Assembly: GCA_050743205.1 (NCBI GenBank) | Contig: JBOGEA010000001.1 | Coordinates: forward strand, 1 to 55,860 | Direction: 5' to 3' | Origin: Egibacteraceae bacterium | GTDB taxonomy: Bacteria > Actinomycetota > Nitriliruptoria > Euzebyales > Egibacteraceae | Length of the DNA stretch: 55,860 nt | Shown here: positions 1-55,860 of the stretch, piece by piece | Layout: the number at the start of each line of letters is the position of its first letter | Numbering within the stretch: position 1 is the stretch's first letter | Program-made: the position numbers and the translations under genes | The notes under the pieces: generated by a model | The model's input: the letters and a program-made list of their open reading frames with translations, nothing else | Told to the model about the DNA's origin: nothing | Database searches by the model: none

Positions 1-17
1 TTTTGGGCCAGCCGCAC

Positions 18-51
18 TGCAGGTTTCCTCCGTATTCGGAGGAAACCTGCA
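18..51. repeat. REP-like palindromic hairpin (arms TGCAGGTTTCCTCCG / CGGAGGAAACCTGCA, 4-nt loop)
   Basis: Perfect 15-bp inverted arms read directly. It shares the GGAAAC/GTTTCC core with hairpins at 151-186, 10060-10095, 10124-10155, 13914-13947 and 38741-38773. Confidence 0.8.
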
Positions 52-102
52 TCTTTGGCTCGAGCGCCCCGACTGGAGGGCCCGTGAGATTTTGCAACAG
101 AC

Positions 103-195
103 TCGATCCGACGGAAAGCTGCCAGCCAACTCAGTGCGGTGGTGGCTCGACTACGGCTTTCCGTCGGATCTGACGGAAAGCCGTAGCTGACGCCA
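103..195. repeat. Composite REP-like element: half-site (105-123), about 30-nt spacer, 15-bp-arm hairpin (151-186), AGCTGACGC tail
   Basis: The hairpin CTACGGCTTTCCGTC-GGATC-TGACGGAAAGCCGTAG was read directly. The whole about 95-bp unit recurs in inverted orientation at 38731-38826. Confidence 0.8.
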
Positions 196-205
196 CGAGC
201 GCGGG

Positions 206-664
206 TTAGGTCTCGGCGATCTTCTTCAGGCGGGTGAGGGTTTGGCGCATGCCGTCCTCGAGCATCGCCTGGCGTTGCGCCAGTTGCTCAGGGCTGGCGT
301 CCTTCAGCACGGACGCCAGCTTCAATACCTCGAAGGTCTCGGTGACGCGGGTGCCCGCGCCGTCCAGCTCCAGCTCGTAGGTCCACCGGCTGTACCGCGT
401 CTGCGGGCTGAAGACCTCGAAGGCGAAGACACGGCCCGGATCGGCGGCGATGACTTCGCACTGCGTCGCCCATTCGTACGTGCCCAGCCGGTTGTGGCCG
501 GTGAACGTGGCGCCGACGACCGCTTCGCTGGAGCCCTCGTTCCACTCGCAGCGGTGGCACTCGGGACTGAGCTCCCCGAGCCGTGTCACGTCGCTCACGA
601 TGGCGTAGATCGCCTCGGGCGACGCTTCGATGACGATGCTGGCTGATCCGCGCATAACCCACAC
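206..664 (-). CDS. SRPBCC-family (polyketide cyclase/dehydrase-like) ligand-binding protein
   Basis: 152-aa ORF. The N-terminus SIVIEASPEAIYAIVSDVTRLGELSPE is typical of SRPBCC proteins. The start could also be the internal Met at 655. Confidence 0.6.
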   Translation of the reverse strand: MWVMRGSASIVIEASPEAIYAIVSDVTRLGELSPECHRCEWNEGSSEAVVGATFTGHNRLGTYEWATQCEVIAADPGRVFAFEVFSPQTRYSRWTYELELDGAGTRVTETFEVLKLASVLKDASPEQLAQRQAMLEDGMRQTLTRLKKIAET

Positions 665-710
665 GGTACCCTCGGTCGCTCGGTTCGGTCAGGCGCGCTC
701 GCTCAGTGGT

Positions 711-2696
711 TCACAACGGCAGCTCGGCGCGGATGCGGGTGCCGCCGGTGGGCAGGCGCTGGGCGAGGAAGTCGCCACCCAGCTCGGCGGCGCGCTCGCG
801 CATGGATGCCAGCCCCACCCCGGCTGGGCAGTGGTCGGGCAGCCCCGCACCGTCGTCGGTGATCTCGATCACCAAGTTGCCATTCACCGTCAAACAGATG
901 TCGCAGCGGCTGGCGGAGGCGTGGCGGACGGTGTTGGTGACCGACTCAGCGGCGATCCGGTAGGCGGCGACCTCCACGGCGGCGGGCAGCTCGCCGAGAT
1001 GCTCCGGCGCGCTGATCGCGATCTCCAGCGGCGAGCCGGCGGTGAACGCCTCGACCTGGTCGCGGATCGCGCCGACGAGGCCGAGCTGGTCGAGCGCTGG
1101 GGGGCGCAGGTCGTCCACCAGCCGGCGGACTTCCATGCTGCAGTTCCGCAGCTGCTGCTCGAGCGTGCTCAGCAGGGGATTGTCACCCTCGGCGACGCGG
1201 GCTGCCCCAACCTGCATCGTCATCCCCGCCAGGGTGGGGCCCAGCCCGTCATGCAGGTCGCGGCGCAGCCGGCGGCGCTCCTCTTCGCGAGAGCGCACGA
1301 GACGCTCCCGAGAGCGCTGCAGGTCAGCGGTCAGGCGCACGGCGTGGGCGGCGAGCCCCGCCTGGCGGGCCAGGTCGTCGAGCAGGCGGCGCTCGACAGG
1401 GGTGAACGGCCGGGACGGCGAGCGGGGCGTGACGAGCAGCCGGCCCACGACCTGCCCCTGGTAGGTCATGGGAAACGCCTGCGGCTCGGCCACCCGCCGG
1501 CCGTGGCTTTCGACCAGCCGCGTTTCGCCCCCCTCAGCCAGCTCGATCGCGGCGTACGGCAGCTGCAGGGCGTCCGCGACCGTCTGGACCACCCGCGGCA
1601 GCACCCCGGCGGGCTCCACCGCCTGCTCCAAGCGGCGGCCCAGCCGGCTGACCACTGTGTACGGGTCGTCACGGTCGCCGTACAGCAGCCGGTTGGCGCC
1701 GCGTTGGATCCGTTCGCGAAGCGGCCCGAACACCACCGCGATGATCCCGGCCGCGACGAGCCCCGGCACCTGACCGGCGGAGGCCACCACGGCGCTCAAC
1801 GCCTGCACGATGCCCGCGTAGGCGCCGACGACCACAAGCGTCAGCGTGGCATAGACCAGCGACCGGTTGAGGAACAGGTCGATGTCGTACAGCCGGTGTT
1901 TGAGGATCGCGACGGCCGCCGCCGCCGGAACCGTCGTCCAGACGATCACCCATCCCCACGGCGCCTCACCGAAGAAGTCGAGCGCGATCCCGACAGGGAC
2001 GAAGGCGGCTCCGAGCGCCAGCCACTTGAGCTGCTGACGGGTGTCGCCTCGCGCGTGTCGCCAGCGCTGGACCAACGACCCGAACACCGCGACCATGCTC
2101 ATGAAGACCACCGCCAGCCCCACAGTGGCGACCCAGAGCTTCGTGCGCGCATGGCCGACCAGTGCAGCTTCCGGGTTGACCAGGGTATTCGGGTCCTCCA
2201 CGATCGCGAGGGCGAGAAACGTGAGCATCACGCCGAGGCCGGTCCCCAGCATCCACATGACCGGCCGCCAACGCCGGGAGGGCAACCGGCCGTCGGGGAA
2301 GAGCAGCAGCGCCACTGGCAGCAGACCGACGGGGACCGCGAAGACCCACTGCTCCAGCCGCGCCATCAGCCAGAAGCCCGCGGGGCCCGCAAAGCTGGCG
2401 CTCACGACGACCCCGGCGCTGCTCAACCCGATTGCCACGAACAGCCAGCCGATCGGGTTGCGAGGCCGGTGCCGCACCATCAGCCCCCCAGGAAGCGTGA
2501 ACGTCACCGCCGGCACGGCGAACAGGTAATAGCCGTGTGGGCGAGCGAGACCGGTGACGTGGCCCGCGATGGCGGCGGCCAGCAGCAGCGCGCACACGAC
2601 CGCGAGTATGCGCCCGAAGCCGCGAGACGCCGCAGCGCCGCTGGTGTCCGGCGCCGTCGCGGGCGCCGTCAGAGATCCCGTTCGAAGCCCGGCCAT
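711..2696 (-). CDS. Membrane sensor histidine kinase (NarL-partner type: HisKA_3 + HATPase_c, GAF-like middle region)
   Basis: The N-terminal half is multi-pass hydrophobic. The H-box is RRLRRDLHDGLGPTL and the C-terminal ATPase motifs are ESVTNTVRHA, DDGAGL and GVGLASMRERA. No cognate regulator lies adjacent. Confidence 0.85.
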   Translation of the reverse strand: MAGLRTGSLTAPATAPDTSGAAASRGFGRILAVVCALLLAAAIAGHVTGLARPHGYYLFAVPAVTFTLPGGLMVRHRPRNPIGWLFVAIGLSSAGVVVSASFAGPAGFWLMARLEQWVFAVPVGLLPVALLLFPDGRLPSRRWRPVMWMLGTGLGVMLTFLALAIVEDPNTLVNPEAALVGHARTKLWVATVGLAVVFMSMVAVFGSLVQRWRHARGDTRQQLKWLALGAAFVPVGIALDFFGEAPWGWVIVWTTVPAAAAVAILKHRLYDIDLFLNRSLVYATLTLVVVGAYAGIVQALSAVVASAGQVPGLVAAGIIAVVFGPLRERIQRGANRLLYGDRDDPYTVVSRLGRRLEQAVEPAGVLPRVVQTVADALQLPYAAIELAEGGETRLVESHGRRVAEPQAFPMTYQGQVVGRLLVTPRSPSRPFTPVERRLLDDLARQAGLAAHAVRLTADLQRSRERLVRSREEERRRLRRDLHDGLGPTLAGMTMQVGAARVAEGDNPLLSTLEQQLRNCSMEVRRLVDDLRPPALDQLGLVGAIRDQVEAFTAGSPLEIAISAPEHLGELPAAVEVAAYRIAAESVTNTVRHASASRCDICLTVNGNLVIEITDDGAGLPDHCPAGVGLASMRERAAELGGDFLAQRLPTGGTRIRAELPL

Positions 2697-2711
2697 GATT
2701 CCATGCCCTTG

Positions 2712-3182
2712 CTAACAAATATGTAGCTGTCTACACCAATTGCCCAAAGGGCTGCCGCTGATCACGATGGCGGCTCCGGGGATCGCGGAGGGAACCTCGA
2801 AGTGATCGGGATCGTCGGGGACCGGCAGGCTCGCAAGGCGTGCGGTGAGCTCCTCGAAATCACCGTTCAAGTCGGAAAGACCGGAGACGCTCAGAGCGTC
2901 TTGGTCAACCACGCTGAGCATGGTGATCACCCGCTGGCGAAGGTGCTCGCGGGGGTCGTCGACCTCCAGGCCGTCCAGCTGGCCATATTCCCCGACCGGC
3001 CTCAGCCGCCGCCCGGCCGCGTCGAAGAACTCCAGCATGTCCAGAGAGAGACCAGCCGCCAGGTGGCGGCGGGTGTGCTCGATCGTGTGCTCCACCGTGG
3101 AGATGACGTGGAGGTAGTCGTCCTGTTTGCCCAGCACGAAGATTGGCGCGTGTGGATTTGCCCCTATTTGTGATGACTCCAT
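2712..3182 (-). CDS. Hypothetical protein (156 aa), 16 bp upstream of the histidine kinase
   Basis: ORF with good coding appearance and operon-like spacing. No family was recognised. Confidence 0.45.
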   Translation of the reverse strand: MESSQIGANPHAPIFVLGKQDDYLHVISTVEHTIEHTRRHLAAGLSLDMLEFFDAAGRRLRPVGEYGQLDGLEVDDPREHLRQRVITMLSVVDQDALSVSGLSDLNGDFEELTARLASLPVPDDPDHFEVPSAIPGAAIVISGSPLGNWCRQLHIC

Positions 3183-3454
3183 TTTGAGCCCCTCCTTTAT
3201 CGTGAATGAATGCCCCTACTCGACAGAACGCTGATGCCGCAATACCGATACATGAGATTGGGCAGATACCGGCTCAATCTTTCCGCGGCCGACCGTCCAG
3301 GGCGTGACAGCGACCCTCGGCGGGGGCAACTGCCGGTCGACGAGCGCCAGCGCGTCGAGCGCGTCCGCGCGGTCGCCGTCGTGTGGGGTGCCTGATATAC
3401 GAGATCTCGCTGGCGTATGTATGGAGATCGGGTGGCGAGGTACTATCTGCGGCC

Positions 3455-3727
3455 ATGGCTAAGTCCGGTATCCGCCGAAAGGTCGATGACCTCGGACGAG
3501 TCGTCATCCCGTCCAGCATCCGCAAGCTGCTGGGGATCACGGAAGGCGACCTCGTCGAGATCTACGTGGACGGGGACCGCGTCGTCTTCGCCCTGCCCAG
3601 GGAGCAGTGCACGTTCTGCGGCTCCTACCTGCACCTCGAGACGTTCAGAGGCAAAGTCGTCTGCTGGTCGTGCACGGCCGCGCTGCGGGCTAAGGACCGC
3701 CAGCGTCATGCCGATGCCGACGCCTGA
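3455..3727 (+). CDS. AbrB/MazE/SpoVT-family DNA-binding protein with C-terminal Cys4 zinc ribbon
   Basis: MAKSGIRRKVDDLGRVVIPSSIRKLLGI is a SpoVT-AbrB swapped-hairpin motif. It is followed by CTFCG...VVCWSC. The ATG at 3455 was chosen within the longer ORF 3383-3727. Confidence 0.75.
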   Translation: MAKSGIRRKVDDLGRVVIPSSIRKLLGITEGDLVEIYVDGDRVVFALPREQCTFCGSYLHLETFRGKVVCWSCTAALRAKDRQRHADADA

Positions 3728-3742
3728 CGCACGCGCCGCGGG

Positions 3743-4600
3743 TCACGCAAGGTGGGTCAGGGCGTCGTACACCTGACGTTTCGGGACCCCCGCGGCGTCG
3801 GCCACCTGCCGCAGGGCCGTCTTGCGGTCCAGGCCGGTCGCGAGCAGCGCGCGAACACGGTCGCGCAGCTGGGCGTCCGTCACGGGGCCTGGCGGGGTCG
3901 AGGGGGCTCGGCCGACCACCAGCGTCACCTCGCCACGCAGGCCCTCGGCCGCCGCGCGGGCGGCGAGGGCAGGCAGCGAGTCGCGCCAGACCTCCTCGTG
4001 CAGCTTCGTCAGCTCGCGGCACAGCGCCGCGGGGCGGTCGCCCAGGATCTCACAGAGCGCCTGAAGGTCCGCCGCGACGCGGTGGGGTGCGGCGTAGAAG
4101 ACCAGGGTGCGGACTTCGCCGGCGAGCTCGGCCAGGCGGCGGGCGCGGGCGCCGGGCTTGCGGGGCAGGAAGCCCTCGAACACGAACCGGTCCATCGGCA
4201 GCCCTGACAGCACGAGCGCGTGCACGACCGCCGTGGGACCCGGCACGGCCTCGACTCTCAGGCCGCGCGCGATGGCGGCCTGGACCAGCGTGAACCCGGG
4301 ATCGGCCACGCCCGGCGTGCCCGCGTCGGTGACGACCGCCACCGTCTGCCCGGCCTCGACCCGATCGAGCAGCCAGCCGGTTCGAGTCTGCTCGTTGTGG
4401 TCGTGGTAGCTCACCAGCGGCACGCGGATCCGCGCGTGATCGAGCAGGATCCGGCTGCGGCGGGTGTCCTCGGCGGCCACGACGTCCGCTTCGCCCAGCG
4501 CGCGCACCGCTCGCGGTGACAGGTCCCCAAGATTGCCGATGGGGGTGGCGACCAGCACGATCTTGCCCTCAGGCCCGATTGGGCCGCATCCGCATGTCAT
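3743..4600 (-). CDS. rsmI: 16S rRNA (cytidine1402-2'-O)-methyltransferase
   Basis: GKIVLVATPIGNLGDLSPRAVRALGEADVVAAEDTRRSRILLDH is the canonical RsmI N-terminus. It is divergent from pmt, as is usual in Actinobacteria. The ORF is open up to 4642, and I chose Met15 at 4600. Confidence 0.9.
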   Translation of the reverse strand: MTCGCGPIGPEGKIVLVATPIGNLGDLSPRAVRALGEADVVAAEDTRRSRILLDHARIRVPLVSYHDHNEQTRTGWLLDRVEAGQTVAVVTDAGTPGVADPGFTLVQAAIARGLRVEAVPGPTAVVHALVLSGLPMDRFVFEGFLPRKPGARARRLAELAGEVRTLVFYAAPHRVAADLQALCEILGDRPAALCRELTKLHEEVWRDSLPALAARAAAEGLRGEVTLVVGRAPSTPPGPVTDAQLRDRVRALLATGLDRKTALRQVADAAGVPKRQVYDALTHLA

Positions 4601-4628
4601 CGCGTCTCCTTCCCTACACTGCCTTGCA

Positions 4629-6227
4629 ATGACCGTGGACACACGCGAGCGCGCAGTCGCCGCAATCGAGACCGGGCCGCTTCGGGCCGCGGGAAGCCGG
4701 CGAGGGGGCGCGCTGGCGCTGCTGATTCCCCTGGCCCTGCTCGCCGTCGCGGGGACGCTGCGGTTCTACCGCTTGGGCGAGCCCGCGCGCTGCTACTTCG
4801 ACGAGACCTATTACTACTATCAAGCGCGGGACATGCTGGAGCAGGGTGTCGAGCGTCCCTTCGCCGTTCACCCGCCGCTGGGCAAGTGGATGATCGCCGG
4901 TGGCCTGGCGCTGTTCGGCGTTGCGGAGGGCTCGCCGCTGGACCAGGCCGTGATTGAGGAGCCGGCCGGGTGCGGCGTGCGTGAGCAGGACGAGAACCCA
5001 CCCGCGCGGGCGCGCGAGGCGGCTGAGTCGTTCGCCCGCCGTTTCGCGCCGGCGCTGGTCGGGACCCTGTGGGTCGGCGTGGCCTACCTCGCGGGCATGC
5101 GGCTGTTCCGGCGGCGCGGCACGGCGGCCCTCGCGGCCCTGCTCCTGGCGGTCGAGGGCCTGGCGTTCACGATGAGCCGCATCGCGATGCTCGACGTGTT
5201 CCTGGGCTTCTGGGTGACGGTCGGGTTCTGGCTCCTGCTCATCGACCGTGACCAGCAGTGGGCCGAGATGCCCGACGCGCGGGCGCTGACCGAGCGCGAT
5301 CCGCTCCCCGTTCGCCCTCGCTGGGCGCGATACCTCGCCGGCGTCGCCTTCGGCCTCGCGCTCGCCACGAAGCTGTCAGCCCTGCTGGCGATCGCGGCGG
5401 CTGGGCTGTTCGTGCTGGCGAGCGAGCTGGCATGGCGGCGGCGGCTGACCGGCAGGGCGTGGGTGGAGACGGGCCGCATCGTCACCAGCGGGGTGGCGAC
5501 GCTCGTGCTGGTGCCGCTCGTCGTCTACGTCGCCAGCTACGGCCCGTGGTTCGCCAACTTCGAGCACACGTCCCCTGGCCAGGAGGCCTGCCCGGTTCAG
5601 GGATGCCCCACATCGGTGGCGGGACGGATCGAGCGGGCCGCCCAGGGCTGGTTGGGCGAGCAGGCGAGGATCCTCCGCTTCCACCGCGACCTCGACGCCG
5701 ACCACCCGTACCGCGCCTCCGCGCTCACGTGGCCCCTGCTGCTGCGCCCCGTCGCCTACTACTACGAGGACTGCTCGCAGGCCGAAGCCGACCAGGGCAT
5801 TGCCTGCAGGGTTGAGCGGGGCAACGTCGCCGAGATCCTCGGCATCGGCAACCCGGCGATCTGGTGGATGGCGCTGCCCGCCTACCTGGTGCTCTGGGCC
5901 GCGGTGCGCCGCCGTGACTGGGTTGCCGGGGCGATCCTCCTATTCGCCGCCCTGCAGTACTTCCCCTGGTACTTCAGCCCTCGTCCAGTCTTTCTGTTCT
6001 ACGCCACCCCGATGGTTCCGTTCACCTGCTTCGCGCTGGCGTACGCGTCGGTCCGAGCGGGGGCCCACACCGGGCTGCGCTGGATTCCGGCGGCGGTTGC
6101 CGTGCTCGCGCTGATCGGCTTCCTGTTCTGGTATCCCGTGCTGGCTGGGCTGGAGATCCCGCGCGCCGCATGGGAGCTGCGAATGTGGCTGCGGCAGCTG
6201 CAACTATGGCTGCCCGGTTGGATCTGA
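4629..6227 (+). CDS. pmt: Dolichyl/polyprenyl-phosphate-mannose protein mannosyltransferase (GT39, PMT family)
   Basis: YFDETYYYYQARDM...HPPLGKWMIAGG followed by about 10 TM segments. The ATG at 4629 lies inside the longer ORF 4464-6227. Confidence 0.85.
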   Translation: MTVDTRERAVAAIETGPLRAAGSRRGGALALLIPLALLAVAGTLRFYRLGEPARCYFDETYYYYQARDMLEQGVERPFAVHPPLGKWMIAGGLALFGVAEGSPLDQAVIEEPAGCGVREQDENPPARAREAAESFARRFAPALVGTLWVGVAYLAGMRLFRRRGTAALAALLLAVEGLAFTMSRIAMLDVFLGFWVTVGFWLLLIDRDQQWAEMPDARALTERDPLPVRPRWARYLAGVAFGLALATKLSALLAIAAAGLFVLASELAWRRRLTGRAWVETGRIVTSGVATLVLVPLVVYVASYGPWFANFEHTSPGQEACPVQGCPTSVAGRIERAAQGWLGEQARILRFHRDLDADHPYRASALTWPLLLRPVAYYYEDCSQAEADQGIACRVERGNVAEILGIGNPAIWWMALPAYLVLWAAVRRRDWVAGAILLFAALQYFPWYFSPRPVFLFYATPMVPFTCFALAYASVRAGAHTGLRWIPAAVAVLALIGFLFWYPVLAGLEIPRAAWELRMWLRQLQLWLPGWI

Positions 6228-6233
6228 ATCTCA

Positions 6234-6258
6234 AATCGTTCAGCCGGGTTGAACGATT
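6234..6258 (+). terminator. Hairpin directly after the pmt stop (AATCGTTCA-7nt-TGAACGATT)
   Basis: 9-bp perfect stem 7 nt after the TGA at 6225-6227, followed by a T-containing tract (TTGTTCAGTCGGTTGT). Confidence 0.5.
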
Positions 6259-6473
6259 GTTCAGTCGGTTGTCACGCCTAGGGGGTAACGGAGCCCCCGC
6301 CGGGAGGCGCAGGCTCCAGCAAGAGTACCGGGACGACGTCGGTGGCAAACGGCTGGTTCCGGGGACCTGCGCTCTCGCTGGACGCTCCACCGGGGGGTGA
6401 CGTCAGTGAGGCGCGCGGGTGGGCAGCATGGGATGCGCCTAGGGGGGCGCTGTGGGTACCCGTGCCACCCCCT

Positions 6474-6523
6474 ATGCGGGGCCACAGGCCCCGGACCTCA
6501 GTCCGGGCCCTGTGGCCCCGCAT
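6474..6523. other. 50-bp near-perfect palindrome (23-nt arms, 22/23 paired, CTCA loop)
   Basis: ATGCGGGGCCACAGGCCCCGGAC-CTCA-GTCCGGGCCCTGTGGCCCCGCAT read directly. It lies 90 nt upstream of the 6614 ORF. Confidence 0.7.
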
Positions 6524-6613
6524 GCATGCTGGGGTAGATTGGGTCCTGCCTGGCGGAGCCCGAAGTTGGGCGCTGCACCGCCGGCCTGAGACCAGCGGTG
6601 AGCAGGTACCCCA

Positions 6614-9600
6614 TTGATCGAGCCGACGGCCGGCCAACCCGCGCAGAACGGCGCTTCCGCATCGGCCTTCCTTGGCCGGCACAGTGAACTCCGGCTGATG
6701 CGGGCGGCCTTTGCGGAGGCCGAGGCTGGCCAGCGCCGGTTTCTGCTGCTCTCCGGCGACGCTGGCATCGGCAAGACCCGGCTGGCTGAGGAGTTGGCGC
6801 AGCGAGCGCGGAGCGAGGGCGCGCTGGTGGTGTGGGGCCGATGCTGGGAGGGCGGCGGCGCCCCGGCCTATTGGCCCTGGATGCAGATCCTGCGTGTGCT
6901 GACATCCGCGCAGAGTGCCCCCGAGGTCGCCGACCTGACCGGGCCTGGAGTCCCCGCGCGGCGGGAGCTGCTCAGCCATCTGGGCCAGGCCGAAGGGACG
7001 GGGAAAGGAGAGGCGGCCACCGGCAGGTCGCTGGGGGAGGGGCTCGGACTCCAGAGCGAGACCGCCCGCTTCCTCCTGTTCGACGCTGTGACCACGTTCC
7101 TGGCAGAGCTGGCGCAGCTCCGGCCCCTGGTGCTGATCTTCGACGACCTCCATGCGGCTGACCAGCCATCCCTGCTGATGCTCCGGTTCCTGACCCGCGA
7201 GCGGCGGGACAGCCGGATCCTCGTCATCGGGACCTACCGAAGCGCTGAGGCCCACCGCACCGCCGGAGTCAGTGACCTGATCACCGCGCTCGGGCGTGAG
7301 GGCCGCCTGCTGCGCCTGGGCGGCCTGAAACGCGCTGACGTCGGCGCGTTCATCCGCGGCGCGACGGGCGCCGTGCCCGCCGATGGCCTCGTTCGTCTGG
7401 TGCACCGGACGACGGAGGGCAACCCGTTCTTCCTCGACGCGGTGGCCCGCCTTCTCGATGCGCAGGTCCGAGACGGGCAGGAGCTGGGCGTCGGGCGGGG
7501 TCTCCGCATCCCCGACGAAGTCCGCGGGACGATCCGCCACCGCCTGGCGCCCCTGCAGCAGGAGGCGCTCGACGTGCTGGCGGTCGCGGCGACGATCGGG
7601 CGCGAGTTCGAGGTGGCCCTCCTGCACTCGGTGTGCGAGCGCCCGATGGAGCCCCTCCTCGACCTCTTGGGGGAGGCAGTCGCACAGAGCGTGCTCACCG
7701 AGGTGGGCGAGCGTCCCGGCCGGTTCAGCTTCGGGCACGCGCTGATCCGCGACACGCTCTATGAGGATCTGCCGCCAGCGCGCCGCGTGGCGCTGCACCG
7801 CCGTGTGGGTGAGGCGTTGGAGCGGCTCCACGATCCTGACGCGTACCTGCCGCAGCTGGCCCATCACTTCTTTCAGGCTGTGCCGGCCGGTGATCCCAAG
7901 GCTGCGATCTCCTATGCCCAGCGGGCCGGGCGCCAGGCGCTGGACCGGTTGGCCTATGAGGACGCGCTGATCCACTTCGAGCGGGCCGCGGAGGTGGCCT
8001 CGACGGTCGCGATCGACGACGCGCAGCGCTGCGACCTGCTGCTGTCGATGGGCGAGGCGCAGGCCAAAGCGGGCGACTCGGCCTCCGCGCGGGCGACGTT
8101 CGAGCGCGCCGCCCAAGTGGCGCGCGGCGTGGAGGACCCGCGGCGGCTGGCGCTGGCGGCGCTGGGCTGCGGCGGCCTCCAACCGCCGGACGGGTACGTG
8201 GACACCCAGCTCGACGTGCTGTTGCGAGAGGCGCTCGACGCCGTCGGTGACGACGACCCAGCGATGCGGGTCCGGCTGCTCGGCCGGCGGGCGGTGGGCA
8301 ACTACTACGTCTGGCCCCGGCTCGAGCGTGACGCGATGACCGCCGAAGCGGTCGCGATCGCGCGGCGCTTGGACGACCGCGGCCTGCTCGCCTACGCGCT
8401 CAACGCGCGCTGCTACGCGCTGTGGGGGCCGGAGGACGTCGAGGTGCGGCTCGACGCCGCGGGTGAGATCGTGCGGCTGGCCGGCCAGGCCGGTGACGCC
8501 GAGCTGGTGCTGCGGGGGCATTCCTGGCGGATCGTGGCGCTGCTGGAACGCGCGGACATCGTCGCCGCGGATGCCGAGATCGCGACGTTCACTCGGGTTG
8601 CCGAGCAGCTGCGCGAGCCCGCGTTCCTCTGGGAGGCCGCGGTGTTCCGCGCCATGCGCGCGCTGCTCGACGGCCGGCTGGAGGACGCCGAGCAGCTCGC
8701 GGGCCAGGCCCTGCGCACCGCCCAGCGCGGCGATGAGCCGGAGGCGGCGCTGTATGACAACAGCGGCACGCGTCTCGGTCCGAACGCCACGCTGACCTAC
8801 AATGCCCAGCTGCTCAACCTCCGCTCGCATCAGGGCCGCCTGCACGAGTATGAGGACGCGGTGCGCGGGATGGTGCGGCAGTACCCGACGCTGCCGGTGT
8901 GGCGCTGCGTGCTGGCGTCCCTGCTGTCGGAAACACAGGTGACGCCTGAGGTCCGGGCGCTGTTCGGGGGGCTGGCGGCCAAGAATTTCGGCGACATCCC
9001 GCGCGACGGCAACTGGCTGATCGCGATGACCCTCCTGGCCGAGGTCTGCGTCCGGCTCGGTGACGCCGAGCGGGCCGCGCTGCTGCGCGACCTGCTGCGC
9101 CCTTACGCCGGCCGTCACATCGTCGTGGGCGCCGCGCTGGCCTGCCGGGGCGCGATGGACCACTACCTGGGGATGCTCGCCGCGACGATGGGCTCCTATG
9201 AGGAGGCCGACGCCTGCTTCCGCGGCGCGCTCGAGATGTACGAGCGGTTGGGCGCGCGACCCTACGCCGCCCGCGCCCGCACGGAATGGGCCCGCTCTCT
9301 GGCAGGCCGCGCACGGGCCGACGACCTCGCCGCCGCGCGTCAACTGCTCGAGCAGGCACTCGCGACCTATCGCGCGCTCGGCCTGGACCGCCCGGCCGAG
9401 CAGGTGGCGCAGCGGCTCGCCGCCCTCGGCCAGCCGCCTCCCAAGCCCGTGAGCGCGCCGATCGCCCCAACGCGCCGGCGCTCCCATGATGCCGCGCTGA
9501 CGCGTGAGGGTGAGTACTGGACGGTCCAGTTCGAGTCCCGGACGACCCGGCTGCGGCACACGAAGGGCCTGCGCTACCTCGCTGAGCTGCTCATCCGCCC

Positions 9601-10036
9601 TGGCCGGGAGCTGCACGCCATCGACCTGGTGGCGGGCGGGCCCGGCTCGCGCGACCAGGGCGACGCGGGCGCGGCGCTGGACCCGGACGCGCGGCGGGCC
9701 TACCGGCGCCGCATCGCCGACCTGGACGAGGAGATCGAGGAGGCCCGCCGCTTCGGCGACCTGGAGCGCGCCGCCTCCAGGGAGTCCGAGCGCGACTTCG
9801 TCCAGCGGGAGCTGTCAGCCAGCCTCGGCCTGGCCGGCCGTGACCGCATCGCCGCGTCGCACGCCGAGCGCGCCCGCCTCAACGTCACCCGCGCGCTGCG
9901 CACCACGATCCAGCGCATCGAGGCCGCCGACCCCGCCCTGGGCCGCCACCTCGACGCCACCATCCGCACCGGCACGTTCTGCTCATACACCCCCGACCCC
10001 CGCGCCCCCGTCGACTGGCACTGCACCCCCGGCTAG
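6614..10036 (+). CDS. Large AAA/STAND-like ATPase with TPR-like helical repeats and a C-terminal winged-helix-like region (LAL/MalT-like putative regulator)
   Basis: FLGRHSELRLMRAAF...LLLSGDAGIGKTRLAEEL (Walker A), LVLIFDDLH (Walker B), long helical repeats, and C-terminal EYWTVQFESRTTRLRHTKGLRYLAELLIRPGRELHAIDL. The start codon (TTG) is uncertain. Confidence 0.75.
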   Translation: MIEPTAGQPAQNGASASAFLGRHSELRLMRAAFAEAEAGQRRFLLLSGDAGIGKTRLAEELAQRARSEGALVVWGRCWEGGGAPAYWPWMQILRVLTSAQSAPEVADLTGPGVPARRELLSHLGQAEGTGKGEAATGRSLGEGLGLQSETARFLLFDAVTTFLAELAQLRPLVLIFDDLHAADQPSLLMLRFLTRERRDSRILVIGTYRSAEAHRTAGVSDLITALGREGRLLRLGGLKRADVGAFIRGATGAVPADGLVRLVHRTTEGNPFFLDAVARLLDAQVRDGQELGVGRGLRIPDEVRGTIRHRLAPLQQEALDVLAVAATIGREFEVALLHSVCERPMEPLLDLLGEAVAQSVLTEVGERPGRFSFGHALIRDTLYEDLPPARRVALHRRVGEALERLHDPDAYLPQLAHHFFQAVPAGDPKAAISYAQRAGRQALDRLAYEDALIHFERAAEVASTVAIDDAQRCDLLLSMGEAQAKAGDSASARATFERAAQVARGVEDPRRLALAALGCGGLQPPDGYVDTQLDVLLREALDAVGDDDPAMRVRLLGRRAVGNYYVWPRLERDAMTAEAVAIARRLDDRGLLAYALNARCYALWGPEDVEVRLDAAGEIVRLAGQAGDAELVLRGHSWRIVALLERADIVAADAEIATFTRVAEQLREPAFLWEAAVFRAMRALLDGRLEDAEQLAGQALRTAQRGDEPEAALYDNSGTRLGPNATLTYNAQLLNLRSHQGRLHEYEDAVRGMVRQYPTLPVWRCVLASLLSETQVTPEVRALFGGLAAKNFGDIPRDGNWLIAMTLLAEVCVRLGDAERAALLRDLLRPYAGRHIVVGAALACRGAMDHYLGMLAATMGSYEEADACFRGALEMYERLGARPYAARARTEWARSLAGRARADDLAAARQLLEQALATYRALGLDRPAEQVAQRLAALGQPPPKPVSAPIAPTRRRSHDAALTREGEYWTVQFESRTTRLRHTKGLRYLAELLIRPGRELHAIDLVAGGPGSRDQGDAGAALDPDARRAYRRRIADLDEEIEEARRFGDLERAASRESERDFVQRELSASLGLAGRDRIAASHAERARLNVTRALRTTIQRIEAADPALGRHLDATIRTGTFCSYTPDPRAPVDWHCTPG

Positions 10037-10043
10037 CCCCAAG

Positions 10044-10155
10044 CGCAGGAAACCGTCAAGTGCAGGAAACCGTCGCATCCGACGGTTTCCTGCACCCAGC
10101 GCGGACACCCGCGCCATTGAAGCGCAGGAAACCGTCAGATCTGACGGTTTCCTGC
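10044..10155. repeat. REP-like cluster: half-site plus two hairpins (10060-10095 and 10124-10155; GCAGGAAACCGTC-n5-GACGGTTTCCTGC)
   Basis: Perfect 13-15-bp inverted arms read directly. The cluster starts 8 nt after the stop of the ATPase gene. Confidence 0.85.
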
Positions 10156-10159
10156 ACTC

Positions 10160-10360
10160 CAGCTCATCAGTGAAGCCGACACCTTGCGTGGTGAGGTGCA
10201 GCCACTGCACGGGCACCAGATCCAGCCCCGGCCTGCCGAGCCGGGCTTGCCAGGCCCGCACCAGCCGGTGCAGGTCGGCCTGGCCGTCGAACGTCAGATG
10301 CCAGGTGTACAGCCGCCACCCAGGACGCCATCCCGGCCGCCACCACCAGTGGTCGCGCAT
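10160..10360 (-). pseudogene. N-terminal fragment of a 2H-phosphoesterase / 2'-5' RNA ligase-family gene, truncated at the REP cluster
   Basis: LYTWHLTFDGQADLHRLVRAWQARL...VQWLHLTTQGVGF resembles the first H-x-T/S lobe of such proteins. The reading frame then runs into the hairpins. Confidence 0.4.
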
Positions 10361-10439
10361 CCGCTCCGCATGCAGGCCCTGCCCATCCCTGGGGTGTCAC
10401 AGCTTCTGCGCTCAGCGCTCCCTGCCGGTGCACCGTCGC

Positions 10440-10935
10440 CGGGCTTACGGGTCCAGCAGCTCGTGCAGCGCCGTGGCCAGGTCGCGTCCGCGAGCGAAGC
10501 CCCGCACGGCGATAGATTCGAGGGGGCAGCGGCGGCCAACGCTCGCTCGCCTTCGTCGGCTACGACGACCAACGCCCGGAGATCGACGCTGTCCTGGGGC
10601 CGGTGATCGTCATCGCGTGCCAGCAGCTTGAGGGCGATGAGATGACCTGTCCCGCGCGACCGGCGCCGTCAGGTCAGGCAGCACCTCCAACGGCTCCGCG
10701 GCGGCGGCGATCTCGGGCTCGATTCCGACGAGGCGAACAGCAGATCGACGACATTAGCGTCTTCGCCGGGCGGCCTCAGCCGGACGGTGGCCAGCCTCCC
10801 TACAGCGGCCTGCTCAACAGCGGCGTCAACCCCGAACCCGGCACCGATGAGCGAGCGCACAAGCTGTTCGGCATCACGGTCGTCCCGAACCGCCACCGCG
10901 AGGTCAACATCGCGGGTGAAGCGGGCTCGCTTCAC
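10440..10935 (-). pseudogene. Nucleotidyltransferase-family gene with at least three frame changes
   Basis: Homology continues across three frames: FTRDVDLAVAVRDDRDAEQLV...VVDLLFASS / GIEPEIAAAAEPLEVLPDLTAPVA / GHLIALKLLARDDDHRPQDSVDLRALVVVADEGERA / ...RGFARGRDLATALHELLDP. Confidence 0.6.
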
Positions 10936-11026
10936 ACCGACACTGCGAGACCACCCACCAATGCACAGGGCGCGCCGAGACCACGGAGCTCAGTGACGAT
11001 CCTGCTGAGCGCCCAACCGAGCCCGG

Positions 11027-11224
11027 TCACGCGCCCGGCAACGTGCGAAGTGGTCCGGGGCAGTCTCCCTCCCGGCGGTTGATCCAGTCGCGCAGCAGTT
11101 GCTCAACCCGCTCGGGGGATGCGTCAGGGTACCGACGACGCAGGTTCTGACGCATCAGGCTGACCCCGACATCAGCGAGGTCGAGCGCCACTCGCAGCCG
11201 CTGCGCCAATACCGCATCAACCAT
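11027..11224 (-). CDS. Small helical protein (66 aa), upstream partner of the nucleotidyltransferase
   Basis: MVDAVLAQRLRVALDLADVGVSLMRQNLRRRYPDASPERVEQLLRDWI. This kind of protein commonly precedes nucleotidyltransferase genes in actinomycetes. The Met at 11224 was chosen inside the longer ORF. Confidence 0.55.
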   Translation of the reverse strand: MVDAVLAQRLRVALDLADVGVSLMRQNLRRRYPDASPERVEQLLRDWINRREGDCPGPLRTLPGA

Positions 11225-11465
11225 CCCGGCAGTGTACTTCGCCCCGTCCCGGGCCAGCGCGATGTGCTGTCCAGCGCCTCGCGCAGCCGCGCCTGAGTCT
11301 GATCGAGCGAGCGCGTCGACCGCGTGGCCTTGGCGCACAGAGGGGGATTCGAGGCCAAGAGCCCCGCGTCGGTCTGCATTCAATGAGGCACAGGCAAGCC
11401 GGTGGGGGAGCGTGTGCGCGTCCTGTCACAGGCAGGACGGATCCGATGGTCTCGGGTGGGGACCC

Positions 11466-11702
11466 TCAGGCAGCCTCGGGCTGGTTCCAGTGGATCTGGG
11501 CGGATTCAGCGCCGCTGGCCAGCAGCTGGTTGAAGAGCGCGTCGAGGCGCTTCGCGACATCCATCGTGAGCCAGATCTCGCCGCAGGCCGAGCACTGCTC
11601 AACGGGTACGTCGAGCACGACCGCTGTGTGGCCGTCTCGTTCAGCGAGCCGGGCCCGGCATGCCGGAAGCCGCTCACCGTTGTCGCAGCGTTCGCAGCGC
11701 AT
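11466..11702 (-). CDS. YgiT-type zinc-finger protein (MqsA-like antitoxin N-domain)
   Basis: MRCERCDNGE...VEQCSACGEIWLTMDVAKRLDALF has two CxxC pairs with the typical spacing and lies downstream of a DUF4258-like gene. Confidence 0.65.
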   Translation of the reverse strand: MRCERCDNGERLPACRARLAERDGHTAVVLDVPVEQCSACGEIWLTMDVAKRLDALFNQLLASGAESAQIHWNQPEAA

Positions 11703-11990
11703 CAGCGTTGCCCTTCGGCGCAGGTCGGGACTCCATCTGCCAGGGTGAGGCTCGTACACCGTCACGATACGTTCTTCAGTCCGCTCGTGGTCCACGATAA
11801 CCACGACATTCAGGTGGGCGTCTCCAGCCGATCACGAGCAGCAGCTCTTTGAGCTGGGTGCAATCGATCTGATGCTCCTCGATGACCTCTCCAGAGGCGA
11901 GCAATCGTTCGAACTCACCGAGGGTCATGTCGATTGACCGGATCTTGTCGAAGACGTGAGCCGTGAGCCGTGAGTACGACGGGGACAGGT
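11703..11990 (-). pseudogene. DUF4258-like toxin gene, one apparent frameshift (about 11812-11832), read through in-frame into the zinc-finger ORF
   Basis: LTAHVFDKIRSIDMTLGEFERLLASGEVIEEH...KELLLVIG, then in another frame GDAHLNVVVIVDHERTEERIVTVYEPHPGRW (the DUF4258 pattern). No clear start codon was found. Confidence 0.55.
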
Positions 11991-12298
11991 CTCGGGGGCA
12001 GGCGTCGAGGTCCTCGGTGGGGAGTACTGGAGCGGGTTCGTCCACACGTCTGGTCTGACGAAGAAGGCGTGTGGGACGAAGAGCGGGTGCATAGCAGGCA
12101 CCCAGCGTGTCGAGGTGTCGAGGATCACCTGGCCCATCCGGGTGCATTCACAGTGACCCGGGATCGTGGACGCGGCCCTGACGGGCCGCTGTGGTTGGTC
12201 CGACACCTTTTGGCATCAGTCGATATCTGGGGGAAGCGGCGGGCTCCGCCACCACGCATGTCCCATGAGCGAGCGGTCTGCCAGCGCGATGAGGTGAC

Positions 12299-13132
12299 AT
12301 GGCAACGGATGTGAAGTACAGTGTGAACCTGATGGCTAGCGTGCTGCGGAACCCCTACCCCGAGGTGCCTTTGCCGGAGGCTCCCCTCGCCCTCGTGCTG
12401 TGCCAGATCCGGTTCCCCGATACTCCTGCGCTCGTGGACCGAGTTGTCCTGGGCCGTATCAAAGAGGGCTTGCATGACTTGTTCCCGGTCATGCGGTCAG
12501 AAGAAAACGCCTCATTCGCTGTGTCGATGGCTCCGGGCAACCCCCCGCAGATCGCGGCGAACCGCGAACCCGTGACCCGGTTCGAGCAGATTGACAAGTC
12601 GTGGTTCGTCACAGTCAACAACCAGTTTCTTGCTTTGAGTACGACTGCGTACACGTCGCGCAAAGACTTCATTGCGCGACTCCGGGATGTGCTTGCCGTT
12701 GTGACGGCACAGGCTGATGTAGGCGTTTGCGACCGGATCGGCGTGCGCTACGTAGACCAGGTCGCGGACGCGGCCGTTCTCAGTGACCTGCCGACCTTCG
12801 TCAACCCGGCGCTCCTCGGGGTTCTTACGCTCGATGCCAGCGACGGCGTCGCTGTCGTCCACGCGCTCACCGAGAGCCTTCTAGACCTGGGTGGGAACAC
12901 GCACCTGCGGTCGCGGTGCGGCGTCGTTCCGCCGGCCACGGCGCTTGATCCCAGCCTTGGGGGCATCGACCAGGCATCCTGGATCCTGGACATCGACGTG
13001 TTCGACTCGACCGCCGTCCCGTTCACTGTCGACCTCGCAGACCGCGCGGAGCAGCTGGCAACGTCGGCCTATCAATTGTTCCGGTGGTCCGTGACCGACA
13101 AATTCATCAGGCACTTCGGGGGAACGTCATGA
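12299..13132 (+). CDS. TIGR04255-like uncharacterised protein (277 aa)
   Basis: The N-terminus YPEVPLPEAPLALVLCQIRFPD matches my memory of the TIGR04255 signature (PL.eav.qirF). This is unverified. Confidence 0.5.
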   Translation: MATDVKYSVNLMASVLRNPYPEVPLPEAPLALVLCQIRFPDTPALVDRVVLGRIKEGLHDLFPVMRSEENASFAVSMAPGNPPQIAANREPVTRFEQIDKSWFVTVNNQFLALSTTAYTSRKDFIARLRDVLAVVTAQADVGVCDRIGVRYVDQVADAAVLSDLPTFVNPALLGVLTLDASDGVAVVHALTESLLDLGGNTHLRSRCGVVPPATALDPSLGGIDQASWILDIDVFDSTAVPFTVDLADRAEQLATSAYQLFRWSVTDKFIRHFGGTS

Positions 13133-13725
13133 TTCAGCTCGCCAACGCTTCAACCGCGGTTTCCCAGAGGCATGAGCGGGATCTTGACTGGTTCGGGCCT
13201 GAGCCCACGTTCAGCGCGCGAACCGCGCGCACTCGCAAGTACCTTGAGTGGGATCATTGCCGTGCTATGACGGTGACGGTCCTAGCCAGGCCGCTCGGCC
13301 GTGACATCCACGTGCGCATTTCGCCAGAACTCCCAGATCTTCCCGACGCTCTGCTCGCTCAGCTCATCGGGGCCATCTCGAGCAGCATCCCGATCAGTCC
13401 GGCAGACCGGCTGCGCGCCATTCATGAGCGATCGAACCTGACCTGGTCACAGCTTGCCCGCCTTTTCGGTGTCAGCCGTCGAGCCGTCCACGCCTGGGTG
13501 GGAGGTAGCCGTATGTCCGCCGCCAACCTCGAACGGCTCGGCCGGGTCGAGCAGTTCGTCAGCGCCTGCTACGAGGCCACTCCGCAGGCCACAAGGGACC
13601 GGCTGTTCTCATCGCCACCTGGTCAGCTGTCGCCGTTCGCGACCCTCCTGGCTGAGATCAGTGAAGCCCGTCCAAGTTCCGAACCGCGCGCTTGGGCAGA
13701 GCGGAATGACGTCGGTGGAGACTGA
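13129..13725 (+). CDS. HTH (XRE-like) domain protein, start overlapping the upstream stop (ATGA)
   Basis: NLTWSQLARLFGVSRRAVHAWVGGSRMSAANLERLGRVEQFV. The ATG at 13129 overlaps the TGA at 13130-13132. Confidence 0.6.
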   Translation: MIQLANASTAVSQRHERDLDWFGPEPTFSARTARTRKYLEWDHCRAMTVTVLARPLGRDIHVRISPELPDLPDALLAQLIGAISSSIPISPADRLRAIHERSNLTWSQLARLFGVSRRAVHAWVGGSRMSAANLERLGRVEQFVSACYEATPQATRDRLFSSPPGQLSPFATLLAEISEARPSSEPRAWAERNDVGGD

Positions 13726-13730
13726 GCGGC

Positions 13731-13952
13731 GTGGTGCTTGACGACTGGCGGCAGGGGGACGTCTTCCAGTACGGCGGTCAAGCCTGGGTCGTGCTGTCTC
13801 GTGCCTGCGACATCGTCAAGCCTGTCGATAAGCGCAGCACGGTCATGTGCGCCTCCTCGTCTGCCAGACCCGCGCCAGGCATGAAGGCCGCGCACCGGCC
13901 GCAGGCCGAGAAGTGCAGGATTCCTCCGGATACGGAGGAATCCTGCAACTGA
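13731..13952 (+). CDS. Short ORF, probably the truncated 5' part of a third gene of the 12299 operon
   Basis: It starts 6 nt after the previous stop. LDDWRQGDVFQYGGQAWVVLSRACDIVKP looks protein-like, and then the frame runs into the REP hairpin at 13914-13947. Confidence 0.25.
   Translation: MVLDDWRQGDVFQYGGQAWVVLSRACDIVKPVDKRSTVMCASSSARPAPGMKAAHRPQAEKCRIPPDTEESCN
13914..13947. repeat. REP-like hairpin (TGCAGGATTCCTCCG-GATA-CGGAGGAATCCTGCA)
   Basis: Perfect 15-bp arms, differing from the 18-51 copy at two paired (compensated) positions. Confidence 0.8.
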
Positions 13953-13999
13953 GCCCGACGTCTACCCGGTACCGGAGTCGTGGAGTGTTGGATCAGCGT

Positions 14000-14392
14000 T
14001 CAGCATATAGTGCAACGGGAATCGGATCTCGCTACGTAAGGAAAGTTGGCATTCTGCTCTCCACCGTCGAGAAAGAAAGCCCGCCCACCCGTCTCACCGC
14101 AGAGGTTCTCGCTCAAGATCAAGTTAAAGTTGGTGTTGTTGATCGCGGAGCGAGTCGGGAATTGTAAGTTTGCACAACCGGGATCAGGCGCTGTTACGAA
14201 CCCTACCGCCGGTATTCCTTGAAAGTTTGGTTCCGGCCAGATGCAGAATTGATCTGCCCCACATTGTGTCTGAGCGAGTGCCAAACTCTGTGTGGGTCCC
14301 GCTACGCCGGATACACCTATGTACGCGATGACCGATAGCAGCAGGACCGCGACCGTGAGCGCACCCACCGGGAGGCTGTGGACTTTCCTCAT
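14000..14392 (-). CDS. Secreted peptidase-inhibitor I36 (SMPI-like) family protein
   Basis: Signal-peptide-like N-terminus (VGALTVAVLLLSVIAYIG), FCIWPEPNFQG, SAINNTNFN and paired cysteines. G+C is visibly lower than in neighbouring sequence. Confidence 0.55.
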   Translation of the reverse strand: MRKVHSLPVGALTVAVLLLSVIAYIGVSGVAGPTQSLALAQTQCGADQFCIWPEPNFQGIPAVGFVTAPDPGCANLQFPTRSAINNTNFNLILSENLCGETGGRAFFLDGGEQNANFPYVARSDSRCTIC

Positions 14393-14477
14393 ATCTTTCT
14401 CCTTCTGTCGTGTTGTCTGCAGGATTTACTTGACAACATGGCGCATGCTGGCTGAGACCCTGGCTTCGTCGCTCTGG

Positions 14478-14891
14478 TTACTCGTCGAGGTGAAGGCAGA
14501 CGCCCATGAGTTTGCCCAGGAGTTTGCCGATGGTTGAGTTGCGCAGCGGTTTGGTGTGGAAGCGGAACGACCAGCCTTTGGCGGGGTCGCGCTCGAGTGT
14601 GATCTCGGCGTGGAAGGCCAGCAGGACCAGCGCCCCGATCGCGAGGGTCGCCGGGTCGGCGCGCTGACCGGCTGGCGGCGCGACGGCGATGGCCTGCTCG
14701 ACCAGTTGTCTGGTGTCGGCGTCGCGGCGGGCGAGGTGCGCAAGCGCTGTGCGGGCCAGCGCCCCTGGGGTCGCGGCCGGGTCGGGCGTGGCGAGGTTGG
14801 CGAGGTCGGGTTGGGAGAGCGCCTCGCGCAGCAGTAGCTGAGTCTGATCGAGCGTGAGCGCGTCGACCGCGTGGCCTTGGCGCTCAAGCAC
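14478..14891 (-). CDS. Hypothetical 137-aa protein immediately downstream of CHAT-STAND copy A
   Basis: GTG start 59 nt after the copy-A stop. The helical N-terminus is AVDALTLDQTQLLLREALSQPDLANLA, there is one hydrophobic segment (LAIGALVLLAF), and the C-terminus is GWSFRFHTKPL. Confidence 0.55.
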   Translation of the reverse strand: MLERQGHAVDALTLDQTQLLLREALSQPDLANLATPDPAATPGALARTALAHLARRDADTRQLVEQAIAVAPPAGQRADPATLAIGALVLLAFHAEITLERDPAKGWSFRFHTKPLRNSTIGKLLGKLMGVCLHLDE

Positions 14892-14949
14892 GAGCTGCAG
14901 CGCCCGCCGCTGCGTGCTGATCGGACAGGTCGGCTATCTGCTCGTCGAG

Positions 14950-17900
14950 CTAGTCCTCCGGTTGACCCAGGCGATCCAGGATGGCGGTGACGATTGCGGT
15001 ATCGGTGGCGTCGAGCCCTTGGGCCAGCGCTGTACCGCGCTCGCCGCCCAGGATCCGACGGAGGGTGGCGGCGAGCGCAGCCCAGTCGTCGCGGTCAGCG
15101 AGATCGGTGAGGTACGGCTCGAGGCTGGCGGTCGCCTGCTGGTCGCCGCTCGCGGCTGCGACCACCGCGTCAACCAGGGGAGTGAGTTCCTCGGGGCCAC
15201 CGGGTGGGGGCTGTTCGAGTTCGGCGCGGCCGGCCAGCACGTCCAGGGTGCGCGCAACGATCGCGGTGTCGATCGGGTCCAGCCCGTCGAGCAGCTCCTC
15301 TCCGCGCTCGCCGCCCAGGATGCGCCGCAGCCGCCCGACCAGAGCCGCCAGTCGTCGTGCTGCGCTTGTGCCGCCAGCGCACGGTCCAACTCAGCGATGC
15401 GGGCGATGGTCGGGGCCCAGCCGTCGAGGTGTCGTCGGATATCGGCGCCATAGCGTGCGAGGCGCAGGACCTCGGCCATGGCCGCGTCGCCGTCTGCGGC
15501 CCGCCTGGGCAGGCGCTCGACGAGTTGCGCGAGTTGGACCCCCTCGACCTGGCTCACCAAGTCGCACAGCTCAGCGAACGAAGCCGGTAGCGGTGGTGCT
15601 GAGTCGAAGCTGGCGAAGGCGAGGGCGAGCTGGTTGAGCGTCAAGGCCAAGCCTCCCCCGCCGGTCTGATACCTGATGACGGAGGCAGCCAGCCGGTGGG
15701 CCAGCTCGACCGAATCGGCGTCAGCCCGGCGGAGGTAAATTGCCAGGTTCTGGTGGCTGACCGCGATGGACTCAGGGTCTGCGGCGGCGTACGTGTAGCG
15801 CAGCGCGTCCTGCGAGAGTCTGATGGCGGCATCGCGGTGGCCGAGGTTTTCCTCCATGTCAGCCAGGGCGCCGACCACCGCACCGAGAAAGGCGACGTCC
15901 TGTTCCTGCTCGAACACGGCCCGACAGGCCAGCAGTAGCTTTTTGGCGTCGTTGATGCGACCGAGGCGCAGGAGCGGGATATAGTCCCTGAATCGTAGGG
16001 TGGCGAGTTCGAGAGGGGTTGCGCTCCGCTGGCGTGCGGACTCGCTCAGCTCGGCGTTGAGTGCCAGCACCTCGTCCCATCGCTTCAGGTCAGCCGTCGC
16101 ACGATGGCCGGCGACCAAGATGGCTTCGCGCACGTTCCACGGATTGACTGCCTCGTTGACTTCGCGCTGGTTGGGCAGGGTGGCCATGGTTTCCCGCAAC
16201 TTATGGACTGCGGAGAGGACCTCTTGGCTGCGGCCCTGCAGGGCGAGGATCTGCAGCCGCTGCCCCTCGGCCATGAGTTGGGTCCATGGTCCCAACTCGG
16301 CGCGCTGTGTGTAGTCCTTCTTCTGCTCGACCATCGCCAGCGCCTCGTCCAACCGGCCTGTGTCTCGCAGGATGTCGACCAGATTTTCCGCAAGGACGGC
16401 TGCTGTGGCAAAGCGTTCACGTGCCACTGCCTTGGCGAGCAGCTCGCGCAGGCGCCTCTCGGCCTCGGCCGGCTGCACGTACCGCAAGGCCCTAGCGAGC
16501 AGGGTGGCGTGTTCGAGTTCGTCCTCGCTGCCTTTGGTGGCCTCGACGACACGGCGCAGCAGCGGCAGCATGGCGCCGACCGTGCCCGCCGAACTGTCGC
16601 GGTGCAGCACCTTCTCAAGGGCAGAGGCCGCTATGTTCCATACACCGAGGCGCAGCAGGTATGGGATGGCTCTGCGACCGCACAACAGGACCAGCCAGCC
16701 CTGCTCCTGGGTCTCCTCAGCCAGCCCCTGGTGAAATCCGGTCATCCAATAGGTGGCAAGCTCGGTGTCGGCGGCGGCTTGGAAGTCTGGCCCGGCTGAT
16801 GCCCGACCGGCCTCGGCCACGGCGGGATGCAGGTGGTACACCTTGCCCTCGCGATCCTGGTCGTCGGCGGTTTCGGCCGCGACCAACCCTTGGCCGACGA
16901 GTGGGGCTAGGGTGGCGTGCAGGTCGGGCAGGTCGCCGGGCTGTTCCAGCCGTCGCCACAAGTCGCCCCAGTTCGCTTCGACGATCCAGTCGTGCCGGTC
17001 GTTCTCTTCCAGCGCGCACAGGAAGTGGAACAGGACCCTCGCTGGCTCGGGCAGCGCGTCGGCCGCCGCCTGGGCCCACCCCGACAGCACCCGCACGAAG
17101 CCGTCGTCGGTGGCCGCTGACTCGCCGTGGTCGAAGAACGCCCGCAGCGGGGCGCCGCTGGCGAGCCAGGCTTGGTCGGCCTCGTCCAAGCGGGCCGCCA
17201 AGGCGGTGTGGTCGGTGGCTTGGCTGTTGGCCAGCTCGATCAGCTTGGGATGGCCCTGGACCACCCCGAGTGTGCGGGACAGCAGCGCCCGCCCGGCGTC
17301 GCTGTCGAACAGGGCGCGCAGGTTGGGCAGCTCTCGGGCGACCAGCATCGCCTCCTCCAGCGACAGCGCGTGGATCGCCTCAACCCTCACACGCGCATCC
17401 AGCGTTGCGGGGCGCCGCCGCGACGTCAGGACCACGCGAGACAGCCCGTCGTGGCCGATCAGCGCGCCAACGACCAGCTCCCAGCGCGGGTCGCGCCAGT
17501 CGCCCTGCTCGGTCAGCAGCGATTCCAGGTTGTCGAGGACGATCAGGACCCGGTTGGTCTCCAGCAGTTGGGTCAGGCGGGGCAGGAATGCTTGCAGCGC
17601 GGCGATGTCGTCCACCGCCTGCACCATTGCCAGGCCGGGGAGCTGGCGCTCCAGGTCCAGTGCCAGGTTGGTCAGTGCGGCGGTGATGTCGTGGCCCTCG
17701 TCGGGCGCCTTGTGCCACACCAGGTGGGTGAAGGTCTGCTCGTGGCCGTAGGCCAGCTCCAACGCGCAGGCCGTCTTGCCCGCCCCGGCCATGCCATGAA
17801 ACAGCACCGCGCTGTGCTCGTTGTCCGGAGCCAGCGCGGCGGTGGCACGGGCCATGGGGCCGACCCGGCCGACGAACCGGACTGGCTGGGGCGGGAAGTC

Positions 17901-19085
17901 CGCCAGCTTGACGTCGGCGGCGTCGAACACCAGCGGTCCCCCGGCCGGCGGCAGCAGCCGCAGCTCGCTGGCGAGCGCGCCGAACAGGGCAGGGGTGGCC
18001 ACCGACAACGGGGACGCCGACGACGCCCCGGAACACAGCCGGGGCAGGGCCGTTCGCAGCGCGCGGGGCAACGGCTGGCCCTTGCCGAGCATCAACTCGT
18101 AGACCTGGGCGCCGAGCCCGATCGCGAACTCGTCGTCTACCGGGTAGCGCATCGCCAGCACGGCGCAGCCCAAGCGGTCGACGAGCGCGGCGGCCAGCGC
18201 GGGCAGCGGCTCCCCCTCGACGGGCGCCGTGTCGTCGCTGCGCACAGGGATGCCGAGCAGGCGCAGATGCTCGGCGGCGGTGGCGGCCGCGGACTCGCAC
18301 GCTGACAGCGTGACCAGCTTGATCTGGCGTCGGGCAGGGTCGAGCAGCTCGACCAGTTCAGTGCTGGAGATCAGGTCGCGACTGCCGTCGGCGGTCTCCA
18401 GCAGCAGCCCGGCGGGCAGCCCGTGGCCGGAGATGTGGACGATGTCCCAGCCCTCGTCCTCCAGCAGCACGTCGTCGAGGCGTTCCCTGGTCACGCCGTA
18501 CTGCAGGACCCGCAGCTCGATCGCTTTGTGGTTGACCTGGGCGATACGGTCCACCAGGCGGGCCAGCTCGTAGCGCTCACGGCGCAGGCTCAGCGCGGCG
18601 GTGTCCACGGGCAGGCTGAACACGGCGAGCATCCGCAGCCGCCCGCCGACCGGCCGCTTCGCCCCGCCGACGGTCCCGCCCATGCCTTGGATGACGAGGC
18701 TGACCTGCCGCAGCGCCAGCGGCCGGCCCTCGACCCAGGCAAGCTCCAACGGCCGGTAGCCCAGCACCGCCGCCTCGGCGGGCAGGCGCACGCGCACCGT
18801 GACCGGCGCTCGCGCCACGATCGCTGGGCCGACCGCGCCGAGCACCTGCTCGCCGATCCAGCGGCCGAGCCATGCCAGGATCTCGGTCTCGCTGTCCCGG
18901 CGGCGGTCCGGCGCGGCGTTCCAGCGCAGGTAGCGGTACAGATCAGCGAACGCCTCATACTCGGCGGCGCTGGTGTCGAGGTGGACGGTATGGTCGGCGA
19001 CGAACGCGCCGCCGGGCTCGGTCAGCCGCCACCGCCACCGCGCCGGCCCCTCGTAGTCACAGACATCGAGATCCACCAGCTCCAC
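14950..19085 (-). CDS. CHAT protease - NB-ARC/STAND P-loop NTPase - TPR protein, copy A (about 1378 aa; one apparent -1 frameshift near 15345-15350)
   Basis: CHAT dyad motifs HISGHG (His about 18437) and LSACES (Cys about 18302). Walker A is GMAGAGKT (17772-17795), Walker B is LIVLDNLE, and a long TPR-like region follows. The GTG start was set by homology with copy B. The C-terminal tail continues in the frame of ORF 14950-15240. Confidence 0.85.
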
Positions 19086-19169
19086 AACCGCCCCCTGCCC
19101 ATCGCCGCCAGCCCCACCCACCGTACTCGAACGATCCACAGATCCACCATGCAGAGGGCGTAGGCTGCG

Positions 19170-19568
19170 TTGGCTGCGATGGGAGGTGACAGGGTGGCGG
19201 CACGCGTGAGGTGGGAGGTCGTCGGAGGGAAAGCGCGCTACAACGGTCGGTGGCTGTCGGAGTGGGTGCCCGACGCGGTCGAGCGGATCGTGGAGGGGTT
19301 CGCGCCGGTCAGGATCGTCCTGTTCGGCTCTGTGGCTCGGGGTGACGACAACGCCGACAGCGACATCGATCTGCTTGTCGTGCTCTCGGAAATCAGGGGC
19401 CGACGCCACGACGCTGCCGTGGACATTCTTCGTGCCCTGCGTGATCTGCCGGCTCCCGTGGACGTCATGGTCACTGACGTGCGGCACCTCGCGGAGGCGG
19501 CGGAGCTGCCTGGCGTGCTTCGGGTGGCGTTGCGGGAGGGCAAGGTGGTCCATGAGCAGGCCGCCTGA
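19170..19568 (+). CDS. Nucleotidyltransferase-domain protein (MNT-type antitoxin)
   Basis: VRIVLFGSVARGDDNADSDIDLLVV is the GS...DxD polymerase-beta-type motif. A shorter GTG start at 19266 is possible. Confidence 0.8.
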   Translation: MAAMGGDRVAARVRWEVVGGKARYNGRWLSEWVPDAVERIVEGFAPVRIVLFGSVARGDDNADSDIDLLVVLSEIRGRRHDAAVDILRALRDLPAPVDVMVTDVRHLAEAAELPGVLRVALREGKVVHEQAA

Positions 19569-20067
19569 GACGCTCGCCGAGCGTGTCGAGCGATGGCTGC
19601 GGCTCGCCCGTGAGGATCTGCTTCTGGCCGAGCACGCGCTCGCGGACCCCGACGTCGTTCGCCGAGGTGCGTGCGTATGGGCACAGCAGGCGGCGGAGAA
19701 GGCATTAAAAGCGCTCATCGTGTCAGAAAACACTGATCCGCCCAAAATTCATAATCTGATGCACCTCGAACGGTTGGTCCCGGCGGCTGTCAGCGAGGGA
19801 TTGGCACCGCTCGATCTCGAGGGGCTCACTCGCTGGGCGATCGAAGGCCGGTATCCGGACGATTTCGAGGAAGCCACGACCACCGATGCCGAGACGGCCG
19901 TGGCCACAGCCGCCGCCGTCCTCCTTCTCGCCGAGACGGCCCTCGACCGGGCGCCTTTGGGAGATCGAGCCCAAGAGCCTCAAGTCGATCCCGAACTCGC
20001 GCTTGCGGAACAACAGCCGGACGAGCCTGACCTCGCCCCGACCGACGAGCATGGAGAGCACCGCTGA
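19552..20067 (+). CDS. HEPN-domain protein (partner of MNT)
   Basis: WLRLAREDLLLAEHAL...AQQAAEKALKALIV...KIHNLMHLERL. The ATG at 19552 lies 15 nt before the MNT stop. Confidence 0.75.
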   Translation: MSRPPETLAERVERWLRLAREDLLLAEHALADPDVVRRGACVWAQQAAEKALKALIVSENTDPPKIHNLMHLERLVPAAVSEGLAPLDLEGLTRWAIEGRYPDDFEEATTTDAETAVATAAAVLLLAETALDRAPLGDRAQEPQVDPELALAEQQPDEPDLAPTDEHGEHR

Positions 20068-23000
20068 TTAGTCGAGATCGCGGGACGCCGACGCCGCCTT
20101 TGCGCGTGCGCGCAGGCCAAGCAGCCCGGCGATCATGATCACCGGCAGCGGGTAGACCAGATCGGTGACGATGTCCAGCTCCTCGGCGACCTGTTGACCC
20201 TGGACCTCGCCGAGATCTCCGCACGGTGGGATGACGACCCACCAGCGGTAAACCACCCATGCTGCGGCGCGCGGGTGAAGGTCCGCCCGCGTTCTTCGGA
20301 CAGGATCCGGCGGAGGGTGGCGGCGAGCGGCGGCCCAGTCTTCTTGGGCGGCGAGGTCGGCGAGGACGACCGGCTGTGGATCGGCGGCGGCATGCTGGTC
20401 GCCGCGTGCGGCTGCGACCACCGCGTCGACCGGGGGCGTGAACTCTTCGGGCACGCCCGATGGGAGCTGTTCGAGTTCGGCGCGGCCGGCCAGCACGTCC
20501 AGGGTGCGCTGCACGACCGCGGTGTCGATTGGGTCCAGCCCCTCGAGGAGGTCCTGCCCCGCGAGGATGTCCTGGCCGCGCTCGCTGCTCAGGATGCGCC
20601 GCAGCCGCTCGACCAGGACCGCACAGTCGTCGTGCTGCGCTGCTGCGCCCTTGTGCGGATGTCGTCAGTGGCGTTGGCGTGCGAGGCGTAGCACTTCGGC
20701 GAGCGCCGCGTCGCCGTCGGGGGCCCGCCTGGGCAGGCGCTCGAAGAGCTGGGCGAGCTGCACGCCCTCCACCCGACCCACGAGGCCACACAGCACGGCG
20801 AACGAGGCCGGGAGCGGAGGGGTTGTAATGAAGCTGGCTAGGTCGCGGGCGAGCCGGTCGAGCGTCAAGGCCAAGAGCCCCGCGCCGGTCTGATATTGGA
20901 TGATGGCAGAGGCCAGCCGGTGGGCCAGCGCGACCGCCGGATCGGCGTCAGCCCCGCGCAGATAGCTTGCCAGGTTCTGGTGGATGCCCGCAATGGGCTC
21001 AGGGTCTGTGGCGGCGTACGCGTAGCGCAGCGCGTCCTGCTGAAGTCTGACGGCGGCATCGCGGTGGCCGAGTCTGTCCTCAACGTCGGCCAGGGCGCCG
21101 ACCACCTGGCCGTGCGAGCCGATGGCCTTCTCCTGCTCGAACACGGCTCGGCAATCCAGCAGCAGCTTTTTAGCGTCGTTGATGCGACCAAGGCGCAGCA
21201 GCGGACCATAGTCATTGAACTCTATGTCGGCGAGTTCGAGGGGGGGTGCGCTGCGCCGGCGTGTGGACTTGATCAGCGCGGCGTTGAGGGCCAGCGCCTC
21301 TTCCCATCGTTCCTGGCCGGCAGCTGCAGAGCGGCCGACGCTCAGGATGGCCTCACGTACGTTCCACGGATTGACTGGATCGTTCGCTTCGCGCTGCTGG
21401 GGCAGAGCAGCCATGGTTTCCCAGAGTTTCTGGACTGAGGAGAGGACCTCTTCGCTGCGACCCTGCCGGACTAAGATCTGTAGCTGCCGGGCCTCGTCAG
21501 CTAGCTGGGTCCACGGTCCCAAGCCGGCGCGCCGGGTGTAGCCGCTCTTCTGCTCGACCATCGCCAGCGCCTCGTCCAACCGGCCTGTGTCTCGCAGCAG
21601 GTTGATCAGATTCCCCGCAAGGATCGTTGCTGTGGCAAAACGGTCGCGTGCGACTGCCTCGGCGAGCAGTTCACGGAGGCGCGTCTCGGCCTCGGCCGGC
21701 TGCACGAGCGACAGCGCTCGGGCAAGCAAGGCGGCGTAGTCGAGTTCGTCCTCGGTGCCTGTGGTGGCTTCGACGACGCGGCGCAGGAGCGGCAGCACGG
21801 CGGCGACCGTGCCCGGCGAATGGTCGCGATTCAGCACGGTCTCGAGCACCCAGGCCGCAGTGTCCCATTCGCCCAGGCGGAGCAGGTAGGAGGCGACGCT
21901 GCGGCCGGACTGCCGCACCATCCAGCCCTGCGCATGCGTCTCCTTGGCCAGCCTCTGACCGAAACCAGACTTCCAAAAGGCGGCCAGCCTGGTGTCGACT
22001 GCGGCCTGGAAGTCCGGGTCGGCTGCGGCCTGCCCGGCCTCGGCCACACCCGGATGCAGGTGGTAGATGTCTTGTCGGCGGTCCTGGTCGTCGCCGGGCT
22101 CGACCACGACCAGCCCCTGACCGACCAGCGAGACGAGGGTGGCCTGCAAGTCGGGCGGGTCACCGGGCCGTTCCAGCCGCTCCCACAGGTCGGCCCAGTT
22201 CGCCTCAACGATCCAGCCGCGCCGGTCGTGCTCCTCCAGGGCGCACAGGAAGTGGAACAGGATCCGCGCTGGCTCGGGCAGCGCGCCGGTCGCCGCGCGG
22301 GTCCACCCCGACAGCACCCGCACGAAGTCGTCGTCGGTAGCCGCCGATTCGCCGTGGTCGAAGAACGTCTGCAGCCGGGTGCTGCCAGCGAGCCAGGCCT
22401 GGTCGGCTTCGTCCAAGCGGGCCGCCAGGGCGGTGTGGTCGGTGGCTTGGCCGTCGGCCAGCTCGATGAGCTTGGGATGACCCTGGACCACCGCGAGCGT
22501 GCGGGACAGCAGCGCCCTCCCGGTGTCGCTGTCGAACAGGGCGCGCAGGTTGGGCAGCTCGCGGGCGACCAGCATCGCCTCCTCCAGCGACAGCGCATGG
22601 ATCGCCTCGACCCGCGCTCGGGGATCCAGCATTGCGGGCCGCCGCCGCGACGTCAGGACCACCCGAGACAGCCGTCGTGGCTGACCAGCGCGTTGACGAC
22701 CAGCTCCCAGCGTGGGTCGCGCCAGTCGCCCTGCTCGGTCAGCAGCGACTCCAGGTTGTCCAACACGATCAGGACCCGGTTGGTCTCCAGCAGCTGGGTC
22801 AGCCTGGGCAGGAACGCTTGCAGCGCGGCGATGTCGTCCACCGCCTGCACCATTGCCAGGCCGGGGAGCTGGCGCTCCAGGTCCAGTGCCAGGTTGGTCA
22901 GGGCGGCGGTGATGTCGTGGCCCTCGTCGGGCGCCTTGTGCCACACCAGGTGGGTGAAGGTCTGCTCGTGGCCGTAGGCCAGCTCCAACGCGCAGGCCGT

Positions 23001-24312
23001 CTTGCCCGCCCCGGCCATGGCCATGGAACAGCACCGCGCTGTGCTCGTTGTCCGGGGCGAGTGCGGCGGTGGCCCGGGCCATCGGGCCGACCCGGCCCAC
23101 GAACCGGACCGGCTGGGGCGGGAAGTCCGCCAGCTTGACGTTGGCGACGTCGAACACCAGCGGCCCCCCGGCCGGCGGCAGCAGCCGCAGCTGGTCGGCC
23201 AACGGGCCGAACAGGGCCGGGGTGGCCACCGACAGCGGCGACGTCGACGACGCTCCGGTGCACAGCCGGGGCAGTGCCGTTCGCAGCGCGCGGGGCAAGG
23301 GGTGGCCCTTGCCGAGCATCAGCTCGTAGACCTGGGCGCCGAGGGTGATCGCGAACTCATCGTCGACCGGGTAGCGCATCGCCAGCACGGCGCAGCCCAA
23401 CCGGTCGACGAGCGCAGCGGCCAGCGCGGGCAGCGGCTCCCCTCGACGGGGCGCCGTGTCGTCGCTGCGCACAGGGATGCCGAGCAGGCGCAGATGCTCG
23501 GCGGCGGTGGCAGCCGCAGACTCGCACGCTGACAGCGTGACCAGCTTGATCTGGGCTCGGGCAGGGTCGAGCAGGTCGACCAGCTCAGTGCTGGAGATCA
23601 GGTCGCGGCTGCCGTCAGCGGTCTCCAGCAGCAGCCCGGCGGGCAGCCCGTGGCCGGAGATGTGCACGACGTCCCAGCCGTCGTCCTCCAACAGCACGTC
23701 GTCGAGCCGTTCCCTGGTCACGCCGTACTGCAGGACCCGCAGCTCGATCGTTTTGTGGTTGACCTGAGCGATACGGTCCACCAGGCGGGCCAGCTCGTAG
23801 CGCTCACGGCGCAGGCTCAGCGCGGCGGCGTCCACGGGCAGGCTGAACACGGCCAGCATCCGCAGCCGCTCGCCGACCGGCCGCTTCCCGCCACCCCCAG
23901 CGCCGCCCGCACCTTGGATGACGAGGCTGACCTGCTGCAAGGCCAGCGGCCGGCCGTCCACCCAGGCAAGCTCCAGCGGCCGGCAGCCGAGCGCCGCGGC
24001 CTCGGCGGGCAGGCGCACCCGCACCGTGACCGGCGCTCGCGCCACGATCGCCGGGCCGACCTTGCTGAGCACCTCCTCGCCGATCCAGCGGCCGAGCCAC
24101 GCCAGGATCTCGGTCTCGCTGTCCCGCCGGCGGTCCGGCGCGGCATTCCAGCGCAGATAGCGGTACAGATCAGCGAACGCCTCATACTCGGCGGTGCGCT
24201 CGTCGAGGCAGACGGTGTGGTCGGCGACGAACGCGCCGCCGGGCTCGGTCAGCCGCCACCGCCACCGCGTCTGGCCCGTGTAGTCAAGGACGTCGAGGTC
24301 CACCAGCTCCAC
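20068..24312 (-). pseudogene. CHAT - NB-ARC - TPR paralogue, copy B (decaying: +1/-1 indel pair, in-frame stop, degraded tail)
   Basis: It aligns with copy A from 50 nt upstream of the GTG (24312). There is an extra base near 23020 and a missing base near 22672. The P-loop region is readable only in ORF 22653-23024. A TGA occurs at 20665-20667, and homology continues to about 20270. Confidence 0.8.
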
Positions 24313-24378
24313 AACCGCCCCTGCCCGTCGCAGCCAGTGTCACCCACCGTACTGCCTTGGTTTGGCAGGGGAGGGGGC

Positions 24379-24933
24379 TCAGGCGAGCAGGGTGGAGATC
24401 GGCAGAGCGAAGCCGGGCAGCAGTGGGGAGGTCAACGTTTCGCCCTCGCCCACGATGATGGGCTCGGGGTAGCGCCAGCCGGTGAGGCGATGGACGAGCA
24501 CGGCGCGCCGCTTGAGGTCGGTGAACCAGTACTCGGGCACGCCGAAGGCCGCGTAGGCGTCGCGCTTCGGGCCGAGGTCGAACCATCGGTTCGACGGCGA
24601 CGACACCTCGATGACGAGGTCCGGCGGCTCATGCACCTTCTTGCCCTCGAACCACTCGAGATGCTCGGCGAGGACCAACAGCAGGTCGGGCTGGTAGACC
24701 CGCTGCTCGGAGGTGACGACGTCGACCGGCCCGACGAGCACCTCGCCGCCGTGCTCATCAGTCCAGGCCCTTAGTGGGTAGTGGAATTGCCCAATCGCGC
24801 GCTGGTGCCCCACTGCTGGCGAGGGGCTCACGACGAGCACCCCGTCGTGCAGCTCACGGCGGTCGAGTTCGGGAAACTGCTCGTCCAAGTCGCGCCAGGT
24901 GAGGTCCCTCGTCTTGACATCGACCGTCCCCAT
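24379..24933 (-). CDS. Uma2-family (DUF820) endonuclease
   Basis: ELHDGVLVVSPSP..H, YQPDLLLV, PDLVIEVSSPSN, KRDAYAAFGVPEYWF form the PD-(D/E)xK pattern typical of Uma2. Confidence 0.8.
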   Translation of the reverse strand: MGTVDVKTRDLTWRDLDEQFPELDRRELHDGVLVVSPSPAVGHQRAIGQFHYPLRAWTDEHGGEVLVGPVDVVTSEQRVYQPDLLLVLAEHLEWFEGKKVHEPPDLVIEVSSPSNRWFDLGPKRDAYAAFGVPEYWFTDLKRRAVLVHRLTGWRYPEPIIVGEGETLTSPLLPGFALPISTLLA

Positions 24934-25039
24934 AGGGTGCCACCTCCATCAGCCATCGCGGGACTTTACAAGGCCAGCCTACGCCGATGCCAGCTGGAGC
25001 GGCGCAGGCGTCGGCGGTGGTGGGGGCGCTGCTATCGCG

Positions 25040-25192
25040 GTGGCCGCCGACGACACGACCGCGTCGGGCTTTCCCGCGCGCCCTGTGTACGGGCCCGCGG
25101 ATGGCGCAAAGCTGGGGGAGTTGCCGTTCACGCGGGGGATTCACCCGACGATGTAGAGGGGGCGGCTGTGGACGATGCGCCAGTACGCGGGG
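25040..25192 (+). pseudogene. Diverged duplicate of the acyl-CoA mutase 5' end with an in-frame TAG (25154-25156)
   Basis: [50 protein letters not shown] compares with the intact N-terminus at 26730. Confidence 0.75.
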
Positions 25193-25417
25193 ACGGGTCG
25201 GGCACTCGTCGCGCGGGGGGTCAGCATCTGGCACAGCTCGCGTTCAACGGGAGTGGTGAGGCCGGCGGGGGTCCTCAGCGGGAGCACGAGGCCACCATGT
25301 GTCTTGGCCAGGTGTGGCGCGGGGCGAGCGCACAAGCCGCGCTCGGTGCCGGCGGTCAGCAGCCGTTCCAGGGTGCCAGGTGGCGCTGCTGTCCTCAGCC
25401 CGGCTCCCGTAGCTGCC

Positions 25418-25858
25418 TCAGAGCAGCCCGGGCAGTATCCGGATCCGGCGAACAGCCGCCTTTAGCTGAATCTTGTGGAACAGCGCACGCTCGTCCTCGA
25501 CAGCGTGCCGCCATCCGTCGTGAGCCTCGACAAGCCCCTCGACCACAAGGAATTCGATCACATCTTCGACACATGGCCGGTAGCGACGCCCGCCCACCGG
25601 AAGATGGAATCGGTGCAGCTGCCTGCGGAATCCGGCTCTGTCACAGAGTTGGTCAAGCGCTGCGCAGACCCCATGCACCTGGACATGCGCGGCGGGATAG
25701 GATCCACGCGGCTCGCGAACGTACTCGTACCGAAAAATCGGCGACTGTAGGCTCTCGTCCACGGACAATGAGCATGCCGACTGGAGAACGGTCAGGTACT
25801 CCCGCTCCGGAAGGACGTAGGCGACAAGCAGCCAGGCGCGTGGAAGAGCCTGTGACAC
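25418..25858 (-). CDS. Hypothetical protein (146 aa) in the insert between the Uma2/mutase repeats
   Basis: GTG-start ORF with lower G+C. It contains PIFRYEYVREPRGSYPAAHVQVHG...HLPVGGRRYRPCVEDVIEFLVVEGL. No family was recognised. Confidence 0.45.
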   Translation of the reverse strand: MSQALPRAWLLVAYVLPEREYLTVLQSACSLSVDESLQSPIFRYEYVREPRGSYPAAHVQVHGVCAALDQLCDRAGFRRQLHRFHLPVGGRRYRPCVEDVIEFLVVEGLVEAHDGWRHAVEDERALFHKIQLKAAVRRIRILPGLL

Positions 25859-26128
25859 GGTAAGGGCCTGGGCACAAATAACTTGACGCTTTCATCCGGA
25901 TTTGACCTGGTCAGCGAGTCACGCGACCGTAACTTCCGCCACGTTATTCATGCCCAGGTCCTAAGTGGCACAGGCCACGGCGTAATGCTCGACCTCGTCA
26001 CACCCCGGCCGACCCGGACCAACCCGCTGTGTGGATCAAGGACTACGCCGAGGCGGACGCCGTTGGTCACAGTGCGGTTCAGTAGCGCTGTGATACGACC
26101 AGCGAACTGGCGGGCCTGGTCTTGTAAG

Positions 26129-26320
26129 TCAGCGCCCCTGGGCACGGTTGGGGGCGATCATGAACCAGGTCAGCCAGGCCCGCTCCGAGCTGAACTCTCC
26201 ACACTCAGCTTCGCGGCGCAGCTCTTCAAATGTCATTCCCAGCTCTGCCAGGGCATTCTCAATCGCCTGATGCAGTTCCTCAGGAGTGACGACCTCTATA
26301 TCAATATCGGCCGGCGTCAT
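26129..26320 (-). CDS. Small acidic hypothetical protein (63 aa)
   Basis: MTPADIDIEVVTPEELHQAIENALAELGMTFEELRREAECGEF. Lower G+C and antitoxin-like size and charge. The downstream 270 bp look like a degraded ORF. Confidence 0.4.
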   Translation of the reverse strand: MTPADIDIEVVTPEELHQAIENALAELGMTFEELRREAECGEFSSERAWLTWFMIAPNRAQGR

Positions 26321-26394
26321 CGCTGCCTCGATCCCAAATATCGATCACTCACACATGACAGGAGTGTAAGAGGCCTTGCGCTCGTTGCCCAAGC

Positions 26395-26687
26395 TGCCAC
26401 CCGCCGTCCCGTAGGGTGTGGAACTGCTGGGAGTCCTGAGCAGGCGCGTTCGGTTGGAGCACACGATGGTGGTGACGCCGTCGAGGTGTGTCGGTCCGCT
26501 GGCGCGTCCTCCAAGCCGGTGGTGAGATCGCGCACCTGTCACCGTCATGTGCTGGGTGGGCGGCGTGAGCTGCGACGGACCAGGGAGAGGTGCCCCTCGT
26601 GCAGCGCGTGCAGCTCACGGCGGTCAAAGTCGGGGACAGCTCGTCCAAGTCGCGCCAGGTGAGATCGGTCGTGTGGGCGTGGACCAT
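26395..26687 (-). pseudogene. Chimeric scar: Uma2-like 5' end (26687-26608) fused to an internally deleted panC-like fragment (26607-26395)
   Basis: [17 protein letters not shown]...RRELH joins to [10 protein letters not shown]. Segment 26462-26575 aligns with panC 36153-36262 (RPTHLDGVTTIV), and 26576-26607 aligns with panC 36426-36456. Confidence 0.65.
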
Positions 26688-26729
26688 GTCGGGCAGCGTA
26701 GGCCTGGCTTGCGTGGCTACTATCGCGGG

Positions 26730-28289
26730 ATGGCCGCCGACGACACGACCGCGTCTGGCATCCCCGCGCGCCCTGTGTATGGGCCGGTGGAGGGCGGAAA
26801 GCCGGGGGAGTTCCCGTTCACGCGGGGCATCCACCCGACGATGTATGGGGGGCGGCTGTGGACGATGCGCCAGTACGCGGGGTACGCCTCAGCGAGTGAG
26901 TCCAACGCCCGCTACCGGTACCTGCTGGAGCAGGGGCAGACGGGGCTGTCGGTGGCGTTCGACCTGCCGACGCAGATGGGGTATGACTCCGACGCCGCCA
27001 TCGCGGCCGGCGAGGTGGGCAAGGCCGGGGTGGCGATCGACTCGCTGGAGGATATGCGCCGGCTGTTCGACGGGATCCCGCTGGATCAGGTGTCGACGTC
27101 GATGACGATCAACGCGCCGGCGTCGATCCTGCTGCTGCTCTACCAGCTGGTCGGCGAGGAGCAGGGCGTCGAGCCGGCCAGGCTGCGCGGCACGATCCAG
27201 AACGACGTGCTCAAGGAGTACATCGCGCGGGGCACCTACATCTTCCCGCCCGAGCCGTCGCTGCGGATCGTCACCGACGTCTTCGCCTACTGCGCGCAAC
27301 GGCTGCCCGGGTTCAACGTGATCTCGATCTCGGGCTACCACATGGGCGAGGCCGGGGCCACGGCCGTGCAGGAGGTCGCGTTCACGCTGGCCAACGCCAT
27401 CGCCTACGTCCAGGCGGCGGTCGACGCGGGCCTGGACGTCGACGCGTTCGGGCCGCGGCTGTCGTTCTTCTTCGTGGCCCGCTCGACCCTGCTCGAGGAG
27501 GTCGCGAAGTTCCGCGCCGCCCGGCGGATGTGGGCGCGGATCATGCGTGACCGGTTCGGTGCGCAAGACCCGAAGTCGCAGATGCTCCGCTTCCACACGC
27601 AGACCGCGGGGGTGCAGCTGACGGCCCAGCAGGCCGAGGTGAACATGGCCAGGGTGACGATCCAGGCGCTGGCCGCCACGCTGGGGGGGACGCAGTCGCT
27701 GCACGCGAACGCGTTCGACGAGGCGCTGGCGCTGCCCAGCGAGAAGGCGGCGCGGCTGGCGCTGCGGACCCAGCAGGTGATCGCCCACGAGACGGACGTT
27801 CCGCTGACCGCCGACCCGCTGGGCGGCAGCTGGTTCGTCGAGTCCCTGACCGATGAGATCGAGCGCCGCGCCACGGAATACATCGAGAAGATCGACGCGA
27901 TGGGCGGCGCGGTCCAGGCGATCGGGCAGGGCTACCAGAAGGGTGAGATCGAGCGCAGCGCCTACGAGCTGACCCAGGCGGTGGAGGCGGGGGAGCAGGT
28001 CGTCGTCGGCGTCAACCGGTACACGATCGACGAGGACGTCGAGCCCGAGCTGCTGCGCGTCGAGGACGCCGTCCGAGACGCGCAGGTCACGCGCCTGGAG
28101 CGCATCCGGGCCGAGCGCGACACCGGCGCGGTTCAGGCAGCCCTCGCCGAGGTCTCCGAAGTCGCCCGCGGCACCGGCAACCTGCTGCCTCCGATGAAGC
28201 AGGCGCTGCGCCGGATGGCGACGGTCGGTGAGGTGTGCGACACGCTGCGCGGCGTCTTCGGCCGGTACCGCCCAGCAGACACCGCATGA
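26730..28289 (+). CDS. Methylmalonyl-CoA mutase-family large (substrate-binding) subunit, no B12-binding domain
   Basis: [61 protein letters not shown] is the canonical acyl-CoA mutase barrel. The product is 519 aa and ends before a cobalamin domain. Confidence 0.9.
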
Positions 28290-28292
28290 GCC

Positions 28293-29546
28293 CTAAGGAA
28301 AGGCCCGCTCCATCGGGGGCTGGGGGCTGGCGGGGTCGGGCGTGGAGCGGGAGAACATCCAGCGCAGCTCGACGATGCCGGTGAAGTCGCGCCGTGCGGT
28401 GATGGTGGCGGCGACGGTGAACGGCGCCCGATGCTCGGGATGCACGAGGAGCGTCCACTCGGCGCGGCCCGTGGCCCCGTCGATGGCCTCAAGGCGCCTC
28501 CGGAACTCGCGCCGGGCTCCGTTGGAGATGAACGCGGCCAGGGGGCGGCACTCGAGCAGGTCCTCGGAGTAGCCGAGCAGCTCGGCGGCCTGGCGGTTCG
28601 CGCGAGTGATGAGGCCGACTGGATCGGTGACGAGGTAGGGGAGGGGAGCGAGCTGGTACAGGTCGCGGTAGCGCTCGCGATCGACCTTCAGCCCGTCCCG
28701 CTCGTCGAGGAGCTGCGCGGTCTGCAGCCGGCACTCCTCCAGCAGCGCCTGCTGCTCCTCGAGCGTGGCGGTCAGCTCGGCGATCGCGGAGGAGTCCGTA
28801 TCCTGCATCTTCGGCAGGGTCCGCGCGGCCTCCGGCGGGATCGGCGCCTGGAGACCGCCGAACGACGGCTCGCTGGCCGAGCGCTCGGCCAGGTACGCGG
28901 CCGCCCCGGCGCGGCTGGCGACGTCGAGCGTCGCCAGAATGTTGGATACATACTTCTTGACCGTCCGCTCCGACAGGCTCACGCGGGTGGCGATCTGCCG
29001 GTTCGTGTGACCCCGGCTGATCAGTTGGAGAATCCGCAGCTCGGCCGGCTTCAGCCGCTGCAGCCGCGCGTCCTTCTGGGAGATCTGCTGGCCCAGCCTG
29101 GTGAGCAGCCCGGCGGCGGCGTCGGGGTCGAACAGCGATTCGCCGCCGCCGACCTGGCGGAGCGCGGCGACGAGATGCGACGCGGGGGTGCTCTTGAGCA
29201 GGTAACCCGCCGCTCCCGCGAGGATCGCGTCGAACCGAGCCCGATCGTCGTCGAGCGCGCTGAACAGGATGACACCGAGGCCCGAGCGCTCCCGCCGCAG
29301 GGCCCGGCAGGTCTCGGCGCCGGGATGGTCGGGGAGCTGCGCGTCGAGCAGGATGACGTCGGACTCATGCTCGCGGACCAGCGTGAGAGCCTCGCGGGCT
29401 GTGGAGCCCTCGCCCACCAGCGCCATGCCGGGTTGCGAGCCGAGCAGGGCGGCGACGCCATGACGCAGCATCGGCTGGGAGTCCACAACCAAGACGCGGA
29501 ACGTGCGTACCGCGAGGGTATTCCCTCCAGCTCCAGATGACGCCAT
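28293..29546 (-). CDS. Response regulator with REC - LuxR/FixJ HTH - coiled coil - PAS architecture
   Basis: VLVVDSQPMLRHG...ILLDAQLPD (REC), LKPAELRILQLISRGHTNRQIATRVSLSERTVKKYVSNIL (HTH), and C-terminal YLVTDPVGLITRANRQAAELLGY (PAS). Confidence 0.8.
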   Translation of the reverse strand: MASSGAGGNTLAVRTFRVLVVDSQPMLRHGVAALLGSQPGMALVGEGSTAREALTLVREHESDVILLDAQLPDHPGAETCRALRRERSGLGVILFSALDDDRARFDAILAGAAGYLLKSTPASHLVAALRQVGGGESLFDPDAAAGLLTRLGQQISQKDARLQRLKPAELRILQLISRGHTNRQIATRVSLSERTVKKYVSNILATLDVASRAGAAAYLAERSASEPSFGGLQAPIPPEAARTLPKMQDTDSSAIAELTATLEEQQALLEECRLQTAQLLDERDGLKVDRERYRDLYQLAPLPYLVTDPVGLITRANRQAAELLGYSEDLLECRPLAAFISNGARREFRRRLEAIDGATGRAEWTLLVHPEHRAPFTVAATITARRDFTGIVELRWMFSRSTPDPASPQPPMERAFP

Positions 29547-29693
29547 GCGGTTCAGTATAGGTCCATACGGCTTGTAGTGGCCGAATGGTCATGAGGCAAG
29601 GCGGCCATCACCCCTTGCGTTTTCTGCAACGTCCGGTATTACATCTGGGAAGGCTCTCCGATCTCCGGAAGGGAGGCCAGCCCGCGTCCGCGT

Positions 29694-29933
29694 TCACACG
29701 GCGCGCGGGCGCTGGTCACTTGGCACGCCCTCGGCCCCACCGGGTGGAGATTGCGACCGTCGCGCTCTGCGACGGCACTCGCGGCACGTGATCTCCGCCC
29801 GGTCGGGGTAGACCTGCACGTCCAGCCGGAACCCGCAGGCACCGCAGTAGCGGGGCGGGTCCAGCGGCAGCCGCCCCGCGCAGCCGTCGTGGAGCGCGGC
29901 CCGCAGCGACCGCCCGCATCCCTCGCAGAACAT
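29694..29933 (-). CDS. Small zinc-ribbon protein (79 aa)
   Basis: MFCEGCG...YCGACGFRLDVQVYPDRAEITCRECRRR carries three CxxC pairs. The Met at 29933 was chosen inside the longer ORF. Confidence 0.5.
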   Translation of the reverse strand: MFCEGCGRSLRAALHDGCAGRLPLDPPRYCGACGFRLDVQVYPDRAEITCRECRRRARRSQSPPGGAEGVPSDQRPRAV

Positions 29934-30024
29934 CGACACCGCTTGGAGTGTAAGCCGCCCGCCCGCCCGGCAATGATCCGCCGGGAGCGCCAATGTGGGC
30001 CACTCCCGGCAGAGCACTTGTTGC

Positions 30025-30378
30025 CTACGGAATGTCGCGTTGGAAGAAGAGGACCACATCCCCAATTTCTGCGGTGCCACCCCCGGCTAGGACCGTGAAG
30101 GTCACGGTATTGATTCCTACCGGCAGCAAGCCGTCGACCACCTCATGCGCAGAGTGGAGTTCGCGGTCATTGTAGGTGAGAACAGCCTGCACTGCACCGT
30201 TGACTGCGACGCTGAATTGCACGTTCGCAGGGCCTGTCTCCACCATGAAGAAGAGGACAGCATTGTCGAGCTGGGTATCCGCAGGAAGAGTGAAATCAAA
30301 GTTCCTAGTGATAGAGCCTGCTAAGCTCAGCGAGAACGAGTTGTCGATGAGTACGGTGTAATCTGCGATTCTGGGCAT
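30025..30378 (-). CDS. Hypothetical beta-rich protein (117 aa), low G+C
   Basis: ATG preceded by AGGAGG. MPRIADYTVLIDNSFSLSLAG...TVTFTVLAGGGTAEIGDVVLFFQRDIP. Codon usage is unlike the neighbours (tta, aat, att, gat). Confidence 0.5.
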   Translation of the reverse strand: MPRIADYTVLIDNSFSLSLAGSITRNFDFTLPADTQLDNAVLFFMVETGPANVQFSVAVNGAVQAVLTYNDRELHSAHEVVDGLLPVGINTVTFTVLAGGGTAEIGDVVLFFQRDIP

Positions 30379-30510
30379 TTCATAGCCTCCTGGGCTGGTG
30401 TGCGGATCAAGCGTTTGTGCGGGCACGATGCCTGCATTCTTGTCCGTGCTGCCACTGTGGATTGCGCCGCTTAGCGTTTGCTTGACGACCGCTGTACAGC
30501 GGGAAGCCAG
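30379..30510 (-). promoter_or_regulatory. Conserved leader L1 with perfect 12-bp palindrome CGCTGTACAGCG (30490-30501)
   Basis: About 130 nt are alignable with 32305-32440, with identical blocks including CTTGACGACCGCTGTACAGCG and the RBS-ATG context GGCTATGAAATGCC. Confidence 0.6.
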
Positions 30511-30557
30511 CGCAGCGATAGGGCGCGGCCCGAATTTGACGTCTCCGGCCCCTCGTG

Positions 30558-30716
30558 AAGTGGCGGATGCCCGCCTTGGCTGCCGGTGAATGGGGGGCGG
30601 GCGGGCTATTGTGACGGCAGTGATCGAAGAGCCCGTCCACGCCTCTCCCCGAGCGCCAGCCGTGGATTCTGGTCGTCGAGGACGACCCGATCGTGGCCGA
30701 AGTCGTCGCCCGGTAC
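30558..30716 (+). pseudogene. Duplicate of the upstream region and first about 35 codons of the OmpR-type regulator gene
   Basis: It aligns with 32827-32986 (...PRILVVEDDPIVAEVVARY). Homology stops abruptly where the transposase remnant begins. Confidence 0.8.
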
Positions 30717-31139
30717 TACGGCTGATCTTCCACACCCAGCAGGGTCCGGGTGGTGCTGGTCCGCGAGTCCGGCCACGAAGACGACGGGTAGGGGTATGAA
30801 CTGGCTTTGGTCACCACGGATCTGAACGCTTCCGTCGCCGATCTCGTGGCGCCAGCCGATCCTCGACCGAGGTCACGATCTTGAACGCCAAGCAGGCCGC
30901 GGAGGTGGGGCAGGCCCGCAACCGCACCCGCAAGGTCGTAGAGCGGACCGTGCCCGTTCGAGGTGCTGTGTAGAGTCTGGTGATCGATCGTCTGGTACGC
31001 AACCCGCGGGCGCAGCCTGCGGGTGATCGCCGAGCGGCGGCGCCACGCGCCCTGGTATACGAGCAAGGTCGATCCGTCGGCGGCGGACATGGTTGCTGTC
31101 CTCCGGCGGGTGCTGATCACCGCGAAACCTCACTCATAA
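30717..31139 (+). mobile_element. 3' remnant of an IS701/IS4-like DDE transposase gene (several frameshifts)
   Basis: Across frames: RVVLVRESGHEDDG, YELALVTTDLNASVADLVA, ILNAKQAAEVGQARNRTRKVVERTVP, and APWYTSKVDPSAADMVAVLRRVLITAKPHS* (stop 31137-31139). Confidence 0.6.
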
Positions 31140-31239
31140 CACCCTCACGTGACCACCTCCACATCAGAAGTCACCGCCGTTATGCCTGGCCTGGGCACAG
31201 GCAGCAGCATAATGCGAAAGTCGAGTTGGTTGGTTGACA

Positions 31240-31271
31240 CCCCGAGCCGTGCCGTGAGGCACGGCTCGGGG
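31240..31271. terminator. 14-bp-stem hairpin (CCCCGAGCCGTGCC-GTGA-GGCACGGCTCGGGG)
   Basis: Perfect stem read directly. It lies between the transposase remnant and the 3' end of the esterase gene. Confidence 0.5.
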
Positions 31272-31386
31272 GATGTCCGCCGCTCAAGCGTCTACGATGC
31301 CTGGGGCGACCTCAGATGGGGGCTACCGGTGCCGACGTTACGTGAGCGTGTGCTACGCGCTGACACGGCAGGCGTGCCGCTCGCGT

Positions 31387-32304
31387 TCACAACGGCAGTC
31401 CAGCGTGGTTCTGCCAGAACTCGACGATCTCCCGGGTCGCGTTGAAATGCGTGGCGACCGGGGGGTTGCCCGCTGCTCCGAATGACGGCCAGTTATGGCC
31501 GCCGCCCACCACGGTGACATATTCGAATGCTTCGGCTCCCCCCTGGAACAGCTGAACGACGACCTCGGTGATGTTCGTGCTGCCGGGAACGAGCGTTGTC
31601 ACGGACGGAGCGTTGTTGGGGATGAGGTTGCGCGTCAGCATCTCCTGAACGGTGTTCGCCGGCAGCGTGGTATCGAGCGGAACCTCCTGCAGGGTCATCG
31701 GCGAGCGGAACCCGAAATCGGCGGTGCCGTGCACGTATATGGCCGGTACCGAGGCGGGCAGGAGGGGTGCGAGCTGCTGTCTGTAATGCAGGGCCTTCTC
31801 GGGATCGAGTGCCTTACCGACGACGGCGAAACCACGAAAGCTCGAGACGAGGTTGGAGTTCATGAGCTGCCACGCCATGCCCCCACCGTTGGAGAAGCCC
31901 GCTGCGTAGATGAGGTTAGGGTCGACGGTAACGGTGGGCACCGCCACATTGCCGGTGGGATACACGGCGATGGGGTCGGTGATGGCCGCGAGAAGCTGCT
32001 GGACGAACAAAAGGTCGTACGTCGGGAACGCGCTGTCGCCCTTCTTGAAATGGACCCACTCGTCGCTGAGCCGTGGGTCGGCCTCCGGGAAGACCAGTAA
32101 GTAGCGACTCAACGGGAGCGGCGGCGGGTTAGTCGGGTTCGCCGGGTCGATACCCCAGCGGCGGGCCATAGTCTCGGCATCTTGGCCACCGCCGTGGAAC
32201 ACGACGATGGCAGGTACGGCCATCTGGAGCGGGTTGTCAGGAATGCAAACGTTGTACGTGCGGCTGACCTGCGCTTGCAGCGTCTGGTCAAGGAGAAGTG
32301 GCAT
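31387..32304 (-). CDS. Alpha/beta hydrolase, PHB-depolymerase/LpqC-like esterase family, no signal peptide seen
   Basis: AIVVFHGGGQDAETMARRWG, the nucleophile elbow GFSNGGGMA, and YVHGTAD. G+C is lower than in the surroundings. Confidence 0.65.
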   Translation of the reverse strand: MPLLLDQTLQAQVSRTYNVCIPDNPLQMAVPAIVVFHGGGQDAETMARRWGIDPANPTNPPPLPLSRYLLVFPEADPRLSDEWVHFKKGDSAFPTYDLLFVQQLLAAITDPIAVYPTGNVAVPTVTVDPNLIYAAGFSNGGGMAWQLMNSNLVSSFRGFAVVGKALDPEKALHYRQQLAPLLPASVPAIYVHGTADFGFRSPMTLQEVPLDTTLPANTVQEMLTRNLIPNNAPSVTTLVPGSTNITEVVVQLFQGGAEAFEYVTVVGGGHNWPSFGAAGNPPVATHFNATREIVEFWQNHAGLPL

Positions 32305-32440
32305 TTCATAGCCTTCTTAGTTGGAATGCGGATCGAGTGTTGTGGTGCAGGCAAGACGCCCGCACGCTCGTCCGCACTGCCACTATGGGCTGCGCCGCTT
32401 AATCTTTTCTTGACGACCGCTGTACAGCGAAAAGCCAGCG
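32305..32440 (-). promoter_or_regulatory. Conserved leader L2 with palindrome CGCTGTACAGCG (32418-32429)
   Basis: Paralogue of 30379-30510. It overlaps the 3' end of the NTF2-like ORF. Confidence 0.6.
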
Positions 32441-32811
32441 GAGCCAACCCTGGAGATCCCCATCATGGCAGCGGATCTGTGCCGCAAGGCCGTCGCGGAG
32501 CACCATGATCTCGGCGGCCTTCTGACCACGGACGCTCGTGTAGACAATCGTGACGCTGTCGATCCCGGGGAGCACGCCATGCAAGTCGAAGCGCAGGTCA
32601 GGAAACGAACGCAGCCCGACAGCGAAATAGCGGTGGCGGAGCGTCTCGACGCCGCGAAGGGTTCCCGACGGGTCAAAGCCAAGCGCTGCTCCATAGGGCG
32701 GCCTGAACTCGACGTCCTGGTCATAGTGCCGCAGGACCATGTCCAAATCATGGGCGTTCCAGGCCTGGACCCACTGTGAGTCGAACGCAAGCGTTGGTCT
32801 TTGTCAATCAC
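32399..32811 (-). pseudogene. SnoaL/NTF2-like protein, probable frameshift near the 5' end
   Basis: QWVQAWNAHDLDMVLRHYDQDVEF...SVTIVYTSVRGQKAAEIMVLRDG is NTF2-like. The only in-frame start is TTG 32746, inside helix 1. A GTG at 32811 (VIDKDQ) lies in another frame. Confidence 0.45.
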
Positions 32812-32887
32812 CTCTGGCTCCTGGTCAAGTGGCGGATGCCCGCCTTGGCTGCGGGTGAATGGGGGGCGGGCGGCTATTGTGACGGGT

Positions 32888-33622
32888 GTGATCGAAGAGC
32901 CCGTCCACACGCCTCTCCCAGAGCGGCAGCCGCGGATTCTGGTCGTCGAGGACGACCCGACCGTGGCCGAGGTCGTCGCCCGGTACCTGGAGCGCGACGG
33001 CTGCCGCATCGAGGTCGTCACCGACGGCAGGGTCGCCCTCGCCAGATTGGAGGCCGCGCCCCCCGACCTCGTCATCCTCGACGTCATGCTGCCCGGTTTG
33101 GACGGGTTCGAGGTCTGCAGGCGCCTGCGCGAGCACAGCCGGATCCCGGTGATCATGCTCACCGCCCGGGCTGAGGCGGTCGAGCGCATCAACGGTCTGG
33201 AGCTGGGCGCGGACGACTACGTGGTCAAGCCGTTCTCGCCGCGCGAGCTGGCCGCGCGGGTGAAAGCGGTGCTCCGTCGGGCGCAGATGGCGCGGGACGG
33301 CTCCGTGTCGGGGCCGCAGCCGTACCGGCCCAGGACGTTTCTGGGCATGGAGTTGGACGAGCGCTCCCGCCAGGTCCGAATCGACGGCCAGCCGGTCTCG
33401 CTGACGGTGCGGGAGTTCGACCTGCTCGCCTTCTTCATACGGCATCCCGGGGAGGTGTTCCGGCGGGAGGCGCTGCTCGACCGGGTCTGGGGCTATACGT
33501 TCGGCGACACCTCGACGGTGACGGTGCACGTGCGCCGCCTGCGCGAGAAGATCGAGCCGGACCCGTCCGCCCCGACTTACGTGCAGACCGTGTGGGGCGT
33601 CGGGTACCGGTTCGGCGAGTGA
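32888..33622 (+). CDS. OmpR/PhoB-family response regulator
   Basis: RILVVEDDPTVAEVV...DLVILDVMLPGLDGFEV...ADDYVVKPFSPRELAARV, with a winged-helix C-terminus YVQTVWGVGYRF. The GTG start is uncertain (32879 or 32888). Confidence 0.9.
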   Translation: MIEEPVHTPLPERQPRILVVEDDPTVAEVVARYLERDGCRIEVVTDGRVALARLEAAPPDLVILDVMLPGLDGFEVCRRLREHSRIPVIMLTARAEAVERINGLELGADDYVVKPFSPRELAARVKAVLRRAQMARDGSVSGPQPYRPRTFLGMELDERSRQVRIDGQPVSLTVREFDLLAFFIRHPGEVFRREALLDRVWGYTFGDTSTVTVHVRRLREKIEPDPSAPTYVQTVWGVGYRFGE

Positions 33623-33632
33623 AGGCATCGCT

Positions 33633-34826
33633 GTGATGATGCGATCGGGGGTTGTGGCCGTCGGGCTGGCGGTCGTCGTCGCGTGCATCGCGCTCGTCGA
33701 CCTGCCGGTTCGGGACTCGCTGGCGATCACCGCGTTCGCGGGCCTCGCCGCGCTCGTGACCGGGGGGGTCGGCGGCGGTGTGCTGCACCTGCTGCGGCGG
33801 CGGTCGTTCTTCGCTCAGGTCAGCGTCGTCGCGCTGACCTCGACGGTCGCGGTCGCGGCGGGGACGCTGGCGGTGGGCTACGCGATGTTCATCAGCGCCC
33901 ACGACCTCAACGCGCTCGCGGTGGTCGTGGTCGTTGCCGGGTTCGTGGGCGTGCTCGCCGCGTTCACGCTCGCCTTTCGGGTGGATCAGGCCAGCCGGTC
34001 GCTGGGCGAGGCCGCCCGCCGGATCGGCGACCCTGCGGCGCCGCGCAGCGCGCCCCCGTCGATCCTGGAGTTCCGGCGCTTGGCCGCCGAGTTGGAGGAG
34101 ACCGGCGCGCGCCTGGAGGAGGCGCGCGTCCGTGAGTTGGCGACCGAGGCCGCCCGCCGCGAGTTGGTCGCGTGGGTGTCCCATGACCTGCGCACGCCGC
34201 TGTCGGGCATCCGCGCGGTGACCGAGGCGCTGGAGGACGGCCTTGTCGACGATCCTGAGACGGTGCGTCGCTATCTCGTGACCCTGCGTGTCGAGGCGGA
34301 CCGGCTGACGGGGCTGGTCAACGACCTGTTCGAGCTGTCGCGGATCCACGCGGGAGCGCTGCGCCTGACCATGGAGCCAGTCAGCTTGGGCGACCTCATC
34401 TCCGACGCGCTCGCCGCGGCGGGGCCGGTGGCCGAGGCGAAGGGCGTGACGGTGGAGGGGCGCATGGACGGCGTGGTCGAGCTGGAGGCCTCGCCTCCCG
34501 AGCTGGCCCGGGTGCTGCGCAACCTGCTCGACAACGCCATCCGCCAGACGCCCCCGGGCGGTGAGGTCAGCGTGGAGGCGAGCGGCGGCGGCGGCCGGGC
34601 CTTCTTCGCGGTGTCCGACTCGTGTGGGGGCATCCCCGACGACGACCTGTCCCGCGTGTTCGAGGCCGGGTTCCGGGGTGAGGCCGCCCGCACGCCGACC
34701 GCCGCCGACGGCGGCGCCGGCCTGGGCCTGGCGATCGCCCGCGGCCTGGTCGAGGCGCACCGCGGCGAGCTGTCGGTCGCCAACACCGCCACAGGCTGCC
34801 GTTTCGTCGTCACCCTGCCGGCCTGA
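33633..34826 (+). CDS. Sensor histidine kinase (2 TM, HAMP-like, HisKA, HATPase_c)
   Basis: ELVAWVSHDLRTPLSGI (H-box), LRNLLDNAIRQT (N-box), GGAGLGLAIARGLVEAHRG (G-box). Confidence 0.9.
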   Translation: MMMRSGVVAVGLAVVVACIALVDLPVRDSLAITAFAGLAALVTGGVGGGVLHLLRRRSFFAQVSVVALTSTVAVAAGTLAVGYAMFISAHDLNALAVVVVVAGFVGVLAAFTLAFRVDQASRSLGEAARRIGDPAAPRSAPPSILEFRRLAAELEETGARLEEARVRELATEAARRELVAWVSHDLRTPLSGIRAVTEALEDGLVDDPETVRRYLVTLRVEADRLTGLVNDLFELSRIHAGALRLTMEPVSLGDLISDALAAAGPVAEAKGVTVEGRMDGVVELEASPPELARVLRNLLDNAIRQTPPGGEVSVEASGGGGRAFFAVSDSCGGIPDDDLSRVFEAGFRGEAARTPTAADGGAGLGLAIARGLVEAHRGELSVANTATGCRFVVTLPA

Positions 34827-34889
34827 CTTCCCCGCGCCGGCGGTGTTCGGTCCGACCGTCCGTCCCGCGAGGGAGAGGGCTTCCTCGTC

Positions 34890-35020
34890 ATGGGTGACAA
34901 CACCCCGATCGGGGAGCGGATCGCCCAGTCCCGCAAGCGGCTCAACCTGACTCAGCAGGTCCTGCCAGGCCAGGTGGACCGCTCGGTGTCGTGGCTGACG
35001 AAGGTCGAGCCTGCGGGACG
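34890..35020 (+). pseudogene. 5' fragment of an XRE-family regulator gene
   Basis: MGDNTPIGERIAQSRKRLNLTQQVL.GQVDRSVSWLTKVE is an HTH_XRE N-terminus. The frame then degenerates and meets a hairpin repeat. Confidence 0.5.
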
Positions 35021-35077
35021 CGCGAGCCAATTCTGGTGGGTTCGGGTTGCACGCGTCGCGGGCCACGTCGGGGAAGG

Positions 35078-35123
35078 TTTTGTGCTGGATCGCGGCGGAA
35101 TACCGCCGCGATCCAGCACAAAA
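35078..35123. repeat. Palindromic hairpin (21-bp arms TTTTGTGCTGGATCGCGGCGG / CCGCCGCGATCCAGCACAAAA, AATA loop)
   Basis: Perfect inverted arms read directly. The core differs from the GGAAAC family but the architecture is the same. Confidence 0.75.
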
Positions 35124-35470
35124 CTGCCGTCAACCGGCGCGCCATCGCCCCTCCCGTCCATGGCTCGTCGGGCCGGGGCGAAGCCCCGCTAGTCGGTGCC
35201 AGCCAGTGTGCCGTGGCGAACCAGGGACACCCCGGCGTATGGGCACGCCGCTGCCGGTGATGCGGAGCACGCGCATGGTGAAGGGAAACGCTCGCGGCAT
35301 CGGCGCGCCAGGCCGAGATCCGTCACGAGCAGCACCACGAAACTCGCCGACGACATGTCTTGACAGCCAACTGGCTTCCCAGAGCCTGCACGCATGCGGA
35401 TCCCGATGGCCGTCAGCAGACGCCTGACCAGCGCGTATGCGCTCGTGCGGAGCGGGGCAGACGGCCCGGA

Positions 35471-35519
35471 GGTGACTGAAAATCACGAGGTCGGCGGTTC
35501 GACCCCGCCCTTGGCCACC
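35471..35519 (+). other. tRNA-Phe(GAA) 3'-half fragment (anticodon arm to acceptor 3' strand): att-like remnant
   Basis: GTGA-CTGAAAA-TCAC, GAGGTC, GGCGG-TTCGACC-CCGCC, CTTGGCC-A-CC. No matching 5' acceptor strand (GGCCAAG) or canonical D-arm position lies upstream. Confidence 0.6.
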
Positions 35520-35699
35520 CATAAAGCCGAGCTGGAAGCCACGATTGAGGACTCGTGCGGCATCCTGTCCCCACGCTGCGACCGCAGGGCGAGACGGCGG
35601 TGCCGCTCGCCCTAGCGGAGCCTCCGGACGCCCAGGGTGCGGTCGCGGGAGAGCACCGTGGCGGGCGTTCTTGGCGCGCTACCGAACGTTTGGGCTGGA

Positions 35700-36548
35700 T
35701 CATGCGCGGCCAAGCGCCAGGCGGCGGTTGTCGATCAGGCGGGTCGTGCCCACGAATGCGGCGACGACCGCCTGGGCTGGGCGCTCCACGACGCCTCTCA
35801 GTGGCTGCAGGGTCTCGGGGTCGACGATGTCCGCGTAGTCGAGGCGGACACCGGGCGCGGCCTCGATTCTGCGTCGCAGCAGGTCACGAGTCCGGTCGGC
35901 GTCGCCGTTCCAGGTCGCGGCCGCCTCGCGCAGCGCGACGGACAGGACCAGCGCCTGGGTCCGCTGCCGCGCGGCGAGGTAGGCGTTGCGGCTGGACAGC
36001 GCGAGGCCGTCGGGGTTGCGCGCCGTCGGGCAGCCGACGATCCGCACGGGCAGGTCGAGGTCGCGGACCATCGTCTTGATCACCACGAGCTGCTGGAAGT
36101 CCTTCTCGCCGAAGTAGGCGAGGTCGGGCTGGACGACGCCCAGCAGCTTGGCCACGATGGTCGTGACGCCGTCGAAGTGGGTCGGTCGGCTGGCGCCCTC
36201 CAAGCCGGTGGTGAGGTCACGCACGGTCACGGTCGTGCGGCGGGTGGGCGGGGTGAACTGTGACGGCTCCGGTGCGAACACGAGGTCGACGCCCAGGGGG
36301 GTGAGCAGGTCCAGGTCACGCTGGAGGTCACGCGGGTAGGCGTCGAGGTCCTCCGTCGGGGCGAACTGGAGCGGGTTGACGAAGATGCTCACGACGACCG
36401 CGTCGCAGTCGGCCTCAGCGCGCCGGACCAGGGAGAGGTGGCCCTCGTGCAGCGCGCCCATCGTCGGGACCAGCCCGATGCGGCGGCCGGCGAGGCGGTG
36501 CGGTCGGAGCGCGGCGCGGGTGTCGGGGGCGGTGGTTGTCAGGTCCAT
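35700..36548 (-). CDS. panC: Pantoate--beta-alanine ligase
   Basis: [18 protein letters not shown]...VVSIFVNPLQF...HFDGVTTIVAKLL are canonical PanC motifs. Confidence 0.9.
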   Translation of the reverse strand: MDLTTTAPDTRAALRPHRLAGRRIGLVPTMGALHEGHLSLVRRAEADCDAVVVSIFVNPLQFAPTEDLDAYPRDLQRDLDLLTPLGVDLVFAPEPSQFTPPTRRTTVTVRDLTTGLEGASRPTHFDGVTTIVAKLLGVVQPDLAYFGEKDFQQLVVIKTMVRDLDLPVRIVGCPTARNPDGLALSSRNAYLAARQRTQALVLSVALREAAATWNGDADRTRDLLRRRIEAAPGVRLDYADIVDPETLQPLRGVVERPAQAVVAAFVGTTRLIDNRRLALGRA

Positions 36549-37402
36549 GGCTCCAGCGCCTTGGCGACCGCCTCGACCGCCTCGTCGGCCAGGCCGGCGC
36601 GCCGGGCGTAGCGCAGGGCGAGGCTGCCCAGCGCCACGTACGCGTCGACGGCCTCGGGCATGACCGCCCGCAGCTCCCGCAGATGCCTGGCCACTGTCCC
36701 CGCGTCACCCCTGCGGACGGGGCCGGTCAGGGCCCCGGCGCCGCGCTCGGCGGCATTGCGGGCCGAGGCGGTGGCGAGCGGGCCGAGGAACGCGCTGGGG
36801 TCGGGGATGCCGGCCCCCAGCAGGAGGTCGCGCGCCAGTGTCACCACCGTCGCCGTCGCGTTCGATCCCACCACCAGGCCGGCGTGGTACAGCGTGCGCG
36901 CGTGGGCGGGCACGGTGACGGGGTTTCCCCGCAGGTCGGCGACGAGCCCGCACGCCCAGACGAGGTCCTCGTCGCGGTCGGCGGTCACCGCCCACGACGC
37001 GCCCGGCAGCCGCTCCAGGCCCCGATCCGGGTCCGGGAACGTCATCGCCGGGTGGCAGGCCGCCACCCGCGCGCCGGCCAGCCCGGCCGGCCGCAGCGTC
37101 TCGGTGCCGTACCCGCCGCTCGTGTGCACCCACCGGCTGGAGGAGGCAACGCCGTCGGCCTTGGCGACCTCCCGGACCGCGGCTGCCAGGGTGTCGTCGG
37201 GCACGCAGACCAGGACCAGCTCCGCGTCCACGGCCACTCTGGCAAGCGGGCGGACCTCGACGCCCGGCAACCGCGCGGCGAACGCCGCCAGCGCGGCCTG
37301 CCCGCGTCCGGCTACCGCGACGATCTGGTAGGCCGGCCGCGGCAGCCCCATCGCCAGCGCCGTCCCCACCCGGCCAGGACCGATGACCGCCACCCGGGTC
37401 AT
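36539..37402 (-). CDS. Rossmann-like / DUF2520 domain protein (ketopantoate-reductase-like)
   Basis: MTRVAVIGPGRVGTALA dinucleotide fold and C-terminal GPVRRGD. It overlaps the panC start by 10 nt. Confidence 0.8.
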   Translation of the reverse strand: MTRVAVIGPGRVGTALAMGLPRPAYQIVAVAGRGQAALAAFAARLPGVEVRPLARVAVDAELVLVCVPDDTLAAAVREVAKADGVASSSRWVHTSGGYGTETLRPAGLAGARVAACHPAMTFPDPDRGLERLPGASWAVTADRDEDLVWACGLVADLRGNPVTVPAHARTLYHAGLVVGSNATATVVTLARDLLLGAGIPDPSAFLGPLATASARNAAERGAGALTGPVRRGDAGTVARHLRELRAVMPEAVDAYVALGSLALRYARRAGLADEAVEAVAKALEPWT

Positions 37403-37755
37403 GCCCGCGGCCCTCTTCCGCGCCGTTGTGCGGGGGCGGTGGTCACCGGGGGCTCCGCGGGTCGCCCGCGATGTGACGCGCGGGGGCACGCACCTGCGTC
37501 CGTGACCGGGGTCCCGTTCCGCCGTTGTGCGGGGGCGGTGGTCACCGGGGGCTCCGCGGGTCGCCCGCGATGTGACGCGCGGGGGCGCGCACCTGCGTCC
37601 GTGACCGGGGTCCCGTTCCGCCGTTGTGCGGGGGCGGCGGTCACCGGGGGCTCCGCGGGTCGCCCGCGATGTGACGCGCGGGGGCGCGCACCTGCGTCCG
37701 TGACCGGGGTCCCGTTCCGCCGTCGTGCGGGGGCGGTGGTCACCGGGGGCTTCAC
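37399..37755 (-). CDS. Repeat-encoded 118-codon coupling ORF (GTGA overlap with the folK stop, ATGA overlap with the downstream start)
   Basis: GTG 37755-37753 overlaps TGA 37754-37752. TGA 37401-37399 overlaps ATG 37402-37400. The frame is open throughout the array. Whether it is translated is unknown. Confidence 0.3.
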   Translation of the reverse strand: MKPPVTTAPARRRNGTPVTDAGARPRASHRGRPAEPPVTAAPAQRRNGTPVTDAGARPRASHRGRPAEPPVTTAPAQRRNGTPVTDAGACPRASHRGRPAEPPVTTAPAQRRGRGPRA

Positions 37756-37799
37756 GGGTAGCCCGCGCTGTGACGCGCGGGGGCACGCACCTGCGTCCC
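37417..37799. repeat. Tandem repeat, 99-bp unit x about 3.9
   Basis: The anchor GTTGTG/GTCGTG occurs at 37425, 37524, 37623 and 37722. Units are nearly identical, and the folK-proximal unit is the most diverged. Confidence 0.95.
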
Positions 37800-38330
37800 G
37801 ATCGCGGTGATGCCGTCGATCGGCGCGAGCCGGGCGAGCATGGTGGCGAGCGAGGTGCCGTCGGGCAGCGTGGCGCCCGGCGCGACCTCGACCAGCGGCA
37901 CCAGGGCAAACGCCCGCTCCGCCAGGCGTGGATGCGGGATCTGCAGCGAGCGGGTCGCCACGACCCGGCCATGCCACAGCAGGATGTCGACGTCGATGGT
38001 CCGCGGCCCCCACCGCACCGCTTCGGTCGGGGACTCCTCGGATCCCTGGCGCACCCGCCCCAGTCGCTGCTCGACCTCGTGGCACAGCCGCAGAAGCCGC
38101 CGGGGCGACCGCCGCGTCCGTACCCTGACGGCGATGTTCAGGAACGGCCCCTGCGCTGGGCCGCCGACCGGCTCGGTCTCATACACCGTGGAGACCTGGT
38201 CCACACACGCTTTTGGGTCGGCATCGAGCAGATCGACGGCTCGCTGGAGGAAGTCGAGCCGGTCCCCAACGTTGCTGCCCAACCCGAGAAACGCGATCTC
38301 GTCGCGCAGCGGGGGCAGGACCGCGCTCAC
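37752..38330 (-). CDS. folK: 2-amino-4-hydroxy-6-hydroxymethyldihydropteridine diphosphokinase
   Basis: AFLGLGSNVGDR...VSTVYETEPVG...GPRTIDVDILL...IPHPRLAERAF are canonical HPPK motifs. Confidence 0.9.
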   Translation of the reverse strand: MSAVLPPLRDEIAFLGLGSNVGDRLDFLQRAVDLLDADPKACVDQVSTVYETEPVGGPAQGPFLNIAVRVRTRRSPRRLLRLCHEVEQRLGRVRQGSEESPTEAVRWGPRTIDVDILLWHGRVVATRSLQIPHPRLAERAFALVPLVEVAPGATLPDGTSLATMLARLAPIDGITAIGTQVRAPARHSAGYP

Positions 38331-38689
38331 ACGCCGTCCCCGCGGCGGACGACCACGGCCACCTCGTCCAGGTCCACGCTCACCGGCGCATCGGGTTTCG
38401 CCACCCGGACCTCGACGGTCCGCACCCGCCCGTCCTCAAGCGCCACGTCGGCCAGGTGTCCGGCGAGCGCCTCGATCAGATCGAAACGCGTCCTGCCCAC
38501 AGCCTCCGCCAGCCGTTGGGCGAGCAGGCCGTAGTCGATGGTGTCTTTGAGCGCGTCGCTGGCCGCCGCGCCGGACAGATCCACGTCCAGCGCCACGTCC
38601 ACGACGAATAGCTGCCCCTCCCGCCGTTCCCGCTCCAACACCCCATGCCGCCCGAACACGCGCAGCCCCCTGATCTCGATCCTGTCCAC
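38327..38689 (-). CDS. folB: Dihydroneopterin aldolase
   Basis: MDRIEIRGLRVFGRHGVLERERREGQLFVVDVAL...TIDYG. There is a 4-nt overlap with folK. Confidence 0.9.
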   Translation of the reverse strand: MDRIEIRGLRVFGRHGVLERERREGQLFVVDVALDVDLSGAAASDALKDTIDYGLLAQRLAEAVGRTRFDLIEALAGHLADVALEDGRVRTVEVRVAKPDAPVSVDLDEVAVVVRRGDGV

Positions 38690-38730
38690 AGTTGACGAGG
38701 ATACGCGGGCCCTCCCGAACAGAGCGCCGC

Positions 38731-38826
38731 CGCGTCAGCTACGGGTTTCCGTCAGATCCGACGGAAACCTGTGGTCGAGCCGCCGCCTCGCCGCGTTAGC
38801 TGCGGGTTTCCGTCAGATCCGATCTA
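38731..38826. repeat. Composite REP-like element (hairpin 38741-38773 + spacer + half-site), inverted copy of 103-195
   Basis: Its reverse complement aligns with 103-195, and the last about 45 nt are almost identical (TTTCCGTCGGATCTGACGGAAA.CCGTAGCTGACGC). Confidence 0.8.
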
Positions 38827-39129
38827 CCCCTATTAGCTGCAGTCGAGCCGCCGACCGGCGACACCGCACCGATTGTCGCACCGAGTCCGGGGATCAGAGG
38901 CCGGGCGGGTCGTCGCGTGGCGAGTACTGGAGGGCCTATGCCCAGGACATCGAGCTGCTTGTCGAGGCGGTCAACAGCGCGAGCCCGACCTCGTGCCGCC
39001 AGGTGGATCAAGCCGCACGAACCGCCAGGTCACGCGCCTGCTCGGACGGGATGCTGTGTTCTCCCGCCGTGGAATTGACGTTAGGCTTTTCCCACGGTGC
39101 CTGGAGCGTGAGGCAGGAGCGGGAGACTC

Positions 39130-40914
39130 ATGGCAGATCGCGCCAAGACTGCTGGCCGTGGAGCCGGCTTGGTCGCTGAGGAGCCCACGGACCGGCTCAA
39201 GGGACGTGGGTTGGCCGCTGGCGGGCTGCTGCGGAGGGTGATCAGGGGGCAGTGGCGCCGTGTTGCGGTGGCCTTGGTGTTCGCGATGCTGCATCAGGCG
39301 GCGGAGGCGGGGGTGCCGGTGATGGTCGGGGTGGTGATCGGCCGGGCTGTGGCCACCGGCGACCTGGGGTCTTTGGTGTGGGGGATCATCGGTCTGACCG
39401 TGCTGTTCGCCGGGCTGTCGGGGTCGTGGCTGATGGCGGCCCGCATGTACTTCTGGGGGCTGCTGGGCGCGGCCCACGATGTGCGGATGGCGGTGACGCG
39501 GCGGGTTCTGGATCCGGGTGGCGGTGCCGGCGCCGCGCTGCCCGGCGCGCTGCTGAGCACGGCGACCGCCGACGCCAGGCGGGTCGCTGAGGTCCACCAG
39601 GCCGCTGTGTTCGGCGCCGCCGCGGTGGCTGCGCTGGGGGTGGCGGCGGGGGCGCTGCTGAGCGTCTCGGTGGTGTTGGGCCTGGTGGTGTTGGCGAGCG
39701 TGCCGCTGGTGCTGGCGGCGGTCCAGTTGGCGGCCAAGGGGTTGGAGCGGCGCAGCGCCGCGGAGCAGGCAGCCGCCGCACAGGCTGCGGCGGTGGCGAC
39801 GGATCTCGTGACGGGGCTGCGGGTGCTCAAAGGCCTGGGCGCGGAGGAGGCGGCCGCGGCGCGGTACCGGCAGGCCAGCCGGTCCTCGCTGGCGAGCACG
39901 TTGCGCGCGGTCGGAATGCAGGCCGGTTTGGGCGGGTTCACGGTCGCGCTGACCGGTGTGGTCTTGGCGGTCGTGGCCTGGGTCGGGGGACGGCTGGCGG
40001 TGCAGGGGTCGATCAGCGTGGCGGGGCTGGTGGCGGCGGTGGGGTTGACGCAGTTCCTGGTCGGGCCGTTCTCCTTTTTGTCGTCGTTGGCGGGCGACCT
40101 GGCCCGGGCGCGGGCGTCGGCTGGACGGGTGGCCGAGCTGCTGTCCACGCCCCCGGCGGTGACCGACGGCGGGACGGCGCTGGCGCGGCCGGTGCGGGGT
40201 GCGCTGGCGCTGCGCGGCGTCGCCCACGCGGGGCTGCGGTCGCTTGACCTGCGGGTCGAACCGGGTGAGCTGGTCGGCGTGGTGGCGCCCGACCCCGCCG
40301 ACGCCGCCGCGCTGCTGGCCTGCCTGGGCCGAACGGTGGATCCGCGGGCGGGTGTCGTCGAGGTCGACGGCGTACCGCTGGCTGCGCTGAATCTCGACGA
40401 CGTGTTGGCGGCGGTGCTGGTCGCCGCGCACGACGCGCGGTTGTTCGACGGCACGCTGGCCGGCAATGTGGCCGCTGGCGGAGCCGCTGACGGCGCTCGT
40501 GTCGACGCCGCGATGGCCGCGGCGGCCGCCGACGAGGTCGCCAGCAGCCTGCCCGACGGCGCCGGCACGGTCCTGACCGAGCTGGGTCGGTCCCTGTCTG
40601 GGGGACAGCGCCAGCGTGTGGCGCTCGCGCGGGCCCTGACGGTGGATCCGCCGGTGCTCGTGTTGCACGATCCCACCACCGCGGTCGACGCCGCCACCGA
40701 GCATCGCATCGCCGCTGGGTTGCGCGCCGCGCGGGCGGGGCGCGCCACGCTGGTCGTGACCACCAGCCCTGGCCTGCTGGCCGCGGCCGACCGGGTCGTG
40801 CTGCTCAACGGCGGCGAGGTCGCCGCTGAGGGCACCCACGCCGCCCTGCTGCGCGCCGACGGGCGCTACCGGGCGGCGGTGCTGGGTGTGCCCGACAGTG
40901 GGGAGCGGCGGTGA
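39130..40914 (+). CDS. ABC exporter, fused permease/ATPase (subunit 1)
   Basis: Six-TM N-terminal half. The C-terminal NBD carries [15 protein letters not shown] and Walker B VLVLHDPT. Confidence 0.9.
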
Positions 40915-41124
40915 GCGGTGATCGGGCTCTGCTGCCGACCGCGTCCCCGCGCCAGACCCGCCGGGCTGTTCGAGCGCTGCTGCGCCCACCCGGGCGGGGG
41001 CCGCTGGGCGAGCCTGACAGTGGGGAGCGGCGGTGAGCGGTGATCGGGCTCTGCTGCCGACCGCGTCCCCGCGCCAGACCCGCCGGGCTGTTCGAGCGCT
41101 GCTGCGCCCGCGGTGGGGGCCGCT
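40881..41124 (+). repeat. Tandem duplication, 122-bp period, of the ABC1-stop/ABC2-start junction (two diverged copies)
   Basis: The GTGAGCGGTGATCGGGCTCTGCTGCCGACC... block starts at both 40911 and 41033. The copies differ by a few substitutions and a 3-nt indel. Confidence 0.9.
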
Positions 41125-42790
41125 GGCCGTGGCGCTGGCCGTGCTGGTCGCCGCCACCGTCGCCGAGCTCGCCGGCCCCGCCCTGCTCGGCCGGATCGTC
41201 GACGTGGCCGCCGAGGGCAGGCCGGCCGCCGCGATCACCCCGTTGGTCGTCGCCCTGTTCGCGGCGGCGGGGGTCCACGGGCTGCTGACGGCGTTGGGCA
41301 CCGCGCGTGTGGCCCGGCTGGGTGAGCTGGCGCTGGCCGATCTGCGGGAGCGGGTGGTGGACCGGGCGCTGCGGGTGCCGCTCGACGACATCGAGCGGGC
41401 TGGCTCCGGCGACCTGATCGCCCGGGTCAGCGGCGACGTGTCGGTGGTGTCCTACGCGTTCCGGGACGCCATCGCCGGGCTGGTCACCTCGGCGCTCACG
41501 ATCGGGGGAACGGTCGTCGGCTTGGGGGTGCTCGATCCCCGCCTGGCCCTGGCTGGGCTGGTGGCGGCGCCGCTCCAGCTGCTGGCCCTGCGCTGGTACG
41601 TGCCCCGGACGGGCCCGATGTACGCCGCGGAACGGGTCGCCGAGGGTGCGCAGGCTCAAGCGCTGCTCGACAGCATCGGCGGCGCGGCCACGGTGCGGGC
41701 GTTCCGGCTGGGCCCGGCGCACCTGCGGCTGGTCGCCGACCGCTCGCGGGCGGCGATGGACACCTCGTTCCGCGCCATGGTCACGCAGGCGTGGTTCGCT
41801 CACCGTCTCAACCGGGCGGAGCTCGGCGGTCTGGCCGCCATCCTGGTGACCGGGTTCTTCCTGGTGCGGTCCGGCGGGGTCAGTCTGGGCCAGGCGACCG
41901 CCGCCGCGCTGTACTTCCAACGCCTGTTCAGCCCGTTCAATCAGCTGCTGTTCCTGGTCGACGACATCCAGTCCGCGATCGCGGCCCTGGCTCGCCTCGT
42001 CGGCGTCGCGGACTTTCCGATCCCTGCCGAGCCTGCCCGCCCCGCCGCTCCCGCCGACGCTTCGGTCCAGGTCATCGGCCTGCACCACGCCTACGTGCCC
42101 GGCCATGAGGTGCTCGCCAGCGTCGATGTGTCGCTGGCGCCCGGCGAGCGGGTCGCGCTGGTGGGTCCCAGCGGCGCCGGCAAGACCACGCTGGCCAAGC
42201 TGGTGGCCGGCGTGCACCAGCCGACCGCGGGGCAGGTCCGCATCGGCGGGGTGAGCCTGGACCAGCTCGGCCCCGCCGCCGCCCGGCGCGCGGTCGTCCT
42301 GGTGACCCAAGAGGTGCACACCTTCGCCGGTCCACTGGCCGCCGACCTGCGCCTGGCCAGTCCCGACGCCAGCGACGCGGACCTGGCTGAGGCGTTGGAC
42401 CGGGTGGGGGCGCTGGGGTGGGTCCAAGCCCTGCCCGACGGGTTGGCCACCGTGGTCGGTCACGGTGGCCATTACCTGGACGCCGCTCAGGCGCAGCAGT
42501 TGGCGCTGGCCCGTCTCGTGTTAGCTGACCCGCCCGTGGCGATCCTCGACGAGGCCACCGCCGAGGCCGGCAGCGTCGGCGCGCGGATCCTGGAGGCCTC
42601 CGCCGCCCAGGCGCTGAAGGGCCGCACCGCCCTGGTCATCGCCCACCGCCTCACCCAAGCCGCGAACGCCGACCGCGTCGTGGTCCTCGACGCCGGCCGG
42701 GTGGTCGAGGTCGGCACGCACGACCAGCTCGTCGCTGCGGGGGGCACCTACGCCGCGCTGTGGGCCGCCTGGTCCGCCTCCCGTGACTGA
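41033..42790 (+). CDS. ABC exporter, fused permease/ATPase (subunit 2)
   Basis: TM half followed by an NBD with GPSGAGKTT and Walker B VAILDEAT. Confidence 0.9.
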   Translation: MSGDRALLPTASPRQTRRAVRALLRPRWGPLAVALAVLVAATVAELAGPALLGRIVDVAAEGRPAAAITPLVVALFAAAGVHGLLTALGTARVARLGELALADLRERVVDRALRVPLDDIERAGSGDLIARVSGDVSVVSYAFRDAIAGLVTSALTIGGTVVGLGVLDPRLALAGLVAAPLQLLALRWYVPRTGPMYAAERVAEGAQAQALLDSIGGAATVRAFRLGPAHLRLVADRSRAAMDTSFRAMVTQAWFAHRLNRAELGGLAAILVTGFFLVRSGGVSLGQATAAALYFQRLFSPFNQLLFLVDDIQSAIAALARLVGVADFPIPAEPARPAAPADASVQVIGLHHAYVPGHEVLASVDVSLAPGERVALVGPSGAGKTTLAKLVAGVHQPTAGQVRIGGVSLDQLGPAAARRAVVLVTQEVHTFAGPLAADLRLASPDASDADLAEALDRVGALGWVQALPDGLATVVGHGGHYLDAAQAQQLALARLVLADPPVAILDEATAEAGSVGARILEASAAQALKGRTALVIAHRLTQAANADRVVVLDAGRVVEVGTHDQLVAAGGTYAALWAAWSASRD

Positions 42791-42814
42791 CCGCGGGGGG
42801 CGGCTCACCAGCCC

Positions 42815-43543
42815 CTACGGCCCCACCGACACCAGGTAATGGACGTTGCCGCCGCCGACGGCCCTGGTCAGGGTGGCGAACACGCTGTCCGGGTCGTCGT
42901 AGGGGCCCTGTATGTACAGCGGGGCGCCGTCGCTGCCGAACGTGATAGCGCTGGCCTCCCGCCACGGCCCGAGGTGCCCGGCTGCTGCCTGGAAGTCGCG
43001 GTGTGGCTCGAAGCCCAGCCCGCGAGCGTAGTCGACGGCTCCCCACACCAGGTGGCGGGCCAGCTCCAACGGCGCTGCAAGCGGCGCCTCGTCCTCGAAG
43101 GCGCCGAAGAACCGGCGCAGGAACACCGGCACGTCACGCTCGTTCATGATCCGAGGCCCGAGGGCGTCCTTCACGCCGAGGCAGTACACATCGGCGAGGT
43201 AGCCGCACACCGACACCCGCTGAGGCCGGTGCCGCCGCGCGATCGCGACGCAGGCCAGCCCGCTGGCGCCGGCGTCCGTCTGGCCGACGTCCGGCCAGTC
43301 CTCATGCCCGTCCACGGACAGGCCCCGGCTCCAGCCGGGACTCACCCAGCAGCCCACCACCGCGGGCTCCAGCTCGGTGTCCGCGGCCTGCTGGGCGATG
43401 GCCCGCACCAGCGGAGCGACAGCGGCGAATCGCACGCCCAGGGTCCGGGCGATCTGTTTGGGGGATCGTCCCGCTTCGCGCAGCTGGCGAACCTGGGCGA
43501 TCAGCTCATCGTCGGGCATCGTGTCAATCGTGTCAAATGTCAT
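42815..43543 (-). CDS. Conserved hypothetical protein with N-terminal HTH
   Basis: DELIAQVRQLREAGRSPKQIARTLGVRFAAVAPLVRAI is followed by a Cys/His-containing globular domain. Confidence 0.55.
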   Translation of the reverse strand: MTFDTIDTMPDDELIAQVRQLREAGRSPKQIARTLGVRFAAVAPLVRAIAQQAADTELEPAVVGCWVSPGWSRGLSVDGHEDWPDVGQTDAGASGLACVAIARRHRPQRVSVCGYLADVYCLGVKDALGPRIMNERDVPVFLRRFFGAFEDEAPLAAPLELARHLVWGAVDYARGLGFEPHRDFQAAAGHLGPWREASAITFGSDGAPLYIQGPYDDPDSVFATLTRAVGGGNVHYLVSVGP

Positions 43544-43999
43544 ATTCCACGTCTAGCAGACCGCCGAGCGTGCACCGCGTAGGCCACCCGGGAAGTGAGG
43601 GCGGCATGAGCGCCAAGCTGTCGAGCAGGGCGTGGCGCGAGCGGCCGAGGCGAGCATCTGCCGCCATCGGTGAGTGCCCAGCATCGTGGCCTGGCGCCCA
43701 GCGAGACCGCCTGTGGCCGCCCGAACCGCGACCCCGCAAGCCGCTGCGCCTCAGCGTCAGCGGAGCAGCCGAAATCGAGCGCGCCTACCGCACGCACTGG
43801 GTCTCCCCAAAGCCGTCCGCCGCCAAGCGCCGCCAGCCGGTGACCGGCAGGGCTGGGCGCCTGACCTCGTCGTCATCTGGCCGCTGCAAGGCTGGCCGCC
43901 GTACGACCGGCTCGGACGCCGGCGGTCATGCAGGACGCGCGGGCTGGTGCGCCTGCGCTGCTTTGCATGGCAAAGCCCCCCAATGGGTAGGACGCCGCG

Positions 44000-45325
44000 A
44001 TGACTGACGTGGCAGCCACCGCCGGGCAGGAGGAGCTCACCGACCTCAAGCAGGCCATCACGTTCCCGCGGATGCTGCTGTTCATTCTGGGCGACGTGCT
44101 CGGCGCGGGCATCTACGTGCTGATCGGGCAGGTCGCGGGCGAGGTCGGCGGGGCTTTGTGGGCGCCCTTCCTGCTGGCGCTGTGCTTCGCGGCGTTCACC
44201 GCGTTCTCCTATGCCGAGCTGGTGACGAAGTACCCGCGGGCAGGCGGAGCCGCGGTGTTCGTGCAGCGGGCCTTCGGCAACCCGCTGCTGTCCTTCTTGA
44301 CCGGTTTCGCGATGATGAGCGCGGCGGTGACGGCGGCGGCGTCGCTGTCGGTCGCGTTCGCGGGTGACTATCTCGCCCAGTTCGTCGCCGTGCCGGGCAC
44401 GCTGGCCGCCCTCGTCTTCATCGTGGCCGTCGCGCTGCTGAACCTGCGGGGCATCGAGGAGTCGATGCGCGTCAACGTCGTCCTCACGATCATCGAGGTC
44501 AGCGGGCTGGCGCTCGTCATCGCGCTGGGATGGGCGACCGTGGCGACGGGTGGAGGCGATCCCGCGCGGGCGCTGCGGTTCTCCGGCGACGCCAGCGTGC
44601 CGCTGGCGATCCTGGGCGGCAGCGTGCTCGCCTTCTACGCCTTCCAGGGGTTTGAGACCTCGGCGAACATGGCCGAGGAGGCCGTCGATCCACGGCGGAT
44701 GTACCCGCGGGCGCTGCTGTCGGCGCTGGGGATCGCCGGCGTTGTCTACCTGCTGGTGGGCCTGGCGCTGTCGATAGTGGCGCCGGTGGAGGCCCTTGCG
44801 TCCTCGTCCGGGCCGCTGCTGGCGATCATCGAGGCGGCGCCGATCGCATTCCCGCCCTGGCTGTTCGCGCTCATCGCCCTCCTCGCGGTGTCCAACGGCG
44901 CGCTGCTGTTCAGCATCGCCGCTTCGCGGCTGCTCTACGGGATGGCCCGGGAGGGCCTCCTGCCGTCCGTGTTCGCCACGTTATTGCCCCGGCGGCGGAC
45001 CCCACCGCTGGCGATCGCGGTGACCACGCTGCTCGCGGCGGCGCTCATCGCGACCGGCAGCCTCAGGACACTCGCCGAGACCACGGTCATGCTGCTGGTG
45101 CTGGTGTATGCGGCAGTCAACGCCTCGGCGCTGGCGCTGCGGCGCCGGCCGGTCGATGTGCCCCACTTCCGGGCGCCCACGATCATGCCCGTCCTCGGCC
45201 TGCTCTCCTGCCTCCTGGTCCTCACCCAGCAGACCGCCGCCACCGTCATCCGGACCCTGCTCCTGCTCGTGGCCGGCTTGGCGTTGTACGCGGCGACCCG
45301 TCTGTGTGCACTTCCAGGCGAATGA
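44000..45325 (+). CDS. APC-family amino acid permease
   Basis: About 12 TM segments. The N-terminal motif is LLFILGDVLGAGIYVLIGQVAG. Confidence 0.85.
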   Translation: MTDVAATAGQEELTDLKQAITFPRMLLFILGDVLGAGIYVLIGQVAGEVGGALWAPFLLALCFAAFTAFSYAELVTKYPRAGGAAVFVQRAFGNPLLSFLTGFAMMSAAVTAAASLSVAFAGDYLAQFVAVPGTLAALVFIVAVALLNLRGIEESMRVNVVLTIIEVSGLALVIALGWATVATGGGDPARALRFSGDASVPLAILGGSVLAFYAFQGFETSANMAEEAVDPRRMYPRALLSALGIAGVVYLLVGLALSIVAPVEALASSSGPLLAIIEAAPIAFPPWLFALIALLAVSNGALLFSIAASRLLYGMAREGLLPSVFATLLPRRRTPPLAIAVTTLLAAALIATGSLRTLAETTVMLLVLVYAAVNASALALRRRPVDVPHFRAPTIMPVLGLLSCLLVLTQQTAATVIRTLLLLVAGLALYAATRLCALPGE

Positions 45326-45358
45326 GCAGTTCCAGCCACATCTGTCACGATGTGCTCA

Positions 45359-45556
45359 TCATCGGGCCTGGATCGCTATCGCCCCGGAGGGGCACAGCTG
45401 CGCGGCCTCGCGGACGGGGGCGTGGTGCTCGGCGGGCGGCTGGGGATCGAGCAGCAGGACCCTGCCGTCGTCCTCACGCTGGTCGAACACCTCCGGCGCG
45501 GTCAGCGCGCACATGCCGGCGCCGCAGCAGCGCTCGGTGTCGACGGTGATGTTCAT
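45359..45556 (-). CDS. Ferredoxin (P450-associated, 3Fe-4S type, 65 aa)
   Basis: MNITVDTERCCGAGMCALTAPEVFDQ...AAQLCPSGAIAI. The ATGA overlaps the P450 stop. Confidence 0.8.
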   Translation of the reverse strand: MNITVDTERCCGAGMCALTAPEVFDQREDDGRVLLLDPQPPAEHHAPVREAAQLCPSGAIAIQAR

Positions 45557-46770
45557 CGGTCGGCCTCCTCCCAGGTGACCGGCAGCCGGTGCACCCCGTA
45601 GATGCCCATATCGTGGCGCATCGGGACATCCTCTGGCGGCACCGCCAGGCGCAGCGTCGGGAACCGGCGGAGCAGCGCGGCGAAGCCGATCCGCATCTCG
45701 ATCCGCGCGAGCTGCTGGCCCAGGCATTGGTGCACGCCGTGCCCGAACGTCAGGTGCCCAGCCGCCGGCCGGGCGATGTTCAGCGCCTCAGGGTTTGCGA
45801 ACCGCTCCGGGTCGCGGTTGGCCGCCGCCAGTGAGAGCGTCACGGACTCCCCGGCCTTGATGAGGTGCCCGTCCAGCTCCACATCCTCCACCGCGGTGCG
45901 GACCGCGCCGAGGTGGATGATGGTCAGCCAGCGCAGCAGCTCCTCGACCGCGTTGGCGATCAACGACGGATCAGCACTGAGCTCCGCGCGCTGGTCAGGA
46001 TGGGTCAGCAGGGCGAAGGTGCCCAGCCCCAGCATGTTCGCGGTGGTCTCATGACCCGCGATGAGCAGCAGGGCCGCGATGCTGACGAACTCCTCGTCGG
46101 TCAGCTCACCACCGGTCACCAGGCCGCTGAGCAGGTCGTCGGTCGGTGATGACCGCTTACGCTGCACCAGCTGGGCGAGATACTCGCGGATCCCGGAGAA
46201 GGCGGCCATGACCTGCTCGGCGGTGGAGCTGAGGTTGAACAGCACTGCCGTGCGGTGCTGGAATTCTTCCCGATCGGCGTAGGGCACCCCGAGCAGCTCG
46301 CAGATCACCAGCGAGGGGATCGGCAGCGCGAACGCCTGCACCAGGTCGACCGGCGGCCCGGTGCGGGCCATCGCGTCCAGGTGGTCGGCGACGATCCGTT
46401 CGACCCTCGGCTCCAGCTGGCGCATCCGGCGCACGGTGAACTGGCCGGTCAGCAGGTGCCGGTAGCGGGTGTGGTCCGGCGGGTCCATTAAAAGGAACAT
46501 GCCGGGATCGGCCGGCTTCCGCTCGAACTCCTCGGCAGCCGGAGTCGGGATCGGGACACGCAGCAGCTCCTGGCGGGAGCTGAAGCGGGGGTCGGCCAAC
46601 ACCGCCCGCGTGGCGGCGTATCCGGTCACCAGCCAACCCACATGCCCGTCGGGATAGGCCATGCGGGTGATCGGCCGCTCCTCGCGCAGCTCCCGCAGCT
46701 CGTCGGGTGGGTCGAGGGGGCGGCTGCGGGTGGTGGGCAGCGTCACTGGGCAGGACAGGGTCTCTGTCAT
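45553..46770 (-). CDS. Cytochrome P450
   Basis: LLLIAGHETT (I-helix), EELLRW (ExxR), and the haem loop FGHGVHQCLGQQLAR. The Met at 46770 gives a typical 405 aa. Confidence 0.9.
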   Translation of the reverse strand: MTETLSCPVTLPTTRSRPLDPPDELRELREERPITRMAYPDGHVGWLVTGYAATRAVLADPRFSSRQELLRVPIPTPAAEEFERKPADPGMFLLMDPPDHTRYRHLLTGQFTVRRMRQLEPRVERIVADHLDAMARTGPPVDLVQAFALPIPSLVICELLGVPYADREEFQHRTAVLFNLSSTAEQVMAAFSGIREYLAQLVQRKRSSPTDDLLSGLVTGGELTDEEFVSIAALLLIAGHETTANMLGLGTFALLTHPDQRAELSADPSLIANAVEELLRWLTIIHLGAVRTAVEDVELDGHLIKAGESVTLSLAAANRDPERFANPEALNIARPAAGHLTFGHGVHQCLGQQLARIEMRIGFAALLRRFPTLRLAVPPEDVPMRHDMGIYGVHRLPVTWEEADR

Positions 46771-47244
46771 CTCATGCTCCTCCAGGTACTGGGCCTGAGT
46801 TTCAGCTACCTGAGCCTTCAGGCTTTTCTGAAGATACAATTTTCTGAGAATTTCCCTGCCCGCGGGAACAGTTCGGCGGCTGCGCGCCTGCCCAGCACGC
46901 GGACGGCGCGACCCATCCAGGGCAGTGTGCACACACGCGCTGGGTGGAGCGCCGGCCCGTCGCATTGGGCGGAGCGTCGCCGGACCGCGCAATGGGTGCT
47001 GATGCGTCGGGCTCAGTCACTGATCGAAAGTGACCGACCGCGCGGGGTTGAACCACTCAGCCCGCCAGAGGACAGTTCGGACGGCACCTTCCGCTGCGGT
47101 AGAAAACACACCGCAAACATCGTATGTCCGCCGACTGGGGGGCCTTAAGCTCGCTGCAAGGAGTAGTGCGGACGGCACTACTTATGTCGAGTGAAGCGGC
47201 GTGGCGGGTTGGCGCAAGTGAGATTGCGAGTGAGGCGGGTCTCC

Positions 47245-48039
47245 ATGGCCCGTCCAGCCGATGCGAACGGGGGTCATGCGATCCCTCGTGTCGATGTGCT
47301 GGGTGTCGGGGTCAGCGCGATCACGATGGACGTCGCCGTGCGCGAGATCGCGTCCTGGATCCAGCGCGGGTATCAGCGCTATGTCTGCGTCACGGGTGTG
47401 CACGGCGTCATGGAGGCGCAACGTGACCCCGCACTGCTGCGTATTCACAATGAGTCGGGGCTGACGAGCCCGGACGGGATGCCGCTTGTCTGGGCCAGCC
47501 GGTGGGCGGGGGTTACAGCAGTCGAGCGGGTCTACGGCCCTGACCTCATGCTCGCCCTGTGCGCCGAGGCAGCCGAGCAGGGCTGGAGGTCCTTCTTCTA
47601 CGGCGGCAAAGAGGGCGTTGGGGAACGGTTGGCGCACTGCCTGCAAGCCCGCTTCCCCGGCCTGATCGTCGCTGGCACCTACTCACCGCCGTTCCGCGAA
47701 CTGACCGCGGAGGAGGACGAGCAGGTCGTCGAGCGGATCAATCAGGCGCAGCCGGACTTGGTATGGGTGGGGTTGAGCACACCCAAACAGGAGCGCTGGA
47801 TGGCTGCCCATGTTGGTCGTGTCCGGGCGCCAGCGCTGCTCGGTGTCGGCGCGGCTTTCGATATCCATGCAGGGCTGTTGCGCCAGGCGCCGCGGTGGAT
47901 GCAGCGCTCGGGCACCGAGTGGCTTTACCGGCTGATCATCGAGCCGCGCCGGCTGTGGCGTCGCTACCTGTACAACAACCCGAGGTTCGTGGTCGCCGTC
48001 CTCCGACGTCCACCGCGTCTGCGGAAGGATCAGCTGTGA
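47245..48039 (+). CDS. WecB/TagA/CpsF-family glycosyltransferase
   Basis: VDVLGVGVSAITMDVAV...VCVTGVHGVMEAQRDP...SPDGMPLVWAS...FFYGG. The ORF is open from GTG 47191. Confidence 0.8.
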   Translation: MARPADANGGHAIPRVDVLGVGVSAITMDVAVREIASWIQRGYQRYVCVTGVHGVMEAQRDPALLRIHNESGLTSPDGMPLVWASRWAGVTAVERVYGPDLMLALCAEAAEQGWRSFFYGGKEGVGERLAHCLQARFPGLIVAGTYSPPFRELTAEEDEQVVERINQAQPDLVWVGLSTPKQERWMAAHVGRVRAPALLGVGAAFDIHAGLLRQAPRWMQRSGTEWLYRLIIEPRRLWRRYLYNNPRFVVAVLRRPPRLRKDQL

Positions 48040-48562
48040 GCTGCCACGCAAGGCAGGCGTGGCCATATGACCTACTGGCCAGAAGGGGGGTTGACATCCT
48101 CAAGAACCCTGGGTGAAAGTGTGGTACGGGGATGAACTGTTTCCCGGAACGGCAGAGCAGGATCCATGTTCCGTCGCTCTGCGGCAGGCATTCGGTGCCA
48201 TACCGAGGATGCTCCTACCCCCCCAGCACGCGGTGCGACATGCCCTCGTGCCGGCGCGGGTAGGGATGTCAGGAGCAGCCGAACGAAGCGAGGATGCACA
48301 GCCGCCGACCGCTGTTGCAGTTCTCACGTGGTGCACGCAGGTCGTGACAACGGATCCGGTGCGCAGGCACCTTCATGACCAGGGTGAAGCGTTTCAAGAT
48401 GGCGTGGAGACGGGGGTCTCGAAAGTTTCACGATTACTGATCTTGTGGTGGGAGCCGTAATTTGGAGCAGTAGCTTCCCCATCTTCGGTGGCCGTCAGCG
48501 CGAGGCATCTCGTGTCAGGTCGGTGCTCGGGGGTGGGGCTGGGGGAAAGCTTAGGGGTCGAT

Positions 48563-49318
48563 ATGGACAAGCAGGCATTGGCCCATCGGTTCGAGATAGC
48601 GGGGGCGGTGAACAGCGACGGCGAAAGGGCAGTGGGTGCACCTCATCCACCGGCTGGAGTCCCAGTGGGCGCGAGCGCTCTGGCCCTGCTGGCTCCGCCC
48701 AGCCTTCGGGTCCGAGGCCTTTATGAGCGTTTCGTAAAACGGGTGATGGATGTGCTGGTCTGCGCCATTCTTTCGGTGCTGGCGCTCCCATTGCTCATTG
48801 CGGTCGGGCTCGCGCTGTCTGTGACGATGGGTTCGCCAGTGATATTCCGCCAGCAGCGGGTTGGAATAAACGGCAGAATCTTCACGATTTTCAAATTTCG
48901 TACCATGCTGCCGGATCGCCGCAAGAACAGCCTGGAGGAGTACCAAGGGCCTGAGCGTCGCCAGCGACACAAATCACCTGACGACCCGCGAGTCACGCCC
49001 ATCGGAAAATTCCTGCGGAAGTGGTCGATCGATGAGCTTCCACAGCTGTGGAATGTGCTGCGTGGAGATATGACACTGGTCGGTCCACGTCCAGAGCTCG
49101 TTGAGATCGTACAGCGGTATCAGCCGTGGCAGCATAGACGTCACGCGGTGAAACCGGGAGTCACCGGACTCTGGCAGATATCCGGACTTCGGGATGGTCT
49201 GATGCACGAGCACGTCGAGGTTGACCTCAACTATGTCAACCAAATATCATTCAAAACGGATATGCAGATCATGCTTCGCACCATCAGTGCAGTATTGGGC
49301 AAATCGGTCGGCTGCTAG
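48563..49318 (+). CDS. Polyprenyl-phosphate sugar-phosphate transferase (WbaP/EpsB-like priming enzyme)
   Basis: KRVMDVLVCAILSVLALPLL...FKFRTM...PDDPRVTPIGKFLRKWSIDELPQLWNVLRGDMTLVGPRP. Confidence 0.85.
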   Translation: MDKQALAHRFEIAGAVNSDGERAVGAPHPPAGVPVGASALALLAPPSLRVRGLYERFVKRVMDVLVCAILSVLALPLLIAVGLALSVTMGSPVIFRQQRVGINGRIFTIFKFRTMLPDRRKNSLEEYQGPERRQRHKSPDDPRVTPIGKFLRKWSIDELPQLWNVLRGDMTLVGPRPELVEIVQRYQPWQHRRHAVKPGVTGLWQISGLRDGLMHEHVEVDLNYVNQISFKTDMQIMLRTISAVLGKSVGC

Positions 49319-49452
49319 CAGGGCGCTGAACTGGTTCCAAGACGGGCCGCCAGACTCGCGGCATTGTTGGCCGCAGACCGCATGCGGTCGTCTTCGTGAT
49401 CAGGTCAGCACCCCCCTTAGGGCGTGAGCGGACAGCGAGGGAGTGAGGGAAC

Positions 49453-50448
49453 ATGGCGCGGGTCTTGGTCACTGGGGCGGGTGGATTCATCGGGCACCAT
49501 CTGGTCACGTATCTGAAGGAACGTGGCTGTTGGGTCAGAGGGATAGACCTCAAAGTGCCTGAGTTCACGGACGTGGACGCCGACGAGTTCGAGCTGTTGG
49601 ACCTGCGGCGCTGGGACAGCTGCCTGCAGGCGACACGCGGCATCGACCAGGTGTATGCGTTGGCGGCAGACATGGGCGGGATGGGGTTCATCTCGTCGAA
49701 CCATGCGACGATCCTGCACAACAATGCGCTGATCGACCTCCACACTCTGGAGGCGGCCAGGGTGAACGGCGTGAGCCGCTATCTTTACAGCTCGTCAGCG
49801 TGCATCTATCCGGAGCATCTGCAGACCGACGCAGACGTGACGCCGCTCAAGGAATCCGACGCGTATCCAGCGCAGCCTCAGGACGCGTACGGATGGGAGA
49901 AGCTCATTTCGGAGCGGCTGTGCGAGTACTATTACGGGCAGTATGGGATGGAGACGCGCATTGTGCGATTCCATAACATCTACGGTCCCTACGGCACCTA
50001 TTCGGGCGGTCGCGAAAAGGCCCCGGCGGCGATATGCCGAAAGGTAGCGCAAGCCGAGCCTGGGTCGCAGATCGAGATATGGGGCGATGGTGAGCAGACG
50101 CGGTCGTTCTGCTGCGTGGACGACTGCGTTGAGGGCATCTACCGGTTGATGCGGTCGGAGCACCGCGATCCCCTGAATCTGGGGACAGACGAGCTGGTCA
50201 CCATCAACGAGCTGGCGCAGCTCGTCGTTGAGATCTCCGGCAAGCGGGACATCGGCCTCAAACACGTCCAAGGGCCGCAGGGTGTGCGTGGGCGCAACTC
50301 CGACAATACGCGGCTCCGGCAGGTTCTCGGCTGGGAGCCGAGCATCTCCCTGGCCGAGGGGCTCGTGCCGACGTACCGCTGGATCGAGAAGCAGGTCCGG
50401 GGCCACAGGAAGCACCCCGCAGACGGCGCACCGGCGCCGACTCGCTGA
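49453..50448 (+). CDS. NAD-dependent sugar epimerase/dehydratase (GDP-mannose-3,5-epimerase-like)
   Basis: VLVTGAGGFIGHHL, SSACIYP, and the YGWEK catalytic Tyr-x3-Lys. Confidence 0.85.
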   Translation: MARVLVTGAGGFIGHHLVTYLKERGCWVRGIDLKVPEFTDVDADEFELLDLRRWDSCLQATRGIDQVYALAADMGGMGFISSNHATILHNNALIDLHTLEAARVNGVSRYLYSSSACIYPEHLQTDADVTPLKESDAYPAQPQDAYGWEKLISERLCEYYYGQYGMETRIVRFHNIYGPYGTYSGGREKAPAAICRKVAQAEPGSQIEIWGDGEQTRSFCCVDDCVEGIYRLMRSEHRDPLNLGTDELVTINELAQLVVEISGKRDIGLKHVQGPQGVRGRNSDNTRLRQVLGWEPSISLAEGLVPTYRWIEKQVRGHRKHPADGAPAPTR

Positions 50449-50829
50449 CCACATACCGTCGCCACCCGCCCGCGGGCGCAGTCCCGTGCCTCGGCTTGCC
50501 AGCGGGCGCTGGACCCCTTATGTCCAGATGACATACTGAGTGAACCCTGAAATGCCGCTCAGCTCGCATGCGTTCGTGTTCTGACCTCATGACATTAATG
50601 AGCAGATTCTCGCGCGGGTGCCTTGCGGACGGTCTACACTTTGGTCTTAGGCCTCTCGACTGCGGAAGCGTCTGGCGGTGAGGTGTTGCAAGGCGGTGGG
50701 GGAGGTTCACCGCATGGGGCGAAGGCTGATCCGGAATGAGGCGGGTCCATCGCACATCGAATTGCTGCTCGGGTGGGCGTTCAGGTGCGGGATGCTTCGC
50801 GGAGGATCTGATGCACCGGGGGAGATTGC

Positions 50830-52473
50830 ATGTATCGGTTGAACGGAACGACACCTTCAGGCTCTTCTGGCCTGGCCGGTCCGGTTCATCGTGGGAGCAG
50901 AGATATGGAGCTGCCGGCTGCGCAGGAGTGGGACCCAGGTCCCAGCCTTCTCGAGTCCGTCTGGCGTCGACGTCGTATGGTGCTCTTCGTCACGATCCTG
51001 TGTGGCCTGATCGGGTTCGGCAGCGTGCTGCTGTTTCCTTCTCAGTACCAGGCCACGGCTCGGCTGCTGCTCACGAATCCAGGGACCACGGGAGCGTTCA
51101 GGGCCGAGCTGGGCGAAGCCTCGGTGGAGGCGCGTCAGTACCGCGACGGCCAGCTGTTGGTCATGAGGTCCGGCCCGGTCGAGCAGCGGGCTGCGCAGCT
51201 TCTGGGTCAAGGCATGACCGCGGAGGAGCTGGAGCGGCGGGTGCGGGTCGAGGCGAGCGGCGAGTTCGGCAACGTCGAGGTGATCGCCAGCGACCGCGAC
51301 CCACAGCGCGCCGCGGCGATCGCGAACGCGGTCGTGGATGCCTACCAGCAGGTGACGGGTGAAAGCGCACAGGCAAGGACTGACGCCGCGATCGCCCAGC
51401 TGCAGCAGGTGGTCACAGATGTCCAGGGCCGTCTCGCCGACCTCGCCGGGCGCGTCAGGGCCGCTCCGACGGACACCGGGCTCCTGGCTGAGCGTGACGT
51501 GACCATCGAGCGGCTGGCTGCCCTCGAGGAGAAGATCAGCCAGGTGCGGGTCGACGCGGCCGCGTTCGGCTCTGGTGTCAGCTTCCCTGAGCCGGCTCTC
51601 CCGCCCAGAGAGCCCGCGCGGCGGCCGGTCCAGGTGGGTCTGATCAGCGCCATCCTCGGATTGCTCGGTGCGACGGTGCTGGCCTTCTGGCGCGGAGAGC
51701 GGAGAGTCGACGCGCTTGACCCAAGCGATCCGGCGTCGGTCATCGGCGCGCCGCTGCTCGGTGAGATCCCGGAGTTCCGCAAGGCACACGCCAGGGCTCC
51801 GGTCCCGACGGTGACGCATCGCGCCTCCGCGACCGCTGAGGCGTACCAGTTCGTTGTGGCCTCGCTGCGCTACGCGCTGGAGCGGCACGGCGGAAAGACC
51901 GTGCTGATCACAAGCCCGGTGGCTGGCGACGGCAAGACGGTCACCGCGCTCAATCTTGCGATCGCCGCGGGTCGGGACGGTCGCGACGTACTGCTGATCG
52001 ACGGCGACCAGCGGCAGCGTGGACTCTCACGGCTGTGTGAGGTGAGCGACCGACCCGGCCTGACAGACGTCGCCGCCGGGCAGTCCAGCGTGGAGGAGGC
52101 AGTGACCGAATGCGGGCTGGCCGACCCGCCGGTGCCCAGCACAATCGCCGCCGGCTCGGCGGTCGGCGACGTCGCTGGCTTCCTGCGCACGGTCTCCTTC
52201 CGCCGGGCGATGGATCAGCTGAAGGAGAGGCCTGACCTGGTGCTGATCGACTCTCCGCCCCTGCTGGTGGCTTCGGACGCGTTGAGCATCGCCGCGCACG
52301 CTGACGGGGTTGTGGTCGTGATTCGGCGGGGGACGCCGTTGCGCGTGCTGCAGGAGGCGCGCCAGCAGCTCGATCGCGCCGGCACGCCTGTCCTCGGCTA
52401 CGTCTTCAACCGCGGGGACAGCCGGCGGCCGGGATACCGCTACCGGTACAACAACAGCCTGGTCTCAGGCTGA
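50830..52473 (+). CDS. Polysaccharide co-polymerase / tyrosine autokinase (Wzz + CpsD-like ATPase)
   Basis: N-terminal TM plus a coiled periplasmic region. It has ITSPVAGDGKTVTALNLA (Walker A), LIDGDQR and LIDSPPLL, with a Tyr/Arg-rich tail YRYRY. An alternative start lies at 50905. Confidence 0.8.
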   Translation: MYRLNGTTPSGSSGLAGPVHRGSRDMELPAAQEWDPGPSLLESVWRRRRMVLFVTILCGLIGFGSVLLFPSQYQATARLLLTNPGTTGAFRAELGEASVEARQYRDGQLLVMRSGPVEQRAAQLLGQGMTAEELERRVRVEASGEFGNVEVIASDRDPQRAAAIANAVVDAYQQVTGESAQARTDAAIAQLQQVVTDVQGRLADLAGRVRAAPTDTGLLAERDVTIERLAALEEKISQVRVDAAAFGSGVSFPEPALPPREPARRPVQVGLISAILGLLGATVLAFWRGERRVDALDPSDPASVIGAPLLGEIPEFRKAHARAPVPTVTHRASATAEAYQFVVASLRYALERHGGKTVLITSPVAGDGKTVTALNLAIAAGRDGRDVLLIDGDQRQRGLSRLCEVSDRPGLTDVAAGQSSVEEAVTECGLADPPVPSTIAAGSAVGDVAGFLRTVSFRRAMDQLKERPDLVLIDSPPLLVASDALSIAAHADGVVVVIRRGTPLRVLQEARQQLDRAGTPVLGYVFNRGDSRRPGYRYRYNNSLVSG

Positions 52474-52492
52474 CGGCCTTTCCGACGCCGCG

Positions 52493-53647
52493 GTGAGAGT
52501 CCTGCAGATCCACACGCGTTACCGCCAGGCCGGCGGTGAGGATCTCGTTGTCGAGGCCGAGGCGGCCCTTCTGCGGGCCGCTGGGCATGACGTGATCGAG
52601 TGGCACGCCGAGAACCCGGCGCAGCCGCTCGCCGCGGCGGCGGACCTCGCGCGCTCCGCATGGAACACTTCGGCGGCTCGAGGGGTGGGCGAGGTCGCGC
52701 GCAGGCGGCGCCCGGACGTCGCGCATGTGCACAACACCTGGTTCGCGCTGTCGCCGTCCGTGCTCGCGGCACTGCGGCGGGCGTGTGTCCCCGTGGTCAT
52801 GACGCTGCACAACTACCGGCTCGTGTGCGTCAACGGGCTGCTGTTCAGGGACGGACGCGTGTGCGATGACTGCATCGGAGGCGGGCCGTGGCCGGCCGTG
52901 CGCCATCGCTGCTACCGGAGCTCGGTCGTGGCCTCGACGGTCGCGGCCGCGAGCATCGAGGTGCACCGCAGGCTCCGGACGTGGCAGGACAACGTGGCGC
53001 TGTTTCTCACCCCGACGGAGTTCACGCGCGAGCAGCTCGTGGCCTCAGGGCTCGACCGCGAGCAGGTGCGGGTCAAGCCCCACTTCGTCGCCGACCCCGG
53101 CCCCCGGCCGGCCGCGCCGTCGACTGCGCGGACCGTGCTGTTCGTCGGCCGCCTTTCCGCTGAGAAAGGGCTCGCGGAGCTGCTGGACGCCTGGAGCGCC
53201 GCGGAGACGGACGGCCTCGACCTGCTCCTGCTTGGCGAAGGCCCGCTGCGCTCAGAGCTCGGCCGCGGGCTGCCGGCTGGGGTCCGCCTGACCGGCCGCG
53301 TGTCCCGCGAGCAGCTGCGGGAGACGATGCTGCGCAGCCGGGCGCTGGTCTTTCCCTCGCGTGCCTATGAGACGTTCGGCCTGGTGCTGGCGGAGGCGAT
53401 GGCGGCAGGGCTTCCACCCCTGGCCTCTGACCTGGGAGCCGGCGGAGAGCTCGCGCGCCTGGTGGGCGACGGCTGCTGCGTCTCCGGGAGCGGCCTCGAT
53501 GGCTGGGTCGAAGGGCTTCACCGGCTGCGCGACGACGCGTTCGTCGACGCGATGTCGGGGCGAGCCCGCTCGGTCTACGAGCAGCGCTTCACGCCCAGCC
53601 AGGGGCTGCGGCAGCTGCTGGAGGCATACGAGAGCGTGGCCGCATGA
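52493..53647 (+). CDS. Glycosyltransferase family 4 (GT-B, group 1)
   Basis: MRVLQIHTRY...HVHN at the N-terminus, then FVGRLSAEKG, FPSRAYETFGLVLAEAMAAGLP. Confidence 0.8.
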   Translation: MRVLQIHTRYRQAGGEDLVVEAEAALLRAAGHDVIEWHAENPAQPLAAAADLARSAWNTSAARGVGEVARRRRPDVAHVHNTWFALSPSVLAALRRACVPVVMTLHNYRLVCVNGLLFRDGRVCDDCIGGGPWPAVRHRCYRSSVVASTVAAASIEVHRRLRTWQDNVALFLTPTEFTREQLVASGLDREQVRVKPHFVADPGPRPAAPSTARTVLFVGRLSAEKGLAELLDAWSAAETDGLDLLLLGEGPLRSELGRGLPAGVRLTGRVSREQLRETMLRSRALVFPSRAYETFGLVLAEAMAAGLPPLASDLGAGGELARLVGDGCCVSGSGLDGWVEGLHRLRDDAFVDAMSGRARSVYEQRFTPSQGLRQLLEAYESVAA

Positions 53648-54993
53648 GCCAACTGGGGCTCAGACCCAGCCGGGCGCTCGTCAGCGCGCGCCGTCGCAGG
53701 CTGCCCCCGGTCGACAACGCGCTCGTCCTGCTGGCCGGCGCGCTGATCATCTGGGGTCCGCCCGCGATCCGGCGCGCGACAGCCGATCGTCCACTGAGCG
53801 CCGCGCTCGACAGCCCGCTCTCGCTCGACCCAGCCGCGCTGCTGCAAGTAGCCAGCTGGCTGCTCGCGGCCGTCCTGGCGGGGTTCTGGCTTGTCCGTCA
53901 CCTCGGGCGTGGGACCCTCCCCCTGGATTCGCTGCTCTCAGAGCGGCCGGTCAGGTGGTACCTGCTGTTCGGGTTGATGGCGGTCGCCTCTGCGGCGTAT
54001 TCGGCCTCGCCGCTCTACACCCTGTATTTCGCCCTCCGGATCTTCGTGGGCATGGCCGTGCTGGCCCTGATCGCCTGGCATGGGGGGCCTGACGGCGCGC
54101 GCCGGCTCTTGAGCCTCGCCTTCCTCGTCTTCGGCCTCCAAACGGTCGCGATCAGCGTGCTGTTCCTCATCGATCCCACGCTGGTCGGCGGCATCGATGG
54201 AGGGGTTCGGTTCCGGCTCACCGGCGGGGTGCTGTCCGACTACGGGGCGTCCGCGCTGATCGTAGGCCTTTACTTCCTCACCCTGCTGCTGTTCGGATCC
54301 ACCAGGCGGCAGCGGATCGTCGGCACGGCCGGGTACATCGCCAGTTGGGGCCTGATCGTGGCGTCCGCGACGCGGTCCACGATGGCCTCCGGGCTGCTCT
54401 TCCTCGTCATCATGGCTCTGGCGCACCCGCGCCTGCGCAACAAGGTCGCGCTGCTCGGCCTGATCGCGGTCGTCGCGCTCTTAGGGCTCGTGCCCGCCTT
54501 CGGCCAGTCGGTCTTCGGGGTGCTCACCCGCCAGGGTGAGGGTCTGGAAGACCTCTCAGGGCGTACGGTCGCGTTCACCTACCTGCTCGACCAGTGGCAG
54601 TCCTCGCCCGTTGTCGGCTACGGCTTCGGCGCCGGCACCCGCGCGGCGCTCATCCCGTTCGTGGAGCAGACAGGGCTGGGCATCGGCGCGGGGCACGACA
54701 TGCTGTCCACGGTCCTCGTCGACCTCGGCGCGGTGGGGGCGCTCATCCTGCTGATCGCGCTGATCTCAGCTTGGCGGGGGATGCTCTTGCTCTATAGGTC
54801 CGTTCCCCTGTCAAGCCCCTCACGGATTCTCCTCCATCAACTGATCTGCCTTCTGGCCTGGATCACCCTCAGCGGCCTCGTCGACCCAGGGATCGCCGGC
54901 GGCTCGGTCAGATTCGAGGTAGTGCTGGTCACGATGTGGGCCCTGCGCACTTTCGAGCCTGACAGGTCGTCTTCCGCTCGTCTCAACGTGTAG
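53644..54993 (+). CDS. O-antigen ligase/polymerase-like (Wzy/WaaL family) membrane protein
   Basis: About 10-12 TM segments with a central loop, in a polysaccharide-cluster context. The ATGA overlaps the upstream stop. Confidence 0.65.
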   Translation: MSQLGLRPSRALVSARRRRLPPVDNALVLLAGALIIWGPPAIRRATADRPLSAALDSPLSLDPAALLQVASWLLAAVLAGFWLVRHLGRGTLPLDSLLSERPVRWYLLFGLMAVASAAYSASPLYTLYFALRIFVGMAVLALIAWHGGPDGARRLLSLAFLVFGLQTVAISVLFLIDPTLVGGIDGGVRFRLTGGVLSDYGASALIVGLYFLTLLLFGSTRRQRIVGTAGYIASWGLIVASATRSTMASGLLFLVIMALAHPRLRNKVALLGLIAVVALLGLVPAFGQSVFGVLTRQGEGLEDLSGRTVAFTYLLDQWQSSPVVGYGFGAGTRAALIPFVEQTGLGIGAGHDMLSTVLVDLGAVGALILLIALISAWRGMLLLYRSVPLSSPSRILLHQLICLLAWITLSGLVDPGIAGGSVRFEVVLVTMWALRTFEPDRSSSARLNV

Positions 54994-55037
54994 CGGGATG
55001 GCGTTCGGGTAGCGCCTCGTCGGGTTCCGCTCTTCCT

Positions 55038-55553
55038 CTAGGGTGGGTGGGTGGGGGAGGTTGGTGCGGTCGGTCGCTGCACCCGACGAGGCGCTGCCTT
55101 CCGGTTGCCCCTCGTGGGTGGGGTTGACGCGGTGCGGTCGCCCCAGACCACCAGGGCGGCTGACCCAGGCGGTGCGTTCAGGAGGTACACGAGCGGTTCG
55201 CCGGGCCGCGCGGCAGCGGCGACGTCGTCGAACGTTGGGCGAGCCAGAAGGCGCTCGAAGCCGGGCAGCGCCCGGATCTGGGCCACTGCGGCACGCAAAC
55301 TTCGTGCTGGTGCACTACGTGGTCTTGTTCGAGACCCATCGGCGCGAGTGGAAGACCGCCGACGATGACGCCGACATTGACCCCGTGGCACCCAGCCACC
55401 CCTCGCCGACCACCCCCGGGACGAGGCGCGACCCCTGTTTCGCCGGGGCGCCTCGACGATCGCTTCCGCTTGGCTGGGTGGCACGATCTCATCCTCCAAC
55501 TCCAAACCCTGGAACAGGATTACTGGGCAGGAGATCTGGTCAGCGAAATGCAC
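55038..55553 (-). pseudogene. Mosaic of gene fragments: S9 peptidase C-terminal piece fused to a CHAT-domain-protein piece
   Basis: HFADQISCPVILFQGLE.EDEIVPPSQAEAIVEA is S9/DAP-like. LRAAVAQIRALPGFERLLARPTFDDVAAAARPGEPLVYL.NAPPGSAALVV is typical of the region preceding a CHAT domain. The sequence in between is low-complexity and out of frame. Confidence 0.5.
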
Positions 55554-55782
55554 TGGCGAGCGCTGGCAGTAAAGTCTGCTTGCCTCCAGACCTCCTGACC
55601 TAGAGGGATGAATGTCCTGGTAGAAAGGGTGGGGTCCTCCATCTTCTGACGGTTTTGTGCGTTATTTCCTGCGAGGCCGCGCGTGGTTCGCCGAACCTGG
55701 GCCTCAGGCGGCTCGGCGATGCGGCTGGCCGCGGTTCTCCTCCACACTTTTCTGGACGTTTAGAGCGCCGGGATAAACCGGC

Positions 55783-55860
55783 ATGGAGAAGGAGATGAGA
55801 GAGCTCTACACCGAAGGAGTAGCGACCCACGGTGACCCCGAGTCATGCGTCGTCGTTCGC
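55783..55860 (+). CDS. 5' end of an ORF resembling the N-terminal extension of actinobacterial group II intron reverse transcriptase/maturases (runs off the window)
   Basis: MEKEMRELYTEGVATHGDPESCVVVR compares with the recurring EG(L/V)A.HGGPESC motif I recall at the N-terminus of annotated group II intron RTs. This is memory-based only. Confidence 0.4.
   Translation, partial: MEKEMRELYTEGVATHGDPESCVVVR

What the first reader, a model, noticed from the sequence alone, without database searches (positions are those of the whole stretch)
14478..24312. Tandem CHAT-protease / NB-ARC STAND / TPR giant genes with a nested MNT-HEPN pair: candidate NTP-dependent conflict (defence) locus
Seen: two paralogous minus-strand genes of about 4.1 kb (19085->14950 and 24312->about 20270). 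Each encodes an N-terminal caspase-like CHAT domain (HISGHG and LSACES dyad), a STAND P-loop (GMAGAGKT, LIVLDNLE) and more than 600 aa of TPR-like repeats. Their homology starts about 50 nt upstream of the GTG, including a TACGGT -10-like box, so each copy carries its own promoter. The CHAT and NTPase parts are nearly identical between copies, while the TPR (sensor) part is much more diverged by eye. An intact divergent MNT-HEPN pair (19170-20067) sits between them. A small 137-aa protein with one hydrophobic helix follows copy A by 59 nt, and a Uma2 nuclease precedes copy B. Established: CHAT-STAND-repeat proteins were predicted computationally (Aravind-group conflict-system surveys) as effector-sensor suicide/defence devices of multicellular bacteria, and MNT-HEPN is a type II/VII TA module. 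Inference: this is a rapidly diversifying immune-type locus whose exact gene combination (CHAT-STAND + small membrane partner + MNT-HEPN + Uma2) has, to my knowledge, not been tested experimentally.
Basis: partly seen in the sequence, partly recalled or inferred. Interest (0 to 1): 0.75.

Follow-up and report, generated by a model that had tools for sequence, protein, structure and literature searches.

The report
Damaged tandem CHAT-protease NLR-like genes
Two neighbouring copies of a giant bacterial "caspase-like protease + molecular switch + sensor" gene sit in a variable part of an Egibacteraceae chromosome; both copies and their one real partner gene carry frame-breaking errors, and the toxin-antitoxin and nuclease genes next to them are unrelated neighbours.

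Summary
The two paralogous minus-strand genes are real: 87% nt identity over 3.7 kb, with CHAT, a STAND P-loop NTPase and helical repeats. MNT, HEPN and Uma2 are confirmed by Pfam.

The genes are not intact as assembled:
- Copy B has a +1 and a -1 indel that put the Walker A to Walker B core out of frame. It also has a stop before a decayed tail.
- Copy A has a 1-nt deletion that throws its conserved C-terminal repeat tail out of frame.
- The 137-aa gene is a 5'-disrupted member of a roughly 157-aa family.

All other genes checked in the window give end-to-end Pfam matches. dN/dS (0.12-0.46) and equal substitution counts on both copies show the damage is recent or an assembly artefact.

The family is very large and crosses phyla. 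It is the known "all-in-one" CHAT-NLR architecture and matches no PADLOC Avs model.

In 78 reference loci the only conserved neighbour is the small protein. It lies immediately downstream, mostly of tail-bearing copies, and is fused in frame in two database proteins. Its predicted fold is confident and has no PDB or viral match. MNT-HEPN and Uma2 never co-occur with the family.

Three Egibacteraceae relatives lack the locus at the syntenic site, so it is accessory. There is no evidence of positive selection. An NLR/Avs-like, protease-mediated conflict function is inferred, not shown.

The parts
14950..19085 (-). Copy A: CHAT - STAND NTPase - helical-repeat sensor - repeat tail. The first 1245 codons (19085-15349) are in frame. 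The tail (15347-14953) is reached only by correcting a 1-nt deletion at about 15348. The stop is TAG at 14952-14950. The assembled ORF instead runs to 14934 (1383 aa).
18024..18794 (-). CHAT (caspase-like protease) domain of copy A, residues 98-354, with the HISGHG (H217, H221) and LSAC263ES motifs.
   Evidence: Pfam PF12770, 59.1 bits against a cut-off of 24; invariant columns
17385..17879 (-). STAND P-loop NTPase core of copy A, residues ~403-567. Walker A is GMAGAGKT (K437) and Walker B is LIVLDNLE.
   Evidence: AAA_16 and NB-ARC hits; invariant G431, G434, G436, K437, T438, D518, N519, E521
15441..16718 (-). Helical-repeat (TPR-like) presumed sensor region of copy A, residues ~790-1215. 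This is the part most diverged from copy B.
   Evidence: Weak TPR_12 (E=0.02); family profile matches designed PPR solenoids; homologues carry PF13424; about 80% nt identity to B
14953..15347 (-). C-terminal tail of copy A: two repeats of DWaaLaxxLRRILgGERxxxLxxGLDxxDTAIVxxxLDxL. It is out of frame with the body because of the 1-nt deletion at about 15348.
   Evidence: Three-frame translation; in-frame tails in P0004, P0005, P0008, P0011 and others; 72 of 120 homologues have it
14478..14949 (-). Small-partner gene (family normally ~157 aa). The annotated ORF is 14891-14478 (137 aa, GTG). The conserved N-terminal segment LDEQIADLSDQHA is at 14949-14905 in another frame, directly after A's TAG. 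A +1 lies in GCGGCGGGCG (14910-14901), and there is no start codon for the full-length form.
19086..19127 (-). 5' leader shared by A and B, with a TACGGT (-10-like TAnnnT) box at 19120-19125.
   Evidence: the consensus sigma-70 scan finds nothing here
19194..19568 (+). MNT nucleotidyltransferase (124 aa; the ORF could start at TTG 19170). The GSVARG and DSD motifs are present.
   Evidence: PF01909 40.2 bits, PF18765 37.8 bits; PADLOC PDC-S09; motifs; below the MntA equivalog cut-off
19552..20067 (+). HEPN protein (171 aa). It overlaps MNT by 17 nt and has no Rx4-6H motif.
   Evidence: PF05168 70.1 bits; gene call; regex
20200..20664 (-). Decayed tail remnant of copy B, downstream of its stop. 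It is 81% identical to A's tail with 17 gap openings and net multi-nt deletions. No small-partner copy follows it.
20665..24312 (-). Copy B, assembled ORF of 1215 aa. The CHAT and repeat regions are in frame. The Walker A to Walker B segment (23019-22674) is out of frame because of a +1 at 23020 and a -1 at 22673. The stop at 20665 lies where natural short-form homologues end.
24313..24353 (-). Copy B 5' leader, with TACGGT at 24346-24351.
24379..24933 (-). Uma2-family putative endonuclease (184 aa), 66 nt upstream of copy B. It is a neighbour, not a conserved partner.
   Evidence: PF05685 107.8 bits; PADLOC PDC-S03; only 33-35% identical to the Uma2 genes of the relatives; not co-located elsewhere

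Best explanation
WHAT IT IS. The locus is a lineage-specific tandem duplicate of a single-protein, NLR-like ('all-in-one') conflict gene. It lies in an accessory stretch of an uncultured Egibacteraceae (Nitriliruptoria, Actinomycetota) chromosome. Each copy encodes an N-terminal CHAT caspase-like protease, an NB-ARC/AP-ATPase-type STAND NTPase and a TPR-like helical sensor. The ancestral form also had a C-terminal two-repeat tail.

THE ONLY REAL PARTNER. A ~157-aa soluble protein of unknown fold is encoded immediately downstream of tail-bearing family members.

HOW IT MOST LIKELY WORKS (inferred by analogy with Avs proteins, NLRs and the apoptosome):
1. The helical sensor binds a trigger.
2. 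The NTPase drives oligomerisation.
3. The CHAT domains are brought together and activated.
4. Proteolysis of targets, possibly including the small partner, arrests or kills the cell.

STATE OF THIS WINDOW. The module is damaged, recently on the evolutionary scale.
- Copy A keeps an intact CHAT-NTPase-sensor body, but its tail is frameshifted.
- The partner gene has lost its 5' end.
- Copy B has its nucleotide-binding core out of frame and a truncated tail.

MNT-HEPN and Uma2 are independent small modules that happen to sit in the same variable region.
For: SHOWN
- Domains and invariant catalytic and Walker residues.
- A large family: 1343 proteins with E<=1e-5 and 243 hits among species-representative genomes, from Actinomycetota to Proteobacteria, Chloroflexota, Acidobacteriota and Methanothrix.
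- Recurrent tandem arrays, in 8 of 78 loci.
- The only conserved neighbour cluster is the small protein, same strand and just downstream. Every informative small-protein locus is preceded by a tail-bearing CHAT-STAND gene.
- Association with the tail: 9 of 11 copies with the partner have a tail, against 26 of 61 without, Fisher p=0.02.
- In-frame tail+partner fusions in P0072 and P0353.
- The frame lesions, while all other genes checked in the window give end-to-end Pfam matches.
- dN/dS of 0.12-0.46 and 65 against 63 lineage-specific substitutions.
- Absence at the syntenic site in three relatives.
- Egibacteraceae assignment from a mutase 86-87% identical to Egibacteraceae MAG proteins.

INFERRED: the activation mechanism and a defence role. 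The literature describes CHAT as a frequent N-terminal domain of bacterial NLRs (10.1101/2020.01.06.895854) and caspase-like protease-STAND fusions among defence-associated STAND clades (PMC13581612).
Against: - No PADLOC Avs or other defence model matches. The only hit is SAVED_CHAT at E=1e-4.
- No experimental test of any family member was found in the paper searches.
- Enrichment of the family next to known defence genes was not tested.
- The frameshifts cannot be verified. The only other record (GCA_975253665.1) is 100% identical over 24 kb and is probably the same data.
- AlphaFold2 on a natural tail+partner fusion gave no confident packing (pTM 0.43), so a tail-partner contact is unsupported structurally.
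Confidence: 0.6

Rival explanations
1. The locus is fully functional. The 1-nt indels in A, B and the partner gene are assembly or polishing errors, for example from mis-resolved reads between 87-96% identical paralogues. The organism would then carry two intact CHAT-STAND paralogues with different sensors plus one partner.
For: - In the corrected frame, the first ~108 of the 115 codons between B's two indels are identical in protein to A; all amino-acid differences lie in the last few codons.
- Substitution counts are symmetric, 65 against 63, and dN/dS is well below 1.
- All indels lie in short G/C runs, and B's two indels bracket the block with the highest A/B identity (95.7%).
- The second public record is the same sequence.
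Against: - All other genes checked in the same window show no frame breaks.
- B's tail has multi-nucleotide deletions and an in-frame stop, not just homopolymer slips.
- The partner gene lacks the ~50-110 nt spacer seen in relatives and has no start codon. Its lesion lies outside the duplicated DNA.
- Decayed or chimeric relatives are common in databases.
Confidence: 0.25
2. One reading: CHAT-STAND, small partner, MNT-HEPN and Uma2 act together as one multi-gene defence device.
For: - The genes are physically adjacent in an accessory region.
- MNT and Uma2 match PADLOC 'candidate' families PDC-S09 and PDC-S03.
- MNT-HEPN lies exactly between the two copies, with its start about 85-110 nt from A's start.
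Against: - In 78 loci, MNT and Uma2 homologues each appear in one locus only, and HEPN in none.
- Unbiased neighbour clustering recovers only the small partner.
- The nearest relatives L081-L084 lack these genes.
- Tandem copies elsewhere directly abut, so MNT-HEPN looks like an insertion where B's partner gene would have been.
Confidence: 0.05
3. The family is not an immune device. It would be a regulatory or developmental STAND switch (as AfsR, MalT and GutR are), with the CHAT protease processing an endogenous regulator, possibly the winged-helix-like small partner.
For: - No defence HMM matches.
- Bacterial NLR-type proteins with non-immune roles exist (10.64898/2026.09.02.748808, listed).
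- The weak, non-significant fold hits of the partner are mostly winged-helix proteins.
- dN/dS is below 1 throughout.
Against: - The distribution is patchy and crosses phyla, and tandem amplification and decay are frequent.
- The locus is absent from close relatives at the same site.
- Mobile-element genes flank several homologues.
- Together this is the pattern of accessory conflict genes, not of core regulators.
Confidence: 0.1

Closest known systems
'All-in-one' bacterial NLR-like proteins with an N-terminal CHAT domain (Koonin & Aravind 2002; Leipe et al. 2004, from memory; Dyrka et al. 2020, 10.1101/2020.01.06.895854)
   Same: The same domain order: CHAT effector, NB-ARC-type NOD, TPR-type repeats. 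They are predicted cell-death or immunity devices and were described only computationally.
   Different: - The host here is an Egibacteraceae MAG, not a classic filamentous or multicellular lineage. The family also occurs in Proteobacteria, Acidobacteriota and Methanothrix.
- No amyloid signalling motif was looked for.
- A repeat tail and a dedicated ~157-aa partner are present in a subset.
Antiviral STAND (Avs) proteins, including protease-bearing ones (Avs2-trypsin, 10.64898/2026.08.25.746987), and bacterial Apaf-1-like caspase-STAND-WD40 proteins (PMC13581612)
   Same: The same tripartite logic of effector, STAND NTPase and repeat sensor. In these systems ligand-induced oligomerisation activates the N-terminal effector.
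   Different: - No PADLOC Avs model matches.
- The effector is CHAT rather than trypsin or a nuclease.
- The sensor is TPR-like rather than WD40.
- The trigger is unknown and no family member has been tested.
Craspase (type III-E Cas7-11 with the Csx29 TPR-CHAT protease and its substrate Csx30) and SAVED-CHAT cascades
   Same: A CHAT protease combined with TPRs, which cleaves a small protein encoded nearby. This is the precedent for treating the ~157-aa partner as a substrate.
   Different: - There is no CRISPR effector and no SAVED domain. The only hit is SAVED_CHAT at E=1e-4 over 64 profile positions.
- Activation would be through a STAND NTPase.
- The domain order is reversed: the repeats are C-terminal.
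- The partner is unrelated to Csx30.
MNT-HEPN toxin-antitoxin pairs (type II, and type VII HepT/MntA)
   Same: The gene pair 19194-20067 has both Pfam domains and a 17-nt overlap, with MNT first.
   Different: - It scores below the MntA equivalog cut-off (35 against 60 bits).
- HEPN belongs to PF05168, not the HepT/DUF86 type, and lacks Rx4-6H.
- It is not linked to the CHAT-STAND family elsewhere.

Membership tests
CHAT caspase-like protease (PF12770) | Profile match above Pfam's gathering score | tested here: met
   A residues 1-383 score 59.1 bits against 24. B scores 52.3 bits. Full-length A gave no CHAT line, and I did not establish why; the N-terminal region scanned alone gives the hit.
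CHAT caspase-like protease (PF12770) | Conserved His-Cys catalytic dyad (xHG ... AC motifs of the caspase fold) | tested here: met
   H217, S219, G220, H221, G222 and C263 are invariant in 28 homologues and present in both A and B. By the caspase SHG motif (own knowledge), H221 rather than H217 is the likelier catalytic His.
CHAT caspase-like protease (PF12770) | Proteolytic activity and substrate | not testable with these tools
   Needs biochemistry.
STAND NTPase (NB-ARC / AP-ATPase type) | Walker A GxxGxGK[ST] and Walker B hhhhD in frame with the rest of the protein | tested here: met
   Met in copy A: GMAGAGKT and LIVLDNLE, with invariant columns. Not met in copy B as assembled, where the segment is out of frame between the indels at 23020 and 22673.
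STAND NTPase (NB-ARC / AP-ATPase type) | NB-ARC or another STAND profile above the curated cut-off | tested here: inconclusive
   NB-ARC scores 24.3 against 23.5 on the isolated region but 21.6 on the full length. AAA_16 scores 27.5 against 32.6. nSTAND3/5/6 and NACHT are weak.
STAND NTPase (NB-ARC / AP-ATPase type) | Conserved motif downstream of the P-loop domain (GxP-type), followed by a repeat array | tested here: met
   Q610-G611-H612-P613 is invariant. More than 600 aa of helical region follow. Reading this as the STAND GxP motif rests on my own knowledge.
TPR repeats | TPR profile matches above cut-off | tested here: inconclusive
   The best hit in A is TPR_12 at E=0.02, 15.5 bits against 30.1. 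Homologues carry PF13424. The family profile matches designed PPR solenoids at 5e-14. It is best called a TPR-like alpha-solenoid.
Avs / AVAST and other catalogued anti-phage systems (PADLOC-DB v2) | Match to a system model | tested here: not met
   Only SAVED_CHAT at E=1.2e-4, with no passing stretch. NCBIfam has no model for the family or its partner.
Avs / AVAST and other catalogued anti-phage systems (PADLOC-DB v2) | Protection against phage or trigger-dependent toxicity | not testable with these tools
   Needs experiments.
MNT-HEPN toxin-antitoxin module | Adjacent or overlapping MNT (PF01909) and HEPN genes | tested here: met
   PF01909 scores 40.2 bits and PF05168 scores 70.1 bits. The genes overlap by 17 nt.
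MNT-HEPN toxin-antitoxin module | HEPN Rx4-6H RNase motif; MntA/HepT (type VII) equivalog scores | tested here: not met
   There is no R.{4,6}H in the 171-aa protein. MntA_antitoxin scores 35 against 60 bits, and there is no HepT hit.
Uma2 putative endonuclease (PF05685) | Profile match above cut-off | tested here: met
   107.8 bits against 27, covering profile positions 10-171 of 172.
Protease-activated pore formers (bacterial gasdermin type) as identity of the small partner | Sequence or fold similarity to gasdermin or another known executioner | tested here: not met
   No Pfam, PADLOC or NCBIfam hit. The AF2 model (pLDDT 84.7, pTM 0.82) has no PDB or BFVD match with E<0.8.

The most novel reading that the evidence does not exclude
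The ~157-aa protein is the dedicated executioner or substrate of a two-gene 'bacterial apoptosome'. This protein has a confident predicted fold with no PDB or viral structural relative, belongs to a family of 364 clusters at 50% identity, and has no annotation. In this reading it is held by the C-terminal repeat tail of the CHAT-NLR. On trigger-induced oligomerisation it is cut in its conserved, low-confidence R-x-D-P loop. That cut releases the hydrophobic helix / beta-hairpin module as a toxin or signal. This would be a new protease-substrate pair for NLR-like immunity.
Probability: 0.15. Interest if true: 0.7.

Novelty: new variant of a known kind. Interest (0 to 1): 0.4.

Why it matters
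CHAT-NB-ARC-TPR proteins are among the most widespread NLR-like architectures in bacteria, yet I found no experimentally tested member.

This work separates the family's real genetic unit from incidental neighbours. The unit is the giant gene, plus, in a subset, a repeat tail and a dedicated ~157-aa partner of unknown fold. That gives a clean two-gene construct to test.

It also shows that this particular locus is a poor template. Intact homologues (L082, L012, L014, L091) should be used instead.

The recurrent tandem amplification, tail loss, frameshifts and deletion chimeras document the fast birth-and-death turnover expected of costly immune genes.

Tried and rejected
- **B as a selected NTPase-less paralogue.** I considered whether B's compensating +1/-1 pair marks a selected NTPase-less 'sensor/decoy' paralogue, as in plant NLR pairs. 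Open off-frame runs of 115 codons or more are common in this 70% GC gene (several per frame). The pair therefore needs no selection to explain it. The idea is unsupported but not excluded.
- **Positive selection on the sensor.** No domain or 60-codon window has dN/dS above 0.7.
- **Tail-partner docking.** AlphaFold2 on the natural P0072 fusion gave pLDDT 64 and pTM 0.43. The tail was poorly modelled, so the result is inconclusive.
- **Fold identification of the partner.** Neither PDB nor BFVD gave a significant match.
- **PDB sequence and profile searches for the giant protein.** Only repeat-driven PPR hits came back.
- **An intact B allele in JGI metagenomes.** The pattern scan found no match.
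- **Wide small-partner scan of metagenomes.** The narrower alignment returned only 4 loci.
- **Supplementary tables of PMC13581612.** They are not held, so I could not check whether this clade is among its 198 defence-associated STAND clades.
- **First tail/partner association script.** It was flawed because the query included the tail. I replaced it with an in-frame extension measure.
- **Consensus promoter and terminator scan.** It was uninformative in this GC-rich DNA.
- **Context of distant small-partner relatives.** The contigs were too short to show neighbours.

Full report
**1. What is in the sequence**

The window is about 70% G+C. Over window 10043-34312 it is 100% identical to contig CDHSPH010000208.1 of the NCBI assembly GCA_975253665.1.

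Its methylmalonyl-CoA mutase is 86-87% identical to proteins of Egibacteraceae MAGs and 77% identical to that of Egibacter rhizosphaerae. The source is therefore an uncultured Egibacteraceae (Nitriliruptoria, Actinomycetota).

- A 19127-15453 aligns with B 24353-20677 at 87.1% over 3695 nt.
- A 15366-15049 aligns with B 20641-20301 at 81%.
- Homology begins 41-42 nt upstream of each GTG and includes a TACGGT box.

**2. Domains**

- CHAT is clear: 59.1 bits on A's N-terminal 383 residues and 52.3 bits on B.
- The NTPase is STAND-like but only marginally NB-ARC by Pfam: 24.3 against a cut-off of 23.5 on the isolated region, and 21.6 on the full length. AAA_16 is below its cut-off.
- TPR profiles stay below their cut-offs in A. 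Homologues carry PF13424, and the family profile matches designed PPR solenoids.
- In an alignment of 28 homologues the invariant residues include H217, H221, C263, G431, G434, G436, K437, T438, D518, N519, E521 and the QGHP motif at 610-613.
- MNT (PF01909), HEPN (PF05168) and Uma2 (PF05685) are confirmed.

**3. The genes are not intact as assembled**

Copy B:
- It has an extra C at 23020 (CATGGcCATGG) and lacks a G at 22673 (GGG to GG). The 115 codons between them, which include Walker A and Walker B, are read out of frame.
- When the frame is corrected, the first ~108 of those codons are identical in protein to A; all amino-acid differences lie in the last few codons.
- B's ORF stops at 20665 (…RLARQRH*). 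The DNA beyond is a decayed remnant of a C-terminal tail, 81% identical with 17 gap openings and net deletions.

Copy A:
- It has a 1-nt deletion at about 15348.
- The assembled ORF (1383 aa) ends in 138 out-of-frame codons.
- The corrected frame gives a 132-aa tail of two repeats (DWaaLaxxLRRILgGERxxxLxxGLDxxDTAIVxxxLDxL) that ends at TAG 14952-14950.
- The tail is in frame in homologues such as P0004 and P0005, and 72 of 120 listed homologues have it.

The 137-aa ORF:
- It belongs to a family whose members are about 155-160 aa.
- Here the conserved N-terminal segment (LDEQIADLSDQHA…) lies in A's tail frame directly after A's TAG.
- It is separated from the rest by a +1 in GCGGCGGGCG (14901-14910).
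- No start codon exists for the full-length form.

By contrast, all other genes checked in the window give end-to-end Pfam matches. Examples are the mutase at profile positions 1-512 of 512, PanC, HPPK, two ABC transporters, a permease and a 1140-aa STAND.

**4. Age of the damage**

- Frame-corrected dN/dS between A and B is 0.41 (N-terminus), 0.32 (CHAT), 0.12 (NTPase), 0.35 (linker) and 0.44-0.46 (repeats), with 0.39 overall.
- Polarised with eight outgroups, 65 amino-acid changes fall on A and 63 on B.
- Both copies were therefore under purifying selection for nearly all of their divergence.
- The lesions are either recent or artefacts. I cannot tell which, because the second public record is the same sequence and a metagenome scan found no other allele.
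- B's stop lies exactly where natural short-form homologues end (P0003, P0006). About half of reference copies lack a tail. Tail loss therefore need not inactivate a copy.
- The clearly inactivating lesion is B's out-of-frame P-loop. A's CHAT-NTPase-sensor body (1245 codons) is intact.
- dS is two- to three-fold higher in the 3' half (0.33-0.43) than in the 5' half (0.14-0.21). The 'more diverged sensor' therefore reflects gene conversion or recombination at least as much as protein-level diversification. No window exceeds dN/dS 0.7.

**5. The family and its real partner**

- The family has 1343 members at E<=1e-5 among the scored candidates. Full-length identities are 47-64%, and members are named only 'CHAT domain-containing' or 'TPR repeat' protein.
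- 243 hits occur among species-representative genomes. They span Actinomycetota, Proteobacteria, Chloroflexota, Acidobacteriota, Gemmatimonadota-like MAGs and Methanothrix.
- Tandem arrays recur in 8 of 78 loci. Geodermatophilus has up to about seven copies, some truncated.
- Unbiased clustering of all ORFs within 5 kb of the gene in 78 loci finds one conserved neighbour only: the small protein, on the same strand immediately downstream.
- MNT and Uma2 homologues each appear in a single locus, and HEPN in none.
- The nearest relatives lack them too. L082 has a NERD gene upstream and the small partner 79 nt downstream.
- Starting from the small protein, every locus with enough upstream sequence shows a tail-bearing CHAT-STAND gene ending 50-110 nt before it.
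- 9 of 11 copies with the partner have a tail of 80 codons or more, against 26 of 61 without (Fisher p=0.02, not corrected for phylogeny).
- Two database proteins, P0072 (1593 aa) and P0353, fuse tail and partner in frame.
- The partner family comprises 364 clusters at 50% identity and is almost always a stand-alone protein of 150-170 aa.
- It has no Pfam, PADLOC or NCBIfam match.
- AlphaFold2 gives a confident globular alpha+beta model (pLDDT 84.7, pTM 0.82). The hydrophobic stretch forms a short helix followed by a beta-hairpin. Foldseek finds nothing significant in PDB or BFVD.
- A model of the natural tail+partner fusion was not confident (pTM 0.43).

**6. Genomic context**

- The mutase (26748-28291) and a response-regulator/kinase pair (32865-34841) are syntenic with three Egibacteraceae relatives. 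Those relatives carry PPDK/MarR/Sdh genes or an Lhr helicase upstream of the mutase, and no CHAT-STAND gene.
- The window's Uma2 is only 33-35% identical to the Uma2 genes found a few kb away in two of those relatives.
- A 171-nt copy of the mutase 5' end at 25028-25201 marks a rearrangement at the right edge of the variable region.
- In arrays elsewhere the copies abut or are separated by the small gene (L004). MNT-HEPN thus occupies the place where B's partner gene would be, and no remnant of that gene is left.

**7. Mechanism**

Shown: the architecture, the conserved catalytic and nucleotide-binding residues, the dedicated partner, the accessory status and the damage.

Inferred from established knowledge of STAND/NLR proteins, Avs systems and caspase activation by induced proximity:
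1. The sensor binds a trigger.
2. NTP-dependent oligomerisation follows.
3. The CHAT domains are activated.
4. Proteolysis causes arrest or death.

By analogy with Csx29 and Csx30, the small partner is a candidate substrate. Its conserved R-x-D-P loop has low model confidence and precedes the hydrophobic module. This is a hypothesis only.

**8. Comparison with what is known**

- The architecture is the 'all-in-one' CHAT-NLR noted in the literature (10.1101/2020.01.06.895854). Caspase-like protease-STAND fusions are mentioned among defence-associated STAND clades (PMC13581612).
- No PADLOC Avs model matches.
- The paper searches found no experimental study of this family.
- The MNT-HEPN pair is a generic PF01909/PF05168 pair. 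It scores below the type VII MntA cut-off and lacks the Rx4-6H motif.

**9. Verdict**

- The locus is a damaged tandem pair from a widespread, untested family of a known kind.
- The new element is the tail-plus-partner variant.
- I rate interest as moderate (0.4). The family deserves testing, but with intact homologues rather than this locus.

Noticed in passing
window 25028-25201 and 26715-26886: An 89%-identical direct repeat of about 171 nt. The left copy duplicates the 5' end of the methylmalonyl-CoA mutase gene. It marks the right edge of the region that is not syntenic with Egibacteraceae relatives.
   Followed up: partly
window 6614-10036 (+): A second, unrelated STAND NTPase of 1140 aa: AAA_16 at 84 bits, TPR_12, and a partial match to NCBIfam TOMM_kin_cyc. 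It has no recognisable effector domain and lies about 4.5 kb from the small-partner gene at the locus's low-coordinate end.
   Followed up: no
window 14000-14392 (-): A 130-aa protein just downstream of the small-partner gene. It has a signal-peptide-like N-terminus and a match to peptidase inhibitor family I36 just above the cut-off (22.8 against 21.1 bits). No homologue was found next to CHAT-STAND genes elsewhere.
   Followed up: partly
window 12299-13132 (+) and 13084-13725 (+): A TIGR04255-family protein ('sporadically distributed', 131 bits) followed by an ORF with an HTH_23 motif. Both lie in the lower-GC stretch next to the locus.
   Followed up: no
window 19552-20067 (+): The HEPN protein has no Rx4-6H motif, and its MNT partner scores well below the MntA (type VII) equivalog cut-off. 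The pair may not be a canonical RNase toxin-antitoxin module.
   Followed up: partly
L047, L059, L063 (Geodermatophilus obscurus), L048 (G. siccatus), L038, L004, L020, L067: Tandem arrays of two to about seven CHAT-STAND paralogues, including truncated copies. One head-to-head pair occurs in Actinoallomurus (L067).
   Followed up: partly
L013, L054 (Methanothrix / Methanotrichaceae MAGs): Full-length homologues (45-47% identity over about 1200 aa) occur in archaeal MAG contigs, which implies inter-domain transfer if the binning is right.
   Followed up: no
database proteins P0326, P0466, P0360: These predicted 'proteins' join pieces of a CHAT-STAND gene (N-terminus or repeat region) to the C-terminal part of the small partner, or run into out-of-frame sequence. 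They look like deletion or frameshift remnants, so decay of this module is common.
   Followed up: no
window 28293-32800 and 47000-50000: Lower-GC stretches (0.60-0.66) with few Pfam-recognisable genes. The first lies between the mutase and the response-regulator/kinase pair, a gap that holds only one gene (TENA-like) in the relative L085.
   Followed up: no
window 20068-20691 (+): An ORF annotated in the NCBI record (124 aa) lies antisense to copy B's decayed tail. Its codon-position GC pattern is that expected of a shadow of the minus-strand coding frame, so it is probably not a gene.
   Followed up: partly

Follow-up and report, generated by a model that had tools for sequence, protein, structure and literature searches.

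Between folK and the downstream Rossmann-like/DUF2520 gene of an Egibacteraceae genome lies a 99-bp tandem repeat which is spanned, on the coding strand, by an open reading frame (ORF) that overlaps both of its neighbours, and this raises the question of where such an array comes from and why it is tolerated in the middle of a set of tightly packed genes. The array was studied within a 55.8-kb stretch of DNA, referred to here as the window. It sits in the operon order folB-folK-DUF2520-panC, all on the minus strand, in which the four genes were identified by Pfam and which is conserved in the closest relatives, MAGs of Egibacteraceae and Euzebyaceae (class Nitriliruptoria). The remaining junctions of the operon overlap by 4 nt (folB/folK) and 10 nt (DUF2520/panC). 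The coordinates of all features are collected in the table below.

Features of the folK-DUF2520 junction, of the surrounding operon and of the second junction duplication in the window
Feature	Position	Strand	Basis
folB	38327-38689	-	Pfam
folK (HPPK), 192 aa	37752-38330	-	Pfam 5.5e-37, domain aa 14-151
Tandem array, 99-bp unit x 3.8	37421-37798	-	TRF; units in register; pattern searches
New GTGA junction, present folK stop and first possible relay start	37752-37755	-	Unit comparison
Putative relic GTGA of the ancestral stop/start overlap of folK and DUF2520, within CCGGTGACC	37740-37743	-	Aligns with CCGGATGACC
Relay (bridging) ORF, 118 codons	37399-37755	-	GTG overlaps folK TGA; TGA overlaps DUF2520 ATG
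Unique 18-nt spacer CGGAAGAGGGCCGCGGGC, from the array to the DUF2520 ATG	37403-37420	-	Direct sequence reading
Rossmann-like/DUF2520 gene, 287 aa, start MTRVAVIG, orthologous to that of relatives	36539-37402	-	Pfam; junctions of relatives
panC	35700-36548	-	Pfam
Tandem duplication, 122 bp x 2	40869-41112	+	TRF; units in register
Relay ORF, 41 codons	40911-41036	+	GTGA overlaps at both ends

A first-pass annotation of this DNA had described a tandem minisatellite within an operon, and TRF (period 99, 3.8 copies, 96% matches, score 700), the in-register unit starts at 37425, 37524, 37623 and 37722 and the flanking Pfam genes bear this out. The interior units differ from one another by 1-2 nt, with most of the divergence found in the end units, and pattern searches of the 55.8-kb window with three long sub-patterns of the unit gave matches confined to the array, none being expected by chance. 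On the upstream side the repeat reaches into the coding sequence of folK, of which the final 14 codons (TQVRAPARHSAGYP, followed by the stop) fall inside the first unit. On the downstream side the unique spacer, in which a GAGG resembling a Shine-Dalgarno sequence lies 9 nt before the DUF2520 ATG, separates the array from this start codon; the same 18-nt sequence is present in three further assemblies (L001, L004 and L005).

The array is real. Contig CDHSPH010000095.1 of GCA_975253665.1 encodes the same FolK and DUF2520 proteins, and so do short Logan contigs of SRR27067737 and SRR27067739. These Logan contigs end within the repeat on both sides and confirm both flanks, the unique 18-nt spacer included. 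CDHSPH010000095.1 is 99.99% identical to the window across 10.8 kb, and its folK-DUF2520 gap measures 250 bp compared to 349 bp in the window, which is exactly one unit less. The comparison of copy number that had been proposed earlier, made here between assemblies, yields 3.8 versus 2.8 copies; the difference may be a genuine polymorphism, or a collapse of short reads may have produced it. The unit missing from the 2.8-copy allele is that at 37524, which resembles a hybrid of its two neighbours. The disagreement between these two assemblies and the breaking of the short-read Logan contigs within the repeat could be taken to mean that assembly itself produced the array or its copy number; we hold this to be most improbable, in view of at least 2.8 copies in an independent assembly with nearly identical flanks, of four other contigs that confirm both repeat ends, and of distinguishing SNPs located 48-51 nt apart, the 3.8-copy path needing three read-supported linkages.

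As to the origin of the unit, comparison with relatives makes it very probable that the array arose by local tandem duplication of the folK/DUF2520 junction itself, because nt 5-80 of the unit match the single-copy junction of relatives. Aligned with the junction of locus L017, this segment reaches a local score of 28.5 (shuffles 11.6 ± 1.9, maximum 19), and with that of L018 a score of 23.5 (shuffles 13.5 ± 2.5). The aligned stretch covers the tail of FolK, then the junction motif CCGG[A/G]TGACC, and lastly approximately 25 nt beyond this motif; in L017 these last nucleotides specify the first residues by which DUF2520 is extended at its N-terminus (MTVPPGATAAV-RVAVVG). For the second half of the unit, the match is to the N-terminal extension or leader present in L017, L018 and L021. 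A derivation of this second half from the present 5' end of DUF2520 was considered and rejected, as ungapped identity was at chance level. At its end, over 18-20 nt, the unit bears only a weak likeness to the spacer before the ATG (14/20 with a 2-nt indel).

The protein sequences lead to the same junction. In its closest relatives (81-84% identity), FolK ends in an 18-residue tail after the conserved AIG, which reads TQVHAPVRGVAGDPGSAG in P0004 and TQVRTPAPGLATDPGGAG in P0005, each followed by the stop. Interior units of the array encode, in the frame of folK, TQVRAPARHIAGDPRSPR and a stop; this equals the native tail of the relatives in length, matches that of P0004 at 11 of 18 residues and terminates at the same position as the P0004-type tail. 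It had been claimed that the end of folK is derived from the repeat. The relatives' tails and the junction alignments reverse this direction, the repeat having been built from the native folK 3' end.

The sequence CCGGATGACC, with which the putative relic overlap aligns, is the junction at work in L017 and, in L018, the stop of folK, and the corresponding GTGA is repeated in every unit (also at 37641-37644, 37542-37545 and 37443-37446). The GTGA now in use as the folK stop lies 12 nt upstream of this relic, in the same frames, and differs from the interior units by two substitutions (GCGGAG to GTGAAG); this distinction of the folK-proximal unit, already pointed out in the first-pass annotation, was confirmed. 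Judged by the alignment, the relay frame is the frame in which the old DUF2520 started. The 18-nt spacer holds a 2-nt CG excess (CAACGGCG, then CG, then GAAGAGGG), present in all four assemblies, so that the old DUF2520 start frame ends on the TGA of the ATGA and not in the DUF2520 body.

A second tandem repeat in the window has a comparable position. This 122-bp duplication spans the boundary between two ABC-transporter genes (39130-40914 and 41033-42790) and contains a 41-codon ORF whose N-terminus is that of the second protein (ABC2) and whose C-terminus is that of the first (ABC1). Geometry predicts such an ORF wherever a duplication affects a -4 overlap and the unit length leaves a remainder of 2 on division by 3: the copied downstream start would read, in its native frame, into the copied upstream tail and stop at the real junction. 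The 99-bp and 122-bp repeats share no sequence, and since each derives from its own junction, they argue for local duplication rather than for a repeat family. The papers that our literature search yielded on duplications across a gene junction were all mitochondrial or eukaryotic.

The array had been called MIRU-like. MIRUs have units of 40-100 bp, are located inside operons and belong to one sequence family with approximately 40-50 loci per genome; they display signs of insertion, namely filled versus empty sites and 4-nt direct repeats, suggesting transposition, and their ORF couples to the genes on either side with a -4 spacing, the insert being thought to disturb expression little (PMC3184786; PMC12548453). 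The array resembles them in its unit size, in its location between co-directional genes whose order and overlaps point to an operon, and in an ORF that overlaps the folK stop as well as the DUF2520 start. In MIRUs copy number varies (MIRU-VNTR; Supply et al. 1997, through the summaries in PMC3184786 and PMC12548453), to be compared with the 3.8 and 2.8 copies of the two assemblies. What the array does not share with MIRUs is dispersal and insertion. Whereas MIRUs occupy tens of loci, the 99-bp unit was found at one: the pattern searches gave no further copy in the window, and a 24-mer of the unit had no match in the genomes of 185,579 species (one genome each) or in JGI metagenome contigs, so that the search for the unit beyond the array, recommended earlier, came back empty in these collections. 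And whereas MIRUs look inserted, the unit is native to its site, matching the uninterrupted junctions of L017 and L018.

The array is thus MIRU-like in architecture only and is not a MIRU; of the original comparison, unit size, operon position and the overlaps of the ORF hold, and dispersal and insertion do not. That a true MIRU-like mobile repeat entered at the start codon of DUF2520 and was subsequently amplified would be in keeping with the published descriptions of MIRU architecture. This explanation is already largely refuted and we give it hardly any credence, considering the match to uninterrupted junctions, the lack of a second copy in the window and in the collections searched with the 24-mer, a relay peptide without homologue, and the fact that the other tandem repeat of the window is unrelated and stems from its own junction.

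With local duplication as the preferred origin, the ORF across the array can be considered. The claim that it overlaps the folK stop and the DUF2520 start holds, as both overlaps can be read directly from the sequence: the folK TGA (37754-37752) overlaps the GTG (37755-37753) in a GTGA at 37755-37752, the TGA of the ORF (37401-37399) overlaps the DUF2520 ATG (37402-37400) in an ATGA at 37402-37399, and all 118 codons are open. The stop/start overlap that characterises a translationally coupled gene pair is therefore found at both ends of the relay ORF. Its GTG is preceded by no evident Shine-Dalgarno sequence. Across the array, three of the six sense and antisense frames are open, including a plus-strand ORF at 36536-37810, and the chance that the relay frame is open in dinucleotide shuffles is 0.6; frame openness by itself is consequently weak evidence. 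The open frame in phase with DUF2520 had been stated to have no start codon, which is incorrect, as it holds GTG codons at 37489 and 37786.

These open frames could be taken to mean that the repeats encode protein, either as a repeat microprotein or as an N-terminal extension of DUF2520 from GTG 37489 or 37786, all the more as frames 0 and 2 are open, frame 2 with its two in-frame GTG codons, and the relay frame would join that of DUF2520 if the 2-nt CG excess were removed. We regard a coding function of this kind as very unlikely. GC content by codon position is flat in the array (.81/.80/.77, compared to approximately.8/.5/.9 in real genes of the window), and the codon log-likelihood per codon is negative in all three frames (-0.34 to -0.38, compared to +0.4 to +0.6 in real genes); on these two grounds the array was rejected as a protein gene. 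Moreover, no homologue of the relay peptide was found among 5.8 billion proteins, all relatives start DUF2520 at [M/V](T)RVA(V/I)IG, and gene callers set the DUF2520 start at the ATG in other assemblies. The relay peptide itself is probably meaningless.

The array was also examined as a structured cis-regulatory RNA, and this candidate was rejected: folding z-scores of the unit in three phases, of the antisense unit and of the whole 432-nt region ranged from -0.07 to +0.71 relative to shuffles, Rfam gave no match to the array, and no promoter-like or terminator-like site was found within it. The GC-rich hairpins described in the first-pass annotation do exist, but according to these z-scores they are no more stable than expected by chance. 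The gap RNA is C-rich (157 C and 123 G of 349) yet not G-poor, so that a Rho site in it is speculative.

More informative is the state of the same junction in relatives. At approximately 13 related loci (L007-L013, L017, L101/L102, L103, L105, L106, L107 and L109), the folK stop overlaps the DUF2520 start directly, by 1 or 4 nt (GTGA, ATGA or TGATG). The related loci with a long gap (L006, L018 and L021) contain an exact bridging ORF in 3 of 3 cases, running from an ATG that overlaps the folK TGA to a TGA that overlaps the DUF2520 start. This ORF counts 71 codons in the 208-nt gap of L006, 54 codons in the 160-nt gap of L018 and 112 codons in the gap of approximately 335 nt of L021, with open-frame chances of 0.20, 0.30 and 0.08, respectively, before the correct frame of three is required; the remaining sense frames of these gaps hold 1-3 stops. 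L021 was the one close relative obtained in a metagenome locus search with FolK, from which the other loci, approximately 45% identical, were left out. Among the related loci compared, none had a gap without a bridging ORF.

The gaps of L006, L018 and L021 are filled by palindromic REP-like elements that are unrelated in sequence to the array. L006 and L018 carry the same two elements, hence one ancestral insertion that counts as one origin, and the indels between their gaps total 51 nt, a multiple of 3. Taking the gapped lineages as about three independent ones, the probability of all these bridges arising by chance would be in the order of 1e-3 to 1e-2, depending on the assumptions made, which is suggestive but not conclusive; the pattern suggests that a bridging ORF at the folK-DUF2520 junction may be kept by selection. 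These REP/MITE-like elements share with the array the junction and the exact bridging ORF that spans it, and differ from it in being dispersed palindromes of approximately 36 nt, whereas the array is neither palindromic nor dispersed. These insertions come nearer to the concept of a MIRU than the array does. Members of the same element family also occur elsewhere in the window.

Considering these observations, we lean towards a junction-derived VNTR that is tolerated because a passive relay ORF keeps translational coupling, and we infer that ribosomes do translate the ORF, which would explain why the array is tolerated; for a function of the relay ORF as such, we see the chances as even. Each 99-bp unit would consist of the ancestral 18-codon FolK tail and its TGA, overlapping the former DUF2520 GTG, followed by the first codons of the former N-terminal extension. 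FolK ends in the first unit. Ribosomes terminating there could start again at the GTG overlapping its stop (37755) or 12 nt further down, at the relic GTG, and would traverse the array in 118 codons until the TGA within the ATGA halts them; from this point they could resume on DUF2520, a gene that has a Shine-Dalgarno-like GAGG of its own as well. A gap translated in this way would keep the coupling and avoid a long untranslated GC-rich spacer. Stop/start overlaps support termination-reinitiation (PMC6728339), and short ORFs can serve solely to deliver ribosomes (PMC12548453). The 4-nt overlaps at both ends of the array ORF resemble the ATGA, GTGA and TGATG overlaps of such coupled genes (PMC6728339; review PMC12548453), with the difference that the array would need two serial coupling steps by way of a repetitive ORF of 85-118 codons. 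The likeness extends to the leader or relay ORFs of synthetic bicistronic designs, in which, as would be the case here, a short or meaningless ORF just delivers ribosomes.

Ordinary bacterial minisatellites (VNTRs) are generated by slipped-strand mispairing or unequal recombination. The array resembles them in its head-to-tail organisation, its near-identical interior and diverged edges and in the allele that lacks the hybrid-looking unit; it differs from them in that the duplicated segment straddles a coupled gene junction, with a stop/start overlap in every unit and a coupled ORF across the whole. It could nevertheless be a neutral junk VNTR, a product of slippage or unequal crossing-over in front of a DUF2520 gene translated solely from its own Shine-Dalgarno site, an explanation we consider possible though rather unlikely. 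The bridging ORF would then be a by-product of GC-richness and of the stop/start overlap inherited by each unit. The high chance of an open frame, three of six frames being open, agrees with such neutrality, as do the missing coding signature, the position of the GAGG and the 122-bp duplication, where a relay ORF follows automatically from the geometry. With a Shine-Dalgarno-like site of its own, DUF2520 may have no need of the relay. What speaks against neutrality is the exact bridge in every gapped relative, including L021 with its low open-frame chance, the frame-preserving indels between L006 and L018, and the fact that no bridge-free locus was seen among the gapped ones.

Under the favoured explanation of a tolerated, translated junction repeat, copy number would matter little. 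The first-pass annotation had raised the possibility that copy number tunes the coupling, which is not what the geometry predicts: because the unit equals 33 codons, both overlaps stay the same at any copy number, as is illustrated by the 2.8-copy allele, whose relay ORF of 85 codons has ends identical to those of the 118-codon ORF. A change in copy number would be nearly neutral, since the 33-codon unit keeps the frame as well as both overlaps. This points to a repeat that buffers expression against copy-number change rather than one that tunes it.

The mechanism as such is not new, termination-reinitiation and ribosome-delivering ORFs being already established; the case is clean, however, and the comparative pattern of bridging ORFs is testable. 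The array shows how an architecture of the MIRU type can arise with no mobile element involved, as duplication of a stop/start overlap yields a repeat ORF coupled to both neighbours, either immediately or after a small indel. For annotation this calls for caution in labelling such ORFs as genes or such repeats as mobile elements. The array may further serve as a VNTR typing marker for this uncultured Egibacteraceae lineage. Together with the ABC-transporter junction, the junctions of the relatives form a small natural experiment, which suggests that expansions are tolerated only if the gap stays translated. It is doubtful that relay ORFs represent a general, selected rule for the expansion of coupled operon junctions. 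If they did, a junction duplication or palindromic insertion would survive only with an exact bridging ORF, in Egibacteraceae and perhaps in other high-GC actinobacteria; junction minisatellites with a period that is a multiple of 3 would be copy-number-buffered translated spacers; and these loci would provide natural evidence for selection on serial termination-reinitiation or on protection from Rho polarity.

Dispersed through intergenic DNA of the window we found a family of REP-like palindromes that are approximately 36 nt long and follow the pattern CTGCAG-(G/C)TTTCC..GGAAA(C/G)-CTGCAG (see table). In two of the related loci, L006 and L018, two copies of this same family occupy the gap between folK and the DUF2520 gene, while the palindromes of a third relative, L021, differ from it (CTGCACAGTGCAG and GCCGGTATACCGGC). 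Some of these REP-like palindromes lie in the divergent intergenic stretch that separates folB from the first ABC-transporter gene. This stretch likely serves as promoter region for both operons, though no sigma-70-like match was found in it.

Coordinates of the features (positions in the window unless a related locus is named)
Feature	Position	Strand	Remark
tRNA-Phe (GAA), 79 nt	35441-35519	+	ARAGORN call; immediately downstream of panC
Divergent intergenic region, 440 bp	38690-39130		between folB and first ABC-transporter gene
Direct repeat, 34 nt	38728-38761 and 38789-38822		within the divergent intergenic region
Tandem duplication, 122 bp x 2	40869-41112		across junction of two ABC-transporter genes
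Relay ORF, 41 codons	40911-41036		product of the 122-bp duplication; GTGA overlap with both ABC-transporter genes
REP-like palindromes, window	18-50, 150-190, 13913-13948, 38738-38772, 38800-38822
REP-like palindromes, relatives	L006 2860-2980; L018 3600-3720
DUF2520 and panC called as single fused ORF, 576-584 aa	L102 720-2450; L109 2046-3549		relatives

The relay ORF, bridging the two ABC-transporter genes by overlapping the upstream stop and the downstream start, is a chimera that takes its N-terminus from the second gene and its C-terminus from the first. Elsewhere in the window, segments at about 15000-19800 and about 20380-25000 are 80-95% identical and form a tandem duplication of about 5.2 kb, which looks like two large, adjacent paralogous genes. 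Direct repeats at 30417-30716 and 32345-32986 (spacing about 2.27 kb, 81-94% identity) span an upstream region together with the start of a coding sequence, which suggests duplicated regulatory gene cassettes. Since Rfam gave no tRNA match at gathering score across the whole window, the tRNA-Phe call may be spurious or reflect a degenerate tRNA.

A loop in the HPPK domain of FolK is another hot spot of length variation. In P0008, a related FolK encoded by an Egibacteraceae MAG (locus L106), the sequence REARGRPPHH is repeated three times in tandem and in frame within this loop, and FolK of the window carries at the same position (about aa 92-105) an insertion of unrelated sequence, QGSEESPTEAV. 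Finally, the fused DUF2520-panC ORFs called in some relatives fit the idea that DUF2520 is functionally linked to pantothenate synthesis.
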